Shown piece by piece: positions 1 to 64,000 of a stretch of 64,000 bases of DNA. The DNA comes from Phycisphaeraceae bacterium. GTDB lineage: Bacteria > Planctomycetota > Phycisphaerae > Phycisphaerales > UBA1924. Location of the stretch: contig JAHBXI010000003.1 of assembly GCA_019636515.1 (NCBI GenBank), positions 641,478 to 705,477 of the forward strand, in the 5' to 3' direction. The translations under genes were made by a program, and so were the position numbers. The notes under the pieces were generated by a model. That model was not told the origin of the DNA, made no database searches, and worked only from the letters and a program-made list of their open reading frames with translations. How positions within the stretch are numbered: the first letter of the stretch is position 1; every line of letters starts with the position of its first letter.

Positions 1-1298
1 ACGCGATGGAGCACATGCGCGAGCAGCGCGTCAAGCAGATCGCCAGCCGGATCGTCGAAGCAGCCCTCGGCGTCGGCATCGAGCGCGATCGGGTCTGGAA
101 CGATGAGAAGAAGAAATGGCGATACGCGAAGCGCCCGCGTAGCCCGCTCTATCACGAGGACGGTGAGGGTACCCCCCACGGCGACCCGCGTTTCAAGACC
201 TGCCACGCCGTCGTCATCGAGAACCTGCGCAACTACCGCCCCGATGAACTCCAGACCCGGCGCGAAAACCGCGCCCTGATGAACTGGTCCGCCGGCAAGG
301 TCCGCAAGTACCTCGAAGAGGCGTGCGAACTCCACGGCCTGCACCTGCGCGAGGTCATGCCCAACTACACCAGCCGCCAGTGCAGCCGAACAGGGCAACC
401 CGGCATCCGCTGCATGGACGTGTACGTCGATCCGATAGCCGGCGAGCCGAAGGCGTACTGGTGGAAGAAGGCGCTCAGCGCCGCAAGGAAGAAAGCCGGC
501 AACGGTGATCAGAGCGAGAAGAGGGGCGATGGCGAGTCGCGCTTCATCATCGACCTCGCTGATCAACTCGTCAAATTCAAGGCCGACGGCAAGCCGCTGC
601 CCGAGACCGTGCGTGTTCCCCGTAAGGCCGGCGACCTGTTCGTCGCAGCGCCGCCGTGGTCCTGCCATGCTGACGCCCATCGACCGTGCCCGCTCTGCGA
701 TGCCAAGCGCGCTGTGCAGGCCGATCTCAACGCCGCCGCCAACATCGGCCTGCGGGCACTGCTCGACCCCGACTTTCCCGGCAGGTGGTGGTACGTGCCG
801 GCCGCGATGGACAACGAGGGATGGCGCGTCCCCGCCCCGAAGAGTTGCACGGGGGCCGCCTGCCTCGATGGTTGGAAGGTCGCGCAGAAGGATGGCTGTT
901 TCAGAACGGACGGAACGCCGCTCGGCACGGCTGACGATGAATCCGTCAAGAGAGCCGAAGAAGCGGTGGCCTCCGCAAAGAAGGTGCTCGATGCAGCCAA
1001 GAAGGCCGCGAAAAAGCCCGGCGCGGACCAGACGGGACTCTGCACAGCGAAGGAGTGCCACGAAAAGGCCAAGGCGGCGCTGAAGGATGCGAAAAAGGCT
1101 GCGTCGCAGAAGGAGATCGTCAACATCTGGCAGGATCCCAGGACCGATCGGCCACAGCCCTCCGCTGGTCGTTGGCGGGAGACCACCGCCTACTGGAGCA
1201 TCGTCCGCGCCCGCGTCATTTCTCGCCTCCGGGCCGCGACTGGATTGGATGAGCCGGAGGGCGCTGAGCCGATTGCTGACCAAGACGTGTCTTGCTAG
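1..1298 (+). CDS. cas12b: Cas12b-like type V CRISPR effector, C-terminal fragment (gene continues upstream of the window)
   Basis: The ORF is open from base 1 and stops at 1298. It contains a RuvC-II-like HAVVIENLRNY motif, a TnpB-like YTSRQCSRTG motif, a CHADAHRPCPLC zinc finger and a RuvC-III ADLNAAANIG motif. The tail (AYWWKKAL ... GRWRETTAYWSIVRARVISRL) resembles the AacCas12b C-terminus from memory (PWWLNKF ... GNWTRQKEFWSMVNQRIEGYLVKQIR). A CRISPR array starts 350 bp downstream on the same strand. Confidence 0.8.
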   Translation, partial: AMEHMREQRVKQIASRIVEAALGVGIERDRVWNDEKKKWRYAKRPRSPLYHEDGEGTPHGDPRFKTCHAVVIENLRNYRPDELQTRRENRALMNWSAGKVRKYLEEACELHGLHLREVMPNYTSRQCSRTGQPGIRCMDVYVDPIAGEPKAYWWKKALSAARKKAGNGDQSEKRGDGESRFIIDLADQLVKFKADGKPLPETVRVPRKAGDLFVAAPPWSCHADAHRPCPLCDAKRAVQADLNAAANIGLRALLDPDFPGRWWYVPAAMDNEGWRVPAPKSCTGAACLDGWKVAQKDGCFRTDGTPLGTADDESVKRAEEAVASAKKVLDAAKKAAKKPGADQTGLCTAKECHEKAKAALKDAKKAASQKEIVNIWQDPRTDRPQPSAGRWRETTAYWSIVRARVISRLRAATGLDEPEGAEPIADQDVSC

Positions 1299-1627
1299 AA
1301 TGACCGCAATCGCCCACGGGGCGAGGGAATCCCGAGCACGTGTCTTCGCCTTCAATGGCCCTGGCACTCGGCATCAATCAGGCTCGCGTTGGCTCCGCCC
1401 GCTGGAGGGGGAGCCGGTGTTCTTTGACAAGTCGGCTTCCCGCGGCCCCGCTGGTGGGGGTGGGGGGGCGAGTGCGATGGTGGTGAAGAGGGGTGCCGGG
1501 CACGCTCGCACTCCCCGGTTTTCGGCTGGAATCCGTGGTTTTTGCCGCGTCCAGAGATCAGAAAATGACGGTCCGATCGCTCCAAAACCGCTCATGCTCG
1601 CCAGAGGCCGCGCAAGTGGCTTTTTTT
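1299..1627 (+). ncRNA. CRISPR leader and candidate tracrRNA, with a putative anti-repeat at about 1601-1620 and a T7 run at 1621-1627
   Basis: CAGAGGCCGCGCAAGTGGCTT followed by TTTTTTT is imperfectly complementary to repeat positions 8-24 (AAGCCCACGCGGCCCUG), with bulges. It sits between cas12 and the array on the effector strand. This is a hypothesis only. Confidence 0.3.
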
Positions 1628-1648
1628 CAAGGCTTTGCGAGTGCGGCA

Positions 1649-2605
1649 GCCGCGGAAGCCCACGCGGCCCTGATGGATGGACACGCTTTCGTAGTTGCCC
1701 AGCCCGCCAACGCTACCACCGCCGCGGAAGCCCACGCGGCCCTGATGGATGGACACTTCTCCTTGCCCTCTTGGGCGGTCCCCGACTCACTCGCCGCGGA
1801 AGCCCACGCGGCCCTGATGGATGGACACTTGGCGAAGGTCGTGGCGGCCTCCGGCGTCGGGGCCGCGGAAGCCCACGCGGCCCTGATGGATGGACACCTG
1901 TGTCCCGCCAGGCCATCGCCATCACACTCAGCCGCGGAAGCCCACGCGGCCCTGATGGATGGACACATCACATGGCCAGCGCGAGGATCACCGGTGTCGG
2001 CGCCGCGGAAGCCCACGCGGCCCTGATGGATGGACACGCGTGGACCGGGATGAGATGTGTGGCACAGGACGGGCCGCGGAAGCCCACGCGGCCCTGATGG
2101 ATGGACACGGATCGTCCTTGGCGGGTAACGAGTCGCCGCCGCAGCCGCGGAAGCCCACGCGGCCCTGATGGATGGACACCGCGCCGAGTGTGGGCTGTAC
2201 TGCCGCCCGCGGCGGCCGCGGAAGCCCACGCGGCCCTGATGGATGGACACGCTTCGAGTTGCGTACGGCCCTGCATGAAGTTCTGCGCCGCGGAAGCCCA
2301 CGCGGCCCTGATGGATGGACACACGATGTCGTCCTGCTCGCGCCAGTCTCGGACATCGCCGCGGAAGCCCACGCGGCCCTGATGGATGGACACAGATTGC
2401 CCAAGATGTACGGAATCGTGCCCCGCTTGCCGCGGAAGCCCACGCGGCCCTGATGGATGGACACGAGACCATGTGGAGCGACTTCCGGATGGCCGCGGAG
2501 GCCGCGGAAGCCCACGCGGCCCTGATGGATGGACACCGCTGGGTGGCCGCCGAGGTGTGCGGGTACGCCGCCGCGGAAGCCCACGCGGCCCTGATGCACG
2601 GGCAT
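1649..2605 (+). CRISPR. CRISPR array of 14 repeats and 13 spacers; the 36-nt repeat is GCCGCGGAAGCCCACGCGGCCCTGATGGATGGACAC
   Basis: Repeats start at 1649, 1721, 1793, 1862, 1931, 2002, 2073, 2144, 2215, 2287, 2357, 2428, 2501 and 2570. Spacers are 33-37 nt and all unique. The last repeat is degenerate (…CTGATGCACGGGCAT), so the leader is at the cas12-proximal end. The repeat carries a 5' hairpin (GCCGCG/CGCGGC) and ends in GGACAC, like the Cas12b GGCAC ending. Confidence 0.97.
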
Positions 2606-2711
2606 GGCGGCTTGTGGTTCGGACGGCCGACTCGGTTTTTAATCGAGCGGTGTCCGCGTCATCGCCATCACGCGCCCCGCGCGTCCCCTCCCCGACGCGT
2701 CCCCCCCGCGC

Positions 2712-3071
2712 CTACCCCCGCACCAACTCCTTGAATCCACCGCACGCCATCCGCTTGCAGTCAAACGGCATCGCCTTGGGGTCCATGCACTCGGCCAGCC
2801 GCGAATCCTTCATCACCTTCTTGTTCACGCGGTCGCGGTGCGCCCGCGACTTGTACACGATCCACGCGAACACCACCGTCTCACCGGGGCGGGTCTTGGC
2901 CATCTTCGGGAACGGCGTGCAGAACGTCGTGTTCACATCGTCCGCCACGCACTCGTGATACGCCAGGGCCCCGTGCTCCATCCACACCTTGCTCGCCTTC
3001 TTCGCCAGCGCCTTGTACTTGGCCAGGTTCTTCGTCGGCACCGGCAGCACGAATCCATCCACGTAGTTCAT
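2712..3071 (-). CDS. DUF1428 family protein
   Basis: 119 aa with an MNYVDGFVLPVP N-terminus typical of DUF1428. Confidence 0.75.
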   Translation of the reverse strand: MNYVDGFVLPVPTKNLAKYKALAKKASKVWMEHGALAYHECVADDVNTTFCTPFPKMAKTRPGETVVFAWIVYKSRAHRDRVNKKVMKDSRLAECMDPKAMPFDCKRMACGGFKELVRG

Positions 3072-3151
3072 TCCAACTTCCCTTCATTGAGTGGTTGCCA
3101 ATTCGATCGCCTCTCGGCACGATCCTACCCGTTCCCGCGCCGCTTTGCCCA

Positions 3152-3607
3152 TCACCCGCTCCCCCGGCCCGCCAGTTCCCGTATCCGCTCGATCCCGTAG
3201 TCCCACCCCGACTCGACCCCCTCGATGTCGTCGTCGGGCATCAGCCCCATCGCCCGGTGCGTCAGCGTCAGCCGGGTCCCGCTCCCCTCCGCCGCCAGGC
3301 GGTACCGTACGAAATTGACCGCCGGGTACGACATGAACATCGGCCCGGAGATCTCCAGCAGGCGCGGCGGCTTGACCACCTGCACCGTTCCCCAGAAATG
3401 CCCGGCCCGGTTCCCCAGGTCCCGGTACCAACGCCCCCCGGGCCACAGTTCGATCTTCATCGGGAACGCCACGTCCCCGGGCATCCGCGATTCCTCGCCA
3501 AGTTCATCCACCACCGCCCGGAACGTCGCCTCGATCGCCGCCTCGATGAACACATCCCGCTGGATGTGCAGCGACCGGATTGCCTCCCCCGTCTCGTTCT
3601 TGACCAT
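3152..3607 (-). CDS. SRPBCC (Aha1/AHSA1-like) domain protein
   Basis: 151 aa with an activator-of-Hsp90-ATPase-like fold signature, downstream of ArsR in the same orientation. Confidence 0.7.
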   Translation of the reverse strand: MVKNETGEAIRSLHIQRDVFIEAAIEATFRAVVDELGEESRMPGDVAFPMKIELWPGGRWYRDLGNRAGHFWGTVQVVKPPRLLEISGPMFMSYPAVNFVRYRLAAEGSGTRLTLTHRAMGLMPDDDIEGVESGWDYGIERIRELAGRGSG

Positions 3608-3647
3608 GTGCGTTTCTCCTCGGCGGAGCGCGGCGATCCCGCGCGGG

Positions 3648-4064
3648 TCATAGGTACTTGCCCTTCCAGACCGGCCACGGCGGGATCACCGGCGCCTTCC
3701 CGGGCGTCGCCTGGGAGGAATCCCGGGATTCCTTCCCCCGGCGGGCCGTTCGCTCGGCCCGCGACTTGATCCTCGACAGGTGCTGGTCCCAGTGCTTCTT
3801 GAAGGTGTCGGCCCAGTCGCGCACCTCGCGCAGAGGCTCCCCTCGCACCGCGTACATACGCTCGCGCCCGCGCCGGCGAACCGCCACCAGGCCCGCCGCG
3901 CGCAGCACGCCCAGGTGCTTCGACACCGACGGCTGCGGGAGGGTGATCGACTCGATGATCTGGGTGACCGTCCGCTCCCCGCGGGCCAGCGCCAGGAGGA
4001 TCCTCCGCCGGCTGGGGTCGGCGACGGCCTGGAAGACATCGACGGCGGCGCGGGCGCGGGGCAT
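3648..4064 (-). CDS. ArsR/SmtB family transcriptional regulator
   Basis: HTH region DPSRRRILLALARGERTVTQIIESITLPQPSVSKHLGVLRAAGLV; classic ArsR-SRPBCC operon arrangement. Confidence 0.85.
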   Translation of the reverse strand: MPRARAAVDVFQAVADPSRRRILLALARGERTVTQIIESITLPQPSVSKHLGVLRAAGLVAVRRRGRERMYAVRGEPLREVRDWADTFKKHWDQHLSRIKSRAERTARRGKESRDSSQATPGKAPVIPPWPVWKGKYL

Positions 4065-4135
4065 GCCGGCATCATATTCCCAATTGAGAATATGTCAAAC
4101 CGGCGTTCCCGCACGCCCGGGCGGGGGTCGTTAGG

Positions 4136-5767
4136 ATGGGGGGGATGCCTTCGCCGGGCCTGGCCGAACCCCTGATCGAGATCCACCCCTCCCTGTGGGC
4201 GCTGGCGGCGCTGAACTGGGTCCTGCGCCTGGTGCTGGTGGTGGTGGTGATCCACAAGCGGCGGCCCAACGTCGCCCTGGCGTGGGTTGTGATCGTGCTT
4301 TTTCAGCCCGTGGCGGGCGGGATCCTGTTCCTGCTCATCGGCCGCATCCGGATCGACGCGACGACTACCCGCCGGTACGCGAGCCTGGCGGCGCGGAGTT
4401 TGGCGCTGGCGGCGCGGCGCGGGTCGGTGGATGTGCCCGCGCGGTTCAAGGACCTGGTGCGTCTGTCGGAATCGCTGAACCTTCACCCGCCGACGAGCGG
4501 CAACCGTGTCGGGCTTGTGGGTTCGCACGCGGGGTTCGTCGGGGGGCTGGTGGAGGACATCGACCGGGCGAGCGTTTCGGTGAGCGTGCTGTATTACATT
4601 TTCCTGGATGACCAGGTGGGGCGGGAGGTGGCCGGGGCGTTGTCGCGGGCGGCCGGTCGCGGGGTCCGGTGCCGACTGCTGGTGGATGCGGTGGGTTCGC
4701 GGTCGATCCTGTCGTCGCGTGCGGGGTCTTTGCGGGCGGCGGGCGTGGAGGTTCGCGCGGCGCTGCCGGTGCGGCCGTGGCGTGCCTTGCTGGTGCGGGC
4801 GGACATCCGCAACCACCGCAAACTGGCGGTGATCGACGGCCGGGTCGCCTGGGCGGGATCGCATAACATGTGCGAGGAGCACTACGGGCACTCTGGGTAT
4901 GGTCCGTGGATCGACCTGACGGCTCGCCTTGAAGGCCCGGCGGTGGCGCAACTGGCCCAGGTTTTCGAGGAGGACTGGTACGCGCAGACGGAGGAAGCCG
5001 CCGAGAGCGAGGCGCCCCTGCCGGAGGTCGATCCCGGGGTTGTACCCGAGGTGGTACCCCAAGCGGGGTCCCTGGCCCGGTCGGGATCGGGCATTGGAGC
5101 CGCGACGGAATCTGGAACCGCGACTGGATCCGGATCTGGACCTGGATCTGGACCTGGATATGGAGCGGCCATGGCGGCTGGATCGGCGGCCGGGCATGCC
5201 GAGCACGCCGGGGCGGGCATGGCGGTGGTGCAGGTCTTCCGCTCGGGGCCGACGGGTTTTCCGGACAGTCTCGAGCCTCTCTTGATCGCGGCGATGCACG
5301 AGGCGGAGGAGCGGATCGTGCTGACCGCTCCGTACTTTGTTCCGACGTCGGCGATCCTGCTGGCGCTGCGGATCGCGGTGCTGCGCGGCGTGCGCGTGGA
5401 CGTGATCGTTCCGGCGCGGAGCAATCACCCGCTGGTTCAGGCGGCGGGCCGGGCGAGTTTCGAGGAGGTCCTGGAGTCGGGGGTGAACATCCACCTTCAT
5501 TCACCGGGACTGCTGCACAGCAAGACGATGCTGGTGGACGATTCGTTCGCGTTGATCGGGACGGCGAATTTCGATGTGCGGTCCATCTCGCTGAATTTCG
5601 AACTCAAACTGCTGATCTTCGACCACGAGACGGTGCGGACGCTGGTGTCAATCCACGAGGGATACCTGCGTTCGTCGGTCCCGGTGTGCCTGGATGCGTG
5701 GGCTCGCCGCGGGCGGGCGCGGCGGCTGGGGGAGAACCTCGCCCGGCTGTTTACCCCTCTTCTGTGA
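4136..5767 (+). CDS. cls: cardiolipin synthase (PLD family, two HKD motifs)
   Basis: Two N-terminal TM helices, NHRKLAVIDG and LHSKTMLVDD HKD motifs, and GTANFDVRS. Confidence 0.9.
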   Translation: MGGMPSPGLAEPLIEIHPSLWALAALNWVLRLVLVVVVIHKRRPNVALAWVVIVLFQPVAGGILFLLIGRIRIDATTTRRYASLAARSLALAARRGSVDVPARFKDLVRLSESLNLHPPTSGNRVGLVGSHAGFVGGLVEDIDRASVSVSVLYYIFLDDQVGREVAGALSRAAGRGVRCRLLVDAVGSRSILSSRAGSLRAAGVEVRAALPVRPWRALLVRADIRNHRKLAVIDGRVAWAGSHNMCEEHYGHSGYGPWIDLTARLEGPAVAQLAQVFEEDWYAQTEEAAESEAPLPEVDPGVVPEVVPQAGSLARSGSGIGAATESGTATGSGSGPGSGPGYGAAMAAGSAAGHAEHAGAGMAVVQVFRSGPTGFPDSLEPLLIAAMHEAEERIVLTAPYFVPTSAILLALRIAVLRGVRVDVIVPARSNHPLVQAAGRASFEEVLESGVNIHLHSPGLLHSKTMLVDDSFALIGTANFDVRSISLNFELKLLIFDHETVRTLVSIHEGYLRSSVPVCLDAWARRGRARRLGENLARLFTPLL

Positions 5768-6566
5768 TGAAACCGGCGTCGTTCCAGGCGGCCAGGATTC
5801 GCGGGGCGGCCAGGTCGGGCCTTTGGATTGCCCGCAGGTCGGCGACGACCGGGCGCGTGTATCGGACGATGGAGAGGGCGGCGGCGTACGAGGTCAGGTC
5901 GAGTCGTCCGGTGGGTGAGCCGGCGGGGACCCGGGCGGCCCCGTCGTGGTCGGAAAGCCGGCACTGGGCCGGGGCCGCGCGAAGACGAGTGACGGTGTCG
6001 AAGACATCCTCGCCGGCGGAGAGGATGACCGCTGGGTCGATGCCGATGCCGATGGTGGACTCGGGTTCGGGGTTTGCGGCGTCGGAGGTTGAGTCGGCGG
6101 GACGGGGTGTTCGGCGGTGATCGGCGATGGTGATCCCCAGGCGTGCCGCGGCGGCGGCGAACTGCATCATGACGTCCGTTGCGATGCCCGCGGGAGTCTC
6201 GATGGCGACGACGGCCCGTCCGCGGGGTGCGGCGTGCGGAGTGGCGTCCAGGTCCGCGGCGAGTTCGATGGCGCCGAGGATGGCGGCGACGGCCCGGTCG
6301 ATGGTGGCCTGCTCGACAAGGTGCCGCGGGGGGATGAAGGCGTCGATGCCTGCCAGGGAGATCTGGCGGCGACGGAGGATGGAGGCCAGGTCGCGGCGGG
6401 CGGAGCGGTCGAGGTCTCTGGGTCGGAGTCCCGGGGCGGTGGCGTCGAGTTGGAGGTGCCGCGGGTTCAGCCCGGCGGCCCACTCGATCAGCGCGCGGGG
6501 GTCTTCGGATCCGCCGGGAGGGCGGATGCCGGAGAGGGAGAGTGCGACCGGTACGGTCGGGGGCAT
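5751..6566 (-). CDS. hypothetical protein (possibly TIM-barrel sugar-phosphate isomerase-like)
   Basis: The long ORF has its start trimmed to Met53. No motif I can name with confidence. Confidence 0.35.
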   Translation of the reverse strand: MPPTVPVALSLSGIRPPGGSEDPRALIEWAAGLNPRHLQLDATAPGLRPRDLDRSARRDLASILRRRQISLAGIDAFIPPRHLVEQATIDRAVAAILGAIELAADLDATPHAAPRGRAVVAIETPAGIATDVMMQFAAAAARLGITIADHRRTPRPADSTSDAANPEPESTIGIGIDPAVILSAGEDVFDTVTRLRAAPAQCRLSDHDGAARVPAGSPTGRLDLTSYAAALSIVRYTRPVVADLRAIQRPDLAAPRILAAWNDAGFITEEG

Positions 6567-6744
6567 GAGGTGTTGTATGCCCGCGGGGCGGGGGGGGTAC
6601 CCTTGCGTCGTGCCGCGACCCGATAACCAAGCGCGTGATCGAACGGGCGACCGATCCGCCGGGCGAAGCCCCGCCGGCCCGGCGGCGCGTGGACCCGGAC
6701 CTGGAAAGTCAAAGGTGGACAAGCGAGGGGTCTCGGCAAGCCGT

Positions 6745-7566
6745 GTGAAAGGAAGCGGCGCGAAGCCTGGCCGGTTGCCTGGCGCGTCGCGGGAGACGGT
6801 GGCGACGGCGGCCGAGCGCCGGCGGGCGCTTCGTCTGATGGCCGCGCTGGAGGGGCACTACCCCGAGGCGGCGTGCGAACTTGAGTACCGGACGCCCCAC
6901 GAGTTGCTGGTGGCGACGATCCTGTCGGCGCAGGCGACGGACGTGAGCGTGAACAAGGCGACGCCGGCGCTGTTTGCGCGATTCCCGACGCCGTCGTCGT
7001 ACGCCTCGTCGAGCGTCGCGGAGATCGAGCCGTACATACGGACGATCGGCCTTTTCCGTTCGAAGGCGAGGGCGATTCACGAATCGATGTCGCGCGTGTC
7101 GTCGGTGTTCGGGGGGAAGGTGCCCGAGACGATGGAGGAACTTCTGACGCTTCGCGGGGTGGCTCGCAAGACGGCGAACGTGGTGCTGGGAAACGCGTTT
7201 GGCCGCAACGAGGGGTTCGTGGTGGATACGCATATCGACCGGCTGTCCAAGCGGTTTGGGCTGGCGCGGCCGGGGGCGGGCGTCGGGGAGGTCGAGCGTC
7301 GGCTGATGGCGCTGTTTCCGCGGGAGTCGTGGTGCCAACTCTCGCACCGGTTCATATGGCATGGCCGCCGGGCGTGCCGGGCGCGCGGGTGTGACTGCTC
7401 TCATCCGGTCTGCGCGGTCTTCGGGCCGTGCGGCACCGACGGGCGGGCGGGGTCGTCGTGCGAGGGGTGCGCGGGTGGGAAACCTCGTTCCACCCTGGAC
7501 GGCACCGGGGTTTTCAAGGGTCCGAATCGCCGAAATAAAGTGGCGTTGGGCGTACGGATCGTATAG
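6745..7566 (+). CDS. nth: endonuclease III (Nth), GTG start inferred
   Basis: ELLVATILSAQATDVSVNKAT, LRGVARKTANVVLGNAFG and a C-terminal Cys cluster. The start was placed by alignment to E. coli Nth; the ORF-track ATG at 6127 is over-extended. Confidence 0.85.
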   Translation: MKGSGAKPGRLPGASRETVATAAERRRALRLMAALEGHYPEAACELEYRTPHELLVATILSAQATDVSVNKATPALFARFPTPSSYASSSVAEIEPYIRTIGLFRSKARAIHESMSRVSSVFGGKVPETMEELLTLRGVARKTANVVLGNAFGRNEGFVVDTHIDRLSKRFGLARPGAGVGEVERRLMALFPRESWCQLSHRFIWHGRRACRARGCDCSHPVCAVFGPCGTDGRAGSSCEGCAGGKPRSTLDGTGVFKGPNRRNKVALGVRIV

Positions 7567-7704
7567 GTTGAAGTGACCGCGTGGGTGCCTGGTTGCTTCC
7601 CCTGGCGGCGGTTGCGTTCACGGGGCCTCCTCCGTGGGGGTGGCCGTTGCGATTGGTTTGCCATTGGTTCGTCGCGGTTCATTCACCATCATCGAGGTTC
7701 AAGC

Positions 7705-9435
7705 ATGCCGATTTTCCAGCGTCTTGGCGGGTGTTCGTCGGTTGTGGCGGCCGCGTTTCTTTCCGGCGCGGCTTCGGCGGCTTTTGGGGGCTGGGCGGCA
7801 ACGCCCGTGGTGAAGGATGCTTCGGGGTGGTCCGGGACGGTGCTGGTGCGGACGGGGGCGTCGGCTCCGCGGGGATTCACCGCGCTGGCGGCGGACGAGG
7901 ATGGGATCGGCGGGCTGATGGCGGCGACCGAGGCGCTGGTGGCGGACCTGCCGCTGACGGGGGACCTCTCGATCGATGCGGTGCTGACCCGGATCGAGGT
8001 GTTCGGTCCCGAGACGGAACTGGTGGTCCACGGGGATGACGGGGAGCGTCGGATCGAGGCCCCTCCGGTGGCGAGTTTCCGCGGGACGGCGGCGGGGCAC
8101 GAGGACTCGGCGGTGTTCCTTTCGGTTTCGCCGTGGTGGATCTACGGGTACGCGATGGTGGGGGATCGGACGTACATCATCTCGACGGGACCCGCGGTGG
8201 ACCCTCGTCCGCCGGTGGTGTACGACCTTGCGGAGATCTCGGAGGAGGACCTTCGGATCGAGATCCCGGCGTGCCAGGCGGACCTGACGCGTGTGGTGGA
8301 GGGCGTGGCGCGTGAGCGGCGTGGCGGGTCGGTGGGGACTGGGCGGAGCGCCCCGTGCCGGGTGGCGAGGGTGGCGTTTGAATCGGACTACGAACTGACG
8401 CAGATCTTCGGTGGCAACGCGACGCTCTCGACGGGGTACATCGCGACGATGACGGCGGCGATGAACGACATTTACATACGTGACGTCAACACGCGGATGG
8501 TGGCGACGTACGTGCGGGTGTGGACGACGGCGGCGGACCCGTGGGACCAGCCCGGCGCGGGGGAGCAGTTGACCCAGTTCCGCAACTACTGGGTGCAGAA
8601 CATGTGGTCGGTGTCGCGGAACCTGGCGCATTTTCTGTCGGGTCGCGGGCTGGGCGGGGGGGTGGCGTGGCTGAGCGTGATGTGCAATTCGCAGTGGGGT
8701 TTTGCGTTGTCGGGGAACCTGGCGGGGGCGTTCCCGTACCCGCTGGAGGACAACCGCGGGAACAACTGGGACCCGTTCGTGGTGGCGCACGAGTTTGGCC
8801 ACAACTTCGGGACGCTGCACACGCACGACGGGTACACGCCGCCGATCGACACGTGCGGGAACGGGAACTGCGCGGGGTACTACATGAACGGGACGATCAT
8901 GTCGTACTGCCACCTGTGTACGTTCGGGATGCAGAACATCAAGTTGAAGTTCGGAGACCGGGTCTCGGATCGGATCCTGGAGTATCTGGCGGTGGAGGCT
9001 CCGTGCAAACTGGACGACCCGCCGAAGTTCAATTCCCATCCAACGGACAAGATCGTGAACCTGGGCGGAACGACGACGTTCACCACGGCGGTCACCTCGC
9101 CGGGGACGATGCAGTTCCAGTGGCTTCACGAGGACCAGGAGATCCCCGGCGCGACCGCTCAGAACCTGACCCTGACGAACGTGACGCCGGGGAACGTGGG
9201 GTCGTATCGCCTGAGGGCCACGAACCAGTGCCACACGACGCTGAGCAACGCGGCCACGCTCTTCATTCGGTGCCCGGCGGACTTCGACGGGAGCCTGTTC
9301 GTGGACAACGAGGACTTCACCGCGTTCGTGTACGCGTTCGTGGCGGGTGATATGTCGGCGGACTTTGACAAGTCCGGGTTCGTGGATATCGATGACTACG
9401 TGGCGTTCGTGGCGGCGTACGAGAACGGGTGCTGA
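7705..9435 (+). CDS. secreted zinc metalloprotease (HEFGHNFG zincin) with Ig-like domain and C-terminal GC-type dockerin
   Basis: Signal peptide MPIFQRLGGCSSVVAAAFLSGAASAA, HEFGHNFGTLHTHDG motif, and C-terminal DFDGSLFVDNEDFTAFVYAFVAGDMSADFDKSGFVDIDDYVAFVAAYENGC. Confidence 0.8.
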   Translation: MPIFQRLGGCSSVVAAAFLSGAASAAFGGWAATPVVKDASGWSGTVLVRTGASAPRGFTALAADEDGIGGLMAATEALVADLPLTGDLSIDAVLTRIEVFGPETELVVHGDDGERRIEAPPVASFRGTAAGHEDSAVFLSVSPWWIYGYAMVGDRTYIISTGPAVDPRPPVVYDLAEISEEDLRIEIPACQADLTRVVEGVARERRGGSVGTGRSAPCRVARVAFESDYELTQIFGGNATLSTGYIATMTAAMNDIYIRDVNTRMVATYVRVWTTAADPWDQPGAGEQLTQFRNYWVQNMWSVSRNLAHFLSGRGLGGGVAWLSVMCNSQWGFALSGNLAGAFPYPLEDNRGNNWDPFVVAHEFGHNFGTLHTHDGYTPPIDTCGNGNCAGYYMNGTIMSYCHLCTFGMQNIKLKFGDRVSDRILEYLAVEAPCKLDDPPKFNSHPTDKIVNLGGTTTFTTAVTSPGTMQFQWLHEDQEIPGATAQNLTLTNVTPGNVGSYRLRATNQCHTTLSNAATLFIRCPADFDGSLFVDNEDFTAFVYAFVAGDMSADFDKSGFVDIDDYVAFVAAYENGC

Positions 9436-9537
9436 GCCGCGTGATGTGGGCGGTCGGGAAGAGCCCGATCGGGGGAATCGGGGCGCGAGCCGTCCAGCGC
9501 CCCGGATCGGGCATGGTCGGGGGAGTTTCTCGTCGGA

Positions 9538-10731
9538 TTAGCCGTTGCGGGCGGCGAAGTCCTTCATGAACTGGGCGAGGGCCTTGCAGCCGTCCTCGGG
9601 CATGGCGTTGTACATGCTGGCGCGCATGCCGCCGGTGGAGCGGTGGCCCTTCATGCCGTCGAGTCCCTGCGCGGCGGCCTGTGAGCAGAAGGCATCGTCG
9701 AGCGCAGGGGTCGGGCACTTGAAGGTGATGTTCATGAGGCTTCGGGCGTTCTTGTCGGCGTGCCCGCGGTAGAAGTTTCCCGAGGAGTCGATGGCCTGGT
9801 AGACGTGTCCGGCCTTGCGGATGTTGCGTTCGTGGATGACGTCGAGGCAGTGCCGCCCCGGCTGGGCGTGGGAGAGGATCCACTTGAAGACCAGGCCGCA
9901 GATGTGGATGGCAAAGACGGGCGGCGTGTTGGGCCGGCTCTCATCCTTGGCGAAGGTTTCGTAGCGCAGGAGCCAGGGGAGTTCACGGACTTTTCGAGAG
10001 GCCAGGTCGTCGCGGATGACGACGAGGGTGGTGCCCGCGGCGCCGAGGTTCTTCTGCGCGCCGGCGTAGACCAGGCCGTAGCGGGTGAAATCGACAGGCC
10101 TTGAATAGATGTCGCTCGACATGTCGCAGACGAGCGGGACACCGGGGGGCGCGACGGGGTCGCGCTGATGCCAGGTGCAGGCGCCGGCGGCGTCGGCCTT
10201 GTGCCACTGGGTGCCGTAGATGGTGTTGTTGGAGCAGAAGTGGACGTAGGCCGGGGCCTGGGAATAGCGGGCCTGGCCGTCGGCGGGGATGTAGGAGTGG
10301 TTGCGGTCCTTGCTGGTCGCGGCCTCGTGAAGCACGCCGTAAGGCCTGGCGTGTTCGAGGCTTTTCTCGGCCCAGTAGCCGGTGGTGATGTAGTCGGCGG
10401 GCTGGTCCTGGGGCTTGAGGTTGGCGGGAACCAGGAAGTTCTGGGAGGAGGCCCCCCCGGTCATGAACAGGACGTGGTAGTTTTCGGGAAGGTTTGAGAT
10501 GGCGCGGAAATCGTGCATGGCCTCGGCCAGGACTCGATCAAAGGCCTTGCCTCGGTGGCTGTGCTCGAGGATGCCGATGCCCGTCGCGGCGATGTTGAAG
10601 ACGTCCTTTTGGACCTGGGCCAGGACTTCCTCGGGCAGGCAGCCGGGACCGGCGGAAAAATTGAAGATGCGTCCCGAGGCGGTGCGTGAGACGGCGGCGT
10701 GGTTCGCGTGGGCGGGTGCGGCGGTACTCAT
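9538..10731 (-). CDS. serC: phosphoserine aminotransferase
   Basis: FNFSAGPG motif and class V aminotransferase fold; adjacent to serA. Confidence 0.9.
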   Translation of the reverse strand: MSTAAPAHANHAAVSRTASGRIFNFSAGPGCLPEEVLAQVQKDVFNIAATGIGILEHSHRGKAFDRVLAEAMHDFRAISNLPENYHVLFMTGGASSQNFLVPANLKPQDQPADYITTGYWAEKSLEHARPYGVLHEAATSKDRNHSYIPADGQARYSQAPAYVHFCSNNTIYGTQWHKADAAGACTWHQRDPVAPPGVPLVCDMSSDIYSRPVDFTRYGLVYAGAQKNLGAAGTTLVVIRDDLASRKVRELPWLLRYETFAKDESRPNTPPVFAIHICGLVFKWILSHAQPGRHCLDVIHERNIRKAGHVYQAIDSSGNFYRGHADKNARSLMNITFKCPTPALDDAFCSQAAAQGLDGMKGHRSTGGMRASMYNAMPEDGCKALAQFMKDFAARNG

Positions 10732-10876
10732 GTCCCGATGTTAGGGCGTGGAGGCGTGCCGGGGGTGCCGGGGGTGCCGGCGGCGTGTGGGCGATTGTGA
10801 GGCCCGAGGCACCGAACATCCAGCGGTCCCCCCGGGAGACGTGGTGGGAGTTCCGGGGGGATCCGCCGTGGGGCGG

Positions 10877-11878
10877 TCAGGAGACGGCGGCGGCGTTGAC
10901 GCAGTTCTCGGCGCGTCCGGATTCCATGAAGACGCGGACGATGCGGACGGTTTCGTCGGCGACGGCACGCTGGGCCTGGTCGGTGCTGGCGCCGACGTGG
11001 TGCGTCAGGACGCGGACGATGCCCGCGTCGGCCTGTGCGAGTCGGCAGTTCCAGGGTGCTTGCGTCTGGGCGGGGGCGTTCTCGTACACGTCGAGGCCGT
11101 ACCGGAGGTTTTTTTCCCTGGAGGCGGCGAGGAGGGCTTCTTCGTCGATGACGTTTCCGCGCGAGGTGTTGATGAGGTACGCGCCGGGCTTCATTCGGGA
11201 GATGAACTCTCGCCCGATGAGTTGGCGTGTGTCGGGCGCGGAGGGGAGGTGGATGGAGACGGCGTCACACCGGGAGGCCATGTCCCAGAGGGCGGGGGTG
11301 TCGGTGCCGGCCCATTGCGCGCCCAGGTCTCGGGCGTGTTCGCGAGTGATGGAGCGTGACCAGGCGAGGACGTTCATTTCGAAGGCGAGGGCGCGCTTCA
11401 TGACGGCGCGTCCGATGGCTCCGCAGCCGACGATGCCCAGGGTCATCCCTTTGAGCCCGCGTGCCTTTGAGAATTCTTTCTTGTTCCACTGACCGGCGAG
11501 CATGGCGGCGTTCTGTTCGCAGAGCCTGCGGTCGAGGGCGATGAGCAGTCCCATGGTGAGTTCGGCGACGGCGACGGCGTTCATGCCGGGGCAGTTGCTG
11601 ACGGGGATGCCGGCGGCGGAGGCGGTGGGGACGTCGATGTTGTCGTATCCGGCGCCGGCGCGGATGATGAGTTTGAGTCCCTTGGCGGACTTGATGGCGT
11701 CGGGGGTGACCTTGCTGGAGCGGACGATGAGGATGTCCGGGGAGGCTTGCCGGAGGGCGTCGGGGAGTCCTTCGGCGCCGGCCTTGGGCTCGTGGATGAC
11801 CTGGCAGCCCAGGGAACGGATGGCCTCGATGCCGGACGCCTCGAACGAATCCGCGATCATTGCCTTCACGTGGGTCAC
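10877..11878 (-). CDS. serA: D-3-phosphoglycerate dehydrogenase (2-hydroxyacid dehydrogenase family)
   Basis: NAD-binding GIVGCGAIGRAV and catalytic-domain signatures, upstream of serC. Confidence 0.85.
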   Translation of the reverse strand: MTHVKAMIADSFEASGIEAIRSLGCQVIHEPKAGAEGLPDALRQASPDILIVRSSKVTPDAIKSAKGLKLIIRAGAGYDNIDVPTASAAGIPVSNCPGMNAVAVAELTMGLLIALDRRLCEQNAAMLAGQWNKKEFSKARGLKGMTLGIVGCGAIGRAVMKRALAFEMNVLAWSRSITREHARDLGAQWAGTDTPALWDMASRCDAVSIHLPSAPDTRQLIGREFISRMKPGAYLINTSRGNVIDEEALLAASREKNLRYGLDVYENAPAQTQAPWNCRLAQADAGIVRVLTHHVGASTDQAQRAVADETVRIVRVFMESGRAENCVNAAAVS

Positions 11879-11946
11879 TCCAGGGTGGCTCGGGCACGGA
11901 GATCATCCGGTATCGAGCCGGGGCCTTTTGCGAGGGGTTGTGGCGT

Positions 11947-13014
11947 TCAGTTCCGCGTGGAGCCGGCGGTCGAGCGGGTGGTGAACCGGGCGTCGTCCAT
12001 GACGTAGAGTCCGACGAGCCAGTCTCCGGCGAGGTAGGGCTTGACGCCGAACTTCCCGGTGACTTCCCCCTGGGTGGCGTAGCGGTCGGACCCTTCGACG
12101 GGGGTTTTGAGGCGGACTTCGACGGCGTCGAAGGGGGTCGGGGGAACGCCGATGCAGCATCCATCCCACTGGTTGAGCATGGAAAGGAGTTCCTTGGGCT
12201 TGTCGACGTACATGGGGAAGGCGACGTAGCCGGTGAGCCGGACGTGCTTACCGTCGAGCATGGTGACGCGCTCGGGGAGGCGTTTTTTGCCGTCGCGGGG
12301 GTTGTACAACTCGCTGACGGAGATGAGGTGGTCCCAGGTGACCTCGTAGGGCTTTTCGGCGGTGCCGTCGCCCTTGACGACGAAGCGGCCGTCGATCTTG
12401 AGGTTGCCGTTGTCGAGTGTCTCGATTCTGGCGGGGATGGGTCCGGTTTCGGCGGGCGTGCCTGCTGATTCGGGTGTGCCTGCGGATTCGGGTGTGCCTG
12501 CGGATTCAGGGGTGTTTGTCTCGGGCGCGTTGGCGTTGGCCGGGTCCGGGGTTTGGAGAGGGGCGTGGTCGGGGGCGTGGTCGGGGGTGTCGGTCGTGGT
12601 CGTGGTTGATGCGGGGGCTGTGGAGGCTTGATCGGCGGGGCGTTCGATGGGATCGTCGGCCGGGGGGTCATCCGCCGGGGATGGAGCGGGGCTGGTGGTA
12701 TGGCTGGGGGTTAGGCTGGGGGTTTGGTCGGGGATTGGGTCGGGGATCGGGTCGGGGATTGGGTCTGGCGAGACGGCGGCGGGTGTGTGTGCGTGCTGCC
12801 CGGAGCGAGCGGGATCCGGCGGAGCGGGACGTGGCGGGGCTTGTTGGGCTGATTGTTGGGGTGGTTGTTCGGCGGCTTGCCTGGCCTGCCGGGCGTCCTG
12901 CAGTTGCTTCTGGGCGCGGGCGCGTGCCTGGTGTTCGAGCGAGCCGGAGGTGGTGATCCACGTGGCGGCGGCGGCGAAGATGATGATGGCGATGAGTGCC
13001 CAGAAGAGGCGCAT
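11947..13014 (-). CDS. DUF3299-like membrane-anchored protein with a long Pro/Ala/Thr-rich linker
   Basis: Start trimmed to Met95 (MRLFWALIAIIIFAAAATW TM helix). The conserved C-terminal domain is co-oriented downstream of an FtsX-type permease. Confidence 0.5.
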   Translation of the reverse strand: MRLFWALIAIIIFAAAATWITTSGSLEHQARARAQKQLQDARQARQAAEQPPQQSAQQAPPRPAPPDPARSGQHAHTPAAVSPDPIPDPIPDPIPDQTPSLTPSHTTSPAPSPADDPPADDPIERPADQASTAPASTTTTTDTPDHAPDHAPLQTPDPANANAPETNTPESAGTPESAGTPESAGTPAETGPIPARIETLDNGNLKIDGRFVVKGDGTAEKPYEVTWDHLISVSELYNPRDGKKRLPERVTMLDGKHVRLTGYVAFPMYVDKPKELLSMLNQWDGCCIGVPPTPFDAVEVRLKTPVEGSDRYATQGEVTGKFGVKPYLAGDWLVGLYVMDDARFTTRSTAGSTRN

Positions 13015-13087
13015 CGGCGAGTCTCCAGCCCCCCGTGTGCGTCCCGCGTGACGGTTGGCGACGCGGGGGGAAGATCCGTTCGCGTGT

Positions 13088-14440
13088 TCAACCGATCGGT
13101 CTGAGATTCTTCGCCACGGCGGTGCGGTACGCCATGACGGCGGGGATGATTCCGGCGAGCGACGCGAGGATGACGGCGGCGGCGACGACGACCAGGACCA
13201 CGGGGGGAGAGAGGGCGGGTTCGATGGCCAGGCCGACCTGTGACTTGAGGGTCTCGGCGGCGGCGCGGACCCCGGCGAGGCTGAGCAGGACGCCAACGGC
13301 GGCCCCGGCGAGCCCGAGCGTGGCCGATTCGGTCATGACCAGGCCGAAGACTCGGGGCCGGCTGCATCCCAGGACTCGCAGGACGGCGATCTGTCGTCGT
13401 CGCTGTTCCATGGAGTTGTAAAGGGCGACCATGATGGCGATGCCGCTGGAGACCATGACAACCACGGCCATGGCGACAAAGACCCGGTCGATGTTACCGA
13501 CGATGGTGAAGAGGCGGTCGATTTCCTGGCGTGGTGAGGCGACGGTGATGGTGGAATCCCGGCGCAACTGGTCAAAGACCTGCGGGAGGTTGGCGGGGGT
13601 GTCGGAGTTGGCGCGGGTGATGAGGCGCCCGTAGATCCCGGTGATAAGGCGGTCCTGGTCGGTGAGGTCTTCCTCGCAGATGAGTTCGCCGTGGTCGTGG
13701 TGGTGGTCGTGGTCGCACTCCTCGTCGTCGGCGTGCTCGTGGTCGTGGTCGTGGTGGTGCCCCTCGCGTTCGAGACGGTCGTAGGCGTGCATGAGCCATG
13801 AACTGGCCAGGGTGGTGAACAAGGCCCGGTCGTGGCTTCCGCCGGTGGGCGCCAGGACGCCGACGACGGTGAAGAGGAACTCGTCGTGCTGGTGCCCGGC
13901 GTCGGGATCGGCGGTGTTGGAGGCGGCTCCGTGGGTGAGTTGGATCCGGTCGCCGACCTTGAGGCGGGCGCTGGCGGCGGCGGAAGCGCCGGCGACGATC
14001 TCGAAGTTTTTCTCAAAGAACCGGCCCGAGGCGAGCGACCAGGACTCCCCGGGGTTTGGCATGAACCTGGTGAAGAACTCGTGCGTGGTGGCCATGACGG
14101 GGATTCGCCCCTGGTAACTGTCCCCGAGTTGGTTTGGAACAAAGTAATCCCATGGGGCGGAGGCGGCGAGTTGCTCGTACTTGGCCCAGGTGATGGGCCG
14201 CCGCGGGGCGTTGGCGTGGAAGACGCCGTTGAGGACGCTGACCAGGGGCGAGGCGTCGGCGCTGATGACCAGGTGCATGTCCCCCGAGCCTCGTGCGAAG
14301 GCCTTGCGTCCGGCGTCTCGCATCATGAGGAGGGTGAGCAGGAGGGCGACGGCGACGGCGACCGTGACGGTGGTGGTCACGGTGGAAAAAAGCCGTGAGG
14401 TGAGGGAGCGTTGGATGATCGTCCAGTCGGTGAGGGCCAT
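13088..14440 (-). CDS. ABC transporter permease, FtsX/MacB-like, with a His-rich periplasmic insert
   Basis: N-terminal TM helix, large periplasmic domain and C-terminal FtsX 3-TM bundle. The insert is EREGHHHDHDHEHADDEECDHDHHHDHGE. Start trimmed to Met55. Confidence 0.8.
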   Translation of the reverse strand: MALTDWTIIQRSLTSRLFSTVTTTVTVAVAVALLLTLLMMRDAGRKAFARGSGDMHLVISADASPLVSVLNGVFHANAPRRPITWAKYEQLAASAPWDYFVPNQLGDSYQGRIPVMATTHEFFTRFMPNPGESWSLASGRFFEKNFEIVAGASAAASARLKVGDRIQLTHGAASNTADPDAGHQHDEFLFTVVGVLAPTGGSHDRALFTTLASSWLMHAYDRLEREGHHHDHDHEHADDEECDHDHHHDHGELICEEDLTDQDRLITGIYGRLITRANSDTPANLPQVFDQLRRDSTITVASPRQEIDRLFTIVGNIDRVFVAMAVVVMVSSGIAIMVALYNSMEQRRRQIAVLRVLGCSRPRVFGLVMTESATLGLAGAAVGVLLSLAGVRAAAETLKSQVGLAIEPALSPPVVLVVVAAAVILASLAGIIPAVMAYRTAVAKNLRPIG

Positions 14441-14552
14441 TGCCTGGAAGTGTATCAGGGCGGGATGGCGGATCCGGCCGGAGGGGTGGTGGCCATACGA
14501 TGCGACGGGTGACGCCCCGCGAACCTTGCGGTCGATCGCGGGTCGTTGAATC

Positions 14553-16172
14553 GTGTCGGGCACTTTCTCCATGGCATCACGATCTCCGGCACCGGTCGTC
14601 ATCTCTCTCCCGCGTGGTCTTCAGACCGGCGGGGTGACGACGTGGGCGGTGCGTACGGCCGGGGCGATGGCGCGGCGTGGCCGCGCTGCATGCCTGGTGG
14701 TGCACCGTGAGGATGTGGGTTCGGATCGCCTGGGGTTCGAGGTCCCGGGCGAGATCCGTGTGATCGACCTCTCGGGCCTTCCGCCGCTGGACGGCGCCGG
14801 CGGAGATCTTTCGCGGGTCATCCCGCCGTACCGGGATGCGGTGCGGGCGCTGGCGCGTGAGACGGGCCGGCCGGTGGTGATGATCCCGACGCTGCTTGGT
14901 GACAGTTTCGGGGTGGCGGCGGCGCTGACGCTGACGGACCCGGAGTTGCTGCGCGTGGTGGGATGGTGTCACTCCCCGATCGCGTACGACGCGGCGGTTC
15001 TCGACCATTACGAAAGGGTGATCGCGCGGTTCGCGGCGGTCAGCGATCCGATCGCGGCCGGGCTTCGTTCGCGTCATCCTTCGCGAGCGGGTGAGATCGA
15101 CGTGGTGTACCACGGGGTGGAGGCTCCGCGCGAGCGTCCCGGGCGTCCCGCGCTGGCGGGCCGCGCGCTGATGCTGGTGTACGCGGGGCGCGTGGAGGAT
15201 GACCTCAAGCGCGTGGTGTCGCTGGTGGCGATCTCCGATTCGCTGCGGAGGGCGGGGGTTGGGCATCGCCTGACGATCGTCGGGGATGGCCCGGCGAGCG
15301 GGCGGGTTGATGCGCTGATCGCGGAGGGCCGCACGGACCGGATTCGGCGTTTGTCGGCGGTTCCTCCCGACCGTGTGCAGGGGCTGATGGCCGAGCACGA
15401 CGTATTCGTTCTGCCTTCCCGCGTGGAGGGGATGCCCCTGGCCGCGCTGGAGGCGATGGCGGTCGGGTGCGTGCCGGTGATGAGGAGGACGGAGACGGGC
15501 TCGCGAGTGCTCGCCGAGCACGGGGTCTCGGGCGTGTTCGTGGAGGTGGGCGACGACGCGGATGATGCGGCGGTGGGTGAGGCGTTCGCGGGGGCGATTG
15601 TCGGGGCGATGGGTGGAAGGATGGGGGCGGGTATCGATCGGATGTCGGAGGCGGCGCACCGCCGCGCGAGGGAGCGGTTTTCGATGGAGGCGTACGCGGA
15701 TTGGGCGGAACGGGTGATCGATGCGGCGGCTTCGTCGGCCCCGCGGGCATGGCCGGCGGATCGGCCGTGTGCGTTTACCTCCTTGTCAGGATCGAGCGGT
15801 TCGGGGGCGGTTCCCTCCGGCGGGGCGTGGCGTCTTGGGGAGTTGCTCGGTGCTCTGGCGGGCCGGCGCGTGGTGGTACACGGGGTCGGACGACACACGA
15901 TCGAACTGGGGAGCGTGTTCGCGGGTTCTGGGGCGGGGATCGTCGCGTTCTGTGACGATGACCCTTCCCGGCAGGGCGGGACGATCTGGAACTGGCCGAT
16001 CGTTTCCCCGTCGTCGGCGGGCCGGACCGGGGCGACGGATGTGGTGATCAGTTCGTGGATGAATCAGGAGGCGATCTGGGATCGCCGCGCGGTGTACGAG
16101 CGTCAGGGAATGAGCGTTCATCGCCTGTACGACGTGGTGGACGGGCCTGGAGCCCGTCCGCCGGGGGTGTGA
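14553..16172 (+). CDS. glycosyltransferase family 4 fused to a C-terminal Rossmann-like (PglD/NeuD N-domain-like) module
   Basis: GT4 C-domain EGMPLAALEAMAVGCVPV plus an extra about 150-aa C-terminal domain. Confidence 0.75.
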   Translation: MSGTFSMASRSPAPVVISLPRGLQTGGVTTWAVRTAGAMARRGRAACLVVHREDVGSDRLGFEVPGEIRVIDLSGLPPLDGAGGDLSRVIPPYRDAVRALARETGRPVVMIPTLLGDSFGVAAALTLTDPELLRVVGWCHSPIAYDAAVLDHYERVIARFAAVSDPIAAGLRSRHPSRAGEIDVVYHGVEAPRERPGRPALAGRALMLVYAGRVEDDLKRVVSLVAISDSLRRAGVGHRLTIVGDGPASGRVDALIAEGRTDRIRRLSAVPPDRVQGLMAEHDVFVLPSRVEGMPLAALEAMAVGCVPVMRRTETGSRVLAEHGVSGVFVEVGDDADDAAVGEAFAGAIVGAMGGRMGAGIDRMSEAAHRRARERFSMEAYADWAERVIDAAASSAPRAWPADRPCAFTSLSGSSGSGAVPSGGAWRLGELLGALAGRRVVVHGVGRHTIELGSVFAGSGAGIVAFCDDDPSRQGGTIWNWPIVSPSSAGRTGATDVVISSWMNQEAIWDRRAVYERQGMSVHRLYDVVDGPGARPPGV

Positions 16173-16211
16173 CGGGGTACTGGGCGAAATGGACCGCCGG
16201 TATGGTGCCGG

Positions 16212-16523
16212 TCAGCGAGGCGGATCAACGGTGTGCGCCCGGCGTCCTTCGCCGGGTTCTCCGGTGAACTCGGGCTCCTGCGAGGCGCGACGGGAATACT
16301 CGCTGCTCTCTTTTTCTTTCTGGAGTCGCTGGGTCAGTTCGTCGGCGGTCCGGGTGACGGCGGGCGTGACGGCCGTGCCGGCGGAGGGGCGTTCGCCGCG
16401 CACGGCGAAGTAGATTCCGCCCGCGATGCACGCGGCGGCGAGCGAGATCAGGATGATGTTTCGGCGGAGTTGCGATGAATCGGAGCCGCGTTCTGACTTC
16501 TCGGACGTGGCGTTCTTTGGCAT
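16212..16523 (-). CDS. small single-pass membrane protein, hypothetical
   Basis: About 104 aa with one TM helix (NIILISLAAACIAGGIYFAV), immediately downstream of the DUF1559 gene. Confidence 0.4.
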   Translation of the reverse strand: MPKNATSEKSERGSDSSQLRRNIILISLAAACIAGGIYFAVRGERPSAGTAVTPAVTRTADELTQRLQKEKESSEYSRRASQEPEFTGEPGEGRRAHTVDPPR

Positions 16524-16581
16524 GGGCCGACTCCGGTGTTTTGAGGAGGTCGTGAGAGGTGGGATAGGCGGTTCAAGTCGT

Positions 16582-17520
16582 TCAGCGATTGATGTCTCGG
16601 CCCTTGATCCCAAAGCGGGTTGCCCAGAACCAGGCGGGGTACATGTTTGAGTCGTTGGCGCCGTTTTCGAGTTCATCCTTGCCCATGTCGTACTTGGTGA
16701 GCGTGGCCTGGGTGATGTCCCACAGTCCCGAGGGGGTGAACTGCTCCTTGGTCTTTGGGGTATCGGAGGCACTGAGCAGGACGAGGTCCTCGATCTTGAC
16801 GGGTCCGGCGCTGTTGTCGCTGAAGACAACCTGCGGCTGGGCGGTGGTGGCGCAGAAGGTGGGCGAGAGCGGGAGCGAGCCGACGGCACTGGGTCGGGTG
16901 ACCTTCGAGAAATCGAAGCGTTCGAAGATCATGGCCTTGGCGTGCGGGAACGTGATCTCGGCGAAGGTGTTCCGGCGGACGAGGCTCTGCACGGCGGGGA
17001 CAAGCGAGGCGGTGTCGTAGCGCGACGAGCGGAACCACATGGTCGGGGACATGAAGTACGAGCCGTCCCAGATGTACCGCTCGAGGTCCTTGTAGGTGTT
17101 CATGAAGTTCTTGAAGCGGATGAGGACGGACTTGTCGAGCGGGGCGAACTGCACGGCGGACGTGAGACCCGCCGCGGATGAGTCGTTCCAGTGCATCATG
17201 AGGCTGGCCCAGTGCGCCGCGAACATCTCGGTCGAGCGGTTGCCGTCGGAGAAGATCCACTGCATGGTCTTGTTGCTGCCGGGAACCCAGACCGAGCGCC
17301 AGGTTGGCGTCGGCTCGAAGGGGTTGAACAGTTGTTCCTTGTTTTCCTGCGAGTAGGAGAAGCACAACTGGTTCAAGGACCGGAGGTTGTTGAGGCTGAC
17401 GGTGCCCTTGGCCAGCCGGTTGGACTTGGACAGTCCCGGGATCAGGATCCCGATCAGCAGGGCGAGCACGGCAATGACCACGAGGAGTTCGATGAGGGTG
17501 AACGCTCGATGCGATGACAT
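16582..17520 (-). CDS. DUF1559 / prepilin-type N-terminal cleavage-methylation domain protein (H-X9-DG family)
   Basis: RAFTLIELLVVIAVLALLIGILIPGL; this family is hugely expanded in Planctomycetota. Start trimmed to Met29. Confidence 0.85.
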   Translation of the reverse strand: MSSHRAFTLIELLVVIAVLALLIGILIPGLSKSNRLAKGTVSLNNLRSLNQLCFSYSQENKEQLFNPFEPTPTWRSVWVPGSNKTMQWIFSDGNRSTEMFAAHWASLMMHWNDSSAAGLTSAVQFAPLDKSVLIRFKNFMNTYKDLERYIWDGSYFMSPTMWFRSSRYDTASLVPAVQSLVRRNTFAEITFPHAKAMIFERFDFSKVTRPSAVGSLPLSPTFCATTAQPQVVFSDNSAGPVKIEDLVLLSASDTPKTKEQFTPSGLWDITQATLTKYDMGKDELENGANDSNMYPAWFWATRFGIKGRDINR

Positions 17521-17870
17521 GGAAAACCTCCTGCCTGGCGTCCGAATCCGTCGCCGGTGCTTGCAGAACATCGACCGGCCCGATCCGGGTGATAACTCGA
17601 ACACACCCCTCTTTAGATTATCGCCGGTGGATTGGATTGGTTTCTTCGATAATTGCAGATTTCAACCAAAGTGACGACCAAAGGCCAAAATCAGGGCACT
17701 GCAAGGGTGAATACCCCAGGGAATGGGGATCCTCCGCGAGGAAGCGTCCCTGAAATGACCGACGCCGCTCGGATGAGCGGCGTCGGCGTCCCTGCCTCCA
17801 GTTCGGTGATCCGGCGGCCGGGTCTTCCTGCGGACCGCGGGCGTGCCGGTTGGGCGTTCAGGGTCGGCGT

Positions 17871-18749
17871 TCAGGGTCGGCGTCGTCGCGCGGCGAAGAG
17901 GACACCGGCCAGGAGGGCGATGGTGCCCGGGGCTGGGATGTAGACAAGCCCCTGTGGTCCGCCGTTGATGACATCGACGATGGTCCAGGTGTGGAAGTCG
18001 GGGATGTCGATGTTGCCGTCTTTCCAGTCTTTCTTGAAGGCGTTCTTGAGGTTGTCGGTAACGGGCCCCCAGGCGGCGGGCGCGCCGTAGAGGGTTCCAT
18101 CGACGGTGACCTGCCCGGCGTTGATGCGGAATCCCCAGATGAACGAGCCGATGAACTCGACTTTCTGGTCGGTCAGGTTGACCAGAGCCAGGGACATCTC
18201 GGCCTTCCAGACTTCGTTGACGTTCAGCGGGCGGTCGGGGTAGTCGTCGAATTCCTGTGTGTCGGCGTTGAATTGTCCGTAGCGGGGGTCGTTGGTGACG
18301 TTGCCGGTGTCGATGAACCACTCGCCGGGACCGGCCTTCCAGGGCTGGACGCCGGGGTTGGTCTCGGCGCTGACGGCCTGGATGAAGGCGAAGGACCAGT
18401 TGGGGGAGAGTTGGACGAAGTTGGGGAGGCTCTTGACGTAATCGGCCCAGGCGCCTCCGGTGCCGGACATGGGCCCGTCGGCGATCGCCCCGTGGGTGCC
18501 CTTGTAGAGTTGGTGCTCGGCCTTCATGGATCCGATCGGCTTGAACTGCGGCCCCATGTTTTTGACGGGGTGGAAGAGGTCGAACTCGATGGCGGTCTTG
18601 GCGCCGACGGTGCTGAGGAGTTTGTAGCCGTCGGCGAAGGTGTAGGGGAGTTGGTCCTGGGTGATGACGCCGGCGGAGGCGGCCGAGATGGCCAATCCGG
18701 CGAAGGCGATGACGACGACGGACGAGGCGTGGATCGAGCGATTCCTCAT
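17871..18749 (-). CDS. PEP-CTERM sorting domain protein
   Basis: Signal peptide; C-terminal IPAPGTIALLAGVLFAARRRRP (PEP-like motif, TM helix, Arg-rich tail). Confidence 0.8.
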   Translation of the reverse strand: MRNRSIHASSVVVIAFAGLAISAASAGVITQDQLPYTFADGYKLLSTVGAKTAIEFDLFHPVKNMGPQFKPIGSMKAEHQLYKGTHGAIADGPMSGTGGAWADYVKSLPNFVQLSPNWSFAFIQAVSAETNPGVQPWKAGPGEWFIDTGNVTNDPRYGQFNADTQEFDDYPDRPLNVNEVWKAEMSLALVNLTDQKVEFIGSFIWGFRINAGQVTVDGTLYGAPAAWGPVTDNLKNAFKKDWKDGNIDIPDFHTWTIVDVINGGPQGLVYIPAPGTIALLAGVLFAARRRRP

Positions 18750-18923
18750 GTCTTGCTCCCTCTGCTTTTCGTGGTCTGTCAATGGGAATTGGCCGGTGTC
18801 GTTCCCCGCGCGGGCTGGGCCGGCGGATGGCGGAACGGCCATTCTCGGGATTCCTCACGTCGGTGCAAGAAAAATGCGACCTGGCCGTGGGAGGCCCGAC
18901 CGGCTCAGGCGCGAGGTCCGGGA

Positions 18924-20066
18924 ATGGCGGGCGTGGGCGTCGTGAATGGTGTTTGCCTCTACGATCAGGGGATGTTCAACCTTCAGCAGATCGCGTTGTT
19001 GTCGGACGCCCGCACGAGGTCGATCAGCGCGGAGAACCCGACGGGGGGGGTGTCGGCGGGGGCGCAATCTTCTCCTGGCGATCCGGGGACGACGCCCGCG
19101 TCGAGGGTGCTTGGTCGCGGCTGGAAGGTTCGTCCGTGCCTTCGCGACCTGCTTCCCGGGCAGACGGTGACGCTGGCGGACATCGAGGGGCCTGGGGTGG
19201 TGCAGCACCTGTGGTTCACGGTGCTGTCCGAGGCGCACCGGAGTCTGTCGCTGCGGGTGTACTACGACGACCAGGAGCACGCGTCGGTGGAGTGCCCCCT
19301 GGGTGATTTTTTCGGGAACGGCCTTGATGGTCTGGCGCTGGTGAACTCGCTGCCGGTGGCGGTGAACCCTCGCGGGGGGATGAACAGTTACTGGCCGATG
19401 CCGTTCCGCGGGCGTTTCAGGCTGACGATCACCAACGACGGTCCTTCGGCGGTCGGGGAACTGTTCTACCAGGTGACGTACGCGCTGGGAGAGGTGCCGG
19501 AGGATGCGGCGTACTTCCATGCCTCGTGGCGGCGATCGGTGACGACGCGTGAGCGTCCGGAGCACACGATTCTCGACGGGGTGCGCGGCCGCGGGCACTA
19601 CGTTGGGACGTCGCTGGTGTGGGCGCAGTTGAGTACGTGGTGGTGGGGCGAGGGGGAGGTGAAGTTTTTCATCGACGGCGACCCTCCGGACGGGCCGACG
19701 ATCTGCGGGACGGGGACGGAGGATTATTTCGGCGGGGCGTGGGGCTTTGTGATGGACCACGGGCGTGACCTGACGCCGACGACCTACTCGACGGCGTTCC
19801 TTGGGTATACGCAGGCGGTGTTCGGCTCGGCGGCGAAGATCGGTCCGCGTCCGCCGCAGCACAACCTGTATCGCTGGCACATCCCCGATCCGATCCGGTT
19901 TTCCCGTGACTTGCGTGTGACGGTGCAGGCGCTTGGATGGTGGCCTCAGGCGGGGGTTTACCAGCCGCTGGCGGATGACATCGCGTCGGTGGCGTACTGG
20001 TACCAGGCGCTGCCGTCGGCGGGGTTGGCGTCTCTTGGGGGCATGGCGGAGCGGTGGCCGAGGTGA
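18924..20066 (+). CDS. DUF2961 (GH172-like) family protein
   Basis: FFGNG, MNSYWPMPF and GTGTEDYF motifs. An alternative ATG lies at 18972. Confidence 0.75.
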   Translation: MAGVGVVNGVCLYDQGMFNLQQIALLSDARTRSISAENPTGGVSAGAQSSPGDPGTTPASRVLGRGWKVRPCLRDLLPGQTVTLADIEGPGVVQHLWFTVLSEAHRSLSLRVYYDDQEHASVECPLGDFFGNGLDGLALVNSLPVAVNPRGGMNSYWPMPFRGRFRLTITNDGPSAVGELFYQVTYALGEVPEDAAYFHASWRRSVTTRERPEHTILDGVRGRGHYVGTSLVWAQLSTWWWGEGEVKFFIDGDPPDGPTICGTGTEDYFGGAWGFVMDHGRDLTPTTYSTAFLGYTQAVFGSAAKIGPRPPQHNLYRWHIPDPIRFSRDLRVTVQALGWWPQAGVYQPLADDIASVAYWYQALPSAGLASLGGMAERWPR

Positions 20067-20244
20067 TGGGGGTGGTGAGAGGGGCGGCGATGGAGCCGGT
20101 GATGGGGCAGGGTGTCGGGCGACGCGTTTCCGGGAGCCTAATATTCACCGTCCTCGGGGAGATCGAATCGGGGCTGGTCGGGCGAGGGTGTCCCTCGCGA
20201 GCGGTCGGCCCGGTCTCCGCGGCGGCGAGTCTGGAGTGCGCTGT

Positions 20245-20979
20245 ATGAAACGGATGTCGTTGGCGGTGTGGTCGCTGGCGTTGTGCGGGGGTCTTTCGGC
20301 GGCGGTGGCGATCGCGCAGCCGTCGGAGCAGCCCGGCGGCCCGAGCAAGGTCACGCCGATCAGGGTGAATCCGTCGGTGCCGAGTGAGCCTCCCCCGGCT
20401 CGGGAGATTTCCCCCGAGGAACAGGCGATGGAGGAGGCGAGTGCTCCCGACGAGCATCACGACAAGTTCGAGAAGTTCCTGGGCCGGTGGGATGCGTCGA
20501 TGAAGTTCTGGATGGGCGGAGAGGGTGAGCCAACCGAGATGACGATGTCGGTGATCAGCCGCTGGGACCCTGGCATGGGCCGGCGTTTCCTGATCATGGA
20601 TCACAGCGGCAAGTTCTTTGACCGTCCGTTCCGCGGGACGGCGACGTGGGGGTACAACAAGGCGACGAAGAAGTACGAGTCGGTCTGGCGGGACAGTTTC
20701 AGCACGGGGATGATGATCTCGCACGGTGAGATGAGCACCGACGGCAAGACGCTGTCGTTCAAGGGGGAGAACGTGGATTCGATGGATGGTTCGAAGGTCA
20801 AGACCCGCGAGGTGTATACGTGGATTGCGGACGATTCGTACCGGTTCGAGATGTTTGAGTCCCGGTCGGGCGGGCAGGAAAAGAAGGTGATCGAGGCGAC
20901 CTACACCAAGGCGCAGGTGGGTGGTCGGCCGGGGATCAACGTGAGGCCCGCCCAAAGACCGAACGAACAGTCGAAGTAA
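20245..20979 (+). CDS. DUF1579 domain lipocalin-like secreted protein
   Basis: Signal peptide MKRMSLAVWSLALCGGLSAAVA; FLGRWD ... MMISHGEMSTDGKTLSFKGE. Confidence 0.65.
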   Translation: MKRMSLAVWSLALCGGLSAAVAIAQPSEQPGGPSKVTPIRVNPSVPSEPPPAREISPEEQAMEEASAPDEHHDKFEKFLGRWDASMKFWMGGEGEPTEMTMSVISRWDPGMGRRFLIMDHSGKFFDRPFRGTATWGYNKATKKYESVWRDSFSTGMMISHGEMSTDGKTLSFKGENVDSMDGSKVKTREVYTWIADDSYRFEMFESRSGGQEKKVIEATYTKAQVGGRPGINVRPAQRPNEQSK

Positions 20980-21158
20980 TGTGGCCGTATAGTTTTGAAG
21001 CGGCGTGGCCGCGCCAGGGTCCTTTCCGTGGTCCTGGCACGTTTCTCGGATTCAATCCAGGCCTCTCGGCCTTGTGAATGACTGGAGTATCGAGGATCGC
21101 CGAAACCTCCGATGGGGTTCGGCATCGAAGTGCGAACCAATCCCAAAGGAGTCGAACG

Positions 21159-21515
21159 ATGAACAAGATTCTGTGCCTCGGTGTGTGCGCTCTGATCGCC
21201 ATGTGCGGCTGCAACAGCAACCAGTCCAAATCGTCGGACATGTCGGTGATGTCCGAGAAAAACGGGGCGTGCTGCTCTTCGAAGGAAGCCAAGACCTGCT
21301 CGGACAAGGGCAACATGTCCGTGATGTCCGAGAAGAAGGAGTGCTCGGAGAAGAAAGAATGCACGGAGAAGAAGGAGTGCTCGGACAGCGCGAAGGCGGC
21401 CTGCCCCGCGACCGGTGAGGCGAACATGTCGGTGATGTCGGAGAAGAAGGACTGCTCGGAGAAGAAGTCCTGCTCCGAGAAGAAGGTCTGCCCGGTGAGC
21501 GGCGGCCAGTCGTAA
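21159..21515 (+). CDS. Cys-rich tandem-repeat lipoprotein
   Basis: Lipobox IAMCGC and four MSVMSEKK[ED]CSEKK-type repeats; RBS AAAGGA upstream; terminator downstream. Confidence 0.75.
   Translation: MNKILCLGVCALIAMCGCNSNQSKSSDMSVMSEKNGACCSSKEAKTCSDKGNMSVMSEKKECSEKKECTEKKECSDSAKAACPATGEANMSVMSEKKDCSEKKSCSEKKVCPVSGGQS
21300..21480 (+). repeat. in-frame tandem DNA repeats encoding MSVMSEKKxCSEKK units
   Basis: Repeated atgtcggtgatgtccgagaagaag... units visible in the sequence. Confidence 0.7.
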
Positions 21516-21557
21516 GGCGGGAAGCCTTCCGACGCGGACATCCTGATTGAACGACCT

Positions 21558-21586
21558 GGCGCCCGCTCCGTGCGGGCGTTTTTCTT
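21558..21586 (+). terminator. rho-independent terminator
   Basis: GCCCGC-TCCGT-GCGGGC hairpin followed by a T5-rich run. Confidence 0.6.
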
Positions 21587-21656
21587 GGCGTGAATGCCCG
21601 GGTTCAAGGGGCGTGGGCCGGGTCTTGCTTGCATGGTCGGCCGCTACACTGGGCCC

Positions 21657-22703
21657 ATGCTCGAACTGCTCGACCAGATCCAGAGTTCCGCGCTCGGCGA
21701 GATTGAGGGGGTCGATTCCCCCGAGCAACTGGAGCGATGGCGGATCGCGTACCTGGGTGGATCGGGGCGTGTGAAGACGGCGTGGGCGGGCTTCAAGGAC
21801 GTCCCGAAGGAGCAGAAGGCGGCGGTGGGGGCGAGGTTCAAGTCGCTGAACGAGTCGCTGGAGGCGGCCCTGGAGCGTCGCCGTGCGATGCTCTTCTCGT
21901 CGAGCCCCGGCGCGACGGGTCCGATGATCGACGTGACGGAGCCTGGGGTGGTGCATTCGGAGGGAATCGGTCGTCGGCACATCATCAGCCGGGTGCGTGA
22001 CGAACTGGTCGAGGTCTTTGCGCGGATGGGATTCGACGTGGCGGACGGCCCGGAACTTGAGGACGACGAGCACAACTTCATCAAACTGAACATCCCTCCC
22101 GACCACCCGGCGCGTGACCCGATCGACAATTTTTACATCGATGATCCTCGTCGCGGGGCGTCCGCGCGGATGCTTCGCAGCCAGACGAGCACGGTGCAGA
22201 TCCGAGTGCTTGAGCAGGCGGTGAAGGCGGGGTGGGGCGGTGACGGGAGCGTGCCGATCAAGGTGGTGGCGCCCGGGCGCGTCTACCGCCCGGACACGGT
22301 GGACGCGACGCACTCGTTCATGTTCCACCAGATCGAGGGCCTGTACGTGGACCGTGGGGTGGCGATGTCGGACCTGAAGACAACGCTGTTGTCGTTCGCG
22401 CGGGCGTACTTTGGCGCGGAGGCCCAGGTGCGTCTGCGTCCGAGTTTTTTCCCGTTCACGGAGCCGTCGGCGGAGTTCGACATGCGGATCCGGCTGCGTT
22501 CCGACCAGCCCGCGCGGTGGATGGAACTGGGCGGGTGCGGGATGGTGGACCCGGCGGTGTTCGAGGCGTGCGGGATCGACCCGGAGCGGTGGACGGGGTA
22601 CGCGTTTGGCTTCGGAATCGAGCGTCTGGCGATGGGCAAGTACGGGATCCCGGATATCCGGATGCTGTTCGAGAACGACGTTCGCTTTCTGCGTCAGTTG
22701 TGA
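21657..22703 (+). CDS. pheS: phenylalanine--tRNA ligase alpha subunit
   Basis: Class II aaRS motifs (FHQIEG, GFGIERLAM). No pheT adjacent. Confidence 0.92.
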   Translation: MLELLDQIQSSALGEIEGVDSPEQLERWRIAYLGGSGRVKTAWAGFKDVPKEQKAAVGARFKSLNESLEAALERRRAMLFSSSPGATGPMIDVTEPGVVHSEGIGRRHIISRVRDELVEVFARMGFDVADGPELEDDEHNFIKLNIPPDHPARDPIDNFYIDDPRRGASARMLRSQTSTVQIRVLEQAVKAGWGGDGSVPIKVVAPGRVYRPDTVDATHSFMFHQIEGLYVDRGVAMSDLKTTLLSFARAYFGAEAQVRLRPSFFPFTEPSAEFDMRIRLRSDQPARWMELGGCGMVDPAVFEACGIDPERWTGYAFGFGIERLAMGKYGIPDIRMLFENDVRFLRQL

Positions 22704-22727
22704 CCGTGCCCCGGGGGTGGCGGTTGC

Positions 22728-24110
22728 TCATCGCCGCGGGGGGTTCTGCTGGCGCGGGTCGTTTGGACGTATGGAATCGCGGTAGGCATCGAACGAGAGG
22801 GACTGATACGCCTCGGCGGGCGGGGCGGGGGTGACCATCCAACCCCACAGTCCCGGGACGCTGTAGGCGATGACGGAGGTGGGGGGATGGAAGTGGGACG
22901 CGATGGGGGCGATGAGGTTGAGGTCGTCGTGGGTGCCGAAGTATTTCCAGGGGCGGTCGATGGGCTGCGGGCGTGAACTCTGCTTGCGGATGCGGACGAT
23001 GTCGACCGGGACCCAGTTGATGGTGTTGTTGTCCTCGTCGTAAAGGGCGAACTCGACCCAGGAGCGGAGGATCCCGCGGCTGGATTTTCTTTCGAGGAAC
23101 TTGCGGTCGACGTTCTGGGCCTCAACGCCGATGATGATCCTGGCGGGAAGTCCGGCGGCGCGGTAGAGCGAGGTGAGGAGGCAGGTGAGGTCGAATTCGG
23201 TTCCGCGGCCGGTCTCGATGACCGCGTCGATGCCGTCGAGGGCGAATCCCTGGAGATCACCCGTGCGGAGGGTGGATCGCCCGTCGCCGGTGGGCTGGAT
23301 GAAGCGGACGACCTCGGCGGCGATCATCTTGGCAAGGCGCGCGGGGGAGTGCGCCCGTGGATCCGGCCCGCACCAGTTGGTGATGGCGTTCTTGAGTTTT
23401 TCCTGGTTGTACGGCTGTCCGTCCGGGCCGGTTTCGATATAAACCTGGGGCTGGAAGACGGCCTTGACGGTGGCGGGCCAGTCGTTCTTGGGCCAGTTGA
23501 CTCGGAGGGCGGCCTGCTCGTCGTATCGAGTCCGGTAGCAGGTCATGGGGACCTCGACTTGCATCTCGACCTCCCGGGCGTAGCCGTCTTGAACGTCCCC
23601 AGGACCCGAGCCGGTCCTGGTGGCGAACTGAGCCAGTCGCGGCGCGGCGACGATGGAGGGCACTCCCGATGGGCGGCGGGAGAGCCTGGGGGTTGGCACG
23701 ATCTCCTTGCCGTCGGCCTTGAGCCATCCCTCGACGCGGTCTTCAGCGGGTATGGAACTGGCGGTCTCCGGCAGGACGGGAAAAACGACGGTCATGGTCT
23801 GGAAATAAAACCCGGGGAGGCTGCCCACCGAGGTGGCGGCCTCGTTTCGCTGCTGACCCGGAGGCAGGGCCAGCGCGGAGGCCCCGGCGCCGGGCGCCCG
23901 CGACGAGATGCGAACGTGGGATCTCAGGACCCAGTCCTTGCCGCTGTCCCTGGTGACGTAGGGGCCGAGTTGGAGTTCGCCCTTCCTGGCGGCGTCGGCG
24001 GGCTGCCGCTCGTGCGCTGGGGCGTACAGGGCATCCGCCGCGCCAGGGACCGCGGCCGCGGCGAGTGACGCCACGAGGGCGGCCAGGAATCGGGGGGTGT
24101 GGTGTTGCAT
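22728..24110 (-). CDS. secreted hypothetical protein (possibly transglutaminase-like)
   Basis: Signal peptide MQHHTPRFLAALVASLAAAAVPGA; no firm motif. Confidence 0.45.
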   Translation of the reverse strand: MQHHTPRFLAALVASLAAAAVPGAADALYAPAHERQPADAARKGELQLGPYVTRDSGKDWVLRSHVRISSRAPGAGASALALPPGQQRNEAATSVGSLPGFYFQTMTVVFPVLPETASSIPAEDRVEGWLKADGKEIVPTPRLSRRPSGVPSIVAAPRLAQFATRTGSGPGDVQDGYAREVEMQVEVPMTCYRTRYDEQAALRVNWPKNDWPATVKAVFQPQVYIETGPDGQPYNQEKLKNAITNWCGPDPRAHSPARLAKMIAAEVVRFIQPTGDGRSTLRTGDLQGFALDGIDAVIETGRGTEFDLTCLLTSLYRAAGLPARIIIGVEAQNVDRKFLERKSSRGILRSWVEFALYDEDNNTINWVPVDIVRIRKQSSRPQPIDRPWKYFGTHDDLNLIAPIASHFHPPTSVIAYSVPGLWGWMVTPAPPAEAYQSLSFDAYRDSIRPNDPRQQNPPRR

Positions 24111-24269
24111 GAGTCGGCTCCTTACGGTGCGGTCGGATCGGCACAACGATAGGGAAAAGGCGGTCGCGGCGGCGCGGTGGGCGGTTGAGTGGTGGCCATG
24201 TTGAGACGCCCGTGGTGTTGGATCGTTCCTGAGGATGAAGTTGATCCCGTGGCGTGGGGTTTGAGGGAT

Positions 24270-25244
24270 TCAATCAATGAGGGCCTCACCCGGGCGGAGG
24301 GCCGCGACCCGGTCGCACGAGGCTCCGGCGGCGTCGGAAAGCCGTTCGAGGGGCTCGGTGATCGGTTCGGAACTGAGGGGGAACGTGGAATGATGGATCG
24401 GGAGGAGGCGTTGGGCCGCGGCGCGCTGGACCATTTGCCAGACCTGCTCGGGGGTGGCGTGCGCGTGGACCCAGGGTTGGTATCCCCCGATGCCGAGGAT
24501 GGCCAGGTCGGCCTTGAGCCCGTCAAAGGCGTTGGTCATGGCGGTGTCTCCGCCGAACAGGACGCGGCGCGGCCGTCCGGAGAGCGACTCGATGAGGTAA
24601 CTGTTGTATCCGCGGTCGGTGTCGAGGGCGGTGCGTGCTCCCCAGTGGTTCGGTCGAATGGCGGTGAAGCGCAGGGCGCCGATGGTGAGCGAGTCCCCGG
24701 CGGGCAGTTCGTCGACTTGTCCGAACCCGCGTGGGATGAGTCCTCGTGTTCCCGGGGCCGTGACGACGCGGACGGTGGGTGATGCCAGGGCCTGGAGGGT
24801 CGGGCGGTCGAGATGATCGAAGTGGGCGTGGGAGAGGAGGATGATGGTCGGTGGTTCGAGATCCGCGGGTCCGACCGGGGCGGGAGCGAGCCTTCCGAGG
24901 CCGATGGACCTTCCGCCGATGCGAGGCCCGATCCGATCCGAGAGGACCGGGTCGGTCAGGACCAGGTCGTCCCCCAGGCGCATGAGGACGGTGGCGTGCC
25001 CGAGCCATGCGGCCCCGAAGCGAGCGCGGCCCAGGCGGTCGAGGGCGGCGCGTGTTCCTTCATCGGCGCAACCCCAGGCCGGCGCCTCGCGGAGTGATCG
25101 CCAGAGTTCCCGCGGGTATCGACGCGAGGCGGACCTTGCCCCCGAGACCGTCCGCCGGAGGAAGTCCGCGGCCCGGGAGCGTGGCGGCGGGTCGTTCGCG
25201 GGCATGTCGAGGCGGGCGCGTGGATTGGCTCCGTTCTCGTTCAC
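24270..25244 (-). CDS. MBL-fold metallo-hydrolase
   Basis: HAHFDH motif. Confidence 0.75.
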   Translation of the reverse strand: MNENGANPRARLDMPANDPPPRSRAADFLRRTVSGARSASRRYPRELWRSLREAPAWGCADEGTRAALDRLGRARFGAAWLGHATVLMRLGDDLVLTDPVLSDRIGPRIGGRSIGLGRLAPAPVGPADLEPPTIILLSHAHFDHLDRPTLQALASPTVRVVTAPGTRGLIPRGFGQVDELPAGDSLTIGALRFTAIRPNHWGARTALDTDRGYNSYLIESLSGRPRRVLFGGDTAMTNAFDGLKADLAILGIGGYQPWVHAHATPEQVWQMVQRAAAQRLLPIHHSTFPLSSEPITEPLERLSDAAGASCDRVAALRPGEALID

Positions 25245-25301
25245 GAGAGGAGTGTAGAAGTCGCGAGGAAGGGCTGGTGATCGCGGCGGGATCGGCCTTG
25301 G

Positions 25302-26096
25302 TCACGGTTGGAGAGTATCGGAAGGGCGGCGTTCGTGATCGATTCCGAAGCGCAGCGCGAGCATTTTCTTCCAGGCCTGTTCGGGGATGTCGTCCAGTCC
25401 GGCGCGCATGCCGGCGATGGTCAGTTGGACGCGGTCGATGACTTTGAGTCGTGAGAAGAGTCCCCGGATGTGCCACTCGATGGCTCTCTTGGTTCGTCCG
25501 ATCGTGGCGCCGATGCGGTCATTGGAGTATCCGCGGGTGACCAGCCGAAGGACCTGGAGTTGCCTCATGCTGAGGGCGTCGAGGATTCCCCAGGTGGCGT
25601 GAACGGCGACCCGGCGATGATCGGTGTCCTGGTCGGGTTCGTCGGACTGGTGGCAGCGGATGACCCGTCGGGAGGTCTGGAGGACGAAGAGGTCGCCGGC
25701 GTGTTGTTCCTCGAATGAAACAAAGAGGCTCTCGACGCGGCATCCGGCGGCGATCTCGACCATTCGAACGGGTTTGCGTGAGATCGTGGCGAGGCGAGCG
25801 AATCGTCGGCGTTCGGCGATCCATCCCTGGGGATCGAAGTGGTGTCGTCGATCGGTGTCGTGGTCTTCGTCGGGGGGAGGGAGCGGCTGGTTGATGGCGA
25901 AGAAATCGTCGAAGTTGTGCGAGACCCCGACGCGTTCACCCATCGGGTCAAAGATGGCGGCGGTGCCGTCTGGCACGGTGAGGTGCAGAGTCGCAAAGTC
26001 CCTCGCGGCATCGAGCGAGAGGGCCATCGCGCCATCGTTTCCGAGTGCGAGGAGCGAATCGAAACGTTCGCTTCCGATCGGGTACAACCGGCTCAC
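25302..26096 (-). CDS. LuxR/GerE-family transcriptional regulator
   Basis: C-terminal HTH LSMRQLQVLRLVTRGYSNDRIGATIGRTKRAIEWHIRGLFSRLKV. Confidence 0.75.
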   Translation of the reverse strand: MSRLYPIGSERFDSLLALGNDGAMALSLDAARDFATLHLTVPDGTAAIFDPMGERVGVSHNFDDFFAINQPLPPPDEDHDTDRRHHFDPQGWIAERRRFARLATISRKPVRMVEIAAGCRVESLFVSFEEQHAGDLFVLQTSRRVIRCHQSDEPDQDTDHRRVAVHATWGILDALSMRQLQVLRLVTRGYSNDRIGATIGRTKRAIEWHIRGLFSRLKVIDRVQLTIAGMRAGLDDIPEQAWKKMLALRFGIDHERRPSDTLQP

Positions 26097-26108
26097 ATTC
26101 CTTCCTCT

Positions 26109-26753
26109 TTATCCCCCGCTGTCTTGATGGTGCGTGAGGCCCGGTGGCGTGCCGCCGGGTGAACCGTTCGAGGTTGAGACCCGGGCACGCGTGATCGACT
26201 GAAGTTCCTGGATCATCGCGTTGAGCGTGTCGGTCAGTTCGGCGGCGAGCGGGGCGCCGAGCGAGCCTGGGCGTCCCATGCCAAAGAGGACGTGGGAGCG
26301 CAGCGCCTGGCAACGCTGGATTCCCAGGGCGGCTTCGGCCGGTGTGAGCCCCGGTCGCAGTCCCTCGTCGAGGTATCGGTTGATCATGGCTTGGGCGGCG
26401 AGCGAGGCGTCGGAGACGAGCATGTGGTCGTTCGAGTCGTCAAGGAACCGATTGACGTGGTCCGTGTCGGCGGAGTCGAGGTCGCATCGAATGATGAGAC
26501 AGATCATCTGGAGAAGGAAGAGAAACTCGCTATCCCAGTTGATCGGTTCGGGGTTGTTGGAGGGGGAATCGGTGAAGCCGTCGGCGTGAAAAGCGGAATC
26601 CTGGGCGAGGGTGGCGGGATTTTCTGGGGTGAGGACCCCACGTGCATGCACTGGCGCGAAGGCGAGGGCGCCGCGATCAACCAAAAAGATGGATGCAATG
26701 ACCATGACAATACATGCTCGCGCGGTATGCTGCGGGCGGCTGGCCGGTTTCAT
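26109..26753 (-). CDS. hypothetical secreted protein
   Basis: 13 bp upstream of the LuxR gene on the same strand; N-terminal hydrophobic segment. Confidence 0.4.
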   Translation of the reverse strand: MKPASRPQHTARACIVMVIASIFLVDRGALAFAPVHARGVLTPENPATLAQDSAFHADGFTDSPSNNPEPINWDSEFLFLLQMICLIIRCDLDSADTDHVNRFLDDSNDHMLVSDASLAAQAMINRYLDEGLRPGLTPAEAALGIQRCQALRSHVLFGMGRPGSLGAPLAAELTDTLNAMIQELQSITRARVSTSNGSPGGTPPGLTHHQDSGG

Positions 26754-26884
26754 TATTTCTCCCTCCAAATATCAGACTGGCGAAAAGAGCCTTTCTGAAT
26801 GGAGGACGATGGCGGACGCGTCGTGTGACAGGGGTACCGGAGATTTTGATGCCGATTGCATCAAAAACAAAGGGGTACGAGAAA

Positions 26885-27490
26885 ATGCTGACGGGGAGCG
26901 AGATTTCAGAAGCGGACTTTTTTGTCCGCATACAGGACGGAGACCGAACGGCGGCGGCGGAGTTCATTGCTTCGAACGCCCCTCTGATCCGTCGTCGCTT
27001 CCGCCACAAACTGGGGCGGGCGATGCGGCGTGTTTTTGACTCTCAGGAACTGATCTCGACGGTGACGCGGCGTCTTGACCGGATGGTCCGCCAGGGGATG
27101 GTTCGCGCCTCGAACAAGCGTCAGATGTGGTCTTTGGTGCTCGAGATCGCGGAGAACGCGGTGGTGGACAAGTCTCGGGCGCTGCGGCGGCTGGAGCGCG
27201 TGGAGAGCGAGGATTCGCCCTTTGCGGCGATGGTTCGTCCGTGCCTGCTGGCTTCGGATGAATCGGGTGAGGGGGTGGAGATCGGCGAGTTGTTCGAGAG
27301 TCTCTCGGACCCTGTGGATCGCGAGATCCTGGCGATGTGGCTGAACGGGATGTCGCACCTGCTGGCTTCGCAACTGCTCGACATGCCTCACGCGACGGTG
27401 CGGAAGCGGTGGGAACGCATCAAGGACAAGTGCCGTGTGCGTATCGAGTCCGGTCCGCCGCGCGGGACGGGGGGGGAGATGGGGGCGTGA
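26885..27490 (+). CDS. ECF-type RNA polymerase sigma factor
   Basis: Sigma-70 region 2 and region 4 (VDREILAMWLNGMSHLLASQLLDMPHATVRKRWERI). Confidence 0.8.
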   Translation: MLTGSEISEADFFVRIQDGDRTAAAEFIASNAPLIRRRFRHKLGRAMRRVFDSQELISTVTRRLDRMVRQGMVRASNKRQMWSLVLEIAENAVVDKSRALRRLERVESEDSPFAAMVRPCLLASDESGEGVEIGELFESLSDPVDREILAMWLNGMSHLLASQLLDMPHATVRKRWERIKDKCRVRIESGPPRGTGGEMGA

Positions 27491-29529
27491 CGCGTCCGGC
27501 CACGACATGGAAGGACCTTCTGACGCGTCTGGCATCGTCGATGAACGAGTCGGAGTTGGGGACCTTCCTGTCGCGTCACGGGATCGAATCGGACGACGAT
27601 CTTTCGGACGCGATCGACATCGATTCTCGGGCGCGTGACGCGGACCGCGCGACGGTGGAGTTGCACCGGTACATGGCGTCGGTTCCCGGGCTCTCGGGGC
27701 GTCCGGTGGTGCTGGACACGGCGCTGGAGGCGACGCTGCGCTCGATGCGGGCGGCGGGGATCGAGTCGTCGAACGCGGTGGCGATGCTGGTGGAGGACTA
27801 CCCGAGCCTGGCGCCTTCGATCCGGACGTGCGCGATGCTGGATGGTTGCATCATGGGGACGTCGATGATCGCGGCCGGGGTTTCGGTGAGCGAGCCGGTC
27901 ACGCTTCCGTGCGGGATCGGGGAGGTGATCGACGGCGGCGCTCACCGGTACGAGTTGCGGGAATTCCTGGGGCGCGGGAACCAGGCGGCGGTGTACCTGT
28001 CCGTGGACCGGAAATTGTCGGACGGGGATCGCCCGGCGTGGGTGGCGATCAAGGTGATGCTGGCGAGGGCGCGTGACGACGGGGCGTCGTGGCAGGCGCT
28101 GGGGGGAGAGGCACAATCGGCTCGACGGGTGAACCACCCGAACGTGGTGCGGGTTCTGGATCGCGGGATGACGCCCGACGACCGAGAATTCCTGGTGTAC
28201 GAGTATGTGAAGGGTCTGACGCTGCACGAATCGAGGTCGCGTCGTTCGACGCGTTACGGGCCACGCGAGGCGGCGGCGCTGACGTTGTCGATCGCGCGTG
28301 GCCTTCAGGCGGCGCACAACGCGGCGGTTCTGCACTGCGACCTGAAGCCATCGAACATCCTGTTGACGGAGGACGGGACGCCGAAGATCGCGGATTTCGG
28401 CCTGGCGAGGCGGGTGCAGTCGGAGAAATCGGGGGACGGCCCGGTGGGGAGTTTTGCGTTCATGTCGCCCGAGCAGTTCAACGGCGGCTCGGACGCGAAC
28501 ATGACGACGGCGGACATCTACGGGCTGGGAGGGATCCTGTACTGGATGCTGACGGACCTGCCGCCCAACGGGACCGACGCGGAATCCGTGGGGACGCGCC
28601 TGCGTGCGGGAGCGGCGGCGTCGCCGCTGAGCCCGTCGTCGGTGGTGGCGGGGCTTGACCCGGACCTGTCGGCGATCTGCTCGCGTGCGATCCACCCCGA
28701 CCGCCCGCGGCGGTATGCGTCGCCGGAGGCGATGGCCAACGACCTGGAGCACTATCTTGGCCATCGTCCGGTACCGTGGACGGGCGCGCCGCTGTCGAGG
28801 CGAGCGAAACTTGCGTACCGACGTTCTCCACGTCTTTTTGTTCTGGCGTTGTCCGCGGTGGTGTTGGGCCTGGGCGGCGTGGTGTCTTCGGGGGTGATCT
28901 GGCATCGCGGGCGGCTTCACGCGTTGTCGATGGACCACGCGATGCTTCTTGAGCAGCAGGCGCGGGAATCGGCCGAGCGGGAATCGACGGCCGAGCGAGA
29001 GCGGATGGAAGCGGTTCGTTCGATGCTTCAAACGTACATGTCGGCGCTGCGGACGCCGTCGCAGGGTCCGTTTGAGAACTGGCTCCAGGGCACGGTGGTG
29101 CTGGAGGCGATGCTCGGTCCGAGCGTGATGGGTCCGGGTCGCGGCGGGCATCTGATGTGGCCCGAGCGGCTCGACGTGGCGCGCCGAGCCCTGGCGGAGT
29201 TCGCCGCGCGCGGAGAGGCGGATCATTTCGAGTCCCGGGTCTGGGAGACGATGCTTGGGCTGTGGCTGCTCAAGGCGGCGGAGTTCGAGGAATCGTCACG
29301 CGTGCTGGCGGAGAGCCAGGAGCGGTGGGCGTTGCTGCTTGGCCGGGGTGACCGGCTTGTGCAGGGGATCGGCGGCCTGCGTGCGGCGGCGGAGTACGGA
29401 GCGATCAAGTCTCGCTCGCCGCCCGACCCCGAGGCGATGGCTCGTTCGCGGGCGCTGGCCGAGTCGTACCTTTCCGACCCGGCGACGTGGCCGCAGGTTT
29501 CCCAGGCGATCGCCTGGGTCCTTCGTTGA
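27487..29529 (+). CDS. serine/threonine protein kinase with TM helix and large C-terminal extracytoplasmic domain
   Basis: HCDLKPSNILL, DFGLAR, SPEQ. The GTG start overlaps the sigma-factor TGA (GTGA). Confidence 0.85.
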   Translation: MTRPATTWKDLLTRLASSMNESELGTFLSRHGIESDDDLSDAIDIDSRARDADRATVELHRYMASVPGLSGRPVVLDTALEATLRSMRAAGIESSNAVAMLVEDYPSLAPSIRTCAMLDGCIMGTSMIAAGVSVSEPVTLPCGIGEVIDGGAHRYELREFLGRGNQAAVYLSVDRKLSDGDRPAWVAIKVMLARARDDGASWQALGGEAQSARRVNHPNVVRVLDRGMTPDDREFLVYEYVKGLTLHESRSRRSTRYGPREAAALTLSIARGLQAAHNAAVLHCDLKPSNILLTEDGTPKIADFGLARRVQSEKSGDGPVGSFAFMSPEQFNGGSDANMTTADIYGLGGILYWMLTDLPPNGTDAESVGTRLRAGAAASPLSPSSVVAGLDPDLSAICSRAIHPDRPRRYASPEAMANDLEHYLGHRPVPWTGAPLSRRAKLAYRRSPRLFVLALSAVVLGLGGVVSSGVIWHRGRLHALSMDHAMLLEQQARESAERESTAERERMEAVRSMLQTYMSALRTPSQGPFENWLQGTVVLEAMLGPSVMGPGRGGHLMWPERLDVARRALAEFAARGEADHFESRVWETMLGLWLLKAAEFEESSRVLAESQERWALLLGRGDRLVQGIGGLRAAAEYGAIKSRSPPDPEAMARSRALAESYLSDPATWPQVSQAIAWVLR

Positions 29530-29591
29530 GTCATGGGCGAACCGTCGCGGCCGTGAATGTCGATGCGCCGGAATGGGGTTGAACCGGGGGA

Positions 29592-30791
29592 TCAGGTCTC
29601 AACGATCATGGCGACGGCGTTGCCTCCTCCGAGGCAGAGGGCGGCGACCCCGCGCTTGGCGCCGGTGCGGTGCAACTGGTGGATGAGGGTGGTGAGTACG
29701 CGGGCGCCCGAGGCGCCGATGGGGTGCCCGAGGGCGATGCCGCCTCCGGCGATATTGAGTTTTTCCTCGGGGATATTGAGGGCCTTGATATTGGCAAGGA
29801 CCTGGGCGGCGAAGGCCTCGTTGATCTCGAAGAGGTCGATGTCGTTGACGGTGAGCCCGGCCTTGTCGAGGGCGGCGGTGATGCCCGAGATCGGGGCGGC
29901 GAAGATGTCCTTGGGGGCGACCCCGCTGGTGGCGTAGGCGGTGATGCGTGCGATGGGCTTGATTCCCAGTTGCTCGGCCCTGGCCAGTGACGAGACGACC
30001 AGGGCGGCGGCACCGTCGGAGATCTGCGAGGCGTTGGCGGCGGTGACGGAGCCGTCTGGCGTGAAAGCGGGCCGGAGTTTGCCGACCGAATCGATGGTGG
30101 AGTCGGGTCGTACGCCCTCGTCGGCGGCGACGCCCGGTGAGCGCTTGTCGAGGCATTGCTCCCCGGTGAGCGTGGCGATCTCGGCCTTGAAATGCCCGGC
30201 GGCGGTGGCGGCGGCGGCGCGGTGGTGGGACTGGACGCTGAAGCGGTCCTGCTGGGCGCGGGAGATGTCGTGCTTGGCGGCGATGTGGTCGGCGGCGTTG
30301 CCCATGGCCCAGCACTCAAAGGCGCAACGCAGCCCGTCGTAGGCCATGTGGTCATCGAGGGCGGCGGGTCCGTACTTGACGCCCTCGCGGACTCGGGCGA
30401 AGTGGGGGGCGGCGGTCATGTTCTCGAAGCCGCCGGCAAGGACGAGTTGATTGTCCCCGGCCTTGATGGACTGCGCGGCGATGATGACGGCTTCAAGCCC
30501 CGAGCCGCAGACCTTGTTGATGGTCTTGGCGGAGAGGGTGTCGGGCAGGCCGGCCTTGAGCCCGGCCTGTCGGGCGGGGTTTTGCCCCAGTCCGGCCTGG
30601 AGGACGCATCCGAAAACGGCCTCGTCGACGTGACCGGCGGCCTTTTCGGGTCCGCCCAGCGGTTCAAGGGCCGCCCTGATCGCGTAGGATCCCAGCACGG
30701 GGGAGGGAACCTTGGAAAGCCCTCCGAAGAAGCGACCGATGGGGGTGCGCTTGGCGGAGAGGATAACGGGTATCGTCGCGGCGGATGACAT
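29592..30791 (-). CDS. acetyl-CoA C-acetyltransferase (thiolase)
   Basis: NKVCGSGLEAV, the active-site Cys region, and a C-terminal GGGNAVAMIVE-type motif. Confidence 0.9.
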   Translation of the reverse strand: MSSAATIPVILSAKRTPIGRFFGGLSKVPSPVLGSYAIRAALEPLGGPEKAAGHVDEAVFGCVLQAGLGQNPARQAGLKAGLPDTLSAKTINKVCGSGLEAVIIAAQSIKAGDNQLVLAGGFENMTAAPHFARVREGVKYGPAALDDHMAYDGLRCAFECWAMGNAADHIAAKHDISRAQQDRFSVQSHHRAAAATAAGHFKAEIATLTGEQCLDKRSPGVAADEGVRPDSTIDSVGKLRPAFTPDGSVTAANASQISDGAAALVVSSLARAEQLGIKPIARITAYATSGVAPKDIFAAPISGITAALDKAGLTVNDIDLFEINEAFAAQVLANIKALNIPEEKLNIAGGGIALGHPIGASGARVLTTLIHQLHRTGAKRGVAALCLGGGNAVAMIVET

Positions 30792-31141
30792 GCGGGACAA
30801 CTCCTGACAGGTCTGGAAGGGTCGGTGGTCTTGAACAACCGGCCTGTGATTCTAGAGGCGTCGGGCGTGCGAGCAACGCCGTGGCGATCGTGGAAGCGTG
30901 ACCGGCGGGGACGGGAAAGCGTGCCCGGGAGCGAATCGTCATGAAACAAGCGGTCGCGGGACGGTCGGGGTTTGCGTGGCGAGCGTCCTTGTGCCTGGTG
31001 GTGTTCGCGTGCGCGGCGGGGTGGTCGTCGGTCGTGGATGGCGGCGGGAGGAAATCCCAAGTACCGTGGTGAAGCCGGTGGACGTCCCGGCGAGCGACCC
31101 GTCGCGCCGGGAACCCTGGTGTTGGGTCAAGGAGTCTCACG

Positions 31142-32860
31142 ATGATGATTTTCATGGTCGCCGGTGTCGTGCTCGCGTTGTTGCTGCTGGGGATGTCGGC
31201 GCGGGCGCCCAGCGAGGCGGTTCGCCGGACGGCGATCTCGGGTGCGATGGTGGCGATTTTTCTTGGGTTCATGCTTTCGAGCGTGGTGATGATCGGTCCT
31301 CGTGAGGTCGGGATCGTGACGAAGAATTACTTCGGTGGGAAACTGACGCAGGGTCGTATCCTGGCGACCGGTGGAGAGGTGGGGGTGCAGGCGCAGGTGC
31401 TGACGCCTGGCCTGCACCTTTGGTACTGGCCGTTCATCTACAGCGTGAAGGGCGAGCCGTTGACGGAGGTTCCGTCGGGGAAGATCGCGTTGCTGGAGGC
31501 ATCGGACGGCCTTCCGCTGCCGGACGGGCAGTTGTTCGCGCCCGAGTGGCCGAAGGAGCGGGTCCGGGAGATGCTCGACGCGGCGCATTTTCTGACCGAC
31601 GGCGACGGGCGGCGGGGTCGGCAGATCACGGTGCTGACGCCGGGGCTGTACCGTTTGAACACGGCGCTGTTCTCGGTGAAACTGGTTGACCAGACGGAGG
31701 TGACGGCGGGCGAGGTGGCGGTGCTGACGACCAACTTCGGGACTCGCCCGTCGGTGGTGATCGAGGACCGCGGCCGGGCGGCGCCGGGTGAGCAGGATCC
31801 TCCCGCGCCGATGCTCGCGGGTCCCGGGGAGATGGGGGTGCAGTCCGAGCCCCTGGCGCCCGGCAAATACCCGATCAACACCGAGGCGTACACGGTGACG
31901 CACCTCTGGACGACGCCGATGGTGGCGCACTACGCGGCCGGGCAGTCCGGGACGTACCGGTATGACTCGCAGACCGATGCGCCGGTGCTCCAGCGTCAGC
32001 AGCAGTCCAAGGCCGGTGGACCCGCGGACTCGGGCCTTGAGGAACGTGAGATCACGGTTCGCACGTCGGACGGATTCACGTTCCCGGTGGATGTTCGCGT
32101 GGAGTACCAGATCGAGCCTCGGCACGCGGCTCGCCTGGTCGCGATGCTCAAGGACGACGAGGGGGTGCAGTTCCGCAACGCGCTGAACTCGGCGGTGCGG
32201 GCGATTTTCCGGAACAACGCGGAGAAGGTCAAGGCCCTGGACTACGTGAACAGCCGCTCGCAGCAGGAATCGCAGAGCCTGCACATGCTGCGCGACGAGA
32301 TGGATCGTTTCGGGGTGACGATCACGGCGGTGCGCATCGGCAACGTGGGGGACGATGCCTCGCTTGGCGCGCTTCTCAAGACGCAGACCGAGCGTGAACT
32401 GGCCAAGCAGGAACTGCTGACGTTCGCCGAGCAGCAGAAAACCGCCGAGCAGAAGAAGCAACTCTCGCGGGCGCAGCAGGAATCGGAGGAGGAGAAGCGG
32501 CTGGCGACGGCGGCGTACGCGGTCAAGATCGCCGAGGAGGAAAAGCGTCAGAAGGAGATCCAGGCGCAGGCCGAGGCGCTGGCGGTCAAGACCAAGGCCG
32601 TCGCGCAGGCCGACGCGTACGAGATGATCGCCCGGCAGATCGGGCGGAGCAACGCGGCGGTGATCGAGGCGCTGAAGATCATCGGGGAGCGGCAGATCAC
32701 GATCACGCCGCGGGTGTTCATCGCCCCCGGCTCGGCCGGCGCGGGGGGCTCGGCCGGCTCGGGCGGGAACGGGTCCGACGGCATGAACGCCGCGCTGGTC
32801 GGGACGCTGCTCGATTCGCTGATCACGCGGGACGAATCGCCCGCGGTGAAGAACCCCTGA
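31142..32860 (+). CDS. SPFH/band-7 flotillin-like protein
   Basis: N-terminal TM, SPFH domain, long coiled-coil (EQQKTAEQKKQ...); AAGGAG RBS. Confidence 0.8.
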   Translation: MMIFMVAGVVLALLLLGMSARAPSEAVRRTAISGAMVAIFLGFMLSSVVMIGPREVGIVTKNYFGGKLTQGRILATGGEVGVQAQVLTPGLHLWYWPFIYSVKGEPLTEVPSGKIALLEASDGLPLPDGQLFAPEWPKERVREMLDAAHFLTDGDGRRGRQITVLTPGLYRLNTALFSVKLVDQTEVTAGEVAVLTTNFGTRPSVVIEDRGRAAPGEQDPPAPMLAGPGEMGVQSEPLAPGKYPINTEAYTVTHLWTTPMVAHYAAGQSGTYRYDSQTDAPVLQRQQQSKAGGPADSGLEEREITVRTSDGFTFPVDVRVEYQIEPRHAARLVAMLKDDEGVQFRNALNSAVRAIFRNNAEKVKALDYVNSRSQQESQSLHMLRDEMDRFGVTITAVRIGNVGDDASLGALLKTQTERELAKQELLTFAEQQKTAEQKKQLSRAQQESEEEKRLATAAYAVKIAEEEKRQKEIQAQAEALAVKTKAVAQADAYEMIARQIGRSNAAVIEALKIIGERQITITPRVFIAPGSAGAGGSAGSGGNGSDGMNAALVGTLLDSLITRDESPAVKNP

Positions 32861-32899
32861 GCGGGGCGTTGGGATGTGGCGGGAACCCGCGCCCGGCCG

Positions 32900-34450
32900 T
32901 CAGCGACCGTGCAGGCGCGGGTCGGACAGGTCCAGGCGGTACATGACCTGGTTGTAGTCGTACCGCGGGGTCGGGCGCTTGGCGCCGGAGAAGGCGGTGG
33001 TGTAGGTGCCTTCGAAATAGATAAGGCGCCCGCCCTCCTGATCGAAATACGGGTGGTGCTTGACGTTGTAGAAGGTGTAGTCGTCGTGGGTGACGATCTT
33101 GACGGCGTCGCGCCACGGGCCGGTCAGCGCGGGGGCGGAGGCGAACCAGACCTCGCCCGCCAGGGATGTTCCCCACAGTTCCTGGGTGATCATCAGCCAT
33201 GCCCCGAGGTGGTCGTTCCAGAAGACGCTCCCCGAATGGCCGATGACGGGCTTGCCCGTCGCGGCGTCGCGGAGTTGGATGAGGGCTTCTTCGGGGCGGA
33301 GCAGTCCGCCGGCGATGAGGCGGCTTTGGTCCTTCTGCAGGACGGGGGCGGTGTCGCGTTTCCAGGCGTAGACCACCCGGCCCGAGTCGTCGCGTTCGAC
33401 GAGGTCGGCGGTGAGGACATTGCCGTCGGGGGGCATGCGAGCGCCGGGCCGCAGGCAGGTGTAGGCCTCGTACGCGGAGACATCGGTCAGCAACGACCAC
33501 TCGTCGCGGCAGCGCACGATCGGGAAGGGCGAAGGAAAGTACCAGTACGAATCCTCGCCCGAGCCGTCGGTTCGTGGGTGTGAATGGAGGACGGGGTGGC
33601 TCCGCATGGAGAGGATGGCATCGGTGGGGAATCGGCTGATGGGCTCGAAGATGTCTCGGTCGTCGTTGTAGACGGCGAATCCCTGCTCGTGCATCTGTTC
33701 GAGCGTCTTGACGCGGACAAAGTGGCACAGGAGGCGTTCATTTCCTTCCGGGTCTTTCGTGGTGAGCAGGCCGTCGAGCCATACGGGTCCCGGCTGGCCG
33801 GGGATGGGGCACATGGGGCGTGAGAATCCGTCGTCTCCGACGAAGTAGGTGAGTTGGACGCCGGCGTCCGGATCCATGCCCCCGTCGGCGGGGAGGCGGG
33901 ACCAGGCCCCCGAGGCCGAGAAGTTCCCCAAGGGGTATGAGGCTCGGTTGGTGTCTCCCCAGATCCAAAGCAGCCGCCCGCGGTGGAAGACGGTCTGGAC
34001 GCTGTCCTGGCCGATGACGCCGCCGTTGAGGGGATTCGAGGGGAGTGGTGGGTGGTCGCCGACCCGTTCGCTGTCGCGGTAGATCCCCCCTCCGGTCACG
34101 CGGTAGAGGCGCTGGGCGATGTTGATGCGGCGGACCTGGAGCGTGACGCGTGAGCCGGGTGTTGTACGGACGCGGGCACCGGCGAAGCCGAAGCCGTCGG
34201 GAGGGAACTCGTAGCCGTGGCCGCGGACGTGGAAAAACACGTCGGTGTCCATCAGTCCCGGCTCGTCAAAGGCGACCACGCCCGCGCTGTCGGTGACCAG
34301 GGTGATGCCGCCGGTGGTGGTCAGTTCGATGAGCGGGACGCCGCGCGAGGTGGCGGCGTCCACGACGGTGATGCGTGCCGGCGGTCCGCCGACGGCGTGC
34401 ATCGCCAGGGCCATGAGGATGAGCGCGGGGCACGTCCCGTATCGTGGCAT
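32900..34450 (-). CDS. secreted hypothetical protein (possible beta-propeller glycosidase-like)
   Basis: Start trimmed to MPRYGTCPALILMALAMHA, which looks like a signal peptide; no motif named with confidence. Confidence 0.45.
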   Translation of the reverse strand: MPRYGTCPALILMALAMHAVGGPPARITVVDAATSRGVPLIELTTTGGITLVTDSAGVVAFDEPGLMDTDVFFHVRGHGYEFPPDGFGFAGARVRTTPGSRVTLQVRRINIAQRLYRVTGGGIYRDSERVGDHPPLPSNPLNGGVIGQDSVQTVFHRGRLLWIWGDTNRASYPLGNFSASGAWSRLPADGGMDPDAGVQLTYFVGDDGFSRPMCPIPGQPGPVWLDGLLTTKDPEGNERLLCHFVRVKTLEQMHEQGFAVYNDDRDIFEPISRFPTDAILSMRSHPVLHSHPRTDGSGEDSYWYFPSPFPIVRCRDEWSLLTDVSAYEAYTCLRPGARMPPDGNVLTADLVERDDSGRVVYAWKRDTAPVLQKDQSRLIAGGLLRPEEALIQLRDAATGKPVIGHSGSVFWNDHLGAWLMITQELWGTSLAGEVWFASAPALTGPWRDAVKIVTHDDYTFYNVKHHPYFDQEGGRLIYFEGTYTTAFSGAKRPTPRYDYNQVMYRLDLSDPRLHGR

Positions 34451-34597
34451 GGCGTGGCTCCCGGCGGGGGGGCGAACTGGTAGAACCCGGGCAAGGCCGG
34501 GATTGTACACGGATGTCGCGGGCGGCGCTGCGTTGGGGGCTGGCGGCGTCGGTTGATCGTGCCGGGCATCGTGAGCGCGGAGCGATACCGTTGGCCC

Positions 34598-34957
34598 ATG
34601 ATCCGAGGATTGATGTGCGTGGCACTGCTGCTGGGCTCGAACGCGTTCATGACCACGGCGTGGTACCTGCACCTGAAGCAGCGGGCGGCGTGGTCGATGC
34701 TCGCGGCGATCGCGATCTCGTGGCTGATCGCGCTGCCGGAGTACTGCCTGCAGGTGCCGGCGAACCGGATCGGGCATGTCTCGGGCGGCGGGCCGTTCAC
34801 GGCTCCGCAGTTGAAGGTCATTCAGGAGGCGATCACGCTGGTGGTATTCGGAGTGTTCTCGGCGCTGGTGCTCAAGGAGCGACTTCGCGTGCAGGACATG
34901 ATCGCGTTCGGGCTGGTGTTCGCCGGGGTGCTGGTGTCGATCACGGGACGGCGGTGA
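34598..34957 (+). CDS. DMT-superfamily small membrane protein (DUF486-like)
   Basis: Four-TM protein about 120 aa long. Confidence 0.6.
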   Translation: MIRGLMCVALLLGSNAFMTTAWYLHLKQRAAWSMLAAIAISWLIALPEYCLQVPANRIGHVSGGGPFTAPQLKVIQEAITLVVFGVFSALVLKERLRVQDMIAFGLVFAGVLVSITGRR

Positions 34958-35177
34958 AAGTTCGCACGCCGCGGGTTGCCGCGGGTTGCCGCCGAGGCTC
35001 TCGCGCTTCGCGGGGCGCGATTCCCGAGATTCAATACGCGCCGACCCGGTGGACCGTGTACGGTGCCGCCGCGTGGTGGCGAGATGGAGGGATGACGACC
35101 CGAATGACCAGCGGGAAGGCACCGGGAGGCCCGGTGTTCCGAGGTCGGTTGTCCGTGGTCAGCCCTTGATTCCGTGG

Positions 35178-35504
35178 TCAGCCCTTGATCTGGGTGACCT
35201 TGACCATCGTGTACTTCTGGCGGTGGCCTTGCTTGCGCTGCCAGGCTTTCTTCTCGCGGAAGCGCCAGACGTCGATCTTCTCGCCCTGGACGAGAGGATC
35301 GACCACCTCGGCCGTGACGGTCGCGCCCTGGACGTAGGGCTTGCCGAGTTTGGCCGAACCACCGAGTTCCCCGACGACGAGGATCTTGTCGAAAGTGATG
35401 GTGTCGCCGAGTTTGGCCTCGCCGGATTGCTCGAGATCGATCAGGATCTCATCGCCCTGGACAACCTTGCGCTGCGAACCAGACTCTTCGATGATGGCGT
35501 ACAT
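35178..35504 (-). CDS. rplU: 50S ribosomal protein L21
   Basis: MYAIIEESGSQRKV ... TMVKVTQIKG. No rpmA adjacent. Confidence 0.9.
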   Translation of the reverse strand: MYAIIEESGSQRKVVQGDEILIDLEQSGEAKLGDTITFDKILVVGELGGSAKLGKPYVQGATVTAEVVDPLVQGEKIDVWRFREKKAWQRKQGHRQKYTMVKVTQIKG

Positions 35505-35766
35505 GGCCGAAACTCCGGGCAGTTGGGATCTCGTTTGGGGGTCGAAATGATAGCCGGGAAGGGGGGTGGATCAAGTTGGCGAGTGGGTGGTGTTTGGACC
35601 CCGGGAATCGGTGCTTCCCGGGGTTGATTCGGCGGATGGTCCATCGGCGATCGGGGTGTCGTGGAGAGACTGCCGCCGGGCATGTCACGGGGGGACCGCC
35701 GCCGGGAGTTATGATCAGGCTGGCGAAGGTACCGGCCCGCACCCGCGTGTGGGCGTGGAGACACTT

Positions 35767-38700
35767 ATGGATGCGAGCGCAACGGTCACACGGTTCGAGG
35801 TCCGCCCTGGCCCGGGGAGGCCTGACCCTCGTGGTGAGGCGATTGCGAAGGCGGCGTCGTGCCTTCTGGCCGCGGAGAGCGGGGCGGTTCGGCTGGCTCG
35901 TTCGTGCCGCGTCTACCTGGTTGAGGGGGTTTTAAGCGAGGCGCAGTCGCGTCTGGCGTGCGAGGGGCTCTTGCGGGACCCGGTTCTGGAAGTCGGCACG
36001 ATCGGGGCGTTGCCTCCCGAGCCGGGCTCGAGCGTGGTGGAGGTCCATCCGTTGCCTGGGGTGATGGATCCGGCGGGGCAGTCGGTGGAGACGGCTCTGC
36101 GGGAATTGCTCGGTCTTGGGCCTGAGGATCCGCTGGCGGTCTCGACGGGGTGGAGGTACGACCTGGTGGGCGTGACGAGCGAAGGGGCTCGCGTGGTGGC
36201 CGAGTCGCTCTTGGCGAACAAGGTGGTGCAGGGGATTCACCTGGGTCCGTTCCACCCGGCGTCGCTTCCCAAGGGTCATCCGACGGAATTCCGGCTGGTG
36301 ACGGTTCCGATCCGGGATCTTGACGATGCGGGCCTGGAACGTCTCTCGCGGGAGGGTCACCTGTTCCTGTCGGTCGATGAGATGAGGGCGATCCGAGGTG
36401 AGTACCAGCGGCTTGGCCGTGAACCGACGGACATCGAACTTGAGACGATCGCGCAGACCTGGTCGGAGCATTGCGTGCATAAGACGCTCAAGTCTCGTGT
36501 GCGTTACCGTGAGTTGAGAGGCGTTGAGGCGTCGCGGGCCGGTGGGCCGCCTGGTTCTGAGTCCGGCGGTGGGGCCGTGGTCGGCCGGGCGGGTGTTGAT
36601 GGAACTCGTGAGCGTTCAGCGGGGCGAATGGGTGTCGAGTTCACGTTCGGCGGGCCGGGCACGAACGGCCCGACGATTCGTCCGCCGCTGGTGGAGGCAG
36701 AGGGTGGGGATGACGGGGAGCCTGGCTCGGGGGGTGTTTTCCGCATCGATTGGTCTGGGCGGCCCGGTCATGTCGTGAGCGAGGACGGCACCGTCGAGAT
36801 CGACAACCTCCTGAAGCGGACGGTGGCGGCGGCGACGTTCGAACTGATCGAGGAGGGGGTGGACTGGACGCTGTCGGTCTTCAAGGACAATTCGGGGGTG
36901 ATCGCGTTCGACGATGAGTACGGCGTGTGCGTGAAGGTCGAGACGCACAACCGGCCATCGGCGATCGAGCCGTACGGGGGGGCGGCGACGGGTGCCGGCG
37001 GTTGCATCCGGGACGTGATCGGGACGGGGCTGGGGGCTCGTCCGATCGCGAGCACGGACGTGTTCTGCGTGGCGCACCCGGACGGGTGGTCGCCCGGGGG
37101 TGGCAAGGCCCTTCCGCCGGGGGCGCTTCCTCCGCGAAGGATCCTCGGTGAGGTCGTGGCGGGGGTCCGTGACTACGGGAACCGGATGGGCATCCCGACG
37201 GTCTCGGGGGCGGTTCACTTTGACGACCGGTACGTGGGCAACCCGCTGGTGTTCTGCGGGTGCATCGGCCTGATCCCCCGTGGCCTTGTGGAGGGTCGGG
37301 TGCGGCCCGGCGACCGGATCATCGCCGTCGGCGGGCGAACCGGACGGGACGGGATCCACGGGGCGACGTTTTCGAGCGCGGAGGTGAAGCACACGCACGC
37401 GGACGAGTTTGCGCACGCGGTGCAGATCGGCAACGCGATCGAGGAGAAGCGTGTGCTGGACGCGATCATTCGGGCGCGTGACGAAGGGCCGCTGTACCAC
37501 GCGATGACCGACTGCGGGGCGGGCGGTTTCTCATCGGCCATCGGGGAGATGGGCCGGGAGGTCGGCGCGCAGGTTCACCTGGATCGTGCGCCGCTCAAGT
37601 ACGCGGGCCTGACGTACACGGAGATCTGGATCAGCGAGGCCCAGGAACGGATGGTGCTGGCGGTGGCGCCGGAGAACGTGGAGAAACTCAGGGCGATCGG
37701 TGAGCGGGAGGGCGTGGAGATCGCGGACCTGGGGGAGTTCGGGACGCCCGATGGCTCTCTGCGGCTGTTCTTCGGTGGTCAGCGCGTGGGTGAACTCTCG
37801 ATGTCGTTTCTTCACGAGGGGCTTCCGTCGGTGGTGCGCGAGGCGACGTGGACGCCGCGAGAATCAGGCCATTGGGGCGCGGGCCGTGAGGAATCACCCG
37901 CCCGTGCGGCGGGCGTGGGTGACCGGCTGCTGGGGCTGCTTGGTCATCCGACGATCGCGAGCAAGCACTGGATCATCCGCCAGTACGACCACGAGGTGCA
38001 GGGCAACACGGTGGTGAAGCCGCTGGTGGGCCCGTCGGGGCGAGGGCCTTCGGACGCGGCGGTGATCGAGCCGGTGCCCGGGACGGGGCGCGGGTTGGCG
38101 ATCTCGTGCGGGCTGGCGACGGGGGTCGGTGATCCGCGGCACGGGGGCGATCCGTACCTGATGGCGCTGGGGGCGATCGACGAGTGCGTGCGGAACCTGG
38201 TGTGCGTCGGCGCCAGCGCGAGCCGGATCGCGATCCTGGACAATTTCTGCTGGCCGGGGTGCGACCGACCGGAGAACATGGGCGCGCTGGTGCGAGCGGC
38301 GGAGGGGTGTTACGACGGGGCCAAGGCGTACCGGACGCCGTTTGTGAGCGGGAAGGACTCGCTGAACAACCAGTTGCGGTACACCGACCCTCAGACCGGT
38401 GAGCCTCGCGTGATCGAGATCCCGCCGACGCTTCTGATCAGCGGGATCGGGATCGTGCCGTCGATCCGTTCGTGCGTCACGATGGACGTCAAGCAAGCGG
38501 GGGGAGTGCTCTTGTTGATCGGTTCCAACGGCCCGGAGATGGGCGGCTCCCTGTTCGCCGAGCGGATGGGGCTGCGCGGGATGGACGAGGATGCCCGGCG
38601 GGTCCCGGCGGTGGACCTGGCATCCGGCCCGGCGACGGCCGCGGCGGTGGCTCAGTTGATACGCGACGGCCTGGTGCGGTCCGCGCACGACTGCTCGGAG

Positions 38701-39168
38701 GGCGGTCTGTTGGTGTGCGTGGCGGAGATGCTGATCGCGTCGTGGAAGGGTCCGTTGCCGGAGGGGGGCGCGGGCGTGGCGGATTCGGCGGCCACGTCGG
38801 TGGATGTGGGAGATGTGATCCGGAAACTGCTGAAGCCGGATCTTGGATCGCTGCTGGGCAAGGGTTCGTCCCCGGACGCCGCGCGGGCCGCCGTGAAGCC
38901 GGATTCGCCAGGGGCGAGCCTGACGATCTGGGACGACCTGCTCGAGCCCGAGCAACTGGCGTTCGGGGAACGGCCGAGCCGGTACGTGGTGGAGGTAAGG
39001 GCCGAGGATGTGGGTCGCGTGCGGACGGTGCTGCGCGACCACGGGGGTATCCCGGCGACCGCGGTGGGAACGGTCACCGCGTCGGGGCGGCTGACCTGGG
39101 CGCGAGGGGATCTGGATATCGGGGTGGGTGACCTGGCCCGGGCGTGGATCGCGCCGCTGGATTGGTGA
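35767..39168 (+). CDS. purL: phosphoribosylformylglycinamidine synthase, PurS-like N-domain fused to PurL
   Basis: TWSEHCVHKT, AIR-synthase-like domains, and a Gly-rich insertion of about 130 aa. Confidence 0.9.
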   Translation: MDASATVTRFEVRPGPGRPDPRGEAIAKAASCLLAAESGAVRLARSCRVYLVEGVLSEAQSRLACEGLLRDPVLEVGTIGALPPEPGSSVVEVHPLPGVMDPAGQSVETALRELLGLGPEDPLAVSTGWRYDLVGVTSEGARVVAESLLANKVVQGIHLGPFHPASLPKGHPTEFRLVTVPIRDLDDAGLERLSREGHLFLSVDEMRAIRGEYQRLGREPTDIELETIAQTWSEHCVHKTLKSRVRYRELRGVEASRAGGPPGSESGGGAVVGRAGVDGTRERSAGRMGVEFTFGGPGTNGPTIRPPLVEAEGGDDGEPGSGGVFRIDWSGRPGHVVSEDGTVEIDNLLKRTVAAATFELIEEGVDWTLSVFKDNSGVIAFDDEYGVCVKVETHNRPSAIEPYGGAATGAGGCIRDVIGTGLGARPIASTDVFCVAHPDGWSPGGGKALPPGALPPRRILGEVVAGVRDYGNRMGIPTVSGAVHFDDRYVGNPLVFCGCIGLIPRGLVEGRVRPGDRIIAVGGRTGRDGIHGATFSSAEVKHTHADEFAHAVQIGNAIEEKRVLDAIIRARDEGPLYHAMTDCGAGGFSSAIGEMGREVGAQVHLDRAPLKYAGLTYTEIWISEAQERMVLAVAPENVEKLRAIGEREGVEIADLGEFGTPDGSLRLFFGGQRVGELSMSFLHEGLPSVVREATWTPRESGHWGAGREESPARAAGVGDRLLGLLGHPTIASKHWIIRQYDHEVQGNTVVKPLVGPSGRGPSDAAVIEPVPGTGRGLAISCGLATGVGDPRHGGDPYLMALGAIDECVRNLVCVGASASRIAILDNFCWPGCDRPENMGALVRAAEGCYDGAKAYRTPFVSGKDSLNNQLRYTDPQTGEPRVIEIPPTLLISGIGIVPSIRSCVTMDVKQAGGVLLLIGSNGPEMGGSLFAERMGLRGMDEDARRVPAVDLASGPATAAAVAQLIRDGLVRSAHDCSEGGLLVCVAEMLIASWKGPLPEGGAGVADSAATSVDVGDVIRKLLKPDLGSLLGKGSSPDAARAAVKPDSPGASLTIWDDLLEPEQLAFGERPSRYVVEVRAEDVGRVRTVLRDHGGIPATAVGTVTASGRLTWARGDLDIGVGDLARAWIAPLDW

Positions 39169-39296
39169 TCGGCGTCGGGTCGGCGTGCTTCCCGCGTTCT
39201 CTTGGTTCACGGGGGGCGTGAGTCCGAAGTCCATCGACCCCGTGGGCGGGGTGTACGCGATCGCGCAAGGACGGGTGTTGGACGTGACGGGGATGG

Positions 39297-40049
39297 TCAG
39301 CGTCCCGCGAGGGCGGCCTGGAGCCGGGCGCGTGACTCGGGCAGAGCCAGGACCCGCGCCGAGAGTTCGGCCCCTTGGCGGGCCTGGTCGCGATCGAGGG
39401 ACCCGTCGAGGTTGTTGAGGTGGTTCTTGGTGGCCTGGAGAGCCTGAGCGCCGCCCGACGCGAGGCGCTCGGCCGTCTGGGCGACGGCATCGTCCAGGTC
39501 GTCGGCTCCGGGAACAAGGCCGGTGACGATGCCGGTGTCGAAGGCTTGCTGTCCGGTCATGAGTCCGCCCATGAGAAGGATGCGGCGGGCTTTTCCAGCG
39601 CCCACGCGTCGGATGAGCCACGGGGCCACGACGGCGGGGCAGACACCCATCCCGACCTCGGGGAATCCCATCTTGGAATCGGCGTGGGTGATCGCCAGGT
39701 CGCAGATGCACACCAGGCCGCAGCCGCCCCCGATGGCCGCGCCGTTCACGCGTCCAAGCACCGCCAGGGGGAGCGATCGGATCTTCACGCACAGGTCGGC
39801 GAGCATGGTGAGGAGCGTGATCGCGGTCTTGTCGTCTCCCAGGACGGCCTTGAGGTCCATTCCGGCGCAGAAACTTTTTCCCTCGCCGGTGAGGATCAGG
39901 ACTCGCAGGTCATCTCGGCGTGCGATCTCGTCGGCGCGATCGTGAAGGGAACCAAGCAGGTCGATGGAGAGGGCGTTGCGCGCCTCCGGGCGGTTGAGGG
40001 TGAGGGTCCCGATCGGCCCGTTTGAGGTAAGGCGTGTGAGGTGGTTCAT
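39297..40049 (-). CDS. enoyl-CoA hydratase/isomerase family protein
   Basis: Crotonase fold (FCAGMDL, GAAIGGGCGL). Start trimmed to MNHLTRL. Confidence 0.8.
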   Translation of the reverse strand: MNHLTRLTSNGPIGTLTLNRPEARNALSIDLLGSLHDRADEIARRDDLRVLILTGEGKSFCAGMDLKAVLGDDKTAITLLTMLADLCVKIRSLPLAVLGRVNGAAIGGGCGLVCICDLAITHADSKMGFPEVGMGVCPAVVAPWLIRRVGAGKARRILLMGGLMTGQQAFDTGIVTGLVPGADDLDDAVAQTAERLASGGAQALQATKNHLNNLDGSLDRDQARQGAELSARVLALPESRARLQAALAGR

Positions 40050-40060
40050 GGTCTGGTGCG

Positions 40061-40804
40061 TCAGGGTTGGGTGCGAGGCGACAAGGCGAGGGCGAGCATC
40101 GCCCGCTGCTCGTCGGATCCGGCGACCGAGAGTGAGGCTTCGACCGCGGCGCTGGCCGTGTCGTGGTTGTCGGATCCGTCGATCCGGTTGAGCCATCGCT
40201 TGGTGTAGGCGATCGCGTGGGGCGGGTACTCGGCCAGGGCGCGGGCGGTCTCGATGGCGCGTGCCTCGCACCGGGAGGTCGATGGGAGCGACTCGGCGAC
40301 CAGCCCGAGGCGAAGGGCCTCGCGTCCGTCGATCACGCCGGGGTCGATGAGCCGCTCGCGGGCGTGGCCGTCGCCGACGGCGAGCCTGAGGAGAGGTGCC
40401 GAGACGGCGGGCGAGATGCCCAGGCGAACGGCGGGGTAGCCGATCCTGGCGTCGTGGGTGGTGTAGGCGAAATCGGCGGCGGCGACCAGGGCGCAACCCC
40501 CGGCGATCGCGGCCCCGTGCGCGCTGACGACGAGGGGGGCGGGGTGCTGACGCATGGCCTGGCAGGCGGCCTGGAGGGCGAGCAGGAGTTCCGGCAGGAC
40601 GCGTTCGTCGTCGCGGCATGCGGAAAGATCAAAGCCGGAGCAGAAGGTGTCTCCGACGCCGGAGAGGACGATGGCGCGCGCCGACATGGCGTTGTCGAGG
40701 GTCTGGCGTATGGAAGCGAGGATCGCGGGGGTGAGCGCGTTGCGTTTGGCCTCCCTGTCGATGCGGAGGACGCAGACCGATCCGATGATCTCCTTCGAGA
40801 GCAC
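40061..40804 (-). CDS. enoyl-CoA hydratase/isomerase family protein (tandem paralog)
   Basis: Crotonase fold (FCSGFDL, GAAIAGGCAL). Confidence 0.8.
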   Translation of the reverse strand: MLSKEIIGSVCVLRIDREAKRNALTPAILASIRQTLDNAMSARAIVLSGVGDTFCSGFDLSACRDDERVLPELLLALQAACQAMRQHPAPLVVSAHGAAIAGGCALVAAADFAYTTHDARIGYPAVRLGISPAVSAPLLRLAVGDGHARERLIDPGVIDGREALRLGLVAESLPSTSRCEARAIETARALAEYPPHAIAYTKRWLNRIDGSDNHDTASAAVEASLSVAGSDEQRAMLALALSPRTQP

Positions 40805-40861
40805 GCGTGGAGCGTAGGGGCGTTGCGGGATGGGCGCGAGAACTCGCGGCGGGGCGAGTGG

Positions 40862-42262
40862 TCAGCACCCGTTCTCGAACGAGGCGACAAAGGAAGTGAA
40901 GTCCTCGATGTCGACGAATCCCGAGCCGTCGAAGTCGGCGGTGTCGTCGCCGTCCTCGAAGGCGGCGATGAAGGCCGCGTAGTCCTCGATATCGACGAAT
41001 CCCGAGCCGTCGAAGTCGGCTCCGCACAGGGCGTTGACGGCGAGGGTCGTCCAGGCGCGCGTGGCGAGGTCGCTCTGGGAGCGTGCCGAAATGAGGAAGG
41101 AGGCCAACGCCGGCTCGTCGAGAGCGGGGATCGATACGGCCAGGGCGATGACGGCGGACTGCCCGGGGGGGATCGACGGGGTGACGGGCGGATCGAAGGC
41201 GATCGGCCAGGCGGAGCCTTCGGCGAGCAGGGCGTACGCCGCGGGCACCGTTGCCGTGTTGGTCACGGTGAGCGTGGTCTGGACGGTCTGGCCGGCGGGG
41301 CCTGTGATCGCGGGCGCGTCGGGGCCGACGGTGGCGTACGGCTGCGCGAGGGTTGAGAGTCGTGGATCGTCGTCGAGCGCGGGTCCCCAGACGGCGTTCC
41401 AGAGGGTCTGATCCTGGCGGAGGTGGAGGGAGAAAAACTCGGTCAGGAGACGGCGGACGATCGAGAGTTGCTCGCTTCGGGGCATGGACCCGGTGTCGCA
41501 ACCGAAGGTCTGGGAGTCGGTGAACCCGCAGTGAAAGCCCCCGAGGATGAGAGCGCGGCGTTTGGGGGCGGGCGTGTTGGCGTACATGACCTGGCCGTTG
41601 GGGCCGGGAGGGACGATGGTGTCCTGGGAGCCGTCGATGTACATCGACGGGCACGGGACCGAGAGAGCGGCGGTCTTGGAGGAGGGGTTGGTGTCGGCGG
41701 CGGCGAGCGGCGCCAGGGCCTTGACGCGAGGATCGTCGTCGGCGGCGAGTATGGCACATCCGCCCCCCATCGAGTGCCCCGACATGCCGAAGGCCGCGGT
41801 GTTCACGGATCCGAAGAGGAACGAGACCGGGTTTGCGTTCTGTTGCTCGAGGTAGGTGAGGCCATGGCGCATGTCGGCGGCCAGGCCGGGGTGGCTGGGG
41901 AAGAGCGAGCCTTCGCTCTCGCTGGCGATGACGAGAAAGCCGTGGGTGGCGAGGTGTTCGAGAGTGGACTGGTACCGGCTGACGGGCTGGAAAAAGCCGT
42001 GCCCGAAGGAGACGGCTGGGCAAGGCCCCGAGGAGGGGTCGAAGGGGGTGTTTTGTCCGGCGGAAAGGGCGGGGTAGAAGAGGACGGCGGAGAACGTGGA
42101 GTTGTTCGGGCGGGTGACGGTCACCGTCCGATAACCGGGCTGGAATGGTCCCGGCGCCGAGAGATCTCCGCGGGCGATGGCCGGGAGGCAGGCGGCGACG
42201 GCCAGCAGGATGGCCAGCGTCGGGCGTAAAGCGAGCGTGAATGCAGCGATGCCATGCGGCAT
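40862..42262 (-). CDS. secreted alpha/beta hydrolase with C-terminal GC-type dockerin
   Basis: GHSMGGG nucleophile elbow; C-terminal DFDGSGFVDIEDYAAFIAAFEDGDDTADFDGSGFVDIEDFTSFVASFENGC. Confidence 0.75.
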   Translation of the reverse strand: MPHGIAAFTLALRPTLAILLAVAACLPAIARGDLSAPGPFQPGYRTVTVTRPNNSTFSAVLFYPALSAGQNTPFDPSSGPCPAVSFGHGFFQPVSRYQSTLEHLATHGFLVIASESEGSLFPSHPGLAADMRHGLTYLEQQNANPVSFLFGSVNTAAFGMSGHSMGGGCAILAADDDPRVKALAPLAAADTNPSSKTAALSVPCPSMYIDGSQDTIVPPGPNGQVMYANTPAPKRRALILGGFHCGFTDSQTFGCDTGSMPRSEQLSIVRRLLTEFFSLHLRQDQTLWNAVWGPALDDDPRLSTLAQPYATVGPDAPAITGPAGQTVQTTLTVTNTATVPAAYALLAEGSAWPIAFDPPVTPSIPPGQSAVIALAVSIPALDEPALASFLISARSQSDLATRAWTTLAVNALCGADFDGSGFVDIEDYAAFIAAFEDGDDTADFDGSGFVDIEDFTSFVASFENGC

Positions 42263-42442
42263 GAAACGACCTCTCATTCGCGTTTGATTCCGTGGCGTGG
42301 CCGACCAGTGCGTGCCGTGGCGAACGCCATGGCGTCCATCGTACCTGATGGGAGGCCACGGGCGAAGCGCATTCGCATCAACGGCATGAGCGGATGCCGG
42401 ATCGGCGTGGGTTTCGAGCGGGGAATGTCGTCCTGGGCGTGT

Positions 42443-43570
42443 TCAGGCCTTTGCGGTCTTGTAGAAGGGCATGGGGACGACGGTGGCGGCGAGTTCAGCG
42501 CGTCCGGTGTCGATGGTGAGGGGTGTGCCCGGAGCGGTGAGTGCCCTCTCGACAAAGCCCATGGCGATGACTTTGTCGAGGGTGGGGCTGAGGCACCCGC
42601 TGGTGACGTGCCCGGCGTCACGCCCGGCGGTCTTGATGGTGTTTCCCTGGCGGGCGGCTCTCTTTCCCTCGATCTGGAGCCCGACGAGGCGGTGGGGCGG
42701 CCCTCCGGCGGCGGCGGTTTTTTCCAGGGCGTCCTGGCCGATGAAGCGTTCTCCCTTCTCGGCGTTGTGCTTGTCAAGGGAAATGGCAAAGTCGACCCCG
42801 CAGGCCAGGGCGTTGATCCCCTCGCCCAGTTCGTGCCCGTAGAGGGGCATGGCGGCCTCCATTCGGAGGGTGTCCCTGGCTCCCAGGCCGACCGGCTTGA
42901 GGGCGGCCCGCGGGTCCTTGAGGTCGACGTCCTTGAGCAGGAGTTTCATCGCCAGGTCGACGGTCATGGAGGGAAGGATGACCTCGACGCCGTCCTCGCC
43001 GGTGTATCCGGTTCGGCTGACGATGAGTTTGGTGATGACGAGGTTTTTGACGGTGAAGCGGTAGCGTTTGAGGGTGGGGACCTCGCGGGAGACCTTGCCG
43101 ACCAGGTCCATGACCTTCGGCCCCTGCAGGGCGACCATCGCGGTGGACATGGTCTGGTCGTCGATCTTGAGCGAGTAGTCTCCGGCGGAGCGGACCTGGT
43201 CGATGTGTTCGAGGATCTTCTGGCGGTTGGAGGCGTTGACGACGACGAGGAACTCATCCTCGTCGATGCGGTAGACGATCACGTCGTCTCGGACGCCTCC
43301 CGCGGCGTTGCAGACGAGGCTGTATCGGCACTGGCCGGGCTGCATGTCGCTGATGCGCCGGGTGCAGAGGGTTTCGAGGAACCGGCGGGCGTGGCGTCCG
43401 TGGATCTTGACGCGTCCCATGTGGGAGACGTCGAAGAGGCCGCCGCTGGACCTGACCTGGCGGTGCTCCTCGATAATTCCAGAATAAAGGATGGGCATAT
43501 CCCATCCGGCAAAGTCAACCATCTGGGCACCGTTGTCGAGGTGGAACTTATGCAGGGGTGTACGGTGCAA
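42443..43570 (-). CDS. gcvT: glycine cleavage system T protein (aminomethyltransferase)
   Basis: GcvT fold (LFDVSHMGR). No gcvH/gcvP adjacent. Confidence 0.88.
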   Translation of the reverse strand: MHRTPLHKFHLDNGAQMVDFAGWDMPILYSGIIEEHRQVRSSGGLFDVSHMGRVKIHGRHARRFLETLCTRRISDMQPGQCRYSLVCNAAGGVRDDVIVYRIDEDEFLVVVNASNRQKILEHIDQVRSAGDYSLKIDDQTMSTAMVALQGPKVMDLVGKVSREVPTLKRYRFTVKNLVITKLIVSRTGYTGEDGVEVILPSMTVDLAMKLLLKDVDLKDPRAALKPVGLGARDTLRMEAAMPLYGHELGEGINALACGVDFAISLDKHNAEKGERFIGQDALEKTAAAGGPPHRLVGLQIEGKRAARQGNTIKTAGRDAGHVTSGCLSPTLDKVIAMGFVERALTAPGTPLTIDTGRAELAATVVPMPFYKTAKA

Positions 43571-43751
43571 GGAAGGGTCTCCGTGGGTGTATCCGGCTCG
43601 TTCTGGGACGATTCTTGGTAAAGAGTATGCGAATCGTGGGCCAGTCGCGTGAGTATCGGGGAGAGACTCGCGTTTGTATCATTGCCGGGCGGCATCGCCG
43701 CCGCCGAAAGTGCCGGTATTGAGCCGAAACCCGAGAACAGGAGAGAGGTCC

Positions 43752-44612
43752 ATGCGTTCGATCAAGAGTTCATGCGTTGTTGCCGTCGTGCTGTTCGCCG
43801 GTCTGACCGCGGCCCCGTCGCTGGCGGGGACGATCACGTTCAGCCTGGATGTGACCAAGTACGGCAAGGTCGCCAACAGCGGCGACCAGTGCGGCCCGAC
43901 GTCGACGGCCAACTCGTTTGCGTTCCTTCAGAACATGTACCCCGACGTGTACAAGGATGACAACCGGATCATCCGTGACAAGGACGGGGCGATCACGGCG
44001 GACGTCGCGAAACTGCGTGATGCGCTCGCGCAGGGGTGGGGCGACAAGACGGGCGGCCGCAAGGGCATGGGAACCACCGGGGTTCAACTGAAGGAGTGGT
44101 GGGCCAGCAAGGTCACCTGGCTGGAGGACTTTGCTCCCGGCAAGACCCGGTACGCGGCGCAGATGTTCAACGAGACCAACACGGACGGGTGGCCGAAAAA
44201 AGAGGCGATCAGCCCGGTCTATCCGACGTTCAAGTTCATGTGGGATGCGCTCAACCACGGGGCGGCGATCGAGTTGAACCTGATCGACGTGCCGTTCAAG
44301 AACGGTCACGCCGTGTCGCTGATCGGGATGAGTTTTGATGACACAAACAACGACAAGACCTGGAATCAAGGCGAGAAGATCTTCATGAAGTTTGTCGACC
44401 CGAACGATCCCAACGGGACGAACGCCGACAACATTCAGCCGGTCGAACTGACCTACGACGCCACCAAGGGGCGTTTCGAGTTCACCTGGTGGCAGGACAA
44501 GGGCCGCTGGTACATCGACAGCGCGCTGACCGAGACCCCGGTCCCCGGCCCGGCGACGTGGCTGATGGCGGCGATGGGGGTCGGGCTGTGCGCCCGGCGT
44601 CGTCGCGGGTGA
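43752..44612 (+). CDS. PEP-CTERM sorting domain protein
   Basis: Signal peptide; C-terminal TPVPGPATWLMAAMGVGLCARRRRG; RBS-like AGGAGAGAGG upstream. Confidence 0.8.
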   Translation: MRSIKSSCVVAVVLFAGLTAAPSLAGTITFSLDVTKYGKVANSGDQCGPTSTANSFAFLQNMYPDVYKDDNRIIRDKDGAITADVAKLRDALAQGWGDKTGGRKGMGTTGVQLKEWWASKVTWLEDFAPGKTRYAAQMFNETNTDGWPKKEAISPVYPTFKFMWDALNHGAAIELNLIDVPFKNGHAVSLIGMSFDDTNNDKTWNQGEKIFMKFVDPNDPNGTNADNIQPVELTYDATKGRFEFTWWQDKGRWYIDSALTETPVPGPATWLMAAMGVGLCARRRRG

Positions 44613-44651
44613 TTGACCGCGTGAGCCTCGCGAATTGAACAAGCCTCACAC

Positions 44652-44686
44652 GCCGACGGCCTGAAATGGCTGTCGGTGTTTTTTTG
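44652..44686 (+). terminator. rho-independent terminator
   Basis: CGACGGCC-TGAAAT-GGCTGTCG hairpin followed by T7. Confidence 0.65.
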
Positions 44687-45049
44687 GCTCCTGCTCGGGA
44701 TGAAAAGCCCTGCTCGGGATAAAAAACCCCGCCTCTGGCGTCTCCCAACGCGGAAGACAAGTGTCAGGGGCGGGGCGCACAGGATCCTGAGCGTCCGGCT
44801 CTCCAGCGCCACGGGCGTGAGAACCGGCCTTGAGTTACCCGCGCCGCGCGCGGGTCGAGGGTGCAAGCCGACCGCCGTCCCGGAGCGAAGGGGGATTGGG
44901 GGTGGAACGGCGGTCGAGAATGCGGGTCAGGCATGAAATGGGGCGTCGAGGCCGCTTTCTTGCGAATCAATGAAATGGCGTGCGCAAGGCGCGCGGGATG
45001 GCGGGCCCTGGTCGGGGGCACGGCCAGGGCTCGGACGTCGATTGGATGG

Positions 45050-46507
45050 TCAGGCGAGCATGGGCGAGAACACCCGGCCGTGAACATCGGTCAGGCGGTA
45101 TTCGCGTCCCTGGAAGCGGTAGGTCAGGCGGGTGTGGTCGATGCCGAGCAGGTGCAGGAGGGTGGCGTGCAGGTCGTGGACGTGGAGCGGATCGGAGGTT
45201 GAGAAGTATCCCAGGTCGTCGGTTTGCCCGATGGTGAGTCCTTTTTTGATTCCCGCGCCGGCAAACCACATCGTGAAGGCGTGGGGGTGGTGGTCGCGTC
45301 CGAGGAAGGTGGAGCCGTTTCGTGCCTCGTTGACGGGTGTGCGTCCGAACTCTCCTCCCCAGATCACGATCGTCGAGTCGAGCATGCCGCGTCGCTTGAG
45401 GTCCATGACCAGCGCGGCGCAGGCCTGATCGGTTTCCCGGCAGCGCTGGGGGAGCGAGGTCACGATGTCGTCGTCGGGGCTTGTGCCGTGCGAGTCCCAT
45501 CCCCGGTGGTAAAGTTGAATGAAGCGGACGCCGCGCTCGACCAGCCGCCGGGCGAGGACGCAGTTGGCGGCGAACGAGGCCTGGCCGGGGGTCGCGCCGT
45601 ACATCTCGAGGGTTTCGGGGGATTCTCCGGAGAGGTCGAGCAGTTCGGGCACGGACGACTGCATGCGGTAGGCCATTTCGTAGGCGTGGATGCGTGAGGC
45701 GATCTGGGGATCTCCGACGGCGTCGAGCGCAGCGCGGTTGAGGTCGGCGAGCGCGTCGAGGGAACGGCGTCGGGTGAGTTGATCGACACCGCGCGGGTTG
45801 CTGGTAAAGGGGACGGCGTCGCCGGTGGGTCGGAACTGGACGCCCTGGTGCGAGGTGGGGAGGAATCCGCTCGACCAGCAGGAGCATCCACCCGAGGGCT
45901 GTCCGCCGCCCGAGAGCAGCACGACGAATCCCGGGAGGTCCTTGCACTCCGAGCCGAGCCCGTAGGTGAGCCAGGATCCCATGCTGGGCCTTCCGACGCG
46001 GGCAAACCCGGTGTTGATGAACAGTTCGGCGGGGGCGTGGTTGAAGGCGTCGGTCTTGCAGGTTCGGACGAAGCACAGGTCATCGACGATCGAGGCGGTG
46101 TGTGGGAGCAGTTCGGAGACCTCGGCGCCGCATCGGCCGTGTCGCTCGAAGCGGTACGGGGAGGCGAGGATGCGAGGGGTTCCGCGGACGAACGCGAAGC
46201 GTTCGCCGCGTGTGTATTGCTCGGGGATCGGCTCGCGGTCGTGCCTGGCGAGCATGGGTTTGTGCTCGAAGAGATCGAACTGCGACGGGGCGCCGTTCAT
46301 GAAGAGGTAGATGATGCTCTTGGCCTTCGGGGCGTGGTGCGGGACGAGGTGCGGTGAGCCGGTGAGGGGGGCGAGGGCCGACGCCGTGCCCGCGGCCGCG
46401 GGCGTGAGGAGCGATGCCAGGCCCAGCGATCCGAGTTTGACGCCGCATTCCTGGAAGAACTGCCGTCTGGTTCTGGCGATCAGCGGGTCGATGGCGATTG
46501 GTTCCAT
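45050..46507 (-). CDS. DUF1501 domain protein (sulfatase-like, Planctomycete-type)
   Basis: Twin-arginine-like N-terminus ([21 protein letters not shown]). Paired with a PSCyt/PSD1 protein. Confidence 0.85.
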
Positions 46508-46567
46508 GGGTGCGTCCGGTGGTGCGTCGTTGTCGTGGACGAGGGCGTCTGGATCCGGTGGCTTTCA

Positions 46568-49500
46568 TCACGGCCTGGTCAGGGTTTCGTCGAGGTTGAG
46601 CAGGACGTTGGCGACGATGGTCCACGCGGCGATCTGGGCGTGGTCGTGCAGCCCTCCCGCGCCGGCCGGGCCGTAGGAGGCGACTTGACCGGCGGCGGAT
46701 CGGTCGCTCTCGTAGGCGTTCAACTGGTCTTGGTAGAGGGCGAGGAGGCGTTCGATCTCCCGTGGGGTTGGTTCGCGTGCCAGGCAGAGTTTCATGGCGT
46801 ACGCCGCGCGGGAGCGCGGGTCGTTCCCGCCCTCGTCGATGGCTCGGCGGGCCAGGGCGGCGGCCATCTCGACGAAGGCCGGGTCGTTGAGGGTGGTCAG
46901 CGCCTGGAGTGGGGTGCTGGTGCGTGGCCTTCTGGTGCAGGTGATCTCGCGGCTGGGCGCATCGAACGCGACCATCGATGGGTGCGGAGAGGTGCGACGT
47001 ATGAAGGTGTACAGACCGCGGCGGTAGCGGTCTGGCCCCTGGGATTCGACCCACTGCTCGCCGCTGTAGATCTGGGTCCAGGTTCCCTCGGGCTGTGGAG
47101 GGAAGACACTGGGTCCGCCGATGGCGCGGTGAAGCAATCCGCTGGCGGTCAGCCCGATGTCCCGGACCATCTCGGCCTCGACCCTGTACCGCGGAGAGCG
47201 GGCCAGGAGGATGTTGAGCGGGTCTTTTTCGAGATGGTCCGGCGTGACGCGGGAAGATTGGCGGTAGGTCGCGCTGGTCACGATCGAGCGGATCGCGTGC
47301 TTGAGGCTCCAGCCGTCGCGGACCAGTTCGGCGGCGAGGTGGTCGAGAAGTTCGGGATGCGTGGGCGGGTCCCCTTGTGGTCCGAAATCCTCGCTGGTTT
47401 CGACGATGCCACGGCCAAAGATGGTCTCCCAGATCCGGTTGACGGTCACGCGGGCGGTCAGGGGGTTATCTGGCTCAACCAGCCATCGGGCAAAGGCCAG
47501 GCGGTCCATGGGTTCGCGGTCGGTGGCGGGGGGGAGGAACGCGGGGAGACCCGGCTCGACCGGCTCCGTGGGCGATAGGAAACTGCCGCCGTCGAAGAGG
47601 CGTGTCTGGCGGGGTTCGGGCGAGCGGCGCATGACCAGCGCCCGGGCGGCGATGAGGGAGGATCGTTGCCGGGAAAGTTGTTCGCGGTGCGAGTGCGCCA
47701 GGGAGAGGGCGGTGGCGTGGTCGGGCGTGAATCCGGGGAGTGCGGCGTGGCGTCCGGTGGCCAGGCCGATGGCGGCGGGTTGAAGGTCGGCGGCGTGTCG
47801 TGCCAGGTCGGCGTCCGCGCGGGCGAGCCCGGCGTTGAGGTCGGCGAGTTCGTCGAAGCGAGCCGCCCGCGGGTATTCGATCATGGCTCCGGCGGCGTAT
47901 TTCTCGGTGCTGCTGACGACGTGGACGTCGAGTTCATCCTGGTTGAAGATGGCCAGGAGCCGGAAGTAGTCGCGCTGGGTGAGCGGGTCGTTTTTGTGGT
48001 CGTGGCACTGGGCGCAGCCGACGGTGGATCCGAGCCAGACCGCGCCCACGGTGTTGACGCGGTCGATCACGGCGTCGATGCGGAACTCCTCGACGTCGGT
48101 GCCGCCCTCCTCGTTGGTCTGTGTGTTGCGGTTGAATCCGGTGGCGACCAGTTGCGGGCCGGTCGGGTCGGGCAGAAGATCGCCGGCGAGTTGTTCGATC
48201 GTGAAGCGGTCGAAGGGGAGGTCGTCGTTGAGGGCGTCGATGACCCAGTCGCGGTATGGCCACATGACGCGCGGGCCGTCTTTTTCGTAGCCGTGGCTGT
48301 CGGCGTAGCGGGCCAGGTCGAGCCAAACGCGTGCCCATCGCTCCCCAAAGTGCGGCGAGGCGAGGAGGCGATCGACGAGGCGTTCGTACGCGCCGGGGCG
48401 CGTGTCGGAGAGGAAGGCCGTGACCTCCGGCGGGGAAGGGGGCAGGCCGATCAGGTCGAGGCTGAGCCTGCGGATGAGGGCGTGACGGTCGGCCTGGGGG
48501 GATGGTGAAAGTCCCGCGGACTCGATGCGGGCGAGGATGAAGTGGTCGATCGGTCCACGGGGCCAGGTGGTGTCAAGGACGGGGGGCGGGTTTGGCCTGA
48601 CCGGGGCGCGGTAGGCCCAGTGCCAGTGTTCGCCGGCCGGGCGTTGGCCATGCCACGGGGCGCCGGCGTTGATCCAGGCGGCGATGTCGGAGACCTGCTC
48701 CCGTGAGAGCGGGGAGCCCTTGGGGGGCATGCGTCGGTCGTGGTCGGTGGCGCTGACGAGTTGGTACAGGAGGCTGGCGGAGGCGTCGCCGGGGACGATC
48801 GTGGGCTTGCCCGACACGCCCGGGGTGAGGGCCTGCTCGCGCGTGGCAAGTCTGAAGCCGGCCTCGGGGGAGGCGCCGGTGTGGCACTGGTAACAGCGTG
48901 TGACGAAGATGGGCTCGATGCGCGTCGCGTAGGTGTCGCCGGGAGTTTCATCGCCGGGGCGTTGCTGGGCGTTGAGCGTCCGGGTTGAGGCGCGCGGCGG
49001 AGAATGCCCCCGCGCGATGGCGAGGGCGTCCCGTACAACGCCTTCGCCGTGAACCAGCGTGCCGCCGTGGTGCCCGGCGACGGTGACGGCCAGGACGCAG
49101 GCGAGCAGCGAGACCCGATAGACGTTGAACAGGCGCGGTCCGTTGAGCCCGCGGGCGATGGTGGCGGCGAGCACGGCGACGGCGGCGAGTACGGCGGCGG
49201 CGATGCCCGCCCATCGGTGGACGCCGAGCGTCCAGGCGGCCGAGCCGCCGTAGTTGGCGGATTGGGCGCTGCTCCATCCCAGGAGGGCGGCGAGGAGCGC
49301 CCCGGCGGCGCCCAGGCACAGGCAGGCGAAGGCGGTTGGTCCGGGGCGGTGTTCCCCGCCGCGCCGGCGCGCGAACTCGAAGATGACCGCGACCACGAGC
49401 AGCGCGATCGGGAAGTGGACAACCATGGGGTGGAAGGCCCCGGAGGCTCTCCAGAGACGGTCGGTGAGAGGCTCGGCCGCGAGCGCGTGGGTAGTGAACA

Positions 49501-49690
49501 AGGCCAGGGGCACGAAGGGCGCGGCCAAGGCGATCGCGGGCGGCGTGAGTCGGGCGGGGATCACCAGCACAGGATACAGGGGTTTGGTTGGACCACCAAG
49601 GCGATCGCGTCGGCGTTGGCGGGACGGATCAGGGAAGTCGCATGGTGAGGATGGAGTGCCGTATTCCCCAGCGGGAGATTTTGGCGCCAT
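46568..49690 (-). CDS. PSCyt1/PSCyt2/PSD1 (DUF1549/DUF1553) cytochrome-c-like protein with N-terminal multi-TM region
   Basis: CYQCH heme motif and DUF1549/DUF1553-type C-terminal domains. The start is uncertain: it overlaps the upstream gene's end by about 60 nt. Confidence 0.8.
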   Translation of the reverse strand: MAPKSPAGEYGTPSSPCDFPDPSRQRRRDRLGGPTKPLYPVLVIPARLTPPAIALAAPFVPLALFTTHALAAEPLTDRLWRASGAFHPMVVHFPIALLVVAVIFEFARRRGGEHRPGPTAFACLCLGAAGALLAALLGWSSAQSANYGGSAAWTLGVHRWAGIAAAVLAAVAVLAATIARGLNGPRLFNVYRVSLLACVLAVTVAGHHGGTLVHGEGVVRDALAIARGHSPPRASTRTLNAQQRPGDETPGDTYATRIEPIFVTRCYQCHTGASPEAGFRLATREQALTPGVSGKPTIVPGDASASLLYQLVSATDHDRRMPPKGSPLSREQVSDIAAWINAGAPWHGQRPAGEHWHWAYRAPVRPNPPPVLDTTWPRGPIDHFILARIESAGLSPSPQADRHALIRRLSLDLIGLPPSPPEVTAFLSDTRPGAYERLVDRLLASPHFGERWARVWLDLARYADSHGYEKDGPRVMWPYRDWVIDALNDDLPFDRFTIEQLAGDLLPDPTGPQLVATGFNRNTQTNEEGGTDVEEFRIDAVIDRVNTVGAVWLGSTVGCAQCHDHKNDPLTQRDYFRLLAIFNQDELDVHVVSSTEKYAAGAMIEYPRAARFDELADLNAGLARADADLARHAADLQPAAIGLATGRHAALPGFTPDHATALSLAHSHREQLSRQRSSLIAARALVMRRSPEPRQTRLFDGGSFLSPTEPVEPGLPAFLPPATDREPMDRLAFARWLVEPDNPLTARVTVNRIWETIFGRGIVETSEDFGPQGDPPTHPELLDHLAAELVRDGWSLKHAIRSIVTSATYRQSSRVTPDHLEKDPLNILLARSPRYRVEAEMVRDIGLTASGLLHRAIGGPSVFPPQPEGTWTQIYSGEQWVESQGPDRYRRGLYTFIRRTSPHPSMVAFDAPSREITCTRRPRTSTPLQALTTLNDPAFVEMAAALARRAIDEGGNDPRSRAAYAMKLCLAREPTPREIERLLALYQDQLNAYESDRSAAGQVASYGPAGAGGLHDHAQIAAWTIVANVLLNLDETLTRP

Positions 49691-52265
49691 CGTCGAAATC
49701 TCGAAGGGGGTGCGTGTCGATTCCCAGTCCGTTGTGGGCGGTCTGGAGCATGTTGTTGGTTCCTCCCGCGTCCCAGCGGTAGGAGTAGATCGCGCCCTGG
49801 GCCCCGACGGCGAAGGCGATCGGGACGCGAGAGCGTGTCCAGATGTCGTACATCATGCAGGTGAGCCAGCCTTCGTCGAGGGCGGTGTTGCCGACGCGGG
49901 TGGTCCTGTAGGCGATCATCTGCCCGGACGGGTCGGGTCCTCCCTGGTGAAAGATGGTGAGTTGGCCGGCGGGAGAGAACGTCACCACGGGTCTGGCGCA
50001 GCACCCGTTGCCCGAGGTTTCCCCTCGTGTCCAGGCGGTTTCCTGCTCCCAGAGGCGGTCGCCGCGGACGAGAATCCGCGTGACTCTCATGCTGAAGACG
50101 CCTCCGGCGGAGTTGTTCATGGAGGTAACGAGCACGAGGCGCCCGTCGGAGGGGTCCACGGCGATCCCGGGCGTGACCAGGGAGCGGGTCTCGAGGGCGG
50201 CGGGGGGCGATACGACGGGGCGGTTTGGGTCGTTGTCGGCGAAGGTCAGCCATCGGTACGAGAGGGTGTCGTTGTCTTGGCGCGAGACGATGAGCACGCG
50301 ATCACCGACCCGGCAGGCGTTGAGGTCGCTGGTGGGCAGGTCGGGGATCCGGACGGGCGAGATGACGGAGGAGGCGTCAAAGCGCGTGACGTGCCAGCCG
50401 TAGAGGTGGTGGTGGAAGACCAGCCCGTGGTCGGCTCCACCGAGGACAACGTGGTCGCGCGCGGTGCCGGAATTGGGGATGACGCGCGGGTCGGACCAGC
50501 GGTCCTCCCCGAGGTAGGACTTGATCCACAAGTGGTCTCGGGTCTGGTCGGCGGCGACGAGGAAGCAGGTATCGGCCAGGTAAGCCAGCGCGGGTCCCGA
50601 CGCGGATGGCTCGTGGTTGTGTCGTGTCCCGGCGTGGGTTGACCCACCGTAGTTGACGTCGGCGACGACGGGCCCTTCGTCGAACGTGCCGCTGTGGTCC
50701 CAGTCGATGAGGGTGGTGCCGTCTTTGGCGTCCTCGATGGTGAATCGGAAGGGGTGGTTCGCGAGGTACTTGACGCGTTCGTAGGGGTAGGGGAGGCGTT
50801 CGATCAGGTTCGATTCGTCGAGGATGGTCGAGCGGAACTCGCCGGCGGAGAAGTGGATCCGGTTGGGGTCTCCATCGAACGAGTAACTGAAGGCGTAGTT
50901 CATCAGCGAGGTGTACAGGGGGCACCAGGGCGGGATCGAGTCGCCCTCGTGGGAGAGGGAGAGTTGGTGGCCGAACTCGTGGGCGATGACGGCCCAGTTG
51001 TTTCCCGCGCCGCCCATGTCGGCGGTCTGCCCGGACTGCCCGCCTCCCCAGGGTGTAATCTGCAGCCAGTGGAGGATGCCGCGCTCGGAGGCGGGGAAGT
51101 GCTTGTTGCCCACATCCCACCAGGGCATGGACTGGTCCTGCTTGGAGACGCGAGTCGGCTCGACGCGGAAGTGGACCCACAAGCCCGTCGAGCCGTCGGG
51201 GTTCTTGTTGGAAAGGCCGCGGTAGAGGGCCTGGACGCGGGCGAGTTCACCGTCCATCGCGGCGGCGTCGACTCCCTCGAAATAGGACAGGACGCAGATC
51301 ACGTCCTGTCGCAGGGGGCTGAGCGCCGCATCGGCACGCGGGTTGGCGTGGTCGAACAGGCCGATGCGTTCGCCCAGGGGGATCTCGCGGGGAAGCCCGT
51401 GGACTTCCCAGCCGTCGAGCAGCCCGTCCATGTCGGTGTCGCGGTCGAGGGGGTTGGTTCCCAGGCGTCGTTCGTGCTCGTCGGAAAGCCCGTCGGAGTC
51501 CGAGTCTCCCGAGGCGGGGTTTGGGGTGATGACCAGACGGACGACGTGGTGGGCGTGAGGGAGCGCGGTGGAAAAGACGGCGGCGACGTCGGGCAGGCCG
51601 TCGCCGTTGAAGTCGCCGGTGAACCGCGCGATGCTCGTCGCGTCGGGGTCGTACGGCGGCGGATCAACGAACATGCCGGGCATGGAGGGCGGCTCGGACG
51701 AGGCGGAGTGGTCCATCGCCGCCTGGCGGAAGTTCTCGGCGTCGGGCTGCCAGGTTGAGCCGAGCGAATCGGTGATATGCAGTGCGCCCATGGACCATGC
51801 GGCGGTGGCGAAGGTTACCCCCTCCGGGGCGGGAAGGCGGCGTTCATCGTGATACGCGTTGTTCTCGTAGCGGGAAAGAACGACCAGCGAGCGGGGGGTC
51901 AGGATAAACGTCTCGGGTCCGGCGGGGCGTGACGACTCACCCACGATCAGGGCGATGGCGTCGGAGGGCATGCCCCCGCGTACGGCGGCCCAGCCGGAGG
52001 CTTTCCACCCTCGGACGCCGGGCGCCGCGCACAGGTCGCGGTTGCCGTTGATCGTCAGGACGTCGGCGAACGAGTCGCCGTCGAGGTCTCCCGCGGCGTA
52101 GAGCGAGCAGTCGGTTCCCGTGGCGCACCAGTCCGAGGCGATGGGCCGGTCGGGGTAATCCGGCCGATCCAGGGACCAGAGGCATCCGGCCGCTGCGACG
52201 CAGAGAAGCACGCCTGTCGGAATCACGCCTGGCCTCCTGAAAACCCCGATGGCGGCAGCGTACAC
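49629..52265 (-). CDS. large secreted zinc metalloprotease (HEFGHQLSLSHE) with FG-GAP/TSP3-like Ca-binding repeats
   Basis: HExxHxxxxxH zincin motif and DSDSDGLSDEHERRLGTNPLDRDTDMDGLLDGWE repeats. Confidence 0.7.
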   Translation of the reverse strand: MYAAAIGVFRRPGVIPTGVLLCVAAAGCLWSLDRPDYPDRPIASDWCATGTDCSLYAAGDLDGDSFADVLTINGNRDLCAAPGVRGWKASGWAAVRGGMPSDAIALIVGESSRPAGPETFILTPRSLVVLSRYENNAYHDERRLPAPEGVTFATAAWSMGALHITDSLGSTWQPDAENFRQAAMDHSASSEPPSMPGMFVDPPPYDPDATSIARFTGDFNGDGLPDVAAVFSTALPHAHHVVRLVITPNPASGDSDSDGLSDEHERRLGTNPLDRDTDMDGLLDGWEVHGLPREIPLGERIGLFDHANPRADAALSPLRQDVICVLSYFEGVDAAAMDGELARVQALYRGLSNKNPDGSTGLWVHFRVEPTRVSKQDQSMPWWDVGNKHFPASERGILHWLQITPWGGGQSGQTADMGGAGNNWAVIAHEFGHQLSLSHEGDSIPPWCPLYTSLMNYAFSYSFDGDPNRIHFSAGEFRSTILDESNLIERLPYPYERVKYLANHPFRFTIEDAKDGTTLIDWDHSGTFDEGPVVADVNYGGSTHAGTRHNHEPSASGPALAYLADTCFLVAADQTRDHLWIKSYLGEDRWSDPRVIPNSGTARDHVVLGGADHGLVFHHHLYGWHVTRFDASSVISPVRIPDLPTSDLNACRVGDRVLIVSRQDNDTLSYRWLTFADNDPNRPVVSPPAALETRSLVTPGIAVDPSDGRLVLVTSMNNSAGGVFSMRVTRILVRGDRLWEQETAWTRGETSGNGCCARPVVTFSPAGQLTIFHQGGPDPSGQMIAYRTTRVGNTALDEGWLTCMMYDIWTRSRVPIAFAVGAQGAIYSYRWDAGGTNNMLQTAHNGLGIDTHPLRDFDDGAKISRWGIRHSILTMRLP

Positions 52266-52287
52266 GATCGTGGGGAGCGGGGAGGTG

Positions 52288-53043
52288 CTACATCGGGGGT
52301 TTTACGGGCGGGGGAGGTGCGTTTGCCGGGGCGGTGATGGCGTCGATCGACGGGGGGCATATCGAGGCCAGTGTCCTGAAGAAGAAGAATCCTCCGATCA
52401 TGAGGGCGATGGAGGCGGCGTTGTAACCAAACGACGGGGCCTCTCCCGGGAGGGTCTGGTCGGCCATGCGGTAGGCGACGACATCCCAGGCGATGTGGAG
52501 CGCGATGGCGACGGCCAGGCACAGCGCGGCGATGAGCAGATAGCGCCATGAGACGTGCAGGACAAGGCCGACGCCAAAGCCGCCGATGCCTCCCATGACC
52601 AGGTGGCCGAGCAGGCGTATGGGCTCCTCGCGCGGGAGGGTGGTGAGGTGCTCGGGCATTCCCTGGATGTGCGCGGACTCAAGGATGGCGGCGCCCAGGC
52701 CGGCCATGGACCCGTAGATAAGCCCGTCGATCGGCTCGTCGAAATGCTCTCGGAGGATGAAGGCCAGGGCGCAGACGGTGAGGAACTTGGCGGATTCCTC
52801 GGCCACGCCGGCAAGCAGGGCCCACTTGAGCACCGAGTCGTGCTCGAATTCCATGCCGGTGGCTTGAACGAAGGCGTTCTGGGCGGCCATGCACATGCCC
52901 ATGGCCAGGGCTCCGCCGACGATGGCCGTGACGATGGCGTGGACCGGCTCCCGGCGGTGCAGGTCGTAGCGCATGACCAGCGCGACCGCGAGGATCGAGC
53001 ATCCGGCCAGCCCGGTGTAGAGCAGCACCGTCGCCACGAGCAT
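52288..53043 (-). CDS. PrsW-family intramembrane metalloprotease
   Basis: EESAKF, FGHLVMGG and HIAWD motifs in a polytopic membrane protein. Confidence 0.75.
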   Translation of the reverse strand: MLVATVLLYTGLAGCSILAVALVMRYDLHRREPVHAIVTAIVGGALAMGMCMAAQNAFVQATGMEFEHDSVLKWALLAGVAEESAKFLTVCALAFILREHFDEPIDGLIYGSMAGLGAAILESAHIQGMPEHLTTLPREEPIRLLGHLVMGGIGGFGVGLVLHVSWRYLLIAALCLAVAIALHIAWDVVAYRMADQTLPGEAPSFGYNAASIALMIGGFFFFRTLASICPPSIDAITAPANAPPPPVKPPM

Positions 53044-53126
53044 GGCGGGAGTTTACAGGATCCGCGGGAGCGGGTTGATGAGTTCCCGCGGCGTGCCGGC
53101 GCGGGGGTTGCATTGCGGCGGAGGTC

Positions 53127-54185
53127 TTAACTGGCCCTGGCGCGGGGGTGGGCGCGGTTGTACGCGTCCTGGAGTCGCTGGGTGGTCAGGTGGGTGTAGA
53201 CCTGGGTGGTGCTCAGGGACTGATGCCCCAGGAGTTCCTGGACGCTCCGCAGGTCCGCGCCGTTGTCGAGCAGGTGTGTGGCGAAACTGTGTCGGAGGGT
53301 GTGGGGGCTGATGGTGGGGTCCAGGCCGACCTGCTTGAGGTACTTGTCGAGTTTGCGTCGGACGGAGCGTGAACTGAGGCGTCCGCCGTGCTTGTTGAGG
53401 AACAGGGGCTTGACGCGAGAGCCTTCGGACCAGTACGCGCTGTATCGGGCGTCGGCCAGGACCATGTCCATGTAGCGGCGGATGGCCTCGATGGCGTGGC
53501 TGCCCAGGGGGACGACGCGTTCCTTGCGCCCCTTGCCGCGAACCCGGAGGCACTCGTTGGCGACGTCGAGTTCGTCGTAGTTGAGGCCGATCAGTTCGCT
53601 GACGCGGATTCCGGTGGAGTACATGGTTTCGAGCATGGCGCGGTCTCGCCGGCCGAGCACGTCGGAATCGGCGGGCGCGACGAGCAGTTGCTCAACCTGC
53701 TCGATGCTGATGGCCTTGGGAAGTCGCTTTCCCTGGCGTGGCGTGCGGATAAGGGTCATGGGGTTGGCGTCGGCGATGCCCCGGCGGTCGGCCCACTTGA
53801 AGAAGGATCGCAGGGTGGCGATCTTGCGGGCCAGGGTCGCGGCGGAGTAGTGCTGCTCATTCAGGTGGGCGAGGAATCCGCGGACGACGTCGGCGCCGGC
53901 GGTGCAGATGACCTCCGTGAGGGTGGAGGGCGCGGCGGTGTTGGCCGGTCGGCTGGTGGCCTCGGCGGCGGCTCCGGACGTTCCCGGGGAATGGGCGGGC
54001 TGCTCGAGCCGGCGGCGGAACCACTGGTCCTCCCGGGCCTGGTCGAGGGCGATGTTGAGCCCCTGCGAGAGGTATTCAACGAACTGCCGCAGGTCGGCGC
54101 CGTAGCAGCGGGCGGTGTACGGGCTGAAGTGCCGCTCATCGGCGAGGTACGACTGGAAGGCGGCGGTGATGGGAAGGATCGACAT
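53127..54185 (-). CDS. xerC: tyrosine recombinase XerC/XerD family
   Basis: Catalytic motifs RHSFATHLL and LGHQSLSTTQVYTH. There is an insertion of about 55 aa in the N-terminal domain. The XerC-versus-XerD assignment is not resolved. Confidence 0.8.
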   Translation of the reverse strand: MSILPITAAFQSYLADERHFSPYTARCYGADLRQFVEYLSQGLNIALDQAREDQWFRRRLEQPAHSPGTSGAAAEATSRPANTAAPSTLTEVICTAGADVVRGFLAHLNEQHYSAATLARKIATLRSFFKWADRRGIADANPMTLIRTPRQGKRLPKAISIEQVEQLLVAPADSDVLGRRDRAMLETMYSTGIRVSELIGLNYDELDVANECLRVRGKGRKERVVPLGSHAIEAIRRYMDMVLADARYSAYWSEGSRVKPLFLNKHGGRLSSRSVRRKLDKYLKQVGLDPTISPHTLRHSFATHLLDNGADLRSVQELLGHQSLSTTQVYTHLTTQRLQDAYNRAHPRARAS

Positions 54186-54194
54186 CGTGTACTC

Positions 54195-54566
54195 CTACGC
54201 GGCCTGTCGCCTTGGCGCGGTGCTGGTTGCCAGCGCGGCGGCGATGTGATCGGACATGGAACGAAACTTGGATTGGGCGGTATCGAGGATCTGGGCGGCG
54301 AGCATCGCGGCCTCGAACTCGTCGAGGGCGAAGCGTCCGCCATTGCGGGCGTGGTCCATGACGGCCAGCGCGGCGGCGAACTCCCGTCCTTCTTCGAATT
54401 CGATGCGCCAGGTCAGTTCACCGCGCCTCATCCACGCCACGCGGACGCGGCCGCCCGGGGTATCCGTGGCGCGTGTGGCGACGGCGGCGTTGGTGACACC
54501 GGTGCCCTGGTCGCGGCCGCACGTCGGATGAGCGCTGATGGTGATGGGTCTGGGTCGTCGGGGCAT
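54195..54566 (-). CDS. hypothetical protein upstream of xer
   Basis: ORF only; the start may be at an internal Met. Confidence 0.3.
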   Translation of the reverse strand: MPRRPRPITISAHPTCGRDQGTGVTNAAVATRATDTPGGRVRVAWMRRGELTWRIEFEEGREFAAALAVMDHARNGGRFALDEFEAAMLAAQILDTAQSKFRSMSDHIAAALATSTAPRRQAA

Positions 54567-54618
54567 GGTCCGTCTCGGTCGTCTCCACGGGCCGCGCCCC
54601 GGTCGATCCGGTTCGCGG

Positions 54619-55425
54619 TTACTGGCGTTGCGCGCTTCCCGCCGGTGTTCCGATCCGCCGGCGCTCGTGGTCGAGCAGGGCGGACAGGACGCGGTGGGCC
54701 GCGAATTCCTGGTACAAGTCCATGCTCGCCACGTATCGACGCCATCCCAGGGACGAGGTCGGATCGCTCCGCCCGTTCGCGTAGGCCTGAACGTCCAGCA
54801 GCACCTGGTGGTTCTTGCCGTCGTAGTGCTCGGCGGCGACCGAAAGAGGTCGAGAGGAGAAGTTCCCCTCGGCCTGGGAAGCCGGTTCGTCGGTGCGTCC
54901 GGTCAGTGCCCGTGCGTCGAGCGTGCGATCCGGCGAGGCGTTCATGGCTCCCGGGCGCCCGTGCAGCGCGATGGTCAGTCCGATCGTGGGGACGTAGGGG
55001 TCGTAGGCGGTGATCGAGCCGACCAGGACGCCGTCGGCGCCCAGCGCCCTGGCGAGCGCCTGGGCTTCGGCGGGCGTGCGGATGGCCGGCAATTCCAGGG
55101 CCCTCATGGTCGCCAGGGTCCGGTTGAGGGGCAGGCAGCGAAGCCCGCGGGCCTCGGCCACCGCGGATACCACCTTGTCGGAGAGAATGAGCGGGTCGGC
55201 GAGGGAGGTCCCGGACTCGTTTCGGAGCGGGACCACCGCCCAGAGCACGTCTCCGGCCGCGGGGTCGTACGGAGATTCATTGACCATGGGCGGGGTGAGC
55301 CGCGGGGCGCTTGATCCGCGGCATCCGGCGAGCGCGAGCACGGCGGACAGGAGTCCCAGCGTGACGGCGAGCGCTCGCGACGCGGATCGGGCGCGTCGTG
55401 TGAGCATGGACTGTGTACTTGTCAT
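54619..55425 (-). CDS. lipoprotein, hypothetical (LpoB/CsgG-like?)
   Basis: Lipobox LALAGC. Confidence 0.45.
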   Translation of the reverse strand: MTSTQSMLTRRARSASRALAVTLGLLSAVLALAGCRGSSAPRLTPPMVNESPYDPAAGDVLWAVVPLRNESGTSLADPLILSDKVVSAVAEARGLRCLPLNRTLATMRALELPAIRTPAEAQALARALGADGVLVGSITAYDPYVPTIGLTIALHGRPGAMNASPDRTLDARALTGRTDEPASQAEGNFSSRPLSVAAEHYDGKNHQVLLDVQAYANGRSDPTSSLGWRRYVASMDLYQEFAAHRVLSALLDHERRRIGTPAGSAQRQ

Positions 55426-55556
55426 GGCATCCTGCCTCGTCTCGCCGCGGTCCCGCGACGGGTGTTGCGTGTGATCTGTCGCGGGCGTGTGCCCGTGGGT
55501 TCAATCCCAATCCCGCCGTGGCCCTTTCGGACATCGGCGAACGGTGAGGGCGGCTC

Positions 55557-56735
55557 TCAGGGGGCGCGGTCGGCGTCGGCGGCGTCGGCGGTCTTGGCCG
55601 CGGACGATCCGTTGGCCGGTTGGATCGAGGCAAGGCTCGGGGCCAGGTCGATCGACCAGATGTTCTCGGTGGCGTTTCGGTCGCTGACGAAGTAGAGGCG
55701 GTTGGCGGGTCCCCAGACGGGACGGATGGCCCGCAGGTCGCTCGAAGTGAGCCGGACGGTCGCTTCGGCGGTGACGCTTGCGAGCCAGAGTTCGGCCGAG
55801 GGAAGCGAGGTTCCGGCGGGGCGTCGCTCGTCGATCAGCGGAACGGAGGCGTAGACGATGTGGGATCCGTCGGGGCTCCACGCGGGGTTGATGAGGGCGG
55901 CCGCGGAACTGCTCGCGATCAGGGTCGGGTTGGAGGCCTGCCCGTCCCGGTAGTCGATGGTCCAGATGGCGAAGGATCGCTGCCCGCGTTCGCGCCCGAG
56001 TTGAAAGACGATCCGGTCGGCGCCGTCCGAGCCGGTCCTGGGCGCGGGGCACCAGCGTGGGAACAGGCCGTGCCCGATGAAGGTCTCGCCTCCGGCCCTG
56101 GTGGCGTCGGCGACCCACATCTCCCAGCGTCCGCTGGTCGGCCCCATCCGGCAGAAGACCAGGCTGTTGCCGTCGGAAGACCAGGAGGGGTGCAGTTCGT
56201 CGGAGAGATCGGAGGTGATCTGGACGGGCTTGCCGCCGGTGATGGGCATCACGAAGATATCCCAGTTTCCGTTGCGGTTGCTCGCAAACGCGACGCGTGT
56301 GCCGTCGGGGCTGATCTCGGGCGTGCCGTCCTCGGCGGGGTCGTTGGTCAACTGGGTGATCGTCCGTCCGCCGACGGCCTTGGTATAGAGGTCCGCGGTC
56401 GATCGGTGCTGCGTCGAGGCAAAGACGATCCGAGACCCGTCGCGTGAGATCGCCGGGTCAAAGTCCGCGCCTTCCTGCGCGAAGGTCACCTGCGTGAGGT
56501 TCAGTGTTGCCGACGGGCTTCCCGGGGCGTTCTCGGCCCGGGAGGGCGGGTTGATCCAGGCGTCGGTACCGGGGGATGCCGATGCGGGCGTGAATTCAAG
56601 GATGCGGTCGTGGCCGCCCGGGGACTGGTTCTGTGACGCGACCGATGCCGGCTTGTCGGCGGCGGAGTCAACGGGTGAGTTCGTCGCGCATCCGCCCGCG
56701 GTGAATACGACGGCCCACGCCCAGGCGCAGAGCAT
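55557..56735 (-). CDS. TolB-like beta-propeller (PD40 repeat) lipoprotein
   Basis: Repeated PD40-like ISPDG, FASNR and WSPDGS motifs. Start trimmed to MLCAWAWAVVFTAGGC. Confidence 0.7.
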   Translation of the reverse strand: MLCAWAWAVVFTAGGCATNSPVDSAADKPASVASQNQSPGGHDRILEFTPASASPGTDAWINPPSRAENAPGSPSATLNLTQVTFAQEGADFDPAISRDGSRIVFASTQHRSTADLYTKAVGGRTITQLTNDPAEDGTPEISPDGTRVAFASNRNGNWDIFVMPITGGKPVQITSDLSDELHPSWSSDGNSLVFCRMGPTSGRWEMWVADATRAGGETFIGHGLFPRWCPAPRTGSDGADRIVFQLGRERGQRSFAIWTIDYRDGQASNPTLIASSSAAALINPAWSPDGSHIVYASVPLIDERRPAGTSLPSAELWLASVTAEATVRLTSSDLRAIRPVWGPANRLYFVSDRNATENIWSIDLAPSLASIQPANGSSAAKTADAADADRAP

Positions 56736-57006
56736 GCTCAGGCGGGTTTCCCGCCGAGAGAAGATCGCCTGGCGGTGTTGAGCAATGGGAGCGGTCTTGC
56801 TGGTCACGGTTCGATCCTTATCGGACCATCCACGGGGTGACCTTGAACCCGGTCGGACGACCGGTCAAGGCCCGTTCCGACGTTCCAGATCGGATATCCG
56901 GGGGCGTGAAATGAGTCCGCTAAGCAAGAGCCGGAGAAGTTCTTTCCGGGGTTGTTCCGTCGGGTGAAGGGGCGGGGTGCCGCGACGTTACGGGCCAATC
57001 CAGGGC

Positions 57007-57047
57007 AAAAAAAGACCGGCGGGGGTTCCACCACAGACCCCCGCCGG
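57007..57047 (-). terminator. rho-independent terminator on the minus strand
   Basis: CCGGCGGGGG/CCCCCGCCGG 10-bp stem followed by T7 when read on the minus strand. It lies directly downstream of the small ORF that ends at 57073. Confidence 0.6.
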
Positions 57048-57072
57048 CATCGTGCAAGGAGATTTGATACGG

Positions 57073-57342
57073 CTAGATCGACTCTCGTGCAAGTATCGCC
57101 GGAGAGTCCGCCGGGCGAACCCACGGGGAGGCACGACCGCGCGGCGTTTGTGCGTTGAGAAGGTGGCGCAGATAGTGCCACAACTGATCGCGGTTGAACG
57201 GCTCGGAGAGAATCCAGGATGCGGTCGGGTTGATGGCGACGATGTGGTCAAGGATCTGCGACCTGGACAATTCTCCCTGGGTGCCCGGGTCGGCCTCGTC
57301 AAAGAGCCCTGGAGAGCCTGGGGTTGATGTGGGGTCGCTCAT
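57073..57342 (-). CDS. small hypothetical protein
   Basis: ORF followed by a strong minus-strand terminator. Confidence 0.35.
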   Translation of the reverse strand: MSDPTSTPGSPGLFDEADPGTQGELSRSQILDHIVAINPTASWILSEPFNRDQLWHYLRHLLNAQTPRGRASPWVRPADSPAILARESI

Positions 57343-57419
57343 GTGGCACGCCATCGGTCAGGTGCGAGGTATCGGACGCCGATGCGAAGGGGCGTTCAAA
57401 AATAACAAGGGCGGTGTTG

Positions 57420-58223
57420 ATGTCTCGGGACCTCGGCGGGCGTGCCAACTACGCTGGATCCATGCGGTTGTGGAACCTGATCGTGCCGACCACCACGTAT
57501 GGATGCGGAGTTGATTCGTGCGCGCCTTTTGCGCGCTGTCGCGGGTCGGGTGAATGCTGGGGTCGGTGGACCGGCCTGAGTGTCCTGGATCCGGCGTGGG
57601 AGCGACTGCTCGGCGGAGAACTGCTCGGCGCAGACCCGTGCCGTGGGGAGACGTATGTCGCGACGTCGGACGTTGGCGAAGGTACTTCGTCGGCCGGGGA
57701 GGAGATCGAGGCCCGGCGGCCGTGGCGGCGCTGGGGTGAGGAGGTTCGCCGCGGCTTTGACGAGGCGTTGAGCGGGCTTGTGTCGCGGGCAAGCCAAAGG
57801 GGCGCGGCGATCGCCGTGACAACGGCCGCGGATGGGGTTGTCTGCGACGTTCCCTCGATGGTTCGGTTCTGCTCTCGGCACGCTCGCCACGGGGAACCCG
57901 GCGCGGCGGGGTTGATTGTCGAGCCGGCGGGAATGATTGATGGGGCGATGCTGGGCGATGCCGCCGAGCACCTGGCGAGGATCTATGGAGCCGCGCTGGG
58001 AATGGCCGGTGCGCGGGCGGTGGTGGTGTCGAACCTCCGGCGGACTTGGCGTGCCGGAGTGGCGGACGTGGTCGAGGTGTGCGACGTGGGGGAGGGTGAA
58101 CTGGAGCCCGGGGTGATCGTGGATGCCTTGAAGGCGGCGTTGGGAGCGGGTCCGGGCGTGGCGTGCGAGAATCTCGTGGTGCGAGGGGATGTGGGCCTGG
58201 TCGAGTCTCTCCTCTGGGAGTAG
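57420..58223 (+). CDS. hypothetical protein
   Basis: Long ORF filling the gap upstream of nuoC; no recognisable motif. It could be spurious in this GC-rich DNA. Confidence 0.25.
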   Translation: MSRDLGGRANYAGSMRLWNLIVPTTTYGCGVDSCAPFARCRGSGECWGRWTGLSVLDPAWERLLGGELLGADPCRGETYVATSDVGEGTSSAGEEIEARRPWRRWGEEVRRGFDEALSGLVSRASQRGAAIAVTTAADGVVCDVPSMVRFCSRHARHGEPGAAGLIVEPAGMIDGAMLGDAAEHLARIYGAALGMAGARAVVVSNLRRTWRAGVADVVEVCDVGEGELEPGVIVDALKAALGAGPGVACENLVVRGDVGLVESLLWE

Positions 58224-58275
58224 GCCGGTGGATCGCGCTACAGTCGGCGGATCACGGATTCACGCGGAGCGGACC

Positions 58276-58857
58276 ATGCCCGAGACATTGCCATCGCACG
58301 AGCAAGAAGGCCCGAGTCTGGACCATCCGACCTTCGCCCTGGTGAAGTCGGCGTTTCCGACGCGTCGTCTTCGCGGGACGGAGTTCCGGGGTCAGTCCAC
58401 GCTGATTGTCGAGCCCGAGGACCTTCACGAGGTGCTGGCGTTTCTGAAGAACGATCCGAGGGCTTCGTACGTGTTCCTGTCGGACGTGGTCGGGGTCGAC
58501 TACCTGGGGTATCCGGTGCGTCCGATCGGCCGTTTCGCGGTGGTGTACAACCTTGTCAGTTTTGACCGCGACGATCGCTTCTTTGTGAAGGTGTTCCTGG
58601 ATCCGACGGGGCCGACGGACGGGATTGTCGAGGATCCCGGGCTGTGGCTCGACAGCGTGACGGACCTGTGGGCGGGGGCGGAGTGGCCCGAGCGAGAGGT
58701 GTTCGACATGTTCGGGATCCGGTTCCGAAACCACCCGGATCTTCGCCGGATCCTGTTGTGGGAAGACTACCCGGGCCACCCCCTGCGGAAGGACTATCCG
58801 CTTCGGGGACGTGGGGAGCGCGAGGCGTACAAGGTCATCAGCCGTACATCGTCCTAA
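58276..58857 (+). CDS. nuoC: NADH-quinone oxidoreductase subunit C-like protein
   Basis: EREVFDMFGIRFRNHPDLRRILL. Stand-alone: no nuoA/B/D adjacent. Confidence 0.8.
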   Translation: MPETLPSHEQEGPSLDHPTFALVKSAFPTRRLRGTEFRGQSTLIVEPEDLHEVLAFLKNDPRASYVFLSDVVGVDYLGYPVRPIGRFAVVYNLVSFDRDDRFFVKVFLDPTGPTDGIVEDPGLWLDSVTDLWAGAEWPEREVFDMFGIRFRNHPDLRRILLWEDYPGHPLRKDYPLRGRGEREAYKVISRTSS

Positions 58858-58944
58858 CTCGTGGATTTGGGACGTTGCGGGCGGTGTTCATGGGTTTGGC
58901 GCGGTTGAAATTGCGAAAAAAAATGCGCGAAGTCTGTTTGCGCA

Positions 58945-58973
58945 TTGACAGCAAAGCCGGGATCGGTCATAGT
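58945..58973 (+). promoter_or_regulatory. sigma70-like promoter (TTGACA, 17-nt spacer, CATAGT) with overlapping palindrome AATGCGCGAAGTCTGTTTGCGCATT (58922-58946)
   Basis: Near-consensus -35 element with an exact 17-nt spacer. A 7-bp inverted-repeat arm pair overlaps the -35. The downstream gene has a 5'UTR of about 140 nt and an AGGAGG RBS. Confidence 0.55.
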
Positions 58974-59116
58974 GATAGTCTATTGGAGGGATGCGTTTCC
59001 GCGCGTACCTCGGTTTTTTCCCCTGCGGCACGGTTCCGCGTGCGTGTCGGGGTGTCTTGTTCGTTTCCCGGGAGTGTTTCCCGGATCGTTGTTTTGATTC
59101 CTATAGGAGGACAGAC

Positions 59117-59857
59117 ATGAAGACGTTGATTTGCGCGGCGGCGTTGGCCGTTGCGGCGGGCGCTGCGTCCGCGAGCATCCAGGGCGAGACGGCCCAGTTC
59201 GCCGGTTTCTACACGGTGGACTACCGGACGGGCGTGACGACGTTCAGCGATGCGTCGAACTCGACCCGTGCGACGACGATCTACTCGAACACGGCGAGCG
59301 CCCCGAATTTCGGCGTTTCGTCGACGGACCTGAACTCGACGTGGGGTGACAAGGTGACGACGACGGGGACCGGCGGTCCGGTGACGTCGCAGCAGTACAC
59401 GCTGTTCAACAGCGGTACGAGCCTGGGCACCCTTCTGACGGCGACGGTGGACCTGCTGTACTTCGACGGCGGCACCAACGCGTTCATCAACGGGTTCTCC
59501 GGCAACATCAACTTTGGTCCCGGCGGTCTGGCGGCCGGCTTCTTCTCGATCATTACGTTCACGGGACTTGACGGCCTGAACATGAACCTGCCGACGACGA
59601 ACATCATCATGACCCAGAAGGTCACGGCGAAGACCGGCCTGGCCAACCGCCTGGGCATCGCTTCGCTGAATCCGGTGAACATCGGCAGCAGCGGCGACGA
59701 GATGTACATCGATTCGACGACGATCGGTCCCGCGGGCTACTACACGTTCGCCAACGGCCCGGCGCAACCCGGCTACCAGATTGACCTTGTCCCCGCCCCC
59801 GGCGCGCTGGCGCTGATGGGCCTGGGCGGGCTGATGGCCTCGCGTCGTCGCCGCTGA
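59117..59857 (+). CDS. PEP-CTERM sorting domain protein
   Basis: Signal peptide; C-terminal VPAPGALALMGLGGLMASRRRR; AGGAGG RBS. Confidence 0.85.
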   Translation: MKTLICAAALAVAAGAASASIQGETAQFAGFYTVDYRTGVTTFSDASNSTRATTIYSNTASAPNFGVSSTDLNSTWGDKVTTTGTGGPVTSQQYTLFNSGTSLGTLLTATVDLLYFDGGTNAFINGFSGNINFGPGGLAAGFFSIITFTGLDGLNMNLPTTNIIMTQKVTAKTGLANRLGIASLNPVNIGSSGDEMYIDSTTIGPAGYYTFANGPAQPGYQIDLVPAPGALALMGLGGLMASRRRR

Positions 59858-59917
59858 TCGGCAATGTCTGTAACGACTCCTGTTCGCTCCAGGTGAAAGA
59901 GCGTGCCTGACCCACTC

Positions 59918-59950
59918 GGACCCCGCTTGTCGCGGGGTCCGATCTTTTTT
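59918..59950 (+). terminator. rho-independent terminator
   Basis: GGACCCCGC-TTGT-CGCGGGGTCC perfect hairpin followed by T6. Confidence 0.8.
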
Positions 59951-60002
59951 GGAGCGTGCCGGCATTCAAGTGGGCGTGTGGGTGCGTGCCCGGTGGCGGT
60001 CA

Positions 60003-60509
60003 TCATCGCCGTGGATGGTGTCCCAGCGCGGCCCTCTGGTGGTTCCACCACGCCAGGGCGGGGGGGTGTCGGGCGACAAAGCGGGTGAGTTGGGTGGGAG
60101 AGACTCCCAGGCGCGTGGCGGCGAGGCGATGGTCGTAGCGGGTGGCGTGGGCCATGTCGAGGGCCTCGGCGATCATGGCGGGGAAATCGCGGTGGTCGGT
60201 GGAGCAGACGATCCTTCGGGCGGGGGTTCGGCGTATCCAGAGTTCGGAGCGTGCCTCGCCCAGCGGCACGGGCGTGCGCACGTGAACGGCGAGCACGAGG
60301 CGGAGACGGGTGATGGCGACCTGCTTGTTCTCGATCGCGCGGCGTCGTTCCCCGGCGTGGGCGCTCAGGCCCGTGGGCTGGTGGGTGATGGTGACGAGGG
60401 TCTCGACCTTGTTTCGGTGCTGCCCCCCCGGCCCGCCGGAGCGGGATTTTTCCAGGCGGCACTGGTCCAGGAGGGCCTGGTCGTCAAGCGCGGCGGGGTG
60501 GTGGGTCAC
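60003..60509 (-). CDS. RF-1 domain (GGQ) protein, ArfB/peptidyl-tRNA hydrolase-like; GTG start inferred
   Basis: SGGPGGQHRNKVETLVTITH GGQ motif. The start overlaps the stop of the upstream metallopeptidase gene. Confidence 0.65.
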   Translation of the reverse strand: MTHHPAALDDQALLDQCRLEKSRSGGPGGQHRNKVETLVTITHQPTGLSAHAGERRRAIENKQVAITRLRLVLAVHVRTPVPLGEARSELWIRRTPARRIVCSTDHRDFPAMIAEALDMAHATRYDHRLAATRLGVSPTQLTRFVARHPPALAWWNHQRAALGHHPRR

Positions 60510-61438
60510 GGGAAGCCTGGTGCGTGCGTGGGCGGCGTGGCGGGCTTGAAGCGGTCGTGACCGGCGGCCAGCGACTGCTGGGCGATCTGCTCGGGGGAGA
60601 AGTTCCAGAGGGTGCGGACGAGTTCGGCGCCGCGCGGGTCGTAGGCGAGGAGTTCTTCGCGGATGAAGGGGTAGATATCGTTGCGGAGGAAGTAGGCCTC
60701 GGAGAGTTCGGCGAAGTACTCCTGGGGGCTGGTGAGCGCGTAGGCGGTCTGCCCTGGTCCGTCGGGGTTGAGGGTGTGGGCGACCTGGCGGTAGAGCGAG
60801 CCGTGTTGTTTGGCGGCCTCGAACGAATCGGCGATATCGGGGCGTGTGAATCCCAGGAGCCAGTGGTAGGCGTGGGCGAGTTCGTGGAGGACCATGGCGG
60901 GCTGTATGGAACGCCAGTCGAGGTAGTCGTCGATGCTGAGCATCTCGACGGCGCCTTCTCGGGCGCGGTCGAGTCCGTGTGCTTCGAGCCAGTCTCCGGA
61001 AGGGTGGAAGCAGGCTCCGCGGGGCGTGTAGCCGGGGATGGTGGGGGCGTCGTGGGTGATGGCGATGGGGATGGTGCGGACGGCGGAGAGGGCGGGGGCG
61101 GGGAGAGTCCTGGCGATGGTTTCGAGGTCGTGGGCCAGGGCGGTGCGCAGTCGTCCGCGTCGGTCGCCTGGGAGGCTTGCGATCGCGGGGTGCATGAGGA
61201 CGCGGAATCCGGCGATCTCGTGGGCGTGGTACTCGGCGAGCGGGGCCGGGGCGAGCGGAGCCGGGGCGAGCGGGGCCGGGGCGAGCGTGGTCTTCTGGGC
61301 GGTTGCCGGGGTTGAATGTGGTTCGGAATCGGAGGCGGCTGGCGTGGCGTGGTCCGGCGGATCGTCCGTGCGCGGGATCGGTCCGGGGACGGGGCTTGGT
61401 GTGATGAACGGCGCGAGGATGAGAAGGAGTGTCAGCAT
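60506..61438 (-). CDS. secreted HExxH zinc metallopeptidase-like protein with (APAPL)3 repeat
   Basis: HELAHAYH motif; signal peptide; an Ala-Pro repeat encoded by a 15-bp tandem DNA repeat. Confidence 0.6.
   Translation of the reverse strand: MLTLLLILAPFITPSPVPGPIPRTDDPPDHATPAASDSEPHSTPATAQKTTLAPAPLAPAPLAPAPLAEYHAHEIAGFRVLMHPAIASLPGDRRGRLRTALAHDLETIARTLPAPALSAVRTIPIAITHDAPTIPGYTPRGACFHPSGDWLEAHGLDRAREGAVEMLSIDDYLDWRSIQPAMVLHELAHAYHWLLGFTRPDIADSFEAAKQHGSLYRQVAHTLNPDGPGQTAYALTSPQEYFAELSEAYFLRNDIYPFIREELLAYDPRGAELVRTLWNFSPEQIAQQSLAAGHDRFKPATPPTHAPGFP
61236..61290. repeat. 15-bp tandem repeat (cggggcgagcggggc x about 3.5) inside a coding sequence
   Basis: Direct reading of the sequence; it encodes APAPL repeats on the minus strand. 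Confidence 0.7.
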
Positions 61439-62532
61439 GTGGCGGAGGGGTGTGCCTGGAGTGACAGGTCGGCAATGACCCCGTCGGCGTGGAGGTGGAA
61501 TGCCAGGCCGGCGATCATGGCGGCGTTGTCGATGCAGTATCGTGGCTGGGGGATGTGGAGGGCGATTGTGCGTCGTGCGGCGAGGTCCGCCAGTTCCCGG
61601 CGGAGCCTGGAGTTGGAAGCAACGCCTCCTCCGACGATCAGCCGTGCGAGTCGGCGGGCGTTGTGGCCGAGGTCTCCGGCGTCGGCGGCATCGAGGGCTC
61701 GTTCGATCTTGAAGATGACGGCGCGGACGGCGGCGCGTTGAAAACTGGCGGCCAGGTCCCGTACTCGCTCTGGGGTGAGCGGTGGCGGCGCGGGGTGTGG
61801 GAGGCGCTGGGTGGGTGAGGACGGGATGCCGCGCGCGGCGTAGAGGAGCGAGGTTTTCAGGCCGCTGAAGGAGAAGTCGAGGGAATCGGGCCCGAGTCTG
61901 GAGACGGGAAGGTCGGCGGCGCGGTCGTCGGCGTCATCGGAGGCGGCGAGCCGGTCGAGGTTCGGCCCTCCGGGGAAGGGGATTCCCAGGATGGCGGCGG
62001 CCTTGTCGTAGGCTTCTCCCAGGGCGTCGTCGATGGTGGCGCCCAGGCGGGTGATGGCGGTTGGGGAGTCCACGAGGTAGAGCGAGGTGTGCCCCCCGCT
62101 GATGACCAGTCCCAGGGCTGGGAAATGATCGGTGTGTGATGGTGGCGGTGAAGGGTCGCCGGGTTGTGTGAGTGAGGCGGCGTGCAGGTGGGCGTGGACG
62201 TGGTCAACGCCGATGAGCGGGACGCCCAGGGACCAGGCGAGGGCCTTGGCGGCGGAAACGCCGACCAGGAGCGACCCGATGAGTCCGGGTCGGTGTCCGA
62301 CGGCGACGGCGTCGATCTTGTTCCAGGGTGTTCGGGCGTCGGCGAGTGCTTCCCGGATGACGGGGGTGATCCGTTCGACGTGGGCGCGGCTGGCGAGTTC
62401 GGGGACGACGCCGGCGTACCTGGCGTGGATGTCGGTCTGCGAGGCAACGACGGATGAATGGACGACCGAGCCGTCGTCGGTGATGGCGGCGGCGGTTTCG
62501 TCGCAACTGGTTTCGATGCCCAGGATCCGCAC
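61432..62532 (-). CDS. tsaD: tRNA N6-adenosine threonylcarbamoyltransferase; GTG start inferred
   Basis: VRILGIETSCDETAAAI and the Kae1/YgjD fold. The upstream part of the ORF-track reading frame overlaps the ctpA tail and is not coding for tsaD. Confidence 0.88.
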   Translation of the reverse strand: MRILGIETSCDETAAAITDDGSVVHSSVVASQTDIHARYAGVVPELASRAHVERITPVIREALADARTPWNKIDAVAVGHRPGLIGSLLVGVSAAKALAWSLGVPLIGVDHVHAHLHAASLTQPGDPSPPPSHTDHFPALGLVISGGHTSLYLVDSPTAITRLGATIDDALGEAYDKAAAILGIPFPGGPNLDRLAASDDADDRAADLPVSRLGPDSLDFSFSGLKTSLLYAARGIPSSPTQRLPHPAPPPLTPERVRDLAASFQRAAVRAVIFKIERALDAADAGDLGHNARRLARLIVGGGVASNSRLRRELADLAARRTIALHIPQPRYCIDNAAMIAGLAFHLHADGVIADLSLQAHPSATC

Positions 62533-62575
62533 GTGCGTGATTGTACGAAGCGGGGGTGTGGGGGCGGAGGAGGGA

Positions 62576-64000
62576 TTACTTGACGGGTTCGCGGGGGGAG
62601 CGGTCGGGTCGTGGGGCGTCGGGCTTGGTCGCGTCGGGCTCGGTCGCGTCGGGCTTGGTCGCGTCGGGCTTGATTTCGTGCTTGGTCGCGGCCTCGGGGG
62701 TTGGCTCGGGGGCGGGCCGGTCTTCGATCTTTTCGACGCCGGCATCCATGAGCCAGCGTTCGAGGTTCTCGTCGGTGAGCCTGAGCGTGGTGACCAAAGC
62801 CCCGTCCTTGTCGTAGATGCGGATCTGCCCGCCGGAGAGTGTGACGCCGTCGGGTATGAGGTCGGGTCGCGGGGTGGTGGTGGCCCCTTCGGCGGCGGTG
62901 GCGAGTGCGGCGATTCGGTTGTCGATGCGTCCGAGTTCGCGGTTGATGCGGTCGCGTGTGATTTCGAGTCGCTGGAGTTCGGCGAGTGTGACGGCGGTGT
63001 GGGTGATTCCGGGCTGGCCGGTGGGTTGCCAGGAGCCGGAATCGGCGCGGACCTGGACGGCCTTGAGCGCGGCGGCGAGTTGCGGATCCTTGAGGTAGGA
63101 GACGATCCAATCGGGGTCGGACCAGTTTTTGTCGTCGTCGGCGGGATCCCTGGTTCGGATGACTTCCTCTTCTCGGCGGACGCGGAGGAGTTCGAGGAGT
63201 TCCTTGTCGGTGATGGGCACGAAGAAGCCGTCGGTGGGATCGACGCCCCATTGGGCCGAATCGTCCTTGCGGGTGATGCTTCGTCCGGAGGGGAGGTAGT
63301 AGCCCTGCTCGGTGAACTTGAGTTGCGCGCCGCGGGCGTGTCGGAGGGTCTCGACGGACTGGACGCTTCCTTTTCCGAAGGTTCGTGAGCCGACGGCGAT
63401 GGCGCGGTTGTTTTCGACCAGTGCCCCGGCGAGGACCTCGCTGGCGGAGGCGGAAGAGCCGTTGATGAGGACGGCGATGGGGTAATCGGGATGGGTTCCC
63501 GGGGCGGAGGCGCGGGTGATTTTCTCGGGGACGGCTCTTCCCCGCGTGGAGACGATGACGCCGGAGGGAAGGAAGAGGTCGGCGATGCGCTCGGCCTCGG
63601 CCAGGACGCCGCCGGGATTGCCTCGAAGGTCAAGGACAAGTCCGCGGAGTTTCCCCTTGTCGGCTCCGACGGAAGCGAGCGCCTCGGCGACTTCTTCCGC
63701 GCACCGCGGGGTGAACTGGGTGAGGCGGATGTACGCGATCGACCTGGACGTGTCGATGAGGTGATGCCAGCGGGTTCCTTCGGCTTCGTCGCGGTGGACG
63801 CCCTTGACCGAGCGGGTCTTGATCTGGTCCCGGATGATGTCGAGTGTGAACTGCTCGCCCTTGCGTTCCACGAGGAGTTTGACGGGCGTTCCGGGCTCCC
63901 CGGTCAGGATCTGGACGCACTCGACGTCGGTTTTTCCGAAAGTGGAGACCCCGTCGATCTCTCGGATGCGGTCCCCGGGCATCAGCCCGGCGCGTATGGC
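62576..64000 (-). CDS. ctpA: S41 carboxyl-terminal processing protease (CtpA/Prc-like), N-terminus beyond the window edge
   Basis: PDZ and S41 catalytic region (GSRTFGKGSVQS). C-terminal KPDAT x4 repeats. Confidence 0.8.
   Translation of the reverse strand, partial: AIRAGLMPGDRIREIDGVSTFGKTDVECVQILTGEPGTPVKLLVERKGEQFTLDIIRDQIKTRSVKGVHRDEAEGTRWHHLIDTSRSIAYIRLTQFTPRCAEEVAEALASVGADKGKLRGLVLDLRGNPGGVLAEAERIADLFLPSGVIVSTRGRAVPEKITRASAPGTHPDYPIAVLINGSSASASEVLAGALVENNRAIAVGSRTFGKGSVQSVETLRHARGAQLKFTEQGYYLPSGRSITRKDDSAQWGVDPTDGFFVPITDKELLELLRVRREEEVIRTRDPADDDKNWSDPDWIVSYLKDPQLAAALKAVQVRADSGSWQPTGQPGITHTAVTLAELQRLEITRDRINRELGRIDNRIAALATAAEGATTTPRPDLIPDGVTLSGGQIRIYDKDGALVTTLRLTDENLERWLMDAGVEKIEDRPAPEPTPEAATKHEIKPDATKPDATEPDATKPDAPRPDRSPREPVK
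62617..62676. repeat. 15-bp tandem repeat (cgtcgggcttggtcg x 4) inside the ctpA 3' end
   Basis: Direct reading of the sequence; it encodes KPDAT repeats on the minus strand. Confidence 0.7.

Follow-up and report, generated by a model that had tools for sequence, protein, structure and literature searches.

A type V-B CRISPR-Cas locus with a large Cas12b1 effector and no nearby adaptation genes in a Phycisphaeraceae bacterium

AacCas12b and BthCas12b are dual-RNA-guided dsDNA nucleases. A clade of larger effectors, the large Cas12b1 clade (~1,500 aa), was described by Altae-Tran et al. 2023 together with its adaptation module (PMC10691335). ChCas12b is a solved member of this clade, and the role of its catalytic residues was demonstrated experimentally (PMC12204704). 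The locus studied here is found at the start of a 64 kb stretch of DNA, the whole of which was analysed and is referred to below as the window. It is an ordinary type V-B CRISPR-Cas locus, carried on the chromosome of a Phycisphaeraceae bacterium, in agreement with the Planctomycetota origin given in the original prediction. Very probably it is a type V-B interference locus comprising cas12b, a tracrRNA gene, a leader and a 13-spacer array, all on the + strand (Table 1).

The window opens inside cas12b, and the encoded fragment comprises the end of helical-II, RuvC-II, the Nuc domain and RuvC-III. Against the NCBIfam Cas12b equivalog NF033949 (cut-off 150 bits) this fragment scored 293.7 bits over profile positions 926-1252 of 1253. 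The PADLOC Cas12b profile matched at 4.2e-80, and the best PDB match was ChCas12b (9kln residues 1168-1476, E 6.5e-56). The original assignment to type V-B was borne out, as TnpB and the other Cas12 subtypes scored no better than 1e-8. The fragment matches the C-terminus of the 1676-aa protein P0121 residue for residue, and P0121 is already labelled Cas12b in GenBank. The upstream part of the gene was recovered from near-identical public contigs. One of these, L012, is 99.95% identical to window positions 1-1877 and carries the unbroken 1676-aa ORF. Full-length P0121 matched NF033949 over profile positions 1-1252 of 1253 with 835.7 bits, compared with 33.7 bits for TnpB, and was thus placed with Cas12b rather than with TnpB or a non-Cas12b family, the outcomes that the original prediction had named as contrary to it.

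Many homologs are labelled "IS605 OrfB family transposase" at JGI. Weak matches were also obtained to NF040570 (34 bits) and to the Pfam TNB model (PF07282; E 3e-8, 34 bits), the latter in its first half only. These would be consistent with an IS605-family TnpB/OrfB transposon nuclease positioned beside an unrelated array. However, the guided_TnpB profile NF040570 has a cut-off of 100 bits and was matched at 33.7-34 bits, against 294 and 836 bits for Cas12b, and the protein has 1676 aa where TnpB has about 400 aa. The order cas12b-tracrRNA-array is conserved in dozens of loci, and no TnpA was found among the neighbours of cas12b. The profile scores and the full-length sequence refute the TnpB reading, whose probability we consider negligible.

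On its sequence, P0121 is a member of the published large Cas12b1 clade (ChCas12b-like), whose size class it matches at 1676 aa (PMC10691335). This length falls inside the range of about 1,400-1,900 aa taken for the clade. The 119 homologs of at least 1300 aa have a median length of 1506 aa and a maximum of 1710 aa, and their hosts are predominantly Planctomycetota. A scan of JGI metagenomes with peptide patterns from the full-length protein retrieved no relatives. Since the clade is published (PMC10691335) and includes the solved ChCas12b (PMC12204704), the suggestion of a divergent V-B variant was dropped. Another type V subtype (V-B2/Cas12b2, Cas12h, Cas12e/CasX or a new one) in place of Cas12b1 was also considered, as Cas12b2 and CasX are common in Planctomycetota (PMC10691335) and the repeat ends in GACAC, not in the GGCAC of Alicyclobacillus-type V-B. 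Against this, Cas12b2 proteins have 700-800 aa and Cas12h about 900 aa (PMC10691335); the best PADLOC matches were all Cas12b, with Cas12h at 0.04 and Cas12f at 4e-8; and the GACAC repeat end and tracrRNA scaffold are those of ChCas12b itself. A different subtype is therefore very improbable. The specific designation of the large Planctomycete Cas12b as "V-B2" was ruled out by the 700-800 aa of V-B2 effectors (PMC10691335).

The RuvC triad of P0121 (D824/E1318/D1486) is invariant in alignment A5 and is equivalent to ChCas12b D767/E1220/D1364. The first Asp (D824) falls outside the window and was read from the near-identical contigs L012 and L007; E1318 and D1486 are inside the window, where the RuvC-II and RuvC-III motifs were located as originally proposed. 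The TnpB-like zinc finger was found in part: knuckle 2 (CPLC) is intact, and knuckle 1, which is CxxC in TnpB, is degenerate (C-x9-C). The Cys/His-rich insertion directly before RuvC-III may be a remnant of a second zinc-ribbon knuckle; a CxxC is present at this position in 17 of 119 full-length homologs. The unusually long Lys/Ala-rich tail is real, with 182 aa after RuvC-III against a median of 117 aa; tails of at least 170 aa occur in 12 of 106 homologs. It is due to insertions in the Nuc domain relative to ChCas12b (P0121 1544-1556 and 1584-1612) that are common to P0122, P0123, P0129, P0136 and P0153, and is not a sign of a new variant as had been suggested.

Table 1. Coordinates of features of the locus, numbered from the first nucleotide of the window.
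Feature	Position	Strand	Remarks
cas12b 3' end	3..1298	+	Last 431 codons plus stop at 1296-1298; frame open from nt 3 (431 aa, window ORF)
RuvC-II catalytic Glu	219..221	+	P0121 E1318 = ChCas12b E1220; invariant column, alignment A5
Cys/His-rich insertion PPWSCHADAHRPCPLC	651..698	+	Directly before RuvC-III; absent in ChCas12b
RuvC-III catalytic Asp	723..725	+	P0121 D1486 = ChCas12b D1364; motif QADLNAAANIG
Lys/Ala-rich helical insertions	885..1112	+	C-terminal half of Nuc domain; alignment A5
Candidate -10 box TAGAAT of tracrRNA promoter	1296..1301	+	Overlaps cas12b stop codon
tracrRNA	1310..1396	+	Homologous to ChCas12b sgRNA scaffold (PMC12204704)
tracrRNA stem 1	1310-1314 with 1320-1324	+	
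tracrRNA stem 2	1332-1336 with 1367-1371	+	
tracrRNA GTGTC	1340-1344	+	Pairs with the 3' GACAC of the repeat
tracrRNA stem 3	1348-1350 with 1357-1359	+	
tracrRNA anti-repeat, 24-nt	1372-1396	+	
Terminator-like hairpin, then T-rich run	1400..1429	+	1 site found, 0.7 expected by chance
CRISPR leader	1430..1648	+	Between tracrRNA and first repeat
CRISPR array	1649..2605	+	14 repeats, 13 spacers; same strand as cas12b; repeat first, then spacer
Degenerate terminal repeat GCCGCGGAAGCCCACGCGGCCCTGATGCACGGGCAT	2570..2605	+	6 mismatches, all in 3' half
Candidate sgRNA layout	1310-1382 + linker + CCTGATGGATGGACAC + guide		

The array contains 13 exact copies of the 36-nt repeat GCCGCGGAAGCCCACGCGGCCCTGATGGATGGACAC (starts 1649, 1721 ... 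2501), and no further repeat-like copy was found elsewhere in the 64 kb window. As originally described, the 5' half of the repeat forms a hairpin (6 bp, GCCGCG/CGCGGC, -14.1 kcal/mol) and the 3' end is GGACAC; the 3' half is the part that forms the crRNA handle. The degenerate distal repeat was likewise found where it had been reported, and because it occupies the opposite end of the array the leader is placed on the cas12b side. All 13 spacers are unique, as stated earlier, with lengths of 33-36 nt and not 33-37 nt. An independent MAG assembly carries the same spacers, numbers 1-3 in L012 and 5-13 in L005. The original prediction proposed to find protospacers and a PAM by searching the spacers against phages and plasmids; when the array was compared by blastn with collections of 50,697 phage and 72,556 plasmid records, only chance-level matches appeared (E 0.02 or higher). 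Exact 22-mers of six spacers gave 0 matches in IMG/VR. A search of the window for self-targets with as many as 6 mismatches found no protospacers, and blastn-short of the spacers against the remainder of the window and related loci totalling 0.87 Mb gave matches of 16 nt or less.

The cas12b gene had been described as abutting the array. The two are neighbours, but a gap of 350 nt lies between the cas12b stop codon and repeat 1, and it contains a tracrRNA gene and the leader. The tracrRNA gene had been overlooked. Judged from base pairing and homology, window positions 1310-1396 are a tracrRNA gene whose anti-repeat complements the CRISPR repeat. The anti-repeat:repeat duplex has a predicted energy of -30.3 kcal/mol, a value reached by 0 of 1000 shuffles. 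The median was -27.7 kcal/mol for cognate versus -17.9 kcal/mol for non-cognate pairs, and the cognate repeat was the best anti-repeat partner in 19 of 45 cases. Strong covariation backs all three stems, with 97.2% and 95.0% of cells paired and with scores of 0.572 and 0.518; shuffles gave 0.13, and 0 of 500 scored as high. A 28-nt tracr core was present in at least 108 metagenome contigs and, wherever the contig extends far enough downstream, was followed 203-337 nt (mostly 220-300 nt) 3' by an array with GACAC-ending repeats. A search of the whole window against Rfam at gathering thresholds gave no match, so that no known RNA family covers the tracrRNA.

The TAGAAT candidate could act as the -10 box of a tracrRNA promoter, as TAGnnT or TATAnT is conserved in relatives at the same distance 5' of stem 1. 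A sigma-70 consensus scan of positions 1200-2800 found no full promoter for the tracrRNA or the array. The terminator-like hairpin is probably the 3' end of the tracrRNA. As a single site against 0.7 expected by chance it is weak by itself, and it gains plausibility from lying immediately 3' of the anti-repeat.

Searches by tblastn, PADLOC and Pfam, spanning 4.7 kb upstream to 61 kb downstream of the locus, detected no cas1, cas2 or cas4. For tblastn, sequences of relatives (four Cas4-Cas1, four Cas2) served as queries; no match exceeded 26 bits, while the positive control reached 228 bits. The PADLOC and Pfam profiles, run over 58 predicted ORFs, likewise detected no adaptation genes. The original statement that these genes are missing downstream therefore holds over 61 kb; it had placed the module either upstream or nowhere, and the first 4.7 kb upstream are also without it. 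A PADLOC match to Csa3 next to the array (2.8e-18) was not accepted as CRISPR-specific, since only the wHTH part matches; the gene encodes an ArsR-family regulator in an ArsR-AHSA1-DUF1428 cluster. In most relatives, including L016, L018, L011, L004 and L020, cas4/cas1-cas2 adjoins cas12b. L017 is likewise without the module and has a scar of cas2 loss, whereas no remnants of cas2 or cas4/cas1 were found 5' of cas12b in the studied strain. Such a module is usual for type V-B without being one of its defining traits. The module was lost from, or was never present at, the studied locus, and new spacers could be gained only via proteins encoded elsewhere, or not at all.

With adaptation genes missing, the array may be a frozen relic. 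The reading in which cas12b and the array remain from a decaying locus whose defence is no longer functional after the module was lost draws on the lack of cas1/2/4 within 66 kb, the scar in L017 and the lack of any spacer with a known target in the phage, plasmid and IMG/VR searches. L001, the nearest relative at the C-terminus, carries a frameshift and just one spacer, so loci of the P0121 lineage do decay. At the studied locus, however, several independent assemblies show an unbroken 1676-aa ORF. The catalytic triad is complete, 13 repeats are 100% identical, and the tracrRNA retains all stems and a 24-nt anti-repeat that fits its own repeat. These point to continued purifying selection, and we regard a non-functional relic as improbable.

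The interference reading is preferred, and its steps are proposed as follows. Homology to ChCas12b and AacCas12b suggests that transcription of the array would start in the leader. Each repeat would be bound by the 24-nt anti-repeat of the tracrRNA (about 1310-1425), and the terminal GACAC of the repeat by its GTGTC. Processing of the tracrRNA:repeat duplex would leave a crRNA whose 5' handle derives from the repeat and whose 3' part is the guide. Cas12b with tracrRNA:crRNA would then read a 5' PAM, and the single RuvC site (D824/E1318/D1486) would cut both DNA strands. Expression, processing, PAM and cleavage at the studied locus are thus what we infer by analogy. In the PAM loop of helical-Ib, the PAM-reading residues of ChCas12b are not kept: the K292 equivalent is deleted and N564 is replaced by Lys; in addition, D496 is replaced by His. 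Given the first two changes, the PAM may differ from ChCas12b's TTN. The loop type of P0121 (GHxPNP) is a minority type, found in 7 of 119 homologs. That the locus represents a naturally adaptation-less large Cas12b, possibly with a non-TTN PAM, whose 13-spacer array is maintained by adaptation proteins acting in trans, is a tentative proposal that we think unlikely.

Through this locus the large Cas12b1 clade gains a further intact member, which GenBank already lists as Cas12b. The locus means little for basic biology; its only unusual point is that no spacer-acquisition genes are nearby. Together with L017 it indicates that the cas4/cas1-cas2 module has been lost more than once within V-B. 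The 28-nt tracr core, absent from Rfam, could seed an RNA family for the clade and could ease sgRNA design for hundreds of uncharacterised large Cas12b proteins. The alternative PAM loop is of possible interest for mining Cas12b editors.

The closest described system is that of ChCas12b, the Cas12b of Candidatus Hydrogenedentes (1496 aa; PDB 9KLN-9KLQ; PMC12204704), which belongs to the same clade and is 47% identical to P0121 over the full length. Domain order and the catalytic D/E/D are alike. P0121 is 180 aa longer owing to some eight insertions, the Lys/Ala-rich and Cys-rich ones among them. The tracrRNA scaffold is common to both loci (stems 1-3, GTGTC:GACAC duplex and anti-repeat), with 5 bp in stem 2 at the studied locus versus 6 in ChCas12b. 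The 36-nt repeat of ChCas12b also reads ...CTGAT...GGACAC, and in both loci the tracrRNA is immediately 5' of the leader and array. The ChCas12b locus is ordered cas12b-cas4/cas1-cas2-tracr-array; at the studied locus the adaptation genes are missing, and so the tracrRNA directly follows the 3' end of cas12b. The Cas4-Cas1 fusion and Cas2 of large Cas12b1 relatives are absent here and at L017. In L011 the repeat ends in GGCAC and a search for a Ch-type tracrRNA was negative; this branch probably relies on another scaffold.

AacCas12b and BthCas12b (V-B1, about 1100-1130 aa; PDB 5U30, 5WQE, 5WTI) are of the same family by profile. Their sequence similarity is distant only, with matches to the fragment over ~90 residues in RuvC-II, RuvC-III and the C-terminal Nuc motif (E 1e-10 to 3e-6), and they are about 550 aa shorter than P0121. 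Their repeats end in GGCAC, their tracrRNA scaffold is another one, and cas4/cas1-cas2 is present in cis. Adaptation-less type V loci (V-H, V-I and many V-F) resemble the studied locus in having an effector and array without cas1/cas2 in cis. They belong to other Cas12 families, however, in which the loss is subtype-wide, whereas here it is lineage-specific within V-B.

The part of Cas12b encoded in the window scored 293.7 bits against the NCBIfam Cas12b equivalog (cut-off 150), covering profile positions 926-1252 of 1253. It was matched by PADLOC Cas12b at 4e-80; TnpB and all other Cas12 subtypes gave no better than 1e-8. Pfam placed a C2c1 RuvC-like domain in the fragment (1e-16), and the nearest solved structure was 9KLN (residues 1168-1476, E 6.5e-56), which is the 1496-aa Cas12b of Candidatus Hydrogenedentes (ChCas12b). 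Near-identical contigs were reached using the exact sequence of the complete neighbouring gene DUF1428 (window 2712-3071, minus strand). In contig L007, which has this locus too, a 1676-aa ORF runs unbroken and matches the window fragment exactly at its C-terminus. This protein (P0121) is present in GenBank, annotated as Cas12b, and one contig carrying it is 758,941 nt long. A further contig, L012 (GCA_016794865.1), was 99.95% identical to window 1-1877 and extends 8.5 kb past the window start. Full-length P0121 matched the Cas12b profile from end to end (835.7 bits). When it was aligned with eight relatives and ChCas12b, its residues D824, E1318 and D1486 proved invariant; they correspond to ChCas12b D767, E1220 and D1364, mutation of which weakens or abolishes cleavage (PMC12204704). 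Given the full-length ORF, the end-to-end match and the retained catalytic residues, the Cas12b call of the original prediction stands, and the locus encodes neither a short TnpB-like protein nor one of a non-Cas12b family.

A database search returned 561 homologs. Among the best 120 of these, 119 had a length of 1300 aa or more (median 1506); where an organism was named, it mostly belonged to Planctomycetota. The tail after RuvC-III, predicted to be unusually long, has 182 aa; among homologs the median is 117 aa, and 12 of 106 have at least 170 aa. The excess consists of Lys/Ala-rich insertions also found in five homologous proteins (P0122, P0123, P0129, P0136 and P0153). The Cys-rich segment PPWSCHADAHRPCPLC preceding RuvC-III is likewise a subclade feature, with CxxC there in 17 of 119 homologs (among the best 120 of 561). 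The predicted TnpB-like zinc finger is only partial, because its first knuckle is degenerate (C-x9-C); zinc binding is putative.

Repeat searching and an exact-match script gave 13 identical copies of the 36-nt repeat GCCGCGGAAGCCCACGCGGCCCTGATGGATGGACAC, the first at 1649, plus a degenerate copy, bearing out the 13-spacer array. The 13 spacers were all unlike one another, as predicted, and measured 33-36 nt rather than 33-37 nt. No further repeat-like sequence and no self-target of a spacer was found elsewhere in the 64-kb window, and no protospacer in any collection searched. A second assembly holds the same spacers. A Logan contig from the window strain (L007 / L013, corresponding to window 1-6934) has nothing of this region but the leader, a single repeat, spacer 13 and the degenerate repeat, reflecting either a collapse of the repeats during assembly or a genuine array deletion variant. 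A G-rich tract, GCTGGTGGGGGTGGGGGGGC, lies within the leader at window 1449-1468.

The ChCas12b sgRNA sequence was taken from the methods of the ChCas12b paper (PMC12204704). Its tracr part aligned to the window (Table), and directly after the cas12b stop codon in loci L001, L004, L016, L017 and L018; the tracrRNA had been overlooked in the original prediction. A 28-nt core, GTGTCNTNNCCTTCNATGGNCNTGGCAC, was present in 108 contigs from JGI metagenomes (L020-L127), the ChCas12b locus itself among them. Wherever downstream sequence suffices, an array with GACAC-ending repeats begins 203-337 nt (mostly 220-300) past this core. For covariation scoring, the external template was the sgRNA secondary structure seen by cryo-EM in ChCas12b. 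In stems 1 and 3 together with the basal part of stem 2, 97.2% of cells were paired (71 distinct sequences); the score was 0.572, whereas shuffles gave 0.131 (none of 500 reached it) and slid registers no more than 0.116. The entire stem 2 gave 95.0% of cells paired and a score of 0.518 versus 0.130 (51 sequences). Median anti-repeat:repeat duplex energies were -27.7 kcal/mol for cognate and -17.9 kcal/mol for non-cognate pairs; anti-repeat and repeat co-evolve. No promoter was detected at the locus. Judged from its sequence, TAGAAT may represent the -10 box of the tracrRNA. AT-richer relatives among L020-L127 show a clear TATAnT box ahead of stem 1. No Rfam family exists for the tracrRNA core of large Cas12b loci, a widespread element.

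Table. Features of the cas12b-tracrRNA-array region, in window coordinates
Feature	Position	Strand	Remarks
cas12b 3' part	frame from nt 3 to TAG stop 1296-1298	+	open frame, 431 codons
Candidate -10-like TAGAAT	overlaps cas12b stop codon		TAGnnT kept at same position in relatives
Alignment to tracr part of ChCas12b sgRNA	1315-1381	+	
Anti-repeat	1372-1396		near-continuous 24-bp duplex with own repeat, -30.3 kcal/mol; reached by 0/1000 shuffles
Terminator-like hairpin	1400-1419		downstream of anti-repeat
Degenerate 14th repeat	2570-2605		

Relatives have their adaptation genes in cis, with the order cas12b-cas4/cas1-cas2-tracr-array at the ChCas12b locus (L020), cas4/cas1-cas2-cas12b-tracr-array in L016 and L018, and a divergent cas2-cas1-cas4 upstream of cas12b in L004. 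Queries for Cas4-Cas1 and Cas2 from four relatives found nothing above 26 bits by tblastn in the window or L012; as a positive control, the same queries cross-detected one another at 228 and 57 bits. PADLOC and Pfam scans found no Cas1, Cas2 or Cas4 among 58 GC3-predicted ORFs. The 61 kb downstream hold housekeeping genes and Planctomycete hallmark families (PheS, L21, thiolase, DUF1501, PSCyt2, PSD1), agreeing with the predicted lack of adaptation genes there. The module had been expected either upstream or not at all; the 4.7 kb before cas12b encode a dihydroorotase-like amidohydrolase, two small family-less proteins and a DUF1801 protein, so within that stretch it is absent. With both flanks devoid of adaptation genes, the locus comprises effector, tracrRNA and array only, and has no cis adaptation module from -4.7 kb to +61 kb. 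How such a state comes about is illustrated by L017, where cas12b is immediately preceded by a chimeric 100-aa ORF (9674-9976) made up of pieces of AdoHcyase and a protein kinase. The last 24 residues of this ORF are those of Cas2, 87.5% identical to the L016 Cas2 C-terminus, and the arrangement looks like the scar of a deletion that removed the adaptation module.

A PADLOC 'Csa3' match 1 kb from the array (window 3648-4064, minus strand; 2.8e-18) was rejected, as only the HTH part matched, without a CARF domain. It is the wHTH of an ArsR-family regulator in an ArsR-AHSA1-DUF1428 gene cluster, probably unrelated to CRISPR. Some 50 kb from the CRISPR locus, a 352-aa ORF (53127-54185, minus strand) with the tyrosine-recombinase motif HTLRHS is probably a Xer-type recombinase; Pfam Phage_integrase matched one window ORF (7.7e-49).

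In L001 (80-4871; also L002 and L003), cas12b carries a frameshift near nt 3579 that splits the gene and recurs in three independent sequencing runs; the array has two repeats and one spacer. The L001 protein is a mosaic relative to P0121, being 71% identical to it across the last 452 aa and only 48% across the first 1223. In L004, an IS element appears inserted in the array, which is interrupted by a UPF0236-type transposase gene (12942-14333). The L004 cas12b was called as two ORFs; this may be an indel error, since the contig appears from its name to be a long-read assembly. The Planctomycetota relative L011 (14901-17018; 52% identical) shares the ChCas12b gene order, cas12b-cas4/cas1-cas2-array, and its repeats end in GACGGCAC. 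A tracrRNA of the ChCas12b type could not be detected in L011, which suggests that two or more different tracrRNA scaffolds are in use in the clade.

Function is favoured by the intact ORF in several independent assemblies, the undamaged catalytic triad, the identity of the 13 repeats, a well-conserved tracrRNA fitting its own repeat and the recurrence of the spacers in a second assembly. Possible points against function were the failure to find a protospacer or detect a promoter, and the frameshifted, single-spacer state of L001, the closest C-terminal relative.

The locus adds another member to a known Cas12b clade with a solved structure; it is already labelled Cas12b in GenBank and belongs to a lineage without the adaptation module in cis. 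The original observation was confirmed and its interpretation supported, with corrections. Small Cas12b2 effectors of 700-800 aa (subtype V-B2) are kept apart from the large Cas12b1 clade of approximately 1,500 aa, with members up to 1,888 aa (Altae-Tran et al. 2023; PMC10691335), and the window protein belongs to the latter. It departs from ChCas12b at the PAM-reading positions, which lie upstream of the window (P0121 residues 305-315, 501 and 565; L012 4743-9773). In place of the helical-Ib loop GPGYKSATRN it has YPGH---TPNP and therefore lacks a counterpart of the essential K292; Lys replaces N564 in the OBD loop, and His stands in for D496, uniquely among 119 homologs (of the best 120 of 561). 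The same 119 carried loops of the ChCas12b type GPGYKS (84), of the GHxPNP type seen in P0121 (7) or others such as GWKTGRPSKGR (28). An altered PAM combined with adaptation in trans is unlikely. Because the loop is replaced, K292 missing and N564 a Lys, the PAM of P0121 may differ from the TTN of ChCas12b, and the altered loop is of possible practical interest.

What the first reader, a model, noticed from the sequence alone, without database searches (positions are those of the whole stretch)
1560..1648. Candidate tracrRNA anti-repeat with terminator between cas12b and the array
Positions about 1601-1620 (CAGAGGCCGCGCAAGTGGCTT) can pair imperfectly with the central part of the repeat (AAGCCCACGCGGCCCUG; a shared GGCCGCG core plus GTGGCTT against TGGGCTT), with bulges. 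The segment is immediately followed by T7 (1621-1627). A 3' anti-repeat followed by a terminator on the effector strand is the arrangement expected for a V-B tracrRNA. The remaining about 300 nt of the cas12-array spacer would form the tracrRNA body. In 70% GC DNA a 7-mer match is not significant on its own, so this stays a hypothesis.
Basis: inference. Interest (0 to 1): 0.7.

Follow-up and report, generated by a model that had tools for sequence, protein, structure and literature searches.

The report
Misplaced tracrRNA call; flagged segment is leader
The flagged stretch just before the CRISPR array is the conserved end of the array's leader, not the guide-helper RNA's pairing site; the real Cas12b tracrRNA lies about 230 bases upstream, right after the cas12b stop codon, and belongs to an already characterised family.

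Summary
The sequence is real (CAGAGGCCGCGCAAGTGGCTT at 1602-1622, one base off; T7 at 1621-1627). Its pairing with the repeat is not above chance: -28.1 kcal/mol, 5th percentile of equal-length windows in this 67% GC DNA. In 12 related loci with arrays, the homologous segment does not track the repeat.

Co-folding 1299-1627 with the repeat puts all 24 intermolecular pairs at 1372-1398.

The real tracrRNA starts near 1308, on the cas12b strand.
- Promoter: TTGCTG-N17-TAGAAT (1273-1301), present in 17/17 loci.
- Scaffold: three stems plus GUGUC (1340-1344), which pairs with the repeat's 3' GACAC.
- Anti-repeat: 1372-1394, covarying with the repeat (11 pairs changed on both sides).
- 3' region: GC hairpin 1386-1420 and UUCUUU, then a second anti-repeat half at 1431-1446.

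The scaffold matches the published ChCas12b sgRNA (PDB 9KLN). A covariance model hits the window once, at 1305-1436 (E about 1e-39).

The flagged region is the repeat-proximal leader. It carries conserved motifs at fixed spacing. Its hairpin shows no covariation and its T-run occurs in only about 10 of 17 loci.

Verdict: the general idea is right and the location is wrong. This is a new member of a known kind.

The parts
3..1298 (+). 3' part of cas12b (C-terminal 431 aa; the gene runs off the window start). Large ChCas12b-like clade.
   Evidence: Pfam C2c1_RuvC-like, E = 1e-16. PDB 9KLN (ChCas12b), E = 6.5e-56. A full-length relative in L010 (1481 aa) matches 9KLN with E = 0.
1273..1301 (+). 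Sigma-70-type promoter of the tracrRNA. The -35 is TTGCTG (1273-1278), the spacer is 17 nt, and the -10 is TAGAAT (1296-1301), which overlaps the cas12b stop codon TAG.
   Evidence: TTGnnn-N17-TAnnnT is found in 17/17 related loci, 29-30 nt before the CCGAG of stem 2. This holds whether or not the sequence is coding there. The pattern occurs in 0.09% of 57-nt stretches of the window. Function is inferred; there are no transcript data.
1308..1446 (+). tracrRNA. The 5' end near 1308 is inferred from the promoter. The 3' end is either at the U-tract 1421-1425 (short form) or at or beyond 1446 (long form that includes the second anti-repeat half).
   Evidence: The covariance model gives one hit in the whole window, 1305-1436 +, 140 bits, E about 1e-39. 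The scaffold is homologous to the ChCas12b sgRNA. Covariation supports the structure.
1310..1324 (+). Stem 1 of the tracrRNA (UCGCC-C ACG G-GGCGA). It corresponds to ChCas12b stem 1, whose loop is UACAG.
   Evidence: All 6 pairs are paired in 100% of cells, and 4 pairs change on both sides. The ChCas12b structure is described in PMC12204704.
1332..1371 (+). Stem 2 (CCGAG 1332-1336 with CUCGG 1367-1371). It encloses GUGUC (1340-1344, pairs with repeat positions 32-36, 'R:AR duplex 2') and stem 3 (GCC-UUCAAU-GGC, 1348-1359).
   Evidence: Stem 2 is paired in 97% of cells. GUGUC:GACAC is invariant. Stem 3 shows a compensatory G-C to C-G change. The same elements are seen in the ChCas12b cryo-EM structure.
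1372..1394 (+). Anti-repeat, first half (CAUCAAUCAGGCUCGCGUUGGCU). It pairs without gaps with repeat positions 31-9.
   Evidence: Co-fold and duplex results. 11 of 23 pairs change on both sides across loci, and 0 of 500 shuffles reach the observed values. It is specific for the locus's own repeat in the divergent loci L004 and L011.
1386..1425 (+). GC-rich hairpin (1386-1420, -22 kcal/mol) followed by UUCUUU. It is either an intrinsic, possibly leaky, terminator or an internal arm of a three-way junction. The conserved linker UCUUUGACAA is at 1421-1430.
   Evidence: The only terminator-like site in the scan of 1100-3200. A hairpin of variable sequence is followed by invariant TCTTTG in most loci.
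1431..1446 (+). Anti-repeat, second half (GUCGGCUUCCCGCGGC). It pairs with repeat positions 15-1.
   Evidence: Own-repeat duplex is -25.9 kcal/mol (1.3rd percentile). It tracks the repeat in L004, L001, L009 and L019/L020. It is absent in L011 and L025, whose anti-repeat is continuous. An unconstrained co-fold of 1308-1450 uses it.
1447..1648 (+). CRISPR leader. It contains the conserved module 1468-1509 (GCGAGUGCG ... CACGCUCGC), and the distance from that module to the first repeat is fixed.
   Evidence: The stretch from 12 nt before the module to the end of repeat 1 is 223-228 nt in all 17 loci. Alignments A1 and A3. 3 of the 12 exact GCGAGYGYG copies listed for the window (5 matches not shown) lie in this 180 nt.
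1593..1648 (+). Elements: CATGCTCGC (1593-1601), hairpin-capable AGAGGCCGC-GCAA-GTGGCTTTT (1603-1624) with the conserved CGCAAGTG, T7 (1621-1627), an IHF-consensus-like TTTCAAGGCTTTG (1625-1637), and the junction motif TTTGCGAGTGCGGCA (1634-1648).
   Evidence: The motifs are conserved at fixed positions. The hairpin shows no covariation: 52.9% of cells paired against 50.1% in shuffles. There is no tracking of the repeat. The IHF-like match is 1 of 7 in 64 kb.
1649..2605 (+). CRISPR array. 14 repeats of 36 nt and 13 spacers of 33-36 nt. The last repeat is degenerate at its 3' end.

Best explanation
The flagged segment (1560-1648) is the repeat-proximal end of the CRISPR leader of a type V-B (Cas12b) locus. 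It is not a tracrRNA anti-repeat or its terminator.

The tracrRNA is encoded about 230 nt upstream, on the same strand, directly after the cas12b stop codon.
- It has its own promoter (TTGCTG-N17-TAGAAT, 1273-1301), and transcription starts near 1308.
- The RNA folds into stem 1 (1310-1324), stem 2 (1332-1336 with 1367-1371) and stem 3 (1348-1359).
- It pairs with every repeat of the pre-crRNA in two places. GUGUC (1340-1344) pairs with the repeat's last five bases, GACAC. The anti-repeat 1372-1394 pairs with repeat positions 31-9.
- After a GC hairpin and a UUCUUU tract (1386-1425), a second anti-repeat half (1431-1446) can pair with repeat positions 15-1.

Inferred steps, not shown here: a host RNase, probably RNase III, cuts the long duplex. 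Cas12b then holds the scaffold with the 3' part of the repeat and the spacer, as in the ChCas12b-sgRNA structure.

The flagged leader segment most likely works at the DNA level. It would provide conserved docking or bending signals next to the first repeat for Cas1-Cas2 spacer integration, and possibly for array transcription. This last step is inference.
For: Placement of the anti-repeat.
- Co-folding 1299-1627 with the repeat puts all 24 intermolecular pairs at 1372-1398 and none at 1601-1627.
- Duplex energy with the locus's own repeat, averaged over 13 loci, is -40.4 kcal/mol for the 1369-1404 homologue and -19.6 for the flagged homologue.

Covariation (alignment A1).
- 91% of cells are paired, against 31-47% when partners are slid.
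- 16 pairs change on both sides, 11 of them in the anti-repeat helix.
- 0 of 500 shuffles reach the observed values.
- RNAalifold independently finds stems 1-3.

Homology.
- The covariance model gives a single hit in the window, at 1305-1436 (140 bits). It also hits 6 loci that were not used to build it.
- The protein matches ChCas12b, PDB 9KLN.
- The published ChCas12b sgRNA shares the core ACGUGUCUUC(C/G)CCUUCAAUGG(G/C)C(G/C)UGGCAC. It has the same stem, linker and two-duplex layout (PMC12204704).

Expression signals.
- The promoter pattern is present in 17/17 loci at a fixed distance, against a background of 0.09%.
- The second anti-repeat half is supported.

Leader status of the flagged segment.
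- It lies on the side of the array opposite the degenerate repeat.
- Its motifs are conserved at fixed spacing.
- cas1 and cas2 are present upstream of cas12b in relative L010.
Against: - There are no transcript data. The 5' end, the 3' end and any processing are inferred.
- By energy alone even the true anti-repeat is only at the 0.08-0.4th percentile in this GC-rich DNA. The case rests on covariation and homology.
- The 3' end is ambiguous. The hairpin plus UUCUUU looks like a terminator, yet a covarying anti-repeat half lies beyond it.
- GUGUC can also pair in cis with GGCAC at 1363-1367. Both are invariant, so covariation cannot decide between the two pairings.
- No function of the flagged leader motifs was tested. 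No conserved sigma-70-type promoter for the array was found in the leader.
- The window does not include the region upstream of cas12b, so the presence of cas1 and cas2 here is unknown.
Confidence: 0.9

Rival explanations
1. 1602-1622 is the tracrRNA anti-repeat, T7 (1621-1627) is its terminator, and 1299-1627 is one roughly 330-nt tracrRNA.
For: An imperfect 19-bp bulged duplex with the repeat can be drawn (-28.1 kcal/mol). A hairpin plus U-run exists. T7 runs are rare in this DNA.
Against: - The energy is at the 5th percentile of the background.
- The co-fold ignores this site.
- Homologous segments in loci with different repeats do not track them. Own-repeat mean is -19.6 kcal/mol. In L004 own is -12.5, against up to -27.7 with foreign repeats.
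- The hairpin shows no covariation.
- The T-run is absent or degraded in L004, L013, L016, L017, L019, L020 and L014.
- A terminator 21 nt before repeat 1 would leave no room for an array promoter.
- A much better, covarying anti-repeat exists at 1372-1394.
Confidence: 0.03
2. The hairpin and T7 at 1603-1627 act at the RNA level. They would be an attenuator or terminator on a read-through transcript that starts at the tracrRNA promoter and runs through the leader into the array, and would set the tracrRNA-to-pre-crRNA ratio.
For: No TTGnnn-N16-18-TAnnnT promoter is found anywhere in the leader of 17 loci, whereas 17/17 have one upstream of the tracrRNA. The second anti-repeat half lies beyond the first hairpin and U-tract, which implies read-through there. 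A 9-bp GNRA-loop hairpin followed by U's exists in the window.
Against: The hairpin register is not conserved and shows no covariation. The T-run is present in only about 10 of 17 loci. RNAalifold finds no convincing leader structure (-12 kcal/mol, covariation term -1.06). Planctomycete promoters may simply not fit the sigma-70 pattern that was searched.
Confidence: 0.1
3. The T-rich tract and the adjoining TTTCAAGGCTTTG (1625-1637) form an IHF-type bending site. Together with the conserved junction motif TTTGCGAGTGCGGCA and the upstream GCGAGYGYG copies, it would position Cas1-Cas2 at the first repeat. This is a specific version of the leader explanation.
For: There is a 12/13 match to WATCAANNNNTTR, 12 nt from repeat 1. 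It is one of only 7 such matches in 64 kb. The position resembles the IHF site of type I-E leaders (my own knowledge). The leader has a fixed length. The GCGAGYGYG motif is enriched in the leader. cas1 and cas2 are present in L010.
Against: The match was found post hoc, and 4.7 such matches are expected by chance in the window. The motif is only partly conserved: good in window, L010, L018, L024 and L014, poor in L001, L013, L019 and L020. No IHF dependence is known for type V-B, and nothing was tested.
Confidence: 0.25

Closest known systems
ChCas12b (Candidatus Hydrogenedentes Cas12b) tracrRNA/sgRNA, PDB 9KLN-9KLQ (Li et al., NAR 2025, PMC12204704)
   Same: The protein is from the same large-Cas12b clade. 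The RNA has the same order of elements. Stem 1 has a UACAG-type loop. Stem 2 encloses GUGUC, which pairs with the repeat's 3' GACAC (R:AR duplex 2). Stem 3 has a UUCAAU loop. The anti-repeat (R:AR duplex 1) follows directly after stem 2, with one internal mismatch. The core ACGUGUCUUCNCCUUCAAUGGNCNUGGCAC is nearly identical.
   Different: Stems 1 and 2 differ in sequence, by compensatory changes. The published RNA is an engineered 75-nt truncation. Here the genomic context shows the full gene: its own promoter, a long anti-repeat split by a hairpin and U-tract, and a second anti-repeat half. Nothing here is tested experimentally.
AacCas12b and BthCas12b tracrRNAs (PDB 5U30, 5WTI; classical type V-B)
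   Same: The principle is the same. A tracrRNA with a 3' anti-repeat pairs with the repeat, and the repeat's last bases (GGCAC there, GACAC here) pair with a separate upstream tracr segment (PMC12204704; my own knowledge for the Aac sequence).
   Different: Stem lengths and linkers differ. The proteins are only distantly similar (E = 1e-10 to 1e-6). Those loci carry cas4, cas1 and cas2 between cas12b and the array (my own knowledge). Here cas12b directly abuts the tracrRNA and array, and in L010 cas1-cas2 lie upstream.
Type II (Cas9) tracrRNA
   Same: A trans-encoded RNA whose anti-repeat pairs with every repeat of the pre-crRNA. Anti-repeat and repeat co-evolve.
   Different: In Cas9 systems the anti-repeat is at the 5' end and the scaffold at the 3' end, and there is no second duplex with the repeat's end. 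Rfam holds no family that matches here.
CRISPR leaders with integration signals (type I-E/I-F IHF site, type II-A leader-anchoring sequence)
   Same: For the flagged segment: conserved motifs directly upstream of the first repeat, a T-rich tract, an IHF-consensus-like site 12 nt from the repeat, and fixed spacing to upstream motifs.
   Different: No V-B leader signals have been defined, to my knowledge. The motif GCGAGYGYG and the 42-nt module at 1468-1509 match nothing I can name. Function is untested.

Membership tests
Type V-B (Cas12b) tracrRNA, as claimed for the flagged segment 1602-1627 | Complementarity to the locus's own repeat is above background and is the best in the neighbourhood. 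| tested here: not met
   -28.1 kcal/mol, the 5th percentile. The co-fold places all pairs at 1372-1398. The local scan ranks 1366-1405 first.
Type V-B (Cas12b) tracrRNA, as claimed for the flagged segment 1602-1627 | The anti-repeat covaries with the repeat in related loci. | tested here: not met
   Own-repeat mean is -19.6 kcal/mol, and the own repeat is not preferred over foreign repeats. The conserved CGCAAGTG stays constant while the repeats change.
Intrinsic terminator, as claimed for the hairpin and T7 at 1603-1627 | A stable GC-rich stem directly followed by a U-tract, conserved as a structure. | tested here: not met
   Not reported by the scan. -12 kcal/mol, z = -1.6, and the stem uses 4 of the 7 U's. 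52.9% of cells paired against 50.1% in shuffles, with slid registers equally good. The T-run is present in about 10 of 17 loci.
Type V-B tracrRNA of the ChCas12b clade, for 1308-1446 | Encoded next to a cas12b gene and a CRISPR array, on the strand that can pair with the crRNA. | tested here: met
   It lies between the cas12b stop (1298) and repeat 1 (1649), on the + strand. The layout is the same in most related loci. The cas12b-to-array gap is 327-405 nt in the 13 loci where it was measured, except L006 (2465 nt).
Type V-B tracrRNA of the ChCas12b clade, for 1308-1446 | An anti-repeat that pairs with the repeat and covaries with it. | tested here: met
Type V-B tracrRNA of the ChCas12b clade, for 1308-1446 | A scaffold with stems 1-3 and a separate 5-nt segment that pairs with the repeat's 3' end, as in the solved ChCas12b-sgRNA structure. 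| tested here: met
   Stems are supported by covariation. Sequence alignment to the published sgRNA and the structure description. GUGUC:GACAC is invariant, so it is supported by homology only.
Type V-B tracrRNA of the ChCas12b clade, for 1308-1446 | Expressed as a small RNA, bound by Cas12b, and required for cleavage. | not testable with these tools
   Only a conserved promoter pattern and a terminator-like hairpin are available. There are no RNA-seq or biochemical data.
CRISPR leader, for 1447-1648 including the flagged segment | It directly flanks the first repeat, at the end opposite the degenerate terminal repeat, and is conserved among related arrays. | tested here: met
   The degenerate repeat is at 2570-2605. 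Motifs are conserved and the length is fixed.
CRISPR leader, for 1447-1648 including the flagged segment | It contains the array promoter and the signals used by Cas1-Cas2. | tested here: inconclusive
   No conserved sigma-70-type promoter was found. cas1 and cas2 are seen only in relative L010. The IHF-like site is suggestive only.

The most novel reading that the evidence does not exclude
In this Planctomycetota Cas12b clade the anti-repeat is split by an inserted hairpin, a U-tract and a conserved linker. The insertion is flanked by a 7-nt duplicated stretch, and both halves still track the repeat.

Together with the lack of any recognisable array promoter, this would mean that tracrRNA, leader and CRISPR array are one transcription unit driven by the single promoter at the cas12b stop codon. 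The hairpin and U-tract would act as a leaky terminator that sets the tracrRNA-to-pre-crRNA ratio.

The leader, of fixed length and carrying four copies of GCGAGYGYG and a conserved 42-nt module, would then be a new kind of V-B leader signal, acting either as RNA or as DNA.
Probability: 0.25. Interest if true: 0.55.

Novelty: new member of a known kind. Interest (0 to 1): 0.3.

Why it matters
The corrected coordinates give a ready design for a guide RNA for this large Cas12b: tracr 1308 to about 1384, plus the repeat's last 16-20 nt. The relocation also shows how easily a chance GC-rich match next to a T-run can be mistaken for an anti-repeat in high-GC DNA.

The family itself is already characterised structurally (ChCas12b), so the tracrRNA is not new in kind. 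Three modest points of interest remain.
- The tracrRNA promoter overlaps the effector's stop codon and is conserved in 17/17 loci. This arrangement recalls the omega-RNA at the 3' end of tnpB.
- The anti-repeat is bipartite.
- The V-B leader is unusually well conserved and of fixed length, and its signals have not been described.

Tried and rejected
- **Rfam.** A permissive E-value scan of 1-5000 gave only chance-level hits and no tracrRNA family.
- **Promoter and terminator scan of 1100-3200.** It found no promoter, because its hexamer rule is too strict for TTGCTG. The only terminator-like site was at 1400-1419, not at the T7.
- **Inverted-repeat search.** It found nothing. The anti-repeat is too imperfect for exact seeds.
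- **Conserved hairpin at 1603-1624.** Rejected: no covariation.
- **Conserved RNA structure of the whole leader.** RNAalifold gave a weak result. The predicted pairs are nearly all invariant, so they are uninformative.
- **Module 1468-1509 as a degenerate repeat (mini-CRISPR or regulatory crRNA).** Only 12/36 identity to the repeat by eye, near the chance level. Dropped.
- **Sigma-54 or sigma-70 promoter in the leader.** No conserved sigma-70 match. The sigma-54-like spacing in AGGCTTTGCGAGTGC is broken in L001 and L013.
- **TTGACA at 1424-1429 as the -35 of an array promoter.** There is no -10 at the right distance, and the spacing to downstream motifs varies.
- **Second terminator candidate at 1513-1543 (hairpin plus T5).** Weak and inconsistent across loci.
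- **The flagged segment as a direct partial repeat copy (GCCGCGCAAG against GCCGCGGAAG).** Not maintained in other loci.
- **Minus-strand ORFs over the leader (1352-1585, 1374-1595).** Treated as spurious. Leader length differences among loci are not multiples of three.
Full report
**Setting.** The window opens inside a cas12b gene on the + strand. Its last 431 codons end at the TAG at 1296-1298 (Pfam C2c1_RuvC-like, E = 1e-16). A CRISPR array of 14 repeats of 36 nt (GCCGCGGAAGCCCACGCGGCCCTGATGGATGGACAC) runs from 1649 to 2605. The last copy is degenerate at its 3' end, so the leader is on the cas12b side and the array is read on the + strand.

**Checking the observation.**
- The quoted letters are at 1602-1622, one base off, and T7 is at 1621-1627.
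- RNAduplex can pair 1601-1627 with the repeat at -28.1 kcal/mol.
- About 5% of equal-length windows anywhere in this 67% GC window do as well (2% for 1602-1622).
- The 7-mer GGCCGCG, or its complement, occurs 0.4-0.5 times per kb per strand outside the array.
- The terminator scan does not report the hairpin before the T-run.
- Folded alone, it is AGAGGCCGC-GCAA-GUGGCUUUU, -12 kcal/mol, z = -1.6, and it uses four of the seven U's.
- T-runs of 7 or more are rare here, three in 64 kb. The T-tract is therefore a real compositional feature even though the pairing is not.

All 24 intermolecular pairs fall at 1372-1398 and none near 1602-1627. A sliding duplex scan had already ranked + strand 1366-1405 as the best local partner. 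The segment GCATCAATCAGGCTCGCGTTGGCTCCGCCCGC (1371-1402) is collinear, without gaps, with the reverse complement of repeat positions 32-1. Its energy of -39.8 kcal/mol is at the 0.08th percentile.

**Related loci.** The protein fragment retrieved 3 contigs by identity, 15 loci from Planctomycetota genome bins and 8 metagenome loci. Identity ranged from 41% to 75%. In 12 of these loci the array lies 327-405 nt after the cas12b stop, as it does here. The exception is L006, at 2465 nt.

The alignment of these gaps (A1) shows three conserved modules:
- a tracrRNA-like module directly after the stop codon;
- a 42-nt module in the middle;

**The anti-repeat covaries with the repeat.** Where repeats differ, the 1372-1394 homologue changes with them.

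| Locus | Repeat segment | Anti-repeat segment |
|---|---|---|
| L004 | ...CGGCCAAGTGATCGACC | GGTCTATCACTTGGCCG |
| L011 | ...CTGACGGGTTTCTCATCGATG | CATCGTTGAGAAAATCGGCAG |

L013, L016 and L017 (GATCAATG / CATTGATC), L014 (TCTG / CAGA) and L001 (CTTG / CAAG) follow the same rule.

- In the two most divergent loci the own repeat is clearly preferred for the former and not for the latter.
- I counted pairs on A1 for stems 1-3, the GUGUC:GACAC duplex and the 23-pair anti-repeat helix. 91% of cells are paired, against 31-47% with slid partners. 16 pairs change on both sides, 11 of them in the anti-repeat helix. 0 of 500 shuffles reach the observed values.
- One position (C1383 opposite repeat C20) is unpaired in 12 of 13 loci. 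This is a conserved mismatch.

**The scaffold and its known relative.**
- RNAalifold independently predicts stem 1 (1310-1324), stem 2 (CCGA/UCGG) and stem 3 (GCC-UUCAAU-GGC).
- The full-length relative in L010 (1481 aa) matches PDB 9KLN with E = 0, and the window fragment matches it with E = 6.5e-56.
- 9KLN is ChCas12b (Li et al., NAR 2025, PMC12204704).
- That paper describes a 75-nt tracrRNA with stem 1 and a UACAG linker. A six-pair stem 2 encloses G(-60)-C(-56), which pairs with the last five repeat bases (R:AR duplex 2). Stem 3 has a UUCAAU loop, and R:AR duplex 1 follows directly after stem 2.
- The sgRNA sequence reconstructed from their primers is GGCUUCUACAGGAGGCGAAAAGACUGCGGAACGUGUCUUCCCCUUCAAUGGGCGUGGCACCGCAGCGUUGUUCAG plus repeat CCUGAUCAACGGACAC. 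It aligns with window 1307-1394 and shares the core ACGUGUCUUCNCCUUCAAUGGNCNUGGCAC.
- A covariance model built from 15 loci gives one hit in the 64-kb window, 1305-1436 +, 140 bits, E about 1e-39. It also hits six loci not used to build it.
- Rfam has no matching family.

**Expression signals.**
- All 17 loci with a complete gap carry TTGnnn-N17-TAnnnT 29-30 nt upstream of the CCGAG of stem 2.
- In the window this is TTGCTG (1273-1278) and TAGAAT (1296-1301). The latter overlaps the stop codon.
- The pattern occurs in 0.09% of 57-nt stretches of the window. It is conserved whether or not the stretch is coding, so I read it as the tracrRNA promoter, with a start near 1308 (inference).
- Downstream of the anti-repeat, every locus of the main lineage has a GC-rich hairpin of variable sequence, followed by the invariant TCTTTG. 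In the window this is 1386-1420, -22 kcal/mol, then UUCUUU. It is the only terminator-like site found by the scan.

**A second anti-repeat half.** The hairpin is not necessarily the end of the RNA.
- After the conserved linker UCUUUGACAA comes GUCGGCUUCCCGCGGC (1431-1446). This is the reverse complement of repeat positions 15-1, with one mismatch and one bulge.
- It tracks the repeat. L004 has TTTGGCCGGCACAATTCGCCGCC against the expected CTTGGCCGGCGGATTCGTCGGC. Its own-repeat energy is -23.6 kcal/mol, against -9.8 to -17.7 with foreign repeats. L001, L009, L019 and L020 behave likewise.
- It is missing in L011 and L025, whose anti-repeat is continuous and lacks the hairpin.
- An unconstrained co-fold of 1308-1450 with the repeat gives a three-way junction. 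1372-1389 pairs with repeat 31-14, an internal hairpin follows, and 1434-1446 pairs with repeat 12-1. The binding gain is -15.6 kcal/mol, against -7.5 for the form ending at 1425.
- The 3' end is therefore either at the U-tract (short form) or beyond 1446 (long form). Only transcript mapping can decide.

**What the flagged segment is.**
- It belongs to the third module: CATGCTCGC (1593-1601), CGCAAGTG (1611-1618), a T-rich tract, and TTTGCGAGTGCGGCA directly before repeat 1. All sit at fixed positions in the alignment.
- The stretch from 12 nt before the middle module to the end of repeat 1 is 223-228 nt in all 17 loci, although the intervening sequence is poorly conserved.
- The 9-mer GCGAGYGYG occurs exactly three times in this 180 nt (1468 +, 1501 -, 1637 +), with a fourth near-copy at 1593 -. 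The output lists 12 exact copies in the 64 kb, with 5 matches not shown.
- The hairpin that the window can form at 1603-1624 has no covariation support. 52.9% of cells are paired against 50.1% in shuffles, and slid registers are equally good. Other loci form stems in other registers.
- The T-run is present in about 10 of 17 loci.
- TTTCAAGGCTTTG (1625-1637) matches the IHF consensus WATCAANNNNTTR in 12 of 13 positions. It is one of seven such matches in the window, against 4.7 expected. This is suggestive only.
- cas1 and cas2 lie upstream of cas12b in L010, so an adaptation module exists in the clade.
- I conclude that the segment is the repeat-proximal leader. A DNA-level role in spacer integration or array expression is the most likely function, but it is untested.

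**Open points.**
- No sigma-70-type promoter pattern is found in the leader of any locus. With the anti-repeat half beyond the first hairpin, this leaves open that tracrRNA, leader and array are co-transcribed.
- GUGUC could pair in cis with GGCAC (1363-1367) in the free RNA. In the ChCas12b complex it pairs with the crRNA.
- RNase III processing is assumed by analogy, not shown.

**Verdict.** The real tracrRNA (about 1308-1425 or 1446) is a new member of the ChCas12b-type tracrRNA family.

Noticed in passing
window 1468-1509 (also 1593-1601 and 1637-1645): A conserved 42-nt leader module, GCGAGTGCGA-GGTGGTGAAGAGGGGTGCCGG-GCACGCTCGC, is present in all 17 loci. Its loop sequence is conserved as well. 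The arm motif GCGAGYGYG recurs four times in the leader, twice in each orientation. 3 of the 12 exact copies listed for the 64 kb (5 matches not shown) lie here. Its function is unknown, and the hairpin arms are invariant, so covariation is uninformative.
   Followed up: partly
window 1457-1684 and the homologous stretches of 16 loci (alignment A3): The stretch from 12 nt before the middle leader module to the end of the first repeat is 223-228 nt in every locus. The alignment is almost free of gaps even though the central 80 nt or so is poorly conserved. This points to a spacing constraint.
   Followed up: partly
window 1421-1430: The linker UCUUUGACAA between the hairpin and the second anti-repeat half is nearly invariant across loci. 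It contains a perfect TTGACA. No -10 element follows at the right distance, so its conservation is unexplained.
   Followed up: partly
window 1383 opposite repeat position 20; also 1376 opposite repeat position 27: There are conserved mismatches inside the repeat:anti-repeat duplex. The first is unpaired in 12 of 13 loci. The ChCas12b sgRNA also has an internal mismatch in its duplex 1. This may be a recognition or processing feature.
   Followed up: no
L010 1268-1387, minus strand: A second, divergent tracr-like copy (47 bits, E = 7e-12) lies between cas2 (983-1273) and cas12b (1626-6071), on the opposite strand. It has stem 1, GUGUC, the UUCGAU-loop stem and a partial anti-repeat (CAUCAGG..CGCG). 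The corresponding region of the window lies before its start.
   Followed up: partly
L001 80-4871 and 5215-5322: In the closest contig relative (73% identity) cas12b is called as two overlapping genes (80-3778 and 3726-4871). This suggests a frameshift. The array has only two, mutually divergent, repeats. The locus may be decaying, yet it keeps an intact tracrRNA and leader.
   Followed up: no
window about 940-1110: The Cas12b C-terminal region contains a lysine/alanine-rich stretch (KRAEEAVASAKKVLDAAKKAAKKPG...KAKAALKDAKKAAS). Many homologues cover only about 61-67% of the query, so it may be a lineage-specific insertion.
   Followed up: no
L004 about 4515-4545: In L004 the second anti-repeat half is followed at once by a canonical terminator (CGCCGCCGGGGCG hairpin plus T7). 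This is the clearest hint that the long tracrRNA form, which includes the second half, is the real transcript in at least that locus.
   Followed up: partly
window 2712-4064, minus strand: Directly after the array the genes switch to the minus strand (ORFs 2712-3071, 3152-3607, 3648-4064). No cas genes are evident downstream, so any adaptation genes would be upstream of the window start.
   Followed up: no

Follow-up and report, generated by a model that had tools for sequence, protein, structure and literature searches.

A MacB-type ABC permease with a His-rich loop and its DUF3299-like partner in Phycisphaerae: evidence for an unlinked ATPase and a Zrg-type relationship

The permease, its partner and their surroundings

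We analyzed a 64-kb stretch of DNA (hereafter the window) and found two co-oriented genes on its reverse strand, encoding an FtsX/MacB-type permease and, 73 nt past its stop codon, a DUF3299-like protein (Table 1). The permease ORF starts at the ATG of 'MALTDWTII', and its product has a 100% identical counterpart at NCBI, P0001 from a Phycisphaeraceae MAG.

Table 1. Features of the locus, in window positions
Feature	Position	Strand	Basis
Gene for membrane-tethered DUF3299-like protein, 355 aa	11947..13014	-	ORF, translation, PF11736
C-terminal DUF3299-like domain, 164 aa	11950..12441	-	PF11736
Low-complexity Pro/Ala/Thr/Asp/Gln linker, 167 aa	12442..12942	-	composition
N-terminal anchor, MRLFWALIAIIIFAAAATWITTSG	12943..13014	-	hydrophobic helix
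Gene for FtsX/MacB-type permease, 450 aa	13088..14440	-	Pfam FtsX and MacB_PCD
Cytoplasmic loop after TM2 (coupling helix), YNSMEQRRRQIAVLRVLGCSRP	13355..13420	-	alignment
His/Asp/Glu-rich insert, EREGHHHDHDHEHADDEECDHDHHHDHGE, permease residues 224-252	13685..13771	-	exact string located
Permease/GT4 intergenic region	14441..14552	.	-10-like hexamer inside
Divergent GT4 glycosyltransferase gene	14553..16172	+	Pfam Glyco_trans_1_4, Glycos_transf_1, GT4-conflict

The permease matched Pfam FtsX (PF02687; 59.3 bits against a cut-off of 25.5, 4.8e-16) and MacB_PCD (PF12704; 44.1 bits against 27, 3.9e-11), in agreement with the family named in an earlier note on this DNA. Its layout consists of an elbow helix, TM1, a periplasmic domain of ~250 aa, TM2, the coupling helix, TM3 and TM4. 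The AF2 model (pLDDT 85, pTM 0.77) gave as its best Foldseek matches MacB (5lil), LolCDE (LolC/E), 5xu1, HrtBA and YbbAP, with a probability of 1.00 and E values from 1e-9 to 2e-14; profile matches to solved structures covered the TM2-TM4 region. The permease is the membrane subunit of a type VII ABC transporter of the MacB/FtsX superfamily. The family is widespread in Phycisphaerae, and a genome scan matched it in 336 species.

The 4-TM topology, the Porter/Sabre-type periplasmic domain and the coupling helix are shared with MacB, LolCDE, HrtBA and YbbAP, whereas identity to these proteins is 12-16%, and unlike MacB the permease has neither a fused NBD nor MacA/TolC partners nearby. We rejected an identity as LolCDE, FtsEX, MacAB or BceAB because the partner genes are missing and the NCBIfam scores lie far under their cut-offs: 37.9 against 362 for LolC/E (TIGR02212), 24-25 against 225-255 for the FtsX models, and 11.1 bits against 966 for MacB. 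Neither in the window nor in relatives does a MacA-type adaptor family occur nearby, and no TolC-like gene was found among the conserved neighbours. A single short stretch of the periplasmic domain aligned with a solved homologue, LolF, which has no counterpart there to the THG-motif His.

In type VII transporters the coupling helix is the contact site for the ABC ATPase. Nowhere is the family more conserved than in this loop, where R347, R348, R349, Q350, A352, R355, V356 and G358 are invariant; it aligns with the loop '..DIAILRTLGAS' of LolF, YtrF and MacB, and its motif EQRRRQIAVLRVLG is invariant in the clade to which the window belongs.

The periplasmic domain carries the His-rich insert between TM1 and TM2. 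The string EREGHHHDHDHEHADDEECDHDHHHDHGE, quoted in the earlier note, was located there exactly. The insert is predicted to be disordered, with an AF2 pLDDT below 50 across its core (residues 235-250). We compared the corresponding loop in the 95 homologues with parseable flanking motifs, where it ranges from 20 to 82 aa. At least five His were present in 71 of these and none or one in 10, and by this comparison the His-rich stretch is no chance run. The His-rich loop is missing in about 10% of the family, including a member of the window's own clade (P0011), and is therefore not essential. The proposed role of the insert is that of a low-affinity metal-capture loop.

The partner protein consists of a hydrophobic anchor, a long linker and the DUF3299-like domain. 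The N-terminal hydrophobic helix (KD >= 1.8) is found in 62 of 70 loci, mostly opening with an M[RK]xFW motif. Residues P, T, A, S, D and Q make up 77% of the linker (36 Pro, 30 Ala and 19 Thr), which contains three DPIP and three TPESAG repeats; within the family its size ranges from 4 to 293 aa, with a median of 135. The C-terminal domain alone matched PF11736 with 24.8 bits and the long ORF with 22.1, against a cut-off of 22. Taken alone, the window protein thus gives a weak match. Among relatives, 37 of 42 matched PF11736 (best E 1.2e-9) with no competing family, and hhalign of the domain against a Phaeobacter DUF3299 protein gave an E value of 4.4e-5. The domain carries an invariant motif N-x-WDGCCIGVPPTP(Y/F)DA-x-E at nt 12133-12168 (alignment columns) and an invariant Cys-Cys...PPxP motif. 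Its sole PDB sequence match was 4hsp (PA4066, with an OB-like fold), a weak one with E 0.03-0.05; the single-sequence AF2 model, at pLDDT 39, was too low for use. Judged from these profile comparisons, the DUF3299 assignment made in the earlier note is correct, and the protein belongs to a divergent subfamily. In 72 of 85 loci, the gene next downstream of the permease encodes a homologue of this protein.

Upstream of the permease lies the divergent GT4 gene, an arrangement confined to the window clade (11 loci). This gene stands outside the system and forms the upstream border of the moved permease-DUF3299 pair. The intergenic region contains a -10-like hexamer, TACACT, at 14449-14454 on the reverse strand, which ends 8 nt short of the permease start codon. 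The window and six clade relatives all have a TAnnnT hexamer 5-8 nt ahead of the ATG, although the remaining intergenic sequence is not conserved. The pair probably has its own promoter here, and its mRNA would then be leaderless or have a short leader; we infer this promoter from the hexamers, as a sigma-70 consensus scan of the permease upstream region found no site. Terminator-like sites occurred at chance level. A palindrome, TGAGAACGCGTTCTCA, was found upstream of the operon in one subclade, and its matches in the window were no better than chance. Near the pair we found no metal-responsive regulator gene, no Zur box, no common operator motif and no Fur-family gene; across the loci, the sole Fur-family match was a weak one in L077.

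Location of the cognate ATPase

The earlier note had remarked that the expected ATPase was missing upstream of the permease, with the GT4 gene in its place, and the remark holds for the whole window: phmmer with the family ATPase (E <= 10) and motif scans found no ABC ATPase adjacent to the permease, fused to it or anywhere else in the 64 kb. We also examined the gene model. The permease ORF can be extended upstream to 14602 (504 aa), adding 54 residues. A motif scan found no nucleotide-binding motif in this extension, and therefore no ATPase domain is fused to the permease. A fused ATPase in the 504-aa ORF was rejected on this ground and also because annotated homologues and the permease alignment begin at MALTDW.

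In related Phycisphaerae, phmmer placed an ATPase directly upstream of the permease in 69 of 80 loci, in the order ATPase-permease-DUF3299. A family that as a whole has no adjacent ATPase was also considered, and it was rejected given these 69 loci. The signature of the family ATPase is atypical, LS[VI]GQQQR, and the LSGG[QE] pattern matches almost none in the 85 loci. The adjacent ATPase is missing only in the window clade (L001-L008, L010, L057) and in L019 and L036; in four further loci the contig begins too near the permease for an upstream ATPase to be judged.

We found the cognate ATPase, which the earlier note had suggested seeking elsewhere in the genome, as unlinked orthologues in the clade (P0143, P0148 and P0192). 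P0143 carries LSVGQQQR and shares 72% identity with an ATPase that is operon-linked. It apparently lies on the window's own 758,941-bp contig, because the longest contig is 758,941 bp for both P0143 and the window permease P0001. In a complete clade relative, the ATPase is 2.18 Mb from the permease; P0148 lies within 4,307,940-4,328,626 of a 4.63-Mb contig, the permease of which lies within 2,127,767-2,149,158. P0192 is encoded on contig BTVF01000003, and the permease of that assembly on BTVF01000010.

The orphan ATPase is directly followed by argH, with no permease adjoining, and it retains upstream the N_methyl, hyp258 and PAS-GerE genes that also stand ahead of intact operons, where they precede the ATPase in 28/59, 22/59 and 24/59 loci, respectively. 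A further small His-rich membrane protein is encoded in the upstream cluster. No k-mers were common to the regions upstream of the permease and of the orphan ATPase.

Taken together, the single operon in 69 relatives and the unlinked orthologues support a split operon in the window clade, with the ATPase gene encoded elsewhere rather than lost. Of the two possibilities that the earlier note had raised, the split operon is thus the one that fits these gene positions. An ATPase-less reading of the other, a non-canonical FtsX-type system that senses or is regulated by metal, is no longer required; the coupling-helix motif also shows no variation in the clade. A related explanation takes the permease to be an orphan, either one in decay since the ATPase was lost or one that needs no ATPase and senses without ATP. 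A 64-kb stretch with no ATPase and a divergent GT4 gene in the upstream position would fit such an orphan. However, at least 11 clade loci have the two ORFs intact, at 66-72% identity, the ATPase contact site shows the invariance described above, and three clade genomes retain, in a conserved context, an orthologous orphan ATPase that has no permease beside it. We regard this explanation as extremely unlikely.

Comparison with Zrg and PA4063-PA4066 systems

When the permease was searched by tblastn against a plasmid collection, the best matches were the permeases of Zrg-type operons, with ~25% identity over 89% coverage (E 5e-13 to 3e-16). The top matches were an operon on the Phaeobacter inhibens plasmid NZ_CP081272, with the order Fur-ZrgA(PF10986)-ATPase-permease-DUF3299, and an operon of Catenovulum. 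The ATPases of both operons also have LS[VI]GQQQR, and they match the Phycisphaerae family ATPases at E ~1e-47.

The zrg operon genes, among which zrgE encodes the DUF3299 protein, were previously shown to be induced 76- to 206-fold under Zn deficiency (PMC9817125). ZrgA is needed for Zn-limited growth, and its His-rich loop adds Zn sites yet is dispensable (PMC9820375). In the corresponding PA4063-PA4066 system, PA4063 is a His-rich Zn/Co-binding protein, PA4064 the ATPase and PA4065 the permease, PA4064/65 being of the MacB type (PMC11481552). PA4066 is the protein of PDB 4hsp (PMC8561739) and itself shows no evident Zn binding (PMC11481552).

The closest known systems are ZrgABCDE of Vibrio cholerae and V. 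parahaemolyticus and Zrg-type operons such as that of Phaeobacter. Their permease is of the FtsX/MacB_PCD type, and the Phaeobacter and Catenovulum permeases can be aligned end to end with that of the window. As in the window, the DUF3299 gene of Zrg-type operons stands beside the permease gene, and the ATPase signature recurs in the Phycisphaerae relatives and in the unlinked orthologue. In contrast to Zrg, the window system has neither ZrgA nor an adjacent Fur/Zur gene, and its ATPase gene is unlinked in the clade. With the Phaeobacter ZrgA as query (phmmer, E <= 0.01), no homologue of ZrgA/PA4063 (DUF2796, PF10986) was found in the window or the 85 loci. The DUF3299 proteins also differ: that of the window is membrane-anchored with a 167-aa linker, and Cys-Cys replaces Cys-x-His. 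The GxC-I-x-V-PP-x-P motif of PA4066 aligns with the DUF3299-like domain within a weak match (E 0.03).

The His-rich insert, variable in the family, distinguishes most Phycisphaerae permeases from the proteobacterial ones; the loop is absent from the Phaeobacter and Catenovulum homologues, and from that of Deinococcus. PA4063-PA4066 have disordered His-rich loops as the metal-binding element (PMC8561739). There the element sits on the separate PA4063 protein, whereas here it lies in cis on the permease. The loops of ZnuA-type zinc SBPs are comparable by analogy only: they are likewise flexible and rich in His/Asp/Glu, with a conserved composition but variable sequence and length, and dispensable in some homologues, a point discussed for ZrgA and cluster A-I SBPs (PMC9820375), but those proteins have another fold, and the loop here belongs to an ABC membrane subunit instead of a soluble binding protein.

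A set of His/Asp positions is kept in all Phycisphaerae permeases and is partly common to proteobacterial homologues. H170, H185, D204 and H218 are found in the Phaeobacter and Catenovulum permeases as well, whereas H56 and H203 are replaced by Asp and Val, respectively. The Zrg-type homology, the His-rich loop and these conserved positions make a link to metal plausible but indirect, as judged from sequence comparison.

The upstream genes raise the alternative of a non-metal role, for example on envelope or surface proteins, with the set serving the N_methyl (pseudopilin-like/DUF1559) and secreted hyp258 proteins and the His loop being incidental. In the fractions given above, the ATPase is preceded by co-oriented N_methyl, hyp258 and PAS-GerE genes; the loop is dispensable in some members, and LolCDE and FtsEX, likewise of type VII, have proteins as their targets. 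Yet the invariant His/Asp positions are common to Zur-linked proteobacterial homologues, Zrg operons have the same atypical ATPase signature and the same DUF3299 partner, and the upstream cluster itself includes the small His-rich membrane protein; the LolCE and FtsX scores far under the NCBIfam cut-offs also argue against it. We consider a non-metal role quite improbable.

These comparisons point to the pair as the membrane and periplasmic parts of the Phycisphaerae counterpart of ZrgABCDE/PA4063-PA4066, probably a three-protein type VII ABC machine of which the ATPase is unlinked.

Proposed mechanism and significance

We propose that the ancestral gene order was ATPase-permease-DUF3299. In the window clade, the permease-DUF3299 pair would have moved beside the GT4 gene and, in most members, serA-serC, leaving the ATPase in its old neighbourhood, so that the genes would be split and the machine would not be ATPase-less. 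A dimer of the unlinked ATPase would dock on the coupling helix of the permease, and the effect of ATP hydrolysis would reach the periplasmic domain by way of the TM helices, which is how other MacB-type transporters work. The periplasmic loop may capture a divalent metal, with Zn(II) the likeliest, much as ZrgA/PA4063 would in trans with their His-rich loops. The DUF3299 domain, on a long flexible tether from its inner-membrane anchor, would be the periplasmic hand-off partner. The sequence is compatible with either net direction of transport, metal acquisition, which genetic work suggests for Vibrio Zrg, or the expulsion of a metal or metal chelate that has been proposed for PA4064/65.

The same machine could instead work as an exporter, expelling excess metal, a metal-chelate or a metallophore from the periplasm or inner membrane, as in the model of pyochelin-cobalt efflux proposed for PA4064/PA4065, rather than helping to acquire zinc. 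Like the window system, PA4064/PA4065 are described as having separate NBD and TMD and as being of the MacB type, and export by them has been argued (PMC11481552). The MacB type VII fold also belongs to a class whose known mode is mechanotransmission, outward or periplasmic, and not import, and the long DUF3299 tether could reach the outer membrane. On the other hand, genetic work in Vibrio connects Zrg with growth when Zn is limiting (PMC9820375, PMC9817125), the conserved neighbours include no MacA-type adaptor or TolC-like gene, and metallophore biosynthesis genes were not found near the pair in the window. With this evidence, we rate export as rather unlikely.

Returning to the Zrg-like counterpart with an unlinked ATPase, a narrower form of it is that the machine is streamlined: the disordered His/Asp loop and the conserved His/Asp set in the permease, part of which the proteobacterial ZrgB/PA4065-type permeases also have, would collect the metal, and the DUF3299 partner would be membrane-tethered. 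This form is tentative, and we hold it to be possible rather than probable. If true, metal would be handled throughout the transporter family primarily in the periplasmic domain of the permease rather than by a soluble binding protein, and a concrete mutable site would be available for resolving what Zrg/PA4063-66 systems move.

The kind of system is already known, as metal-related type VII ABC transporters that are poorly understood; what is new is a ZrgA-less version with a His-rich loop in the permease. The locus also presents a clean case of a seemingly ATPase-less ABC permease that is half of a split operon, which is relevant to genome annotation and to automated operon-based function calls. 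Zrg/PA4063-PA4066 systems are strongly zinc-regulated in pathogens, and their mechanism is disputed between a zinc importer with ZrgA and a MacB-type cobalt-pyochelin exporter; the DUF3299 component has a solved structure, and its function is not known. Since the Phycisphaerae homologue has no ZrgA, carries a His-rich loop, shares His/Asp positions across phyla and keeps DUF3299, the periplasmic domain of the permease together with DUF3299 would be the conserved core of these systems, and the Phycisphaerae homologue supplies specific residues for testing.

A type VII permease and its DUF3299-like partner

We found the FtsX/MacB-type permease that the earlier note had described (with FtsX and MacB_PCD domains), its poly-His/Asp periplasmic insert matching the quoted string exactly, and downstream a co-oriented gene whose product carries a long linker and passed the HMM check for DUF3299. 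The ABC ATPase, which the note had reported missing with a divergent GT4 gene in its place, was not found across the 64-kb window by motif scans or phmmer, and the GT4 gene lies upstream. The permease open frame extends to 14602, and the 54 added residues hold no nucleotide-binding motif; an ATPase is thus neither fused nor adjacent after the gene-model check. The NCBI model, like 25 aligned homologues, starts at MALTDW or MTDW. The permease is 100% identical to P0001, from a Phycisphaeraceae metagenome-assembled genome. What the note had observed is thus borne out in all its parts.

Features of the window and, by locus handle, of retrieved loci
Feature	Coordinates	Strand	Remarks
Permease, 450 aa	13088-14440	-	starts MALTDWTII; Pfam FtsX 4.8e-16, MacB_PCD 3.9e-11
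His/Asp/Glu-rich insert of permease	13685-13771 (residues 224-252)	-	EREGHHHDHDHEHADDEECDHDHHHDHGE, exact string located
Hexamer before permease	14449-14454		TACACT
DUF3299-like protein, 355 aa	11947-13014	-	73 bases downstream of permease
its hydrophobic N-terminal anchor			MRLFWALIAIIIFAAAATW
its linker, 167 aa			77% P/T/A/S/D/Q; DPIP and TPESAG repeats
its C-terminal domain, 164 aa			PF11736 DUF3299, 24.8 bits (cut-off 22)
GT4 glycosyltransferase gene	14553-16172	+	upstream of permease, divergent
serA-like gene	10877-11878	-	downstream of pair, same strand
serC-like gene	9538-10731	-	downstream of pair, same strand
Prepilin-type N_methyl protein	16582-17604	-	MSSHRAFTLIELLVVIAVLALLIGIL...; just past GT4 gene
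323-aa ORF	17871-18842	-	PEP-CTERM-like tail PAPGTIALLAGVLFAARRRRP
M12B metalloprotease-like ORF	7573-9435	+	C-terminal acidic repeat DFDxSGFVDxDDFxxFVxAFExG(C)
ORF matching hyp258 query	40865-42442	-	match probably via same acidic repeat
L019 permease	10001-11365		no adjacent ATPase
L036 permease	1557-2921		no adjacent ATPase
L088 (Deinococcus radiodurans pMP1) hypothetical protein, 152 aa	2737-3195		upstream of ATPase-permease pair
L089 small His-rich membrane protein	6528-7046		HGISHHSHESVVHVHGDADAGHGHDHHEHG, CxxC-like motif
L092 small His-rich membrane protein	7403-7858		HGISHHSHESVVHVHGDADAGHGHDHHEHG, CxxC-like motif
L089 hyp226 protein	9034-9714		adjoins orphan ATPase; PEP-CTERM-like tail similar to that of 323-aa ORF
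L089 secreted hyp258 protein	8073-8858		acidic repeat; upstream of family ATPase
L092 secreted hyp258 protein	9013-9789		acidic repeat; upstream of family ATPase

The AlphaFold2 model of the permease, built on 26 homologues (mean pLDDT 85, pTM 0.77), comprises an N-terminal elbow helix, TM1 (17-51), a periplasmic alpha/beta domain (~52-302), TM2 (303-342), a short cytoplasmic helix (344-356), TM3 and TM4. Residues 174-179 and 235-250, the latter being the core of the His-rich insert, have pLDDT <50. Foldseek against the PDB returned MacB, LolC/E, pneumococcal 5xu1, HrtB, YbbP, YtrF, BceB and FtsX, the lowest E being 2e-14. A profile search of PDB sequences aligned the TM2-TM4 region, and the post-TM2 loop EQRRRQIAVLRVLGAS, the most conserved part of the permease family, aligns with LolF DKKSDIAILRTLGAS, the ATPase-contacting coupling helix. 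Since the permease scores far under the NCBIfam cut-offs for LolCE, FtsX and MacB, it is none of these; on its modelled fold, it is a type VII ABC membrane subunit.

The DUF3299-like protein has a hydrophobic N-terminal helix in 62 of 70 loci, mostly starting M[RK]xFW, followed by a low-complexity linker whose length is 4-293 aa (median 135). Its domain carries the invariant motif N-x-W-D-G-C-C-I-G-V-P-P-T-P-Y/F-D-A-x-E, in which Cys-Cys stands in place of the proteobacterial Cys-x-His. This "WDGCC" subfamily spans 517 representative clusters at 50% identity (E <= 1e-3), and among the best 150 of the 517 matches the domain forms the C-terminal end, or lies close to it, in proteins of 198-486 aa.

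The window has a GC content of ~67%. Its + strand GC skew over 1-64000 is very strong and uniform (mostly 0.12-0.31 per 2 kb, lower in two of the first 4 kb blocks), far above typical replication skew, and persists despite somewhat more coding sequence on the - strand.

Kinship with the Zrg and PA4063-PA4066 systems

In Vibrio parahaemolyticus, zrgE encodes a DUF3299 protein in an operon with an ABC permease, an ATPase and ZrgA (DUF2796), and zrg genes are induced 76- to 206-fold under zinc deficiency (PMC9817125). The sole PDB sequence match of our DUF3299-like domain was 4hsp, which is PA4066 of the Pseudomonas aeruginosa PA4063-PA4066 operon (PMC8561739). The match is weak (E 0.05 with the single sequence, 0.03 with a 42-sequence profile), and the motif G-x-C-I-x-V-P-P-x-P aligns between the two. 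Profile comparison with the Phaeobacter DUF3299 protein gave E 4.4e-5, and 37 of 42 family members matched PF11736 and no other family. By these sequence comparisons, the DUF3299 assignment is weak for the window's single sequence and robust for the family.

Independently, we searched 72,556 plasmids with the permease by tblastn, and the best matches were inside Zrg-type operons. The Phaeobacter operon encodes a Fur-family regulator, ZrgA (PF10986, 1e-48), an ATPase, a permease and DUF3299 (3.8e-37); the Catenovulum operon encodes DUF3299, ATPase and permease, and Deinococcus pMP1 an ATPase and a permease. Their ATPases match the Phycisphaerae ATPases at ~1e-47 (Phaeobacter) and ~1e-40 (Catenovulum and Deinococcus). 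Those of Phaeobacter and Catenovulum share the unusual LS[VI]GQQQR signature, whereas that of Deinococcus has LSTGERQR. The kinship of the permease, the ATPase and the DUF3299 partner therefore indicates one and the same system, of Zrg type. The 152-aa protein encoded in L088 has a stretch, GYMAPP...FFVLT...CPFC, similar to the DUF3299 core motif; it has no Pfam match and may be a very divergent DUF3299 relative.

Unlike the Phaeobacter operon, the Phycisphaerae systems lack ZrgA: no ZrgA/DUF2796 homologue was found in the window, and none in the 85 loci. The class of system is already known, if poorly understood, and its Phycisphaerae form is new. The new traits are the absence of ZrgA, a His-rich loop in cis on the permease, and a membrane-tethered DUF3299 protein with Cys-Cys; an unlinked ATPase gene is a further new trait, restricted to the window's clade.

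The unlinked ATPase and a probable split operon

Scanning one genome per species, we found permease relatives in 336 species; the best 80 loci are nearly all labelled Phycisphaerae or Planctomycetota (52-71% identity). In 72 of 85 loci the next gene downstream of the permease is a DUF3299-like homologue, the remainder being mostly contig ends. With one family ATPase as phmmer query, we identified an orthologous ATPase with the atypical LS[VI]GQQQR signature in 69 loci, where its gene adjoins the permease on the upstream side and in many cases overlaps the permease start. No adjacent orthologue was found in the window's clade (L001-L008, L010, L057; permease sharing at least 66% identity with that of the window, and GT4 in the upstream position), nor in L019 and L036; in four further loci the contig starts too close to tell. 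The L019 and L036 permeases fall outside the clade, L019 also lacks the downstream DUF3299 gene, and both may be independent rearrangements or assembly problems.

The cognate ATPase was searched for elsewhere, as the earlier note had proposed, with a profile of three operon-linked ATPases against a large protein collection, and orphan orthologues were recovered. P0143 (234 aa, LSVGQQQR) is 72% identical to the first query ATPase. Its longest contig equals that of P0001 in length (758,941 bp), and from this we infer that it lies on the window's own contig. P0148 comes from a 4,629,746-bp contig, of complete-genome size, that also carries the window-clade permease P0004; the ATPase locus (4,307,940-4,328,626) and the permease locus (2,127,767-2,149,158) are ~2.18 Mb apart. 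The ATPase P0192 (AMXMBFR58_08080) and permease P0002 (AMXMBFR58_20950) belong to the same MAG, and in GCA_045863535.1 the ATPase is on BTVF01000003 and the permease on BTVF01000010.

Directly downstream of the orphan ATPase come argH and an ornithine carbamoyltransferase gene; no permease adjoins the ATPase. The genes before it encode a PAS-GerE regulator, a small His-rich membrane protein, an N_methyl/DUF1559-like protein and 1-2 secreted hyp258 proteins. The genes before the ATPase in intact operons include N_methyl (28/59), PAS-GerE (24/59) and hyp258 (22/59), counted over loci with enough sequence upstream. The simplest history would be an ancestral cluster ...N_methyl-hyp258-ATPase-permease-DUF3299 from which the permease-DUF3299 pair was relocated in the common ancestor of the window's clade, and because of this the split-operon reading is supported. 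Of the two readings that the note had offered, the split operon accords with the adjacent ATPase in 69 loci and its unlinked orthologue in the clade; a non-canonical system without ATPase is not needed, the orthologous ATPase being kept elsewhere. Intact ORFs in at least 11 clade loci, the invariant coupling helix and the retained ATPase speak against a permease that is a decaying or ATPase-independent orphan. We consider it very probable that the system belongs to the Zrg/PA4064-66 family as a split-operon member.

A same-strand cluster of PAS-GerE, N_methyl/DUF1559-like and 1-2 hyp258/hyp226 paralogue genes lies 1-4 kb upstream of the operon ATPase in L011, L013, L016, L018, L031, L037, L038, L046, L058, L070, L078, L085 and other loci, and these genes may be further parts of the system. 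The small membrane protein, a second His-rich component near the ATPase, is near threshold for DUF2946 (22.5 bits vs 23.7) and occurs in only 4 loci. The window's N_methyl protein matches that of the ATPase cluster weakly (E 5e-8) and is probably one of many planctomycete paralogues. The acidic repeat, with weak EF-hand matches and a dockerin-like look, may serve Phycisphaerae as a module for surface anchoring or Ca binding.

Within the window's clade, the intergenic sequence upstream of the permease is unconserved apart from a TAnnnT hexamer 5-8 nt before the ATG, present in the window and six relatives. This suggests that the relocated pair may be transcribed from a promoter of its own, as an mRNA with little or no leader. 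A consensus scan found no sigma-70 promoter, and no metal-responsive regulator was identified near the pair. A perfect 16-bp palindrome, TGAGAACGCGTTCTCA, is a candidate operator at the operon start just upstream of the ATPase in one subclade (L016, L018, L051); it has no better-than-chance match in the window.

Conserved His/Asp positions and the proposed function

The loop holding the insert varies from 20 to 82 aa across the permease family, and of 95 parsable members 71 have five or more His there, while 10 have no more than one; P0011, from the window's clade, has a short, His-poor loop (22 aa, 2 His). The Phaeobacter, Catenovulum and Deinococcus permeases differ in lacking the His/Asp/Glu-rich insert. 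In its variability the loop behaves like the flexible His-rich loops of ZrgA/PA4063, which add low-affinity zinc sites, that of ZrgA being dispensable in vivo (PMC9820375, PMC8561739).

Outside the loop, H56, T169-H170-G171, H185, H203-D204-R205 and W215...H218 are present in every one of the 26 aligned Phycisphaerae permeases, and H183 is at least 90% conserved. H170, H185, D204 and H218 also occur in the Phaeobacter, Catenovulum and Deinococcus permeases, where H56 is replaced by Asp and H203 by Val. The His of the THG motif was unmatched in LolF, in the single short periplasmic stretch that aligned, which weakly suggests that the His/Asp positions may be specific to this family.

The fold, coupling helix, DUF3299 pairing, unlinked ATPase, Zrg homology, disordered His-rich loop and His/Asp set are computed. 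In the mechanism that we propose, a dimer of the unlinked ATPase would drive a permease dimer, and ATP-dependent movements of the periplasmic domain would act on a divalent metal, Zn(II) being the likeliest, that the loop collects and/or the conserved His/Asp positions bind, with the tethered DUF3299 domain as hand-off partner. We judge it fairly probable that metal is what the system handles. It is also possible that it has a non-metal role and serves the upstream N_methyl and hyp258 proteins; this leaves the phylum-spanning His/Asp conservation and the shared Zrg gene set unexplained. Vibrio genetics tie Zrg to growth under zinc limitation (PMC9820375), and zinc acquisition as the specific role is put forward tentatively. 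The same machine could work in the opposite direction, as efflux of a metal or metal chelate: the MacB fold led to the proposal that PA4064/65 exports a pyochelin-cobalt complex (PMC11481552), but MacA/TolC-type partners are not conserved nearby, and we regard efflux as possible but less likely than acquisition.

The comparison sharpens the question of what this family does. The residues conserved between the Phycisphaerae and proteobacterial permeases are its most useful by-product, and they are testable in PA4065 or the Vibrio permease.
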